The translations under genes were made by a program, and so were the position numbers. Below the pieces are notes generated by a model. That model saw only the letters and a program-made list of their open reading frames with translations, was not told the origin of the DNA and made no database searches. Of a DNA stretch of 25,548 nucleotides, positions 1-25,548 are shown in pieces; position 1 is the stretch's first letter; each line of letters begins with the position of its first letter. This DNA comes from Cyanophora paradoxa CCMP329 (lineage: Eukaryota > Plantae > Glaucophyta). Where the stretch lies: NCBI GenBank assembly GCA_004431415.1, contig QPMI01000376.1:1-25548 (forward strand). Reading direction: 5' to 3'.

Positions 1-3000
1 AAGGCTAGCGCCTTGTGCATATTCCCCCAGAGAGATTTGGTGCATCTTTCTTCTATTTTGTGGCAGATGAGAAACCTGGGCCTTTGACTGAGTGACTTGC
101 TGTGGGTGGGTCATCTGCCTAAGGCTAGCGCCTTGTGGCATATTCCCCCAGAGAGATTTTGGGTGCATCTTCTTCTATTTTCTGGCAGCGATGGGAGAAA
201 CCTGCGGTGCCTTCTAGACTGAGGTGACTTGCTGGTGGGTGGGTCATCTCCTAGGCTAGCGCCTTGTGCATATTCCCCCAGAGAGATTTGGGGTGCATCT
301 TTCTTCTATTTTGTGGCAGATGAGAAACCTGGGGCCTTGACTGGGTGACTTGCTGGTGGGTGGGTCATCTGCCTAAGGCTAGCGCTTGTGCATATTCCCC
401 AGAGAGATTTGGTGCATCTTTCTCTATTTTGTGGCAATGAGAAACTGAGGCCTGACTGGTGACTTGCTGTGGTGGGTCATCTGCAAGGCTAGCGCCTGTG
501 CATATCCCAGAGAGATTGGGGTGCATCTTCTTTATTTTGTGGCAGATTGGAAACCTGGGGCCTTTGACTGAGTGACTTGCTGGTGGGTGGGTCATCTGCC
601 TAAGGCTAGGGCCTTGTGCATATTCCCCCAGAGAGATTTGGGGTGCATCCTTCTTCTATTTTGGCAGATGGAAACCTGGGCTTCGACTGGTACTTGCTGG
701 TGGGTGGTCATCTTCCCAAGGCTAGCGCCTTGTGCATATTCCCCCAGAGAGATTTGGGGTGCATCTTTCTTCTATTTTGTGGCAGATGGAAACCTGGGGC
801 CTTGACTGAGTGACTTGCTGGTGGGTGGGTCATCTGCCTAAGGCTAGCGCCTTGTGCATATTCCCCCAGAGAGATTTGGGGTGCATCTTTCTTCTATTTT
901 CTGGCAGATGAGAAACCTGCGGCCTCTGACTGGGTGACTTGCTGGTGGGTGGGTCATCTTCCTAAGGCTAGCGCCTTGTGCATATTCCCCCAGAGAGATT
1001 TGGGTGCATCTTTCTTCTATTTTGTGGCAGATGAGAAACCTGGGGCCTTTGACTGGGTGACTTGCTGGTGGGTGGGTCATCTTCCTAAGGCTAGCGCCTT
1101 GTGCATATTCCCCCAGAGAGATTTGGGGTGCATCTTTCTTCTATTTTGTGGCAGATGAGAAACCTGCGGCCTCGACTGGGTGACTTGCTGGTGGGTGGGT
1201 CATCTGCCTAAGGCTAGCGCCTTGTGCATATTCCCCCAGAGAGATTTGGGGTGCATCTTTCTTCTATTTTGTGGCAGATGAGAAACCTGCGGCCTTCGAC
1301 TGGGTGACTTGCTGGTGGGTGGGTCATCTTCCAAGGCTAGCGCCTTGTGCATATTCCCCCAGAGAGATTTGGGGTGCATCTTTCTTCTATTTTGTGGCAG
1401 ATGAGAAACCTGCGGCCTTTGACTGGTGACTTGCTGTGGGTGGGTCATCTGCCTAAGGCTAGCGCCTTGTGCATATTCCCCAGAGAGATTTGGGGTGCAT
1501 CTTCTTCTATTTTGTGGCAGATTGGAAACCTGGGGCCTTGACTGGGTGACTTGCTGGTGGGTGGGTCATCTGCCTAAGGCTAGCGCCTTGTGCATATTCC
1601 CCCAGAGAGATTTGGGGTGCATCTTTCTTCTATTTTGTGGCAGATCGGAAACCTGGGCCTTCGACTGAGTGACTTGCTGGTGGGTGGGTCATCTTCCTAA
1701 GGCTAGCGCCTTGTGCATATTCCCCCAGAGAGATTTGGGGTGCATCTTTCTTCTATTTTGTGGCAGATGAGAAACCTGCGGCCTCTGACTGGGTGACTTG
1801 CTGGTGGGTGGGTCATCTGCCTAAGGCTAGCGCCTTGTGCATATTCCCCCAGAGAGATTTTGGGTGCATCTTTCTTCTATTTTGTGGCAGATGAGAAACC
1901 TGCAGCCTTTGACTGAGTGACTTGCTGGTGGGTGGGTCATCTTCCCAAGGCTAGCGCCTTGTGCATATTCCCCCAGAGAGATTTGAAGTGCATCTTTCTT
2001 CTATTTTGTGGCAGATGAGAAACCTGAGGCCTTTGACTGAGTGACTTGCTGGTGGGTGGGTCATCTGCCTAAGGCTAGCGCCTTGTGCATATTCCCCCAG
2101 AGAGATTTGGGGTGCATCTTTCTTCTATTTTGTGGCAGATGAGAAACCTGCGGCCTCCGACTGGGTGACTTGCTGGTGGGTGGGTCATCTGCCTAAGGCT
2201 AGCGCCTTGTGCATATTCCCCCAGAGAGATTTGGGGTGCATCTTTCTTCTATTTTGTGGCAGATGAGAAACCTGCGGCCTCTGACTGGGTGACTTGCTGG
2301 TGGGTGGGTCATCTGCCTAAGGCTAGCGCCTTGTGCATATTCCCCCAGAGAGATTTGGGGTGCATCTTTCTTCTATTTTGTGGCAGATGAGAAACCTGGG
2401 GCCTTCGACTGGGTGACTTGCTGGTGGGTGGGTCATCTGCCTAAGGCTAGCGCCTTGTGCATATTCCCCCAGAGAGATTTGGGGTGCATCTTTCTTCTAT
2501 TTTGTGGCAGATGAGAAACCTGGGGCCTTCGACTGGGTGACTTGCTGGTGGGTGGGTCATCTGCCTAAGGCTAGCGCCTTGTGCATATTCCCCCAGAGAG
2601 ATTTGGGGTGCATCTTTCTTCTTTTTTGTGGCAGATGAGAAACCTGCGGCTCTGACTGGGTGACTTGCTGGTGGGTGGGTCATCTTCCCAAGGCTAGCGC
2701 CTTGTGCATATTCCCCCAGAGAGATTTGAAGTGCATCTTTCTTCTATTTTGTGGCAGATGAGAAACCTGCGGCCTTTGACTGAGTGACTTGCTGGTGGGT
2801 GGGTCATCTGCCTAAGGCTAGCGCCTTGTGCATATTCCCCCAGAGAGATTTGGGTGCATCTTTCTTCTATTTTGTGGCAGATGAGAAACCTGCGGCCTCT
2901 GACTGGTGACTTGCTGGTGGGTGGGTCATCTTCCTAAGGCTAGCGCCTTGTGCATATTCCCCAGAGAGATTTGGGTGCATCTTTCTTCTATTTTGTGGCA

Positions 3001-6000
3001 GATGAGAAACCTGCGGCCTCCGACTGGGTGACTTGCTGGTGGGTGGGTCATCTGCCTAAGGCTAGCGCCTTGTGCATATTCCCCCAGAGAGATTTGGGGT
3101 GCATCTTTCTTCTATTTTGTGGCAGATGAGAAACCTGCGGCCTCCGACTGGGTGACTTGCTGGTGGGTGGGTCATCTGCCTAAGGCTAGCGCCTTGTGCA
3201 TATTCCCCCAGAGAGATTTGGGGTGCATCTTTCTTCTATTTTGTGGCAGATGAGAAACCTGCGGCCTCCGACTGGGTGACTTGCTGGTGGGTGGGTCATC
3301 TGCCTAAGGCTAGCGCCTTGTGCATATTCCCCCAGAGAGATTTGGGGTGCATCTTTCTTCTATTTTGTGGCAGATGAGAAACCTGGGCCTTGACTGAGTG
3401 ACTTGCTGGTGGTGGGTCATCTGCCTAAGGCTAGCCCTTGTGCATATTCCCCAGAGAGATTTGGGTGCATCTTTCTTCTATTTTGTGCAGATGAAACCTG
3501 GGGCCTTTGACTGGGTGACTTGCTGGTGGGTGGGTCATCTGCCTAAGGCTAGCGCCTTGTGCATATTCCCCCAGAGAGATTTGGGGTGCATCTTTCTTCT
3601 ATTTTTGGCAGATCGGAAACCTGGGGCCTTCGACTGAGTGACTTGCTGGTGGGTGGGTCATCTGCCTAAGGCTAGCGCCTTGTGCATATTCCCCCAGAGA
3701 GATTTGGGGTGCGTCTTTCTTCTTTTTTGTGGCAGATGAGAAACCTGCGGTCTCTGACTGGGTGACTTGCTGGTGGGTGGGTCATCTTCCCAAGGCTAGC
3801 GCCTTGTGCATATTCCCCCAGAGAGATTTGGGTGCATCTTTCTTCTATTTTGTGGCAGATGAGAAACCTGCGGCCTTTGACTGAGTGACTTGCTGGTGGG
3901 TGGGTCATCTTCCTAAGGCTAGCGCCTTGTGCATATTCCCCCAGAGAGATTTGGGTGCATCTTTCTTCTATTTTGTGGCAGATGAGAAACCTGGGCCTTG
4001 ACTGAGTGACTTGCTGGTGGGTGGGTCATCTGCCTAAGGCTAGCGCCTTGTGCATATTCCCCCAGAGAGATTTGGGGTGCATCTTTCTTCTATTTTGTGG
4101 CAGATGAGAAACCTGGGGCCTTCGACTGGGTGACTTGCTGGTGGGTGGGTCATCTTCCTAAGGCTAGCGCCTTGTGCATATTCCCCCAGAGAGATTTGGG
4201 GTGCATCTTTCTTCTATTTTGTGGCAGATGAGAAACCTGCGGCCTCCGACTGGGTGACTTGCTGGTGGGTGGGTCATCTGCCTAAGGCTAGCGCCTTGTG
4301 CATATTCCCCCAGAGAGATTTGGGGTGCATCTTTCTTCTATTTTGTGGCAGATGAGAAACCTGGGGCCTTCGACTGGGTGACTTGCTGGTGGGTGGGTCA
4401 TCTTCCCAAGGCTAGCGCCTTGTGCATATTCCCCCAGAGAGATTTGGGGTGCATCTTTCTTCTATTTTGTGGCAGATGAGAAACCTGCGGCCTCCGACTG
4501 GGTGACTTGCTGGTGGGTGGGTCATCTGCCTAAGGCTAGCGCCTTGTGCATATTCCCCCAGAGAGATTTGGGGTGCATCTTTCTTCTTTTTGTGGCAGAT
4601 GAGAAACCTGCGGCCTCCGACTGGGTGACTTGCTGGTGGGTGGGTCATCTTCCCAAGGCTAGCGCCTTGTGCATATTCCCCCAGAGAGATTTGGGGTGCA
4701 TCTTTCTTCTATTTTGTGGCAGATGGAAACCTGCGGTCTCTGACTGGGTGACTTGCTGGTGGGTGGGTCATCTTCCTAAGGCTAGCGCCTTGTGCATATT
4801 CCCCCAGAGAGATTTTGGGTGCATCTTTCTTCTATTTTGTGGCAGATGAGAAACCTGCGGTCTCTGACTGGGTGACTTGCTGGTGGGTGGGTCATCTTCC
4901 TAAGGCTAGCGCCTTGTGCATATTCCCCCAGAGAGATTTTGGGTGCATCTTTCTTCTATTTTGTGGCAGATGAGAAACCTGGGGCCTTTGACTGGGTGAC
5001 TTGCTGGTGGGTGGGTCATCTTCCTAAGGCTAGCGCCTTGTGCATATTCCCCCAGAGAGATTTGGGGTGCATCTTTCTTCTATTTTGTGGCAGATTGGAA
5101 ACCTGGGGCCTTTAACTGAGTGACTTGCTGGTGGGTGGGTCATCTGCCTAAGGCTAGCGCCTTGTGCATATCCCCCCAGAGAGATTTGGGGTGCATCTTT
5201 CTTCTATTTTCTGGCAGATCAGAAACCTGGGGCCTCTGACTGAGTGACTTGCTGGTGGGTGGGTCATCTGCCTATGGCTAGCGCCTTGTGCATATTCCCC
5301 CAGAGAGATTTGGGGTGCATCTTTCTTCTATTTTCTGGCAGATTGGAAACCTGGGGCCTTCGACTGGGTGACTTGCTGGTGGGTGGGTCATCTGCCTAAG
5401 GCTAGCGCCTTGTGCATATTCCCCCAGAGAGATTTGGGGTGCGTCTTTCTTCTTTTTTGTGGCAGATGAGAAACCTGCGGCCTCTGACTCGGTGACTTGC
5501 TGGTGGGTGGGTCATCTTCCCAAGGCTAGCGCCTTGTGCATATTCCCCCAGAGAGATTTGGGGTGCGTCTTTCTTCTATTTTGTGGCAGATGAGAAACCT
5601 GCGGCCTTTGACTGAGTGACTTGCTGGTGGGTGGGTCATATTTCCAAGGCTAGCGCCTTGTGCATATTCCCCCAGAGAGATTTGAAGTGCATCTTTCTTC
5701 TATTTTGTGGCAGATGAGAAACCTGGGGCCTTTGACTGAGTGACTTGCTGGTGGGTGGGTCATCTTAAGGCTAGCGCCTTATGCATATTCCCCCAGAGAG
5801 ATTTGGGGTGCATCTTTCTTCTATTTTCTGGCAGATCAGAAACCTGGGGCCTCTGACCGAGTGACTTGCTGGTGGGTGGGTCATCTGCCTATGGCTAGCG
5901 CCTTGTGCATATTCCCCCAGAGAGATTTGGGGTGCATCTTTCTTCTATTTTGTGGCAGATGAGAAACCTGCGGCCTCCAACTCGGTGACTTGCTGGTGGG

Positions 6001-6872
6001 TGGGTCATCTTCCTAAGGCTAGCGCCTTGTGCATATTCCCCCAGAGAGATTTGAAGTGCATCTTTCTTCTATTTTGTGGCAGATGAGAAACCTGGGCCTT
6101 TGACTGAGTGACTTGCTGGTGGGTGGGTCATCTGCCTAAGGCTAGCGCCTTGTGCATATTCCCCCAGAGAGATTTTGGGTGCATCTTTCTTCTATTTTGT
6201 GGCAGATGAGAAACCTGCGGCCTCTGACTGGGTGACTTGCTGGTGGGTGGGTCATCTTCCTAAGGCTAGCGCCTTGTGCATATTCCCCCAGAGAGATTTT
6301 GGGTGCATCTTTCTTCTATTTTGTGGCAGATGAGAAACCTGGGGCCTTCGACTGGGTGACTTGCTGGTGGGTGGGTCATCTTCCTAAGGCTAGCGCCTTG
6401 GGCATATTCCCCCAGAGAGATTTGGGGTGCATCTTTCTTCTATTTTGTGGCAGATGAGAAACCTGCGGCCTCCGACTGGGTGACTTGCTGATGGGTGGGT
6501 CACCTGCCTAAGGCTAGCGCCTTCTGCATATTCCCCCAGAGAGATTTGGGGTGCATCTTTCTTCTTTTTTGTGGCAGATGAGAAACCTGCGGCCTCCGAC
6601 TGGGTGACTTGCTGGTGGGTGGGTCATCTTCCCAAGGCTAGCGCCTTGTGCATATTCCCCCAGAGAGATTTGGGTGCATCTTTCTTCTATTTTGTGGCAG
6701 ATTGGAAACCTGGGGCCTTTGACTGAGTGACTTGCTGGTGGGTGGGTCATCTGCCTAAGGCTAGCGCCTGATGCATATCCCCCCAGAGAGATTTGGGGTG
6801 CATCTTTCTTCTATTTTCTGGCAGATGAGAAACCTGGGGCCTTTGACTGAGTGACTTGCTGGTGGGTGGGTC
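1..6872 (+). repeat. 124-bp tandem satellite array, about 55 monomers, runs off the left edge
   Basis: AAGGCTAGCGCCTT recurs at e.g. 2071, 2195 and 2319 (period 124). Consensus: aaggctagcgccttgtgcatattcccccagagagatttggggtgcatctttcttctattttgtggcagatgagaaacctgcggcctccgactgggtgacttgctggtgggtgggtcatctgcct. The many short ORFs here are translations of the repeat. Confidence 0.98.
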
Positions 6873-7262
6873 TGTCTTCAAAATGAAAGGCTTGCTAAAA
6901 TTAGGGAGTGCCAGAATAGGCGCTGAACACAAAATCTCCTTCAATTTTCGAAATGCAAGGTCCTCCTTGGGACCCCGATAAAAATGTGTGCCTTTGGAGC
7001 ACAAATCATGCAAAGGTGCCGCAATCAAGGCACAACTCATGATAAAAATTCTATAATATCCTACCATACCTAAGAAAGTACGAACTTCTGATACAGATCG
7101 TGGAGTCGAGAACTTCCGAACTGCCTCCACTTTAGCCTCAGAGGGCTTGATTCCTTTCCTAGTAACTGTAAATCCTAAATATTCCAGTTCGGCCTTGAAA
7201 AACTTCGATTTCTTGGGCTTGAAGAACAAATTAGCCCTCCTCATGGCATCAAAGACCCACTG
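6873..7262 (-). pseudogene. Isolated gypsy pol fragment (RT C-terminus/connection to start of RNase H), paralogous to about 7748-8136
   Basis: Encodes WVFDAMRRANLFFKPKK...FSKPFILKTD, nearly the same protein as the neighbouring pol but with many synonymous changes. It reads straight into satellite at 6872. Confidence 0.9.
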
Positions 7263-10200
7263 CGTCCAAAAATGCGGATAAAGCGGGCGAAGTCACCTCC
7301 ATCGCCTCTAGAGATTGAACGGTCGTCCGCACAAGTCTGGACAGAGCGTCGGCATCGGCATTTGCCTTGCCAGGCTTGTACTCCAAATCAAAATCAAATT
7401 CTTGCATTCCCAAAATCCATCGAGTAATTCTAGCATTCGGCAAATTCTTGGCCGATTTCAAATATTGAAGAGCTGAGTGATCAGACTTGATCACAAACTT
7501 CTTGCCACGGAGATAGTGGGGGAACTTCTTGGTTACAGCCCACCAGATCGCATACAACTCCAGCTCCGTGACAGTCCATTTTTGCTGCTCTTCAGTAAGT
7601 GGTTCAGCTGCATACTCAATAACAATTTCTCGACTCCAATTCTTCTCCGCAGATGTAAACTTGTGGGAGGCAAAAGAAACAAACTTTTCATTTCCATCCT
7701 TATCCAATTGAGAAAGCACCGCCCCTACTCCAACTTTTGAGGCGTCGGTCTTCAAAATGAAAGGCTTGCTGAAGTCAGGAAGTGCCAAAATAGGCGCTGA
7801 ACACAACAACTCTTTAAGTCTCCGAAATGCCAAATCTTCTCGAGGACCCCAATAAAAGGGAGATCCTTTGGAGCACAAATCATGTAAAGGAGCTGCAATC
7901 AATGCACAGCTCATGATGAAAATTCGATAATATCCTACCATACCTAGAAAAGTGCGAACTTCTGATACAGATTTTGGTGTGGGAAATTTCCTAACCGCTT
8001 CTACTTTTGCTGGAGAAGGCTTGATTCCAGTCCTAGTAACTGTAAAGCCGAGATATTCCAGTTCTGCCTTGAAGAATTTTGACTTCTTGGGCTTAAAGAA
8101 CAAGTTAGCCCGTCTCATAGCATCAAATACCCACTGAAGATCAGCAAGATGCTGCTTCAGGGATTTCGAAAAGACACATATATCATCAAGGTAGACCAGA
8201 ACAAAAATATATAAATAAGTCCCTAATACTGAATTCATCATAGTTTGAAAAGTCGCCGGGGCTGTCTTCAATCCTTGGGGCATCACATTCCATTCAAACA
8301 ATCCAAGAGGAGTCCTGAAAGCAGTCTTCTCCTTGTCCTCCTCCTTCATCTCAACACCCCAATAACCATCCGGCGCGTCCATAGCTGATATATATATAGA
8401 ACCTGATAAAGCTTCCAGAGCATCGTCAATTCTAGGGAGCGGATAGGCATCATCCATAGTAACAGCATTTAATTTTCGATAATCAATACAGAATCGCAAA
8501 GTTCCATCCTTTTTGCGCACCAAGACCACAGGGGCGGCCCAGGGCGACCGAGAAGGACGAATTAAATTGCGACCCAATAACTTCTTGGTCTCATTAACAA
8601 TTAAATCACGCTCCTGCTGAGAATGTCTGCGAGGGGGCTCAGCGATCGGACGAGCATCTCCAGTTTGAATAGTATGCTTGATAGGCAAGTGTTGTCCATC
8701 AGGATCATAAGGCGGTAGCTCAGCCTTGGCACGATCCAAATTCCCAGCAAGGAAATCCAGCATAACAGTGCGCTCGTCAGCCTTGTCCTCAGGGCTGCCG
8801 ATATCAACACTCTTAAGAAAATCCAAGATGTTTTGTCCATACCGCTGGCGAATCTCATCATAAATAAGCTCTGAAGCATTTTCGACTGGAACTGTATGTA
8901 GATGTGAAAACTCTTTCATTCTATCTGTAAATGGATATTTGCACTCGGGAAGTCCATCAGAGAACTCAGACTTTTTGGAATCGAAATTCGCATCAACAGG
9001 CGAAGATTGAGGTCTAGCTTCTGGACTAGCTTCTTTCTTCGACTTGTCAGTAGAATTCAACTTGGCATCGGTCAAGTTGACTTGGATTGAGTCTGCACAG
9101 GCGTACTCAGAGACATATGTTGGTACCGAAGGGGGAACTTCTTTTGGTTCCACTTCCTTCACATACTCTCCTTTTCCCTCCTGATCATAACTCAATTTAA
9201 TTCCAAGGTCATACAATTCAGCTTTGAAGCGGGAATCAGGAACAAAAGTAGCAAGCTTCAAGCCTTTATGCAAAAGAACTGGTTTCTCCCCAAAGCGACT
9301 GCTCAAGTTAGAAACCATTCCATGAACTCGACCTCCACGGCACGCCGTCGGCCCAGCCGCTACACGGACCTCTGGGTTGCCGTCCCATTTGTAGAACTCT
9401 TTCAGAAAACCATCACAATCCGGCACATAGTGATTGCCACGGACTCTAATCTCTACCATCCGCTGAACTCCAGGCTCAATTTTAGCATCCTTGGCAACTT
9501 CCAAGACAAATCCATGATCTTCAGGAATTCTGCGAATGCTGGAACTCTCCGAAGGAATATTGTCTTGAGCATCTTGCGAAGATGATGGCTGCTCTGATGC
9601 GCCGCCCAGCACAGGAAGAACCTTGCACTGAACTGGCTTGTCCGGAAATCGGGCAAAAGTCAAAGTCCGATCCGTAGGGCCAACATTCGCATAAGCGACT
9701 CCATTCTCGGTGAAGAAGTCCTGACCCAAAATGCCGTCAAGAGCATAGCCAGGAAAATCCACTACAAGCAACGGAAAACTCTTGGTGAGCGGCCCAATTG
9801 TGGCCGATAAGCTGATCTCACCAGGTACAGACACCAATGCTGAATTAGGCAACTTAACAGATGGAGTGAAATGGTTGCGAAACACTTTGTGATTAAGTCC
9901 AAGTTGGGAAACAGTTTTAGAGAGGATAAAAGAAACATCTGCCCCGCTGTCCAATAAGAAAGAGTGAGGCTTTCCTTGGATGATAACTTCCACAATCGAT
10001 CTCCCTGGAGCCTGCGCGAATCGCCGCTCAGCTGGAGCATTATTGTAGGAGTCCAAGGAACATATTTGAAGTGAAGCACGGCCATCATTGTTGAAACTAA
10101 TTCCAAGTGATACAATTTTTCGATGTCTTTCGAGCGGAATGAAATGCTTGCGCGAGTGCGAATGCTCGCGAAGTCTCGAAGTAGCCGAAATGAAAGTGCC

Positions 10201-10608
10201 AAAGTGGCCTCTCTCGAACTGTCCAAAACTTTTTGAAACAAGCACCTCACGGGGAGAATCCCCCTTTTCACTCGAAATTTGTTGATCAAAACTACGCAAA
10301 TGCGGCTGACCATCCGGCGAATTGTCCGGAATTGTACCAAGAGAATCAATTCTACAACTACTAGCATCTTTCTTGTCATTGGCAACGATAGGGAAGTTGG
10401 AAGTTTGGGAACAATTGGATGATGAAATAGAAGCGGAAGAAGGGATATCAGAACAACCGTCGACTCGTTTTCCAATTCGTCTAAGAAATTCATTGAATGA
10501 AATCAAAGGAATCAAATTACGAAGTCCAAGAACAGCTGCTCCGAAAGTGGCTGGTTTAGACGCCGCCCCAGCCCGGCGGGCAGAAACAGGCTGGTTTAGG
10601 CGTTTTTC
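7249..10608 (-). CDS. pol: Pol polyprotein (aspartic protease, reverse transcriptase, RNase H), entered by -1 frameshift from gag and truncated before integrase
   Basis: The 1088-aa ORF stays open upstream to the slippery site at 10608. Protease FLLDSGAD (about 9941-9960) and GILGQDF; RT YLDD (8182-8193); RNase H TDAS...ELE...SDH...ADALSR. The last few codons and the stop come from the adjoining fragment. Confidence 0.93.
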   Translation of the reverse strand, partial: EKRLNQPVSARRAGAASKPATFGAAVLGLRNLIPLISFNEFLRRIGKRVDGCSDIPSSASISSSNCSQTSNFPIVANDKKDASSCRIDSLGTIPDNSPDGQPHLRSFDQQISSEKGDSPREVLVSKSFGQFERGHFGTFISATSRLREHSHSRKHFIPLERHRKIVSLGISFNNDGRASLQICSLDSYNNAPAERRFAQAPGRSIVEVIIQGKPHSFLLDSGADVSFILSKTVSQLGLNHKVFRNHFTPSVKLPNSALVSVPGEISLSATIGPLTKSFPLLVVDFPGYALDGILGQDFFTENGVAYANVGPTDRTLTFARFPDKPVQCKVLPVLGGASEQPSSSQDAQDNIPSESSSIRRIPEDHGFVLEVAKDAKIEPGVQRMVEIRVRGNHYVPDCDGFLKEFYKWDGNPEVRVAAGPTACRGGRVHGMVSNLSSRFGEKPVLLHKGLKLATFVPDSRFKAELYDLGIKLSYDQEGKGEYVKEVEPKEVPPSVPTYVSEYACADSIQVNLTDAKLNSTDKSKKEASPEARPQSSPVDANFDSKKSEFSDGLPECKYPFTDRMKEFSHLHTVPVENASELIYDEIRQRYGQNILDFLKSVDIGSPEDKADERTVMLDFLAGNLDRAKAELPPYDPDGQHLPIKHTIQTGDARPIAEPPRRHSQQERDLIVNETKKLLGRNLIRPSRSPWAAPVVLVRKKDGTLRFCIDYRKLNAVTMDDAYPLPRIDDALEALSGSIYISAMDAPDGYWGVEMKEEDKEKTAFRTPLGLFEWNVMPQGLKTAPATFQTMMNSVLGTYLYIFVLVYLDDICVFSKSLKQHLADLQWVFDAMRRANLFFKPKKSKFFKAELEYLGFTVTRTGIKPSPAKVEAVRKFPTPKSVSEVRTFLGMVGYYRIFIMSCALIAAPLHDLCSKGSPFYWGPREDLAFRRLKELLCSAPILALPDFSKPFILKTDASKVGVGAVLSQLDKDGNEKFVSFASHKFTSAEKNWSREIVIEYAAEPLTEEQQKWTVTELELYAIWWAVTKKFPHYLRGKKFVIKSDHSALQYLKSAKNLPNARITRWILGMQEFDFDLEYKPGKANADADALSRLVRTTVQSLEAMEVTSPALSAFLDAVGL
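10558..10608 (-). promoter_or_regulatory. -1 programmed ribosomal frameshift signal (G_AAA_AAC, 7-nt spacer, CCAGCC/GGCTGG stem, possible pseudoknot)
   Basis: The heptamer lies one codon before the gag stop and pol is in the -1 frame. The same layout with canonical G_GGA_AAA occurs at 16601-16607 and 19453-19459. Confidence 0.8.
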
Positions 10609-11745
10609 GGGCGGGGCTGCGAACCGCCCCGACCCTTAGGGTCAGAAGAAGACCCACGGCGCTCAACGGAGCGACCGCGATCGCCACCACCAGAGTAATG
10701 TCCAGAATCATGAGAATCGCGCTGGGTATAGTGCCCACGACCGCGACCTCCATATCCTCCACGTCCAAAGTTATAATTGCCACGCCAAGAGTCACCCTGG
10801 GGGCGAGAACTGACTTGGCGCCCAATCTGATCCAACTTTTCAAGAACTGCATTATTTGTGCGCTTAATTTCAGAGCGCAAATCATCAATCTTCTCATCTA
10901 CTTTCAATCCAAAACTCTTCAATTTCTCATCCATCAAATACTCTTCTTCAGACTTGGTCATGAGGGAAGAGGAAGAACCAGAGCCACGCTCTGTAGTAAG
11001 AGATGTGAAACCCAGGTCTCCCTTGGAGTGAGAGCCCGCTGCAGAATCCTGCAATTTCTTCTCCCACAACTGTTTGAGTCTGAAATATAATTTTTGCTTA
11101 TTATTGATTTCCACAGGCAAATCTCCAGGCAAATTCAATTCATTCCAAATATCCTTCATAACTACATCCTCAGTCAAATCTCGCCAAAAACGCGCCAAAA
11201 TTGAGGCAAGCAAACTGATAAGTGAAGTTCCAATACAACTTATTCGTCTGGCTTCGCACGGCATTGTGCAAGAAATGAGCAGTGAACCTTGCAACAAAAT
11301 CCGGCCAGTCAGCAGACTGCAGGACCTCTGGGCAGAAATCCTGAGCTGGACCAGTCGAAAAACAATTAGAGATTTTCATGCGAAGCTGAGTCCAAATATA
11401 ATCATGATTGGTCTGAGTCTGGGCGACCCATGTGTTGACGGCCAACTCATCATTTGCATTGGGAATGATGTCCACCGAAATCAAAAGTCTACGAAGCTGA
11501 GACAGAAAACGATTCGGTGCATTCGAATCAAAAATAACTAAATTGCTGGTCTTAATGAACGCTTTGAGAACGTCCTGATGGGGCTGAGGTGCACCCATTT
11601 CTTCAGAATCAATCTCGACAGAGATCCGGTCTTCCTCGTCTAAGTCGGCCAGTGCTTCGAGCACAACCCGACGAAGCAATTCCGGAAGGAACGAGTCTAT
11701 TACGACATCACATACGGCAGAATCACGACGGGTGAAACGATCCAC
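10596..11745 (-). CDS. gag: Gag-like protein split over two frames (11745-11170, then the +1 frame to 10596); coiled-coil and RG/RGG-rich C-terminus, no CCHC knuckle seen
   Basis: Lies between PBS and pol, is conserved with synonymous changes in copies 2 and 3, and ends in a GRGGYGGRGRG tail. The assignment is positional; no capsid motif was recognised. Confidence 0.75.
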
Positions 11746-11893
11746 TTTTTTTTTTTCACTGCGTTACACGCAATGCACGTACGCAGCAACAGGAACACAA
11801 GAAGGACACCGATACATCGGCATTCCGCCGGAAAACGCCAGAAAAATAAAGAAATTCCGGAATCCACAAAGATCCACAGAACGCGTGTTAAAA

Positions 11894-11911
11894 TCCGCGG
11901 TATTGGCCCCA
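11894..11911 (-). promoter_or_regulatory. Putative primer-binding site TGGGGCCAATACCGCGGA
   Basis: Starts with TGG 3 nt after the LTR-terminal CA. The equivalent TGGGGCCCATACGG follows the LTR in copies 2 and 3. The cognate tRNA is not established. Confidence 0.6.
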
Positions 11912-11914
11912 AAA

Positions 11915-12060
11915 TGTCCCGTAGTACACTATGGGTTCACACGCTGATGTACCAGGACAAGTTCCTGGACACCACACTGTATTTCCACCCAACACACCAA
12001 CTGAGGGGCAAGCCCCTACACATCAGGCTAATCTCGGGTACATCAGGGGGTACTATGACA
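11915..12060 (-). repeat. Putative short (about 146 bp) 5' LTR
   Basis: On the minus strand it reads TGTCATAGTAC...GTACTACGGGACA (TG...CA with an imperfect terminal inverted repeat). 11915-12016 is almost identical in copies 2 and 3 while the adjacent leader diverges. There is no second full LTR to confirm the outer boundary. Confidence 0.6.
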
Positions 12061-12092
12061 CACTTACTTAGGCGAACTACGCTTCAGCTCAG

Positions 12093-12361
12093 GCATATTC
12101 CCACAGAGAGATTTGGGGTGCATGTTTCTTCTTTTTTCTGGCAGATTGGAAACCTGGGGCATTTGACTGAGTGACTTGCGGGTGGGTGGGTCATCTGCCT
12201 AAGGCTAGAACCTTGTGCATATTCCCACAGAGAGATTTGGGGTCCACGAGATCGTTGAACAGCTCCAGTCTAACGGTGAGGCACCAGGTCTCCCATCCGC
12301 TACAAAAAAGAAGAAAGATGCACCTTAAATCTCTCTGGGGGAATATGCACAAGGCGCTAGG
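12093..12361. repeat. Satellite remnants in opposite orientations (forward 12093-12243, reverse about 12284-12361) around a 40-bp unrelated spacer
   Basis: Direct match to the 124-bp consensus and its reverse complement. Confidence 0.85.
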
Positions 12362-12608
12362 CACACAAAAACTTTTCAGGGGGAACATTCACAAAATCTC
12401 CGAGTCTTTCGCTACCCAATTTTTTAAGCGCTCTTGGGATACGCATCTGTAGGTGGGGGAGTGTATTCATTTCAAGTGTCTAGTTTGGGTTTTGGCTCCC
12501 GCTCACACGGGTCCCCAGCTGCACAAACAAACGGACAGGGAGTCCACTCACTGCACCCCAAATCTAGCCGAGGGGCGCTGCCCACTGATAGGTTCGGGTG
12601 CGCAGAGC

Positions 12609-13514
12609 ATGGATTTGTCGGCCAAAAAAGTTGCTGTTTGCATTTTTCTGATTCTTGTAATTGATTTCTTCACGATCACTTCCTTTTTCTGTAGCCCCAA
12701 TTCGGTTCAATATGTTGAACCGATCCCGGTGAAGCTGCGCGATTTGCCTGACAAAATTACAGACATGGAGCCACTCGTTTCTTTTACGGGCCCCCGCAAG
12801 TCTACAGTTGAACAGAAGTGTTTGCTCGCAGTTCCGATCGGAAGAAAGCAGGTGCACGTAGTCGATAAAATGGTTAACAGATTTTTGCAAAGCGCATGTT
12901 CTGTTCTTCTTTTTCAATACGACAACTCATCTGGATGGCATGATTACTCTTGGTATTCTCGTGTCTGGCACGTCAGAGGACCTGCACAGATGAAGTGGTG
13001 GTATATGAAACGGTTTTTGACTCCGGAAGCTGTTGGACGATTTACGTACATTTTCCCTTGGGACGATGATCAGGATATTCACGATTTTAATGTCTCCGCT
13101 TTCCTAGAAATTCTGGTTTCACACAACGTTTCTATCGCACAACCTAGTTTTACAGCAGGGAGTGGAGATCATCCTGTTACTTTTCAACAAAGTGAACATG
13201 GAAAGGATGGAAGGTGGACGGATTTCGTAGAGTGCGGGACATCACCAGTGTTCTCGGGCGATGTTTGGAGTCGTTGCATATGGCCTTTTCTCCAGGACGA
13301 TTTGACATCAGGATGGGGCTATGACCTTCTTTGGCACAATATGTGTGGATATGGCACAACAGCTGTCATAGACAAGTTCAGGGTCACTCATCTTCGAAAC
13401 AGGCATGCATCTTCTAATCCCTCATACAATGCTGGCTTGGAATTGGAAACCCTTTTCAAACGCTTTCCAACAGTTAAAAGAAGTCAAAAAATCACATTGG
13501 GATTTCTTGACTAG
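12609..13514 (+). CDS. DUF707-like type II membrane protein, putative GT-A glycosyltransferase (301 aa, intronless)
   Basis: ATG at 12609 is followed by a hydrophobic anchor (VAVCIFLILVIDFFTITSFF). The motifs LLAVPIG, LFQYD, KWWYMKRFLTP, YIFPWDDD (DxD), IAQP, FVE..PVFS..W.C.W...QDDL..GWGYD match my recollection of plant/algal DUF707 proteins. Confidence 0.82.
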   Translation: MDLSAKKVAVCIFLILVIDFFTITSFFCSPNSVQYVEPIPVKLRDLPDKITDMEPLVSFTGPRKSTVEQKCLLAVPIGRKQVHVVDKMVNRFLQSACSVLLFQYDNSSGWHDYSWYSRVWHVRGPAQMKWWYMKRFLTPEAVGRFTYIFPWDDDQDIHDFNVSAFLEILVSHNVSIAQPSFTAGSGDHPVTFQQSEHGKDGRWTDFVECGTSPVFSGDVWSRCIWPFLQDDLTSGWGYDLLWHNMCGYGTTAVIDKFRVTHLRNRHASSNPSYNAGLELETLFKRFPTVKRSQKITLGFLD

Positions 13515-13632
13515 GTCTTCTTTTGAGTGTGTGTATTCCGAAGAACACAAGGTTTCTTGCGCTCCTGAACACAGCGGGCAGGGAGCGCTGGGAGCCCAAG
13601 AGTGCTTTCGAGAATCCCAGCCCACAACAGGA

Positions 13633-14036
13633 GTCAGGTGCACACTAAAACTCTCCAGGAGGGAAGTGCACAAGGCGCTAGCCTTAGGCAGGTGCACCCT
13701 GCCCAGCAGAGGCCCTGTAAGAGGATCAGCCATTCCGAATGGGATGAATGTTAAGGGATTCGAACATTTCCTGGGTTCACTCCCTCTCCATCCTGCCCAC
13801 AGCAGGAAGTCAGGTGCACACAAAAAAGCCCTAGCCTTAGGCAGGGCCCAACGGGAATTCAAACTGACCAGGGCTAAGAAGTTGTGAACCCAGGAAACAT
13901 TCAAGTCCCCAAACACTCGGTGGGGGTCCCACTTGGAAGGGCAGAGCCTCTTAGAGGGCCTCTGCTGGGCAAGGTGCACCTGCCTAAGGCTAGCGACTTG
14001 TGCATGTTATCCCTGGAAAGTGTTTGTGTGCCTGAA
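13633..14036. repeat. About 90-bp imperfect inverted repeats (13633-13722 and 13947-14036) built on the satellite core; MITE-like or fold-back structure
   Basis: gtgcacaaggcgctagccttaggcaggtgcaccctgcccagcagaggccctgtaagagg pairs with cctcttagagggcctctgctgggcaaggtgcacctgcctaaggctagcgacttgtgca. A third partial copy lies at about 13808-13845. Confidence 0.8.
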
Positions 14037-16607
14037 CTTTGCTGTCACACGGCTTGATTCCTTCTCAGCAAACAACAAATCCAAGGCACTCAGCTTCAGC
14101 CTTGAAGAAACGACACTTGCGTGCTTTCAACCGCAGGTGAGCAGCAATCAGCTGATCAAAAACCCATTCAAGATATTCGAAATGCTCCTTCAGACTCCTG
14201 GAAACGACACTTATATCATCAAGATAGACAAGAATAAAGATGTAAAGGTACGCTCCTAACACTCCATTCATCAACATCTGAAATGTCGCAGGGGCCGTTT
14301 TGAGGCCCTGCGGCATGACATTCCACTCATACAAACCAAATGGTGTCCTAAAAGCTGTCTTCGGCCGATCCTTATCACTCAACTTGACATTCCAATATCC
14401 ATCATCACAATCTGCAACAGAAATATATATGGATCCAGAAAGAGCTTCAAGAGCATCATCAATTCTTGGTAAGGGATATGCATCATCCTTGCTAACACTG
14501 TTGAGCCTTCTGTAATCAATGCAGAAACGAAATGAGCCATCCTTCTTCCGCACAAGGACCACTGGAGCGGCCCAAGGGCTTCTAGAAGGACAAATTAAAT
14601 TCCTGTCGATCAGCTTTTGAGTCTCGTGAACGATCTTTTGGCGCTGGTCAAAAGAAAGAGGTCTGGGAGGCTCAGCAATCGGCTTTGCATCTCCAGTGTC
14701 AATGCTATGCTCAATAGGAGGACCAGGTCTGGACTCATCATGTTTCCATTGACCCTCCGCAAATACTTCATGCTTCCTCGCCAAGAAATCCCACATAAGC
14801 TTCCTCTCATCAAGATTATCATCAGCTGAACCAACACTGCATGGAGAGATGAGGCTTGCAACATTATCACCAAATCGCTCCCGAATCTCCTTCAGAATCA
14901 GTTCATCAGCCGAAGATACTTTTACAGAACTTGCTTGCGAAAATACAGAACTCTTTTTATCACTATCTACGGAAGTCGAGTTATTTACAACAGAATTCGA
15001 AACTTGTTGAGTTGAATCATCAAAAGAAGACTGGAGAACAGCTTGGGACGCAGTGACATCTACTGAATCAGGACCTTTGTACTCAGAACTGTGCACAAAA
15101 CTTCCTTTCCCAGATGAGTCATAACTCAGCACCAGGTTGACATCACAGATTTCCGGCATGTTGCGGACAACTGATGTTTTACTCTTGCTTGGAACAAACC
15201 TGGCTAGCCGGGTACCTTCAGGTATTACTGCCGGTCCCCTGTCAGACCTTGGATCAAGATTGACAAGCAATACCTTAATACGTCCTCCACGACAATGAGC
15301 TGGGCCACCTGCCACATGGACAAACTCATTTTCGTTCCATTCTCTAAAGTCATCAATAAAGCCTTCGCGATCCTGCACATAGCAGCAGCTGGGTGCTCTC
15401 ATCTAAACAAATCTCTGAGTTCCAGGATCAAGCTTGACCTTCTCAGCAGTCTCCATAATCACACCATATTCTTCAGAACACTCATCAGAATTGAGAGATG
15501 ATTCATCAGGGCGTGGTTGAGGAGAATCTGGCAAGGATCCATGCTGCTGATCTGATCCAAAAGTAATAGAAGCAATCTTGCACTCTACTGGCTGATCTGG
15601 GAACGTCGAGAATGTGATGGAGCGCCTGTTCACCTGTTCATTTTTATATGTCACTCCAAATTCAGACAAGAAATCTTGTCCAAGAATTATGGCATATGGA
15701 TAATTGAGAAAAGGGAAAGGGAAAGGAAAACAAGGAAAGGGAAAGATACTGTCAAAGGACCGATTGACCCTCTAATCAGAATCTCGCCAGGTACATTAAC
15801 AAGATGTGAATTAGGCAGGCGAACACAAGGCGTGAATGAGGTCTTAATTACCTGATTTTGCAGTTTCGAACTCTGCACTAGTGTACTCGTGACCAGTGAA
15901 ATATCAGCCCCACTGTCCAGCAAGAACAACTTGATGCCCTTGCTGACAACTTCGACCAACGATCTCCCAGGTGGAGTGACAGCAAACTGTCTCCGTGCTG
16001 GAGAGTTCTCTCTAGGAGACTGGGAGTTGTCAGAGGGACTTTTTGAGGTCATGAAGCGACGCGGCCCTGCGAATGTATGCTCAGCAGGAGAGCTCTGGGA
16101 GTCCAGAGAACAAATTTCAATTGAGGCTCGGCCATTATCATCAAAAGACAACTTCAGGGAAACCGGCTTCGAATTGTTTGCAGATGATATAAAATGCTTT
16201 TTAGCAGGGGCATCTCGCTTCCATTGCAGATCATCAGAAAAGAAATTCGAAAACGACTTCTGTTCCAATTTTCCACGATTTCCACTAACTACGACTACTC
16301 TACTAGCACTTCTCTGGGATCATGGATAATGGATAATAGCACTACTAAGCAACCTCATAGATAATGGGATCATTCTCTTGAAGGGTAACATCGGGACCAG
16401 AAGAAAGATAAGAAATAGAAGAAGATTAGAAGCATCCAAGAAAGGGAAAGGGAAAGCGCGAGCGACCGACAACGACTGCCGCTTCAAGAACTCGTTGAGA
16501 GTAATGATAGGCAACAACGATCGCAGTCCATTCGCTGCGCCGGAAATGGCTGGTTTCTAGGCCGCCCCAGCCTGGCGGGCAACAACAGGCTGGGTTAGGC
16601 TTTTCCC
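14030..16607 (-). pseudogene. pol: pol pseudogene (PR and RT) of a second, diverged family
   Basis: FLLDSGAD, SPWAAPVVLVRKKDG and YLDD are present. In-frame stops at 16558-16560, 15403 and 14065, with further disruptions near 15690-15740 and 16270-16440. Homology (EGIKPCDSKV) continues to about 14030. Confidence 0.9.
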
Positions 16608-18466
16608 GCCGGGCGGGGCTGCGAACCGCCCCGACCCTTAGGGTCAGCCGACGACCCACGGCGCTCAGCAGAGCGACCGCGATAACCACAAGAAGAATTT
16701 CCAAAATTGCGAGAATCATTTCCAGAATTACCAAATTTGTCATTCGAACGATTGCGATCAAAATTATAAGATCCACGAGGCTGGTCACGCCAGCTATCAC
16801 CGCGAGGGCGATACTGCAACTGACGAGACAACTGCTCCATGCGATCCAAAATAATAGACGAAGTGCGACGAGAATCATCGCGCAACTCATCAAACTGTTG
16901 GCGAGCTTCGTGCCGAATTTCGCTCAATTGGCGGCGAGTTTCGTCACGAAGTGAATCAAGCTTATCATCCACCTTCAAAGAGAACTGTTTGAGCTTCGAT
17001 TCGACCCGCTCATCAATCAAAGATTCAATAAGCTCCGAAGTGAGAGCGTTCAATCCAGAAACATTTTTCGGTGATTCAAAAGGAAGAGAAGTAATTCCAA
17101 AAGGAGAAACCGAAGAAAAAGAGGAAGTGCGATCGGTCCAGAGACTGCGCAGCCGACGCAAAAAGCGAAGTTTGTTGTCGTCCAATTCAGCCAGCAGCTC
17201 ACCCAACTTCAGGTCATCACTCCAAATTTGTTTCACCACAACTTTCTCAAGAATGCCAGCTTCCTCCGCTCGCTTCATCTTCTCCACAGCAAAGTCCTCA
17301 AAATTGACTTCAGTGCCAGCCTGGAGACAAGCACTCTGGTATGTGTAGGACCAGAAATTGCGAGCAGAAGAAGACCCGCGGCGCTCAACGGAGCGACCGC
17401 GATCACCACCACCAGAATAATGTCCAGAATCATGAGAATCGCGCTGGGTATAGTGCCCACAACCGCGACCTCCATATCCTGCACGTCCAAAATTATAATT
17501 GCCACGCCAAGAGTCACCCTGGGGGCGAGAACTGACTTGGCGCCCAATCTGATCCAACTTTTCAAGAACTGCATTATTTGTGCGCTTAATTTCAGAGCGC
17601 AAATCATCAATCTTCTCATCTACTTTCAATCCAAAACTCTTCAATTTCTCATCCATCAAATACTCTTCTTCAGACTTGGTCATGAGGGAAGAGGAAGAAC
17701 CAGAGCCACGCTCTGTAGTAAGAGATGTGAAACCCAGGTCTCCCTTGGAGTGAGAGCCCGCTGCAGAATCCTGCAATTTCTTCTCCCACAACTGTTTGAG
17801 TCTGAAATATAATTTTTGCTTATTATTGATTTCCACAGGCAAATCTCCAGGCAAATTCAATTCATTCCAAATATCCTTCATAACTACATCCTCAGTCAAA
17901 TCTCGCCAAAAACGCGCCAAAATTGAGGCAAGCAAACTGATAGGTGTAGTTCCAATACAACTTATTTGTCTGGCTTCGCACTGCATTGTGCAAGAAATGG
18001 GCAGAAAATCTTGCAACAAAATCCGGCCAGTCAGCAGACTGCAGGACCTCTGGGCAGAAATCCTGAGCTGGACCAGTCGAAAAACAATTAGAGATTTTCA
18101 TGCGACGCTGAGTCCAAATATAATCATGATTGGCCTGAGTATGGGCGACCCAAGTGTTAACGGCCAACTGATCATTAGCATTGGGAATGATGTCCACAGA
18201 AATCAAAAGTCTACGAAGTTGGGAAAGGAAACGATTTGGTTCATTTCAATCAAAATGACTAAATTGCTGGTCTTAATGAACGCCTTAAGGACGTCCTGGT
18301 TAGGCGGTGGAGCACCCGTTTCTTCAAAATCAAGTTCTACTAATGCAAGGTCTTCGTCGTCGGGGTCGGCCAGTGCTTCGAGCACAATCCGACGAAGCAA
18401 GTCCGGAAGGATAGAGTCAATTACGGTATCATAAAGGGCAAAATCCCGACGGGTGTAACGATCCAC
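16595..18466 (-). pseudogene. gag: Chimeric gag with duplicated C-terminal half, disrupted near 18250
   Basis: 18466-17365 is homologous to copy-1 gag. 17364-16595 is a diverged paralog of the same C-half (WSYTYQSACL vs WNYTYQFACL; RPRGDSWR vs RPQGDSWR). Confidence 0.8.
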
Positions 18467-18562
18467 TTTTTCACTGTGCTACACGCGACGCAGACACGCA
18501 ACCACAGAGACACAGTCAGAACACCAGGAAAAAAACACCAGAAAAAAATGATTTTCCAAAAA

Positions 18563-18684
18563 TCCACCGTATGGGCCCCAAATGTCCCGTAGTACACTAT
18601 GGGTTCACACGCTGATGAACCAGGACAAGTTCCTGGACACCACACTGTATTTACACCCAACACACCAACTGAGGGGCAAGCCCC
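18563..18684 (-). repeat. PBS and 5'-truncated LTR of copy 2
   Basis: 18583-18684 is near-identical to 11915-12016, and the similarity ends at AAGCCCC where telomeric repeats begin. Confidence 0.7.
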
Positions 18685-18838
18685 CCTAGCCCAAACCCTA
18701 ACCCTAACCCTAACCCAAACCCTAACTCTAATCCTAACCCTGAGTCTAAGCCTAATAATAACCCTAAGCCTTACCCTAACCCTAACCCTAACCCTAACCC
18801 TAACCCTAACTCTGAGCCTCATACTAACCCTAACCTAA
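18684..18838 (-). repeat. Interstitial telomeric tract, (CCCTAA)n on the plus strand = (TTAGGG)n on the minus strand, about 26 units, partly degenerate
   Basis: Runs of ccctaa with variants such as cccaaa, ctctaa, ccctga and gcctaa. Confidence 0.95.
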
Positions 18839-19070
18839 TATGCACAAGGCGCTAGCCTTAGGCAGACAAACCCACCCACCAGCAAGTCAATCAGTCAAAG
18901 GCCCCAGGTTTCTGATCTTCCACAAAAAAGACAGATGCATCCCAAATCTCTCTAGGGGAATTGGCACAAGGCGCTAGCCTTAGGCAGATGCCCCATCCAC
19001 CAGCAAGTCACTCATTTGAAGGCTGGAAGTTTGGGATCTGCCACAAAAAAGACAGATGCATCCCAAATCT
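18837..19070 (-). repeat. About 2 satellite monomers in reverse orientation
   Basis: Reverse complement of the 124-bp consensus; matches about 21688-21920. Confidence 0.9.
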
Positions 19071-21537
19071 TCCATTGCAGATCATCAGAAAAGAAATTCG
19101 AAAACGACTTCTGTTCCAATTTTCCACGATTTCCACTAACTACGACTACTCTACTAGCACTTCTCTGGGATCATGGATAATGGATAATAGCACTACTAAG
19201 CAACCTCATAGATAATGGGATCATTCTCTTGAAGGGTAACATCGGGACCAGAAGAAAGATAAGAAATAGAAGAAGATTGAGAAGCATCCAAGAAAGGGAA
19301 AGGGAAAGCGCGAGCGACCGACAACGACTGCCGCTTCAAGAACTCGTTGAGAGTAATGATAGGCAACAACGATCGCAGTCCATTCGCTGCGCCGGAAATG
19401 GCTGGTTTCTAGGCCGCCCCAGCCTGGCGGGCAACAACAGGCTGGGTTAGGCTTTTCCCGCCGGGCGGGGCTGCGAACCGCCCCGACCCTTAGGGTCAGC
19501 CGACGACCCACGGCGCTCAGCAGAGCGACCGCGATAACCACCAGAAGAATTTCCAAAATTGCGAGAATCATTTCCAGAATTACCAAATTTGTCATTCGAA
19601 CGATTGCGATCAAAATTTTAAGATCCACGAGACTGGTCACGCCAGCTATCACCGCGAGGGCGATACTGCAACTGGCGAGACAATTGATCCATGCGATCCA
19701 AAATAATAGAAGAAGTGCGACGAGAGTCATCGCGCAACTCATCAAATTGCTGGCGAGCTTCGTGCCGAATCTCGCTCAATTGGCGGCGAGTTTCGTCACG
19801 AAGTGAATCAAGCTTATCATCCACCTTCAAAGAGAACTGTTTGAGCTTCGATTCGACCCGCTCATCAATCAAAGATTCAATAAGCTCCGAAGTGAGAGCG
19901 TTCAATCCAGAAACATTTTTCGGTGATTCAAAAGGAAGAGAAGTAATTCCAAAAGGAGAAACCGAAGAAAAAGAGGAAGTGCGATCGGTCCAGAGACTGC
20001 GCAGCCGACGCAAAAAGCGAAGTTTGTTGTCGTCCAATTCAGCCAGCAGCTCACCCAACTTCAGGTCATCACTCCAAATTTGTTTCACCACAACTTTCTC
20101 AAGAATGCCAGCTTCCTCCGCTCGCTTCATCTTCTCCACAGCAAAGTCCTCAAAATTGACTTCAGTGCCAGCCTGGAGACAAGCACTCTGGTATGTGTAG
20201 GACCAGAAATTGCGAGCAGAAGAAGACCCGCGGCGCTCAACGGAGCGACCGCGATCACCACCACCAGAATAATGTCCAGAATCATGAGAATCGCGCTGGT
20301 ATAGTGCCCACAACCGCGACCTCCATATCCTGCACGTCCAAAATTATAATTGCCACGCCAAGAGTCACCCTGGGGCGAGAACTGACTTGGCGCCCAATCT
20401 GATCCAACTTTTCAAGAACTGCATTATTTGTGCGCTTAATTTCAGAGCGCAAATCATCAATCTTCTCATCTACTTTCAATCCAAAACTCTTCAATTTCTC
20501 ATCCATCAAATACTCTTCTTCAGACTTGGTCATGAGGGAAGAGGAAGAACCAGAGCCACGCTCTGTAGTAAGAGATGTGAAACCCAGGTCTCCCTTGGAG
20601 TGAGAGCCCGCTGCAGAATCCTGCAATTTCTTCTCCCACAACTGTTTGAGTCTGAAATATAATTTTTGCTTATTATTGATTTCCACAGGCAAATCTCCAG
20701 GCAAATTCAATTCATTCCAAATATCCTTCATAACTACATCCTCAGTCAAATCTCGCCAAAAACGCGCCAAAATTGAGGCAAGCAAACTGATAGGTGTAGT
20801 TCCAGTACAACTTATTTGTCTGGCTTCGCACTGCATTGTGCAAGAAATGGGCAGAAAATCTTGCAACAAAATCCGGCCAGTCAGCAGACTGCAGGACCTC
20901 TGGGCAGAAATCCTGAGCTGGACCAGTCGAAAAACAATTAGAGATTTTCATGCGACGCTGAGTCCAAATATAATCATGATTGGCCTGAGTATGGGCGACC
21001 CAAGTGTTAACGGCCAACTGATCATTAGCATTGGGAATGATGTCCACAGAAATCAAAAGTCTACGAAGTTGGGAAAGGAAACGATTTGGTTCATTTCAAT
21101 CAAAAATGACTAAATTGCTGGTCTTAATGAACGCCTTAAGGACGTCCTGGTTAGGCGGTGGAGCACCCGTTTCTTCAAAATCAAGTTCTACTAATGCAAG
21201 GTCTTCGTCGTCGGGGTCGGCCAGTGCTTCGAGCACAATCCGACGAAGCAAGTCCGGAAGGATAGAGTCAATTACGGTATCATAAAGGGCAAAATCCCGA
21301 CGGGTGTAACGATCCACTTTTTCACTGTGCTACACGCGACGCAGACACGCAACCACAGAGACACAGCCAGAACACCAGGAAAAAAACACCAGAAAAAAAT
21401 GATTTTCCAAAAATCCACCGTATGGGCCCCAAATGTCCCGTAGTACACTATGGGTTCACACGCTGATGAACCAGGACAAGTTCCTGGACACCACACTGTA
21501 GTTACACCCAACACACCAACTGAGGGGCAAGCCCCCC
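19071..21537 (-). mobile_element. Gypsy-type copy 3 (partial LTR 21434-21535, PBS, chimeric gag pseudogene, 5' end of pol); duplicate of 16220-18686
   Basis: Near-identical to copy 2 at an offset of about 2851 bp, sharing the gag nonsense codon (21096) and the pol TAG. Confidence 0.92.
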
Positions 21538-21689
21538 TAGCCCAAACCCTAACCCTAACCCTAACCCAAACCCTAACTCTAATCCTAACCCTGAGTCTAA
21601 GCCTAATAATAACCCTAAGCCTTACCCTAACCCTAACCCTAACCCTAACCCTAACCCTAACTCTGAGCCTCATACTAACCCTAACCTAA
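21535..21689 (-). repeat. Second interstitial telomeric tract with the same variant pattern as 18684-18838
   Basis: Same ordered series of degenerate hexamers. Confidence 0.95.
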
Positions 21690-23524
21690 TATGCACAAGG
21701 CGCTAGCCTTAGGCAGACAAACCCACCCACCAGCAAGTCAATCAGTCAAAGGCCCCAGGTTTCTGATCTTCCACAAAAAAGACAGATGCATCCCAAATCT
21801 CTCTGGGGGAATATGCACAAGGCGCTAGCCTTAGGCAGATGCCCCATCCACCAGCAAGTCACTCAGTTGAAGGCTGGAAGTTTGGGATCTGCCACAAAAA
21901 AGACAGATGCATCCCAAATCTCTCTAGGGGAATATGCACAAGGCGCTATCCTTAGGCAGATGACCCACCCACCAGCAAGTAACTCATTCGAAGGCCCTAG
22001 GTTTCCAATCAGTCAGAAAATAGAAGAAAGATGCGCCCCAAATGTCTCTGGAGGAATATGCAAAAGGGGCTAGCCTGAGGCAGATGACCCACCCACCAGC
22101 AAGTCACTCAGTCAAATGCCCCAGGTTTCCGATCTGCCAGAAAAAAGAAGACAGATGCATCCCAAATCTCTCTAGGGGAATATGCACAAGGCGCTAGCCG
22201 TAGGCAGATGACCCACCCACCAGCAAGTCACTAAGTCGAAGGCCCCAGGTTTCCAATCTGCCAGAAAATAGAAGAAAGATGCACCCAAAAACTCTCTGGG
22301 GAAATATGCACAAGGCGCTAGCCTTAGGCAGATGACCCACCCACCAGAAAGTCACTCAGTTACAGGCTGGAGGTTTGGGATCTGCCACAAAAAAGACAGA
22401 TGCATCCCGAATCTCTCTAGGGGAATATGCACAAGGCACTTGCCTTAGGCAGATGACCCACCCACCAGCAAGTCACTCAGTTACAGGCTGGAGGTTTGGG
22501 ATCTGCCACCAAAAGACAGATGCATCCCAAATCTCTCTAGGGGAATATGCACAAGGCGCTGGCCTTAGGCAGATGACCCACCCACCAGCAAGTCACTCAG
22601 TTGAAGGCTGGAAGTTTGGGATCTGCCACAAAAAAGACAGATGCATCCCAAATCTCTCTAGGGGAATATGCACAAGGCGCTATCCTTAGGCAGATGACCC
22701 ACCCACCAGCAAGTAACTCATTCGAAGGCCCTAGGTTTCCAATCAGTCAGAAAATAGAAGAAAGATGCGCCCCAAATGTCTCTGGAGGAATATGCAAAAG
22801 GGGCTAGCCTGAGGCAGATGACCCACCCACCAGCAAGTCACTCAGTCAAATGCCCCAGGTTTCCGATCTGCTAGAAAAAAGAAGACAGATGCATCCCAAA
22901 TCTCTCTAGGGGAATATGCACAAGGCGCTAGCCTTAGGCAGATGACCCACCCACCAGCAAGTCACTAAGTCGAAGGCCCCAGGTTTCCAATCTGCCAGAA
23001 AATAGAAGAAAGATGCACCCAAAAACTCTCTGGGAAATATGCACAAGGCGCTAGCCTTAGGCAGATGACCCACCCACCAGCAAGTCACTCAGTTACAGGC
23101 TGGAGGTTTGGGATCTGCCACAAAAAGACAGATGCATCCCGAATCTCTCTAGGGGAATATGCACAAGGCACTTGCCTTAGGCAGATGACCCACCCACCAG
23201 CAAGTCACTCAGTTACAGGCTGGAGGTTTGGGATCTGCCACCAAAAGACAGATGCATCCCAAATCTCTCTAGGGGAATATGCACAAGGCGCTGGCCTTAG
23301 GCAGATGACCCACCCACCAGCAAGTCACTCATTCGAAGGCCCTGGGTTTCCAATCTGCCAGAAAATAGAAGAAAGATGCGCCCCAAATATCTCTTGAGGA
23401 ATATGCAAAAGAAGCTAGCCGTAGGCAGATGACCCACCCACCACCAAGTCACTCAATTACAGGCTGGAGGGTCGGGATCTGCCACAAAAAAGACAGATGC
23501 ATCCCAAATCTCTCTAGGGGAATA
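21688..23524 (-). repeat. Inverted satellite block, about 15 monomers, with a 734-bp six-monomer higher-order repeat
   Basis: Diagnostic variants (aggcgctatcc at 21941 and 22675; caaaaggggctagcctgagg) recur at an offset of 734. Includes shorter variant monomers of about 120-121 bp. Confidence 0.93.
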
Positions 23525-25548
23525 TATTCCCCCAGAGAGATTTGGGGTGCATGTTTCTTCTATTTTGTGGCCGATCGGAAACCTGGGGCCTTCATCTGAG
23601 TGACTTGCTGGTGGGTGGGTCCTCTGCCTAAGGCTAGCGCCTTGTGCATATTCCCCCAGAGGGATTTGGGGTACATCTTTCTTCTATTTTGTTGCGGATC
23701 GGAAACCTGGGGCCTTTGACTGAGTGACTTGCTGGTGGGTGGGTCATCTTCCTAAGGCTAGCGCCTTGTGCATGTTCCCCCAGAGAGATTTGGGGTGCAT
23801 GTTTCTTCTATTTTGTGGCAGATCGGAAACCTGGGGCCTTTGACTGAGTGACTTGCTGGTGGGTGGGTCATCTGCCTAAGGCTAGCCCCTTGTGCATGTT
23901 CCCCCAGAGAGATTTGGGGTGCATCTTTCTTCTTTTTTCTGGCAGATCGGAAACCTGGGGGCCTCGACTGAGTGACTTGCTGGTGGGTGGGTCATCTGCC
24001 TACGGCTAGCACCTTGTGCATATTCCCCCAGAGAGATTTGGGGTGCATGTTTCTTCTATTTTGTGGCCGACCGGAAACCTGGGGCCTTCATCTGAGTGAC
24101 TTGCTGGTGGGTGGGTCCTCTGCCTAAGGCTAGCGCCTTGTGCATGTTCCCCCAGAGAGATTTGGGGTGCATGTTTCTTCTATTTTGTGGCAGATCGGAA
24201 ACCTGGGGCCTTTGACTGAGTGACTTGCTGGTGGGTGGGTCATCTGCCTAAGGCTAGCCCCTTGTGCATGTTCCCCCAGAGAGATTTGGGGTGCATCTTT
24301 CTTCTTTTTTCTGGCAGATCGGAAACCTGGGGGCCTCGACTGAGTGACTTGCTGGTGGGTGGGTCATCTGCCTAAGGCTAGTGCCTTGTGCATATTCCCC
24401 CAGAGAGATTTGGGGTGCATGTTTCTTCTATTTTGTGGCAGATCGGAAACCTGGGGCCTCTGACTGAGTGTCTTGCTTTTGGGAGGGTCATCTGCCTAAG
24501 GCTAGCGCCTTTTGCATATTCCCCCAGAGAGATTTGAAGTGCATCCTTCTTCTATTTTGTGGCAGATCGGAAACCTGGGGCCTTTGACTGAGTGTCTTGC
24601 TTTTGGGAGGGTCATCTGCCTAAGGCTAGCGCCTTGTGCATGTTCCCCCAGAGAGATTTGAAGTGCATCTTTCTTCTATTTTGTGGCCGATTGGAAACCA
24701 GGGGCCTATGACTGAGTGACTTGCTGGTGGGTGGGTCATCTGCCTAAGGCTAGCGCCTTGTGCATCTTCCCCCAGAGAGATTTGGGGTGCATCTTTCTCC
24801 TCTTTTTGGCAGATCGGAAACCTGGGGCCTTCGACTGAGTGACTTGCTGGTGGGTGGGTCATCTGCCTACGGCTAGCACCTTGTGCATATTCCCCCAGAG
24901 AGATTTGGGGTGCATGTTTCTTCTATTTTGTGGCCGATCGGAAACCAGGGGCCTATGACTGAGTGACTTGCTGGTGGGTGGGTCCTCTGCCTAAGGCTAG
25001 CGCCTTGTGCATATTCCCCCAGAGGGATTTGGGGTACATCTTTCTTCTATTTTGTTGTGGATCGGAAACCTGGGGCCTTTGACTGAGTGACTTGCTGGTG
25101 GGTGGGTCCTCTGCCTAAGGCTAGCGCCTTGTGCATATTCCCCCAGAGAGATTTGGGGTGCATGTTTCTTCTATTTTGTGGCTGATCGGAAACCTGGGGC
25201 CTTCATCTGAGTGACTTGCTGGTGGGTGGGTCCTCTGCCTAAGGCTAGCGCCTTGTGCATATTCCCCCAGAGAGATTTGAAGTGCATCTTTCTTCTATTT
25301 TGTGGCAGATCGGAAACCTGGGGCCTTTGACTGAGTGACTTGCTGGTGGGTGGGTCATCTTCCTAAGGCTAGCGCCTTGTGCATATTCCCCCAGAGAGAT
25401 TTGAAGTGCATCTTTCTTCTATTTTGTGGCAGATCGGAAACCTGGGGCCTTTGACTGAGTGACTTGCTGGTGGGTGGGTCATCTGCCTAAGGCTAGCGCC
25501 TTGTGCATATTCCCCCAGAGAGATTTGGGGTGCATCTTTCTTCTTTTT
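23525..25548 (+). repeat. Forward 124-bp satellite array, about 16 monomers, runs off the right edge
   Basis: Same consensus, in a subfamily dominated by gatcggaaac rather than gatgagaaac. Confidence 0.97.

Follow-up and report, generated by a model that had tools for sequence, protein, structure and literature searches.

The question raised by this locus is whether retroelement sequence that directly adjoins telomere-like repeats reflects a dedicated means of extending chromosome ends or a chance product of DNA repair. The DNA analysed (hereafter the window) comprises positions 1-25,548 of the forward strand of contig QPMI01000376.1 from Cyanophora paradoxa CCMP329 (assembly GCA_004431415.1). 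We believe that the locus is probably a rearrangement scar in satellite heterochromatin containing interstitial telomeric sequence (ITS), derived from a chromosome break that was healed and re-joined. Structures of this kind are known.

Layout of the window and its telomere-like tract

The retroelement region (6873-21689) sits amid inverted blocks of a 124-bp satellite, which TRF places at 1-6872 and 21688-25548 (Table 1). Every match to RT, RNase H or protease in this region lies on the minus strand, as an earlier note on this DNA had described for the retroelement pieces in general. Read on that strand, the order satellite, (TTAGGG)n, truncated LTR and gag occurs twice, again in agreement with the note. 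Unrelated joints crowd one 16 kb, including an A/B chimera, an A/A' joint, a tandem duplication and switches in satellite orientation. At one such switch (23524) the arms agree at only 86% whatever register is chosen, which ruled out a mirror-image artefact. The intact DUF707 ORF is a bystander host gene boxed in by the elements and separate from them; its atlas neighbours are DUF707 clusters.

Table 1. Features of the window, in order of position
Feature	Coordinates	Strand	Basis or remark
124-bp satellite array, forward, last monomer phase 115	1..6872	+	TRF 55.9 copies, 94% matches; monomer consensus alignment
RT-thumb/RNase H-start fragment, 393-bp, third variant (A')	6873..7262	-	Pfam RT_RNaseH_2 match
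Copy 1 pol ORF, 1088 aa: protease, ~400 aa unannotated linker, RT, RNase H	7249..10515	-	Pfam, translation
Copy 1 gag-position ORF, 233 aa: coiled-coil region and RG-rich tail	10596..11297	-	
Copy 1 short LTR-like region, then PBS-like TGGGGCCAATACCGCGG	11915..12092	-	TGTC...GACA if start = 12060
Satellite remnants: forward 12093-12243, reverse 12278-12360	12093..12360	.	
Intact DUF707 ORF, 353 aa	12453..13514	+	Pfam PF05212 at 4.6e-42
Inverted pair, very abundant repeat related to satellite core	13620..14031	.	Borders broken B-type RT
B-type piece: gag from ~N-terminal third, protease (LLDSGAD), linker, RT	14030..17374	-	RVT_1 5.8e-34
A-type 5' piece: truncated LTR (18559-18684), PBS-like site, 5' UTR, gag almost complete	17365..18683	-	
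Interstitial telomere-like tract	18684..18841	- (G-strand)	158 nt; 12/~26 units perfect TTAGGG
1.85 satellite monomers, phase 32 to 22, within duplicated unit	18837..19070	-	
Second duplication unit: B-type gag start, A-type gag, truncated LTR, tract, satellite	19069..21919	-	"Copy 3"
Divergent-subfamily satellite block, reverse orientation	21688..23525	-	TRF 85% matches; phases
Forward satellite past orientation switch between GGGGAATAT and ATTCCCC	23524..25548	+	

Copy numbers were gauged from public (Logan) contigs assembled from four sequencing runs on this organism, generated in different studies; contig depth reflects copy number only roughly, and rare variants are dropped from such contigs. 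The DUF707 ORF is represented by one contig with 0 differences in the four runs. By the same rough measure, the repeat at 13620-14031 reaches a summed contig depth of 10^3-10^4 times that of the flank. The summed depth of 18542-18712 is about 300 times flank, which is the sole hint that TTAGGG is a candidate for the working telomere repeat.

Degenerate (CCCTAA)n was detected at 18684-18835 and 21535-21686, and 16 matches to three perfect or near-perfect telomere units were found where 0 were expected. The tract has the same sequence in both units of the tandem duplication and is flanked on both sides by non-telomeric DNA, opening at GCATATT on the satellite side and closing at a CCCTA/TAGGG microhomology on the LTR side. 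Its decay far exceeds that of the adjoining LTR, which is about 5% from copy 1. Short, interstitial and more decayed than the LTR, the tract does not resemble a telomere still in use when the joint formed. The minus strand runs 5' to 3' from the satellite through the G-strand into the element, an arrangement typical of a former chromosome end beyond which material has been added, and the satellite at 21688-23525, read on this strand, leads into the tract as a former chromosome end would.

The same tract could be explained without any chromosome end if telomerase had inserted it while repairing a double-strand break at a pre-existing satellite/truncated-LTR joint, as has been described for short primate ITSs. 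Its size, ~26 units, fits the 2-25 copies quoted for short ITSs (PMC6410037), and both of its flanks are breakage-prone repeats. We nevertheless regard this route as quite improbable, given that the heavy decay and blocks of variant units look more proximal or subtelomeric than freshly inserted.

Composition and copy number of the retroelement pieces

The pol ORF of copy 1 carries Pfam matches to RVT_1 (2.9e-36), RT_RNaseH (1.4e-35) and Asp_protease_2 (1.4e-07), and it breaks about 25 aa past ADALSR, a motif of RNase H, at the point expected for the start of integrase. The description of copy 1 as ending after RNase H thus holds for this ORF, but the element sequence continues with the A' RT fragment, which abuts the satellite and is 82.7% identical to positions 7744-8136 of copy 1. 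The ORF in the gag position shares 95% amino-acid identity with the copy 2 ORF (tblastx). Retention of gag, as claimed in the note, is upheld by position but not by Pfam, which returned no gag match above threshold, and the label 'gag' is therefore positional only.

An LTR-like region of 113-127 nt is present in three places (11890-12016, 18559-18684 and 21410-21535) with 94-96% identity. In copy 1, the adjacent positions 12061-12092 are unique within the window, with a likeness to satellite that is not significant, and may be LTR or filler. The PBS, also said to be retained, is plausible by inspection only: the reverse complement of the PBS-like site resembles the T-arm and acceptor end of a tRNA. 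Repeat comparison of the window revealed neither a second LTR copy able to act as a 3' LTR nor a target-site duplication, and a tblastn search whose queries were 120 Ty3/gypsy pol proteins, for the most part integrase-bearing, located no integrase there, so the earlier statement that all three are absent from the window stands. The tblastn matches were confined to 6700-10099 and 13800-15299 and covered PR, RT and RH parts only.

The note had also counted three comparable copies truncated at three different 3' points, and this view has to be abandoned. By its sequence, 'copy 2' unites an A-type LTR and gag with a B-type gag, PR and RT in one chimera. Its A-type 5' piece matches copy 1 at 89% over 12016-10643 (blastn) and at 93.8% over 10643-11750, and the A-type gag is fused in frame with the B-type gag in a 474-aa ORF (16595-18019). 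The B-type pol shares 50% amino-acid identity with that of copy 1, and its RT is broken at about 14030. The end of 'copy 3' is a duplication boundary: positions 16218-19070 and 19069-21921 are 99.2% identical, forming a tandem duplication of 2851 bp with a 2-nt AG microhomology at 19069/19070. The two telomere-LTR junctions are consequently one duplicated event, as the note had recognized.

It is very unlikely that the satellite-tract-LTR order or the tandem duplication is absent from the genome and arose from repeats mis-joined in assembly. Such an error is invited by a short window that has satellite at both ends and consists of repeats nearly throughout, and 11 of the 22 sites that differ between the duplicated units fall within 230 nt (16690-16919), which could be polishing noise. 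However, short-read contigs of runs X1 and X2 independently carry the exact 32-nt tract end (18810-18841) joined to satellite, and the orientation switch at 23524 is no mirror-image fold-back. Furthermore, the 5' UTR contig beside the junction (18281-18603) recurs with 0-1 differences in four runs from different studies, at 1.74-1.88 times single-copy flank depth in each. This roughly twofold depth fits just the two tandem units.

Other members of the family are not joined to telomere repeats, as judged from four contigs of run X1 that read through the breakpoint. These diverge from the window at 18685 and resume the upstream LTR of the copy 1 kind, which they match at 24 of 30 positions (0 of 2000 shuffles score as high). 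Element contigs elsewhere in the stretch have roughly 4-8 times flank depth, again as a rough proxy. The closest database relatives of the pol sequences are standard Ty3/gypsy proteins, mostly with integrase, and in the RT tree the A and B sequences form a sister pair among such relatives. Depth, LTR read-through and relatives together point to ordinary, multi-copy, dispersed element families, of which the contig survey recovered no full-length member possessing integrase together with paired LTRs and a target-site duplication. Given that the intact pol ORF stops at the start of integrase and that most relatives carry this domain, integrase is absent here through breakage of the pieces and not through the design of the family.

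Origin of the junction

Compared with copy 1, the LTR at the junction lacks about 45-75 nt from its 5' end and meets the tract on 5 nt of CCCTA/TAGGG microhomology, CCCTA being common to the copy 1 LTR (GCCCCTACAC) and the telomere C-strand. Among the matches listed, no contig bridged the LTR-tract joint, and mapping reached 29 nt into the tract. Because the LTR is cut internally and the joint bears microhomology, the earlier proposal that the LTR was joined to telomere repeats independently of integrase is supported.

We favour a history in which a chromosome would have had an end at GCATATT in the 124-bp satellite, whether through breakage or as its natural terminus, and would have borne telomerase-made (TTAGGG)n. 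The end of this short and probably already variant-rich tract may then have joined an ordinary Ty3/gypsy element inside its LTR at the 5-nt match, through microhomology-mediated end joining or microhomology-primed copying, with no part played by integrase. Template switches guided by homology, or unequal exchanges between related copies, could have produced the same-orientation chains (A then B; copy 1 then the RT fragment), and the 2851-bp piece of satellite, tract, LTR and gag would have been tandemly duplicated via the 2-nt microhomology. The orientation and decay of the tract, the microhomology, the chimeras, the duplication and the normal LTR copies elsewhere are seen directly, and from these we infer the order of events and the repair pathway. 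With only one joint, this pathway is indistinguishable from cDNA capture.

Another route, which we judge unlikely, is that an eroded chromosome end or a double-strand break captured retroelement cDNA on a single occasion. Internally primed cDNA would run to the 5' end of the RNA (the start of R), and its 3' end would anneal to the telomeric G-overhang via TAGGG/CCCTA, an event akin to the capture of Ty1 cDNA at breaks and in yeast that lacks telomerase. The joined piece does lack the upstream 45-75 nt of the LTR (possibly U3) and begins where RNA could start, yet copy 1, the window's other chain, retains the upstream LTR away from the telomere tract. Passage from the G-strand into the sense strand and truncation on the 3' side fit internally primed run-off cDNA, and back-step chimeras (A then B, A then A') are a product of RT template switching between co-packaged RNAs; however, replication-based template switching on genomic copies accounts for the same features. 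Although the RT activity of Ty1 plays a part in chromosome-end structures when yeast has no telomerase (PMC4700185), the decayed tract argues against a working telomere at joining.

It is extremely unlikely that integrase-less gypsy derivatives are joined to the ends of chromosomes, time after time, through their 5' LTR, as in the telomere-associated LTR retroelement system that the note had proposed. The window does hold one joint of the proposed kind, in a single orientation and with no integrase, and the A-type gag and copy 1 pol ORFs are open, which indicates a young family. Nevertheless, there is one event only, its tract is interstitial and decayed, other LTR copies are found without telomere repeats, and junction-specific sequence is present in only about two copies. 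The LTR is cut at a microhomology rather than at a defined end, and integrase was lost by breakage of an otherwise standard pol. The polarity of the array, to which the note had given meaning, reduces to two independent choices of orientation and is not beyond chance, since neighbouring pieces were joined in register by homology.

Comparison with known systems

Telomere-specific retroelements such as HeT-A/TART/TAHRE of Drosophila, SART/TRAS of Bombyx, MoTeRs of Magnaporthe and Athena-type elements are non-LTR or Penelope-like; they attach by their 3' ends via target-primed reverse transcription, are found many times over at true termini, and are typically 5'-truncated (PMC4700185; PMC7367193). 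As in these systems, retroelement sequence at the present locus directly adjoins telomere repeats in one orientation. In contrast, there is here one joint, which involves the 5' side of an LTR element and is interstitial, and other copies are not telomere-joined. The yeast element Ty5 is likewise an LTR retrotransposon tied to telomere-proximal chromatin, but its integrase targets insertion by binding Sir4 and yields normal insertions with both LTRs (PMC4700185), whereas the joint described here is not an integrase product.

Yeast cDNA capture resembles the present locus in that truncated LTR-element sequence is joined to a DNA end independently of integrase, with chimeric products. Capture of LTR-retrotransposon cDNA at DNA breaks was reportedly observed by Moore and Haber in 1996 and by Teng et al. 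in 1996. Involvement of Ty1 at chromosome ends in telomerase-negative yeast was described by Maxwell et al. 2004, as summarised in PMC4700185. Those events were shown experimentally under repair or telomerase defects, whereas ours is a single fossil joint of putative cDNA origin.

Chromosome healing, in which a telomere is added de novo to a break, followed by end joining (as in a breakage-fusion-bridge history), shares with this locus the abrupt switch from satellite (GCATATT) to G-strand, with satellite 5'. The insert is also bracketed by satellite blocks that face each other, with another orientation switch at 23524, although healing is here a historical inference from one locus. Finally, mobile elements and satellite DNA are frequent neighbours of ITSs, which have been interpreted as rearrangement scars (PMC6410037). 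Like subtelomeric or heterochromatic ITSs, the present tract is short, internal, degenerate TTAGGG sequence with satellite and mobile-element flanks in a rearrangement-rich region; it differs from them in that its distal partner is an LTR truncated at a TAGGG microhomology, and in that the whole joint was then tandemly duplicated.

A telomere-like tract between satellite and LTR

A 158-nt tract of TTAGGG-like repeats, with its G-strand on the minus strand, lies between satellite and a truncated LTR at two places (18684-18841 and likewise 21535-21692). Consecutive three-unit telomere-repeat matches number 16, against none expected, and a perfect TTAGGG occurs in 12 of about 26 units (TRF, 76% matches). 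The tract has the features of an interstitial telomeric sequence (ITS): its telomere-type hexamers are degenerate, and the DNA that borders them, LTR at one end and satellite at the other, is non-telomeric.

In minus-strand reading, satellite sequence stops after GCATATT and passes directly into the G-strand repeats, and the far end of the tract joins an LTR whose upstream 45-75 nt are missing relative to that of copy 1, another element in the window. With satellite 5' of the G-strand, the former chromosome-internal side should be that of the satellite, and the element would have been added beyond the former end. The breakpoint between LTR and tract falls on CCCTA, a telomere C-strand sequence common to the copy 1 LTR (AAGCCCCTACAC) and the tract (AAGCCCCCCTAGCCC). 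A few common bases at the breakpoint, together with the loss of the LTR terminus, mark this as a microhomology-mediated joint. An integrase product would have a complete LTR end, and the LTR is cut inside here; the joint is therefore integrase-independent, as the earlier note on this DNA had proposed, and should derive either from the repair or replication machinery of the cell or from annealing of a cDNA end. The adjoining LTR differs by about 5% from copy 1, and the tract is far more decayed. This difference is suggestive of an LTR that met an already variant-rich remnant and not a working telomere, with the caveat that mutation may run faster in repeat tracts than in unique sequence. A less probable alternative is that telomerase inserted the tract at a pre-existing joint.

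The two telomere-LTR junctions represent one event, as had been recognised earlier: each lies in one unit of a tandem duplication of 2851 bp (16218-19070 and 19069-21921), the units being 99.2% identical with 22 differing positions by self-comparison, and the tract being identical in both. Half of the differences (11 of 22) cluster in 230 nt of an RG-rich gag region (16690-16919 versus 19542-19771), where element contig depth is also highest. This clustering suggests either polishing noise or a local gene conversion in which other copies were the donors.

Principal features of the locus, in window positions
Feature	Position	Strand	Remarks
124-bp satellite	1-6872		forward orientation
Copy 1 pol ORF	7249-10515	-	uninterrupted, 1088 aa; protease, ~400 residues without annotation, RT and RNase H in order
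DUF707 ORF	12453-13514	+	intact, 353 aa; Pfam 4.6e-42; between satellite remnants and element debris
Inverted repeat pair	13640-13744 / 13927-14031 (region 13592-14031)		84% complementary
Fused gag ORF	16595-18019; also 19447-20869 region	-	474 aa; A-type and B-type parts in frame
Degenerate (CCCTAA)n tracts	18684-18835 and 21535-21686
124-bp satellite	21688-23525		reverse orientation; more divergent subfamily
124-bp satellite	23524-25548		forward orientation again

Chains of broken gypsy pieces

Elements of the locus are assigned to Ty3/gypsy by RT affinity and by the order of the pol domains that copy 1 retains. The best database matches are Ty3/gypsy pol proteins (RVT_1, RT_RNaseH_2 and RT_RNaseH, mostly with rve), with identities reaching 48% in local alignments and 54% over the RT core. 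Two divergent families are represented, the A-type of copy 1 and a second family, the B-type. The RT was placed, as the earlier note had suggested, in a quick tree with no reference clade labels; there the A and B RT cores are sisters (SH-aLRT 100), and their long branch falls within the gypsy matches.

The copy 1 pol ORF ends about 25 residues past the RNase H motif ADALSR, at the point where integrase starts in relatives. Beyond this break lies a 393-bp piece spanning the RT thumb and the start of RNase H, 83% identical to positions 7744-8136 of copy 1, and then satellite; this piece is a fragment of a third element variant. Copy 1 also has an ORF at the gag position (without a family match), a long 5' UTR and a short LTR-like end; with a start near 12060, this end would read TGTC...GACA. 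A putative PBS (TGGGGCCAATACCGCGG) directly follows ...GGGACA(TTT), and its complement resembles, by our reading, a T-arm plus acceptor end. Between protease and RT, about 400 residues have no family match (about 8520-9700 and 14550-15850, minus strand), and here the A-type and B-type proteins are approximately 50% identical. A single clean, in-phase insertion of copy 1 and its appended fragment into the satellite was considered and rejected, the flanks standing at phases 115 and 16 of the 124-bp monomer. There is no target-site duplication at these flanks, and the 30 nt between the copy 1 LTR and clear satellite are no more satellite-like than shuffled sequence (1039 of 2000 shuffles reach the score).

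Copy 2 begins with a stretch (18684-17365, minus strand) that is 89-94% identical to the LTR, UTR and gag of copy 1. B-type sequence takes over at about 17374 and extends to about 14030, restarting inside gag and continuing through protease into RT; protein identity to copy 1 is 42-50% overall and 65% in the RT core. Copy 2 is a chimera of A-type and B-type pieces. The fused ORF that spans the switch consists of two homologous halves, each with a coiled-coil region and an RG-rich tail, and matches neither a gag nor a zinc-knuckle family. Copy 3 ends at the boundary of the tandem duplication, where element and satellite have AG in common, and its end is therefore no independent truncation.

The RT, RNase H and protease matches between the satellite blocks are all on the minus strand, as the earlier note had described. 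Its observation holds, but the polarised array of three 3'-truncated copies that it had envisaged reduces to two chains of broken pieces, copy 2 being chimeric and copy 3 a duplication unit. The pieces within each chain are aligned by homology, so that their common orientation counts as no more than two independent choices.

A single event in which element cDNA was captured at an eroded chromosome end would account for the back-step chimeras and, if the joint corresponds to the transcription start, for the missing upstream part of the LTR. Such a capture would recall the behaviour of Ty1 in yeast (PMC4700185), and we regard it as an unlikely, but not negligible, origin for the locus.

The reported absence of integrase, 3' LTR and target-site duplication was borne out in the window: tblastn with 120 Ty3/gypsy pol queries finds integrase nowhere, and self-comparison reveals no second LTR copy after any element, only 5' LTR pieces. 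The window pieces are fragments, and their lack of paired LTRs and of a target-site duplication is a feature of these copies that may not extend to the family. A search with the copy 1 pol protein returned only matches of at most 48% identity, a result that is uninformative on full-length members; similarly uninformative was the blank obtained with the 119-aa RNase H end as query, aimed at short contig-derived proteins reaching into integrase. The RT-RNase H region recovered related loci of at most 52% identity only, and a 32-nt LTR core had 0 matches in metagenome and viral contig collections.

Public contigs and the satellite setting

The stretch is present in 24 public runs of one organism, in all of them as assembled contigs, and four runs from different studies were compared over 12800-18712, which reaches 29 nt into the tract. 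In each of the four runs, one contig without any difference covers the flank of the DUF707 ORF, and for this reason the ORF looks like a conserved, probably single-copy, host-type gene stranded in heterochromatin. Exact database look-ups of the ORF, with either of its starts, gave no match. The depths of the flank contig (81, 100, 59 and 24) provide a rough single-copy yardstick, contig depth being no copy number. A contig adjoining the truncated LTR (18281-18603) is found in 4/4 runs with 0-1 differences at 1.74-1.88 times this yardstick, the level expected for the two tandem units alone. For the B-type RT and A-type gag, contig depth is about 4-8 times the yardstick, and these contigs show several differences from the window; both families therefore have further genomic copies.

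In one run (X1), four contigs depart from the window at 18685, and their consensus agrees with the copy 1 upstream LTR at 24 of 30 positions (0 of 2000 shuffles reach the score). In other copies, then, LTR sequence carries on past this point, with no telomere repeats attached. Contigs of X1 and of a second run (X2) contain all 32 nt of 18810-18841 without a difference and pass from there into satellite, so that independent samples confirm the junction of tract and satellite. For the LTR-tract joint itself the support is only indirect, with no bridging contig among those listed. Mis-assembly of the locus is unlikely, since independent contigs count against it.

These comparisons tell against the central proposal of the earlier note, a dedicated telomere-associated LTR retroelement system, which is the least supported of the readings. 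The window holds a single, duplicated event, and in the contigs of the four runs the other LTR copies pass normally through the breakpoint and the junction-specific sequence is present just about twice. The telomere-like repeats are decayed and in an interstitial position. Furthermore, integrase appears to be missing by breakage of an otherwise standard pol, because the ORF stops at the expected integrase start and database relatives mostly carry integrase.

The window ends in satellite on both sides. The satellite changes orientation at 23524 (GGGGAATAT followed by ATTCCCC), and has further joints at 12093 and 18837/21688. A fold-back read artefact was rejected as the source of the 23524 switch, the arms being just 86% alike in every register, without mirroring. 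GCATATT was likewise rejected as a hotspot of breakage: of about eight satellite joints, three lie at phase 16-22, and since we estimate that chance alone would give about 0.5 such triples, the excess is not significant. The repeat of the inverted pair has a summed contig depth 10^3-10^4 times that of the neighbouring gene and has a core (GCACAAGGCGCTAGCCTTAGGCAG) in common with the 124-bp satellite; it is against this repeat that the B-type RT breaks off. Neither the Rfam nor the tRNA scan of the region gave a match.

Origin of the locus and relation to known systems

The locus is most likely an ITS at a rearrangement scar in satellite heterochromatin. A break or end within the satellite would first have carried telomerase-made repeats, and the shortened tract would later have been joined, or primed, at microhomology onto ordinary gypsy element DNA. 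Homology-guided template switching or unequal exchange may have produced the chimeric chains, and tandem duplication of a 2.85-kb piece would have followed. The same 16 kb also contains satellite orientation switches, two inverted copies of a very abundant repeat and a boxed-in host-type gene. According to a review, ITSs frequently have mobile elements and satellite DNA at their flanks and are regarded as scars of chromosome rearrangement (PMC6410037); the locus is a further example of this known class of structure.

A more far-reaching proposal is that, in this organism, chromosome ends broken within satellite arrays and healed by telomerase are recurrently extended by integrase-independent addition of LTR-retroelement sequence, as cDNA or copied DNA, at TAGGG-like microhomologies, the locus being the fossil of one such extension that was internalised later. 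We consider this very improbable. The telomere-associated LTR system of the earlier note, were it real, would give the telomere retroelements of Drosophila or rotifers their first counterpart among LTR elements. Under the rearrangement-scar reading, the value of the locus is modest: in a genome of protist or alga-like kind, with satellites that gather broken elements and genes, it offers a well-resolved case of a microhomology joint between telomere tract and LTR, of retroelement chimeras and of a tandem duplication that came later. Given a chromosome-scale assembly, it may help to find former chromosome ends.

The known telomere-associated elements HeT-A/TART, SART/TRAS, MoTeRs and the Athena type are non-LTR or Penelope-like, occur in many copies at termini and attach by their 3' ends (PMC4700185). 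Ty5 reaches telomeric chromatin via its integrase (PMC4700185), unlike the joint described here. HeT-A/TART, SART/TRAS and the Athena type are characterised by many independent telomere insertions, whereas the contigs of four runs indicate one duplicated event at this locus. These systems also employ 3'-end target-primed reverse transcription with variable 5' truncation. In contrast, the pieces described here are truncated at their 3' side and are joined by their 5' LTR side, such that the G-strand runs into the sense strand of the element.
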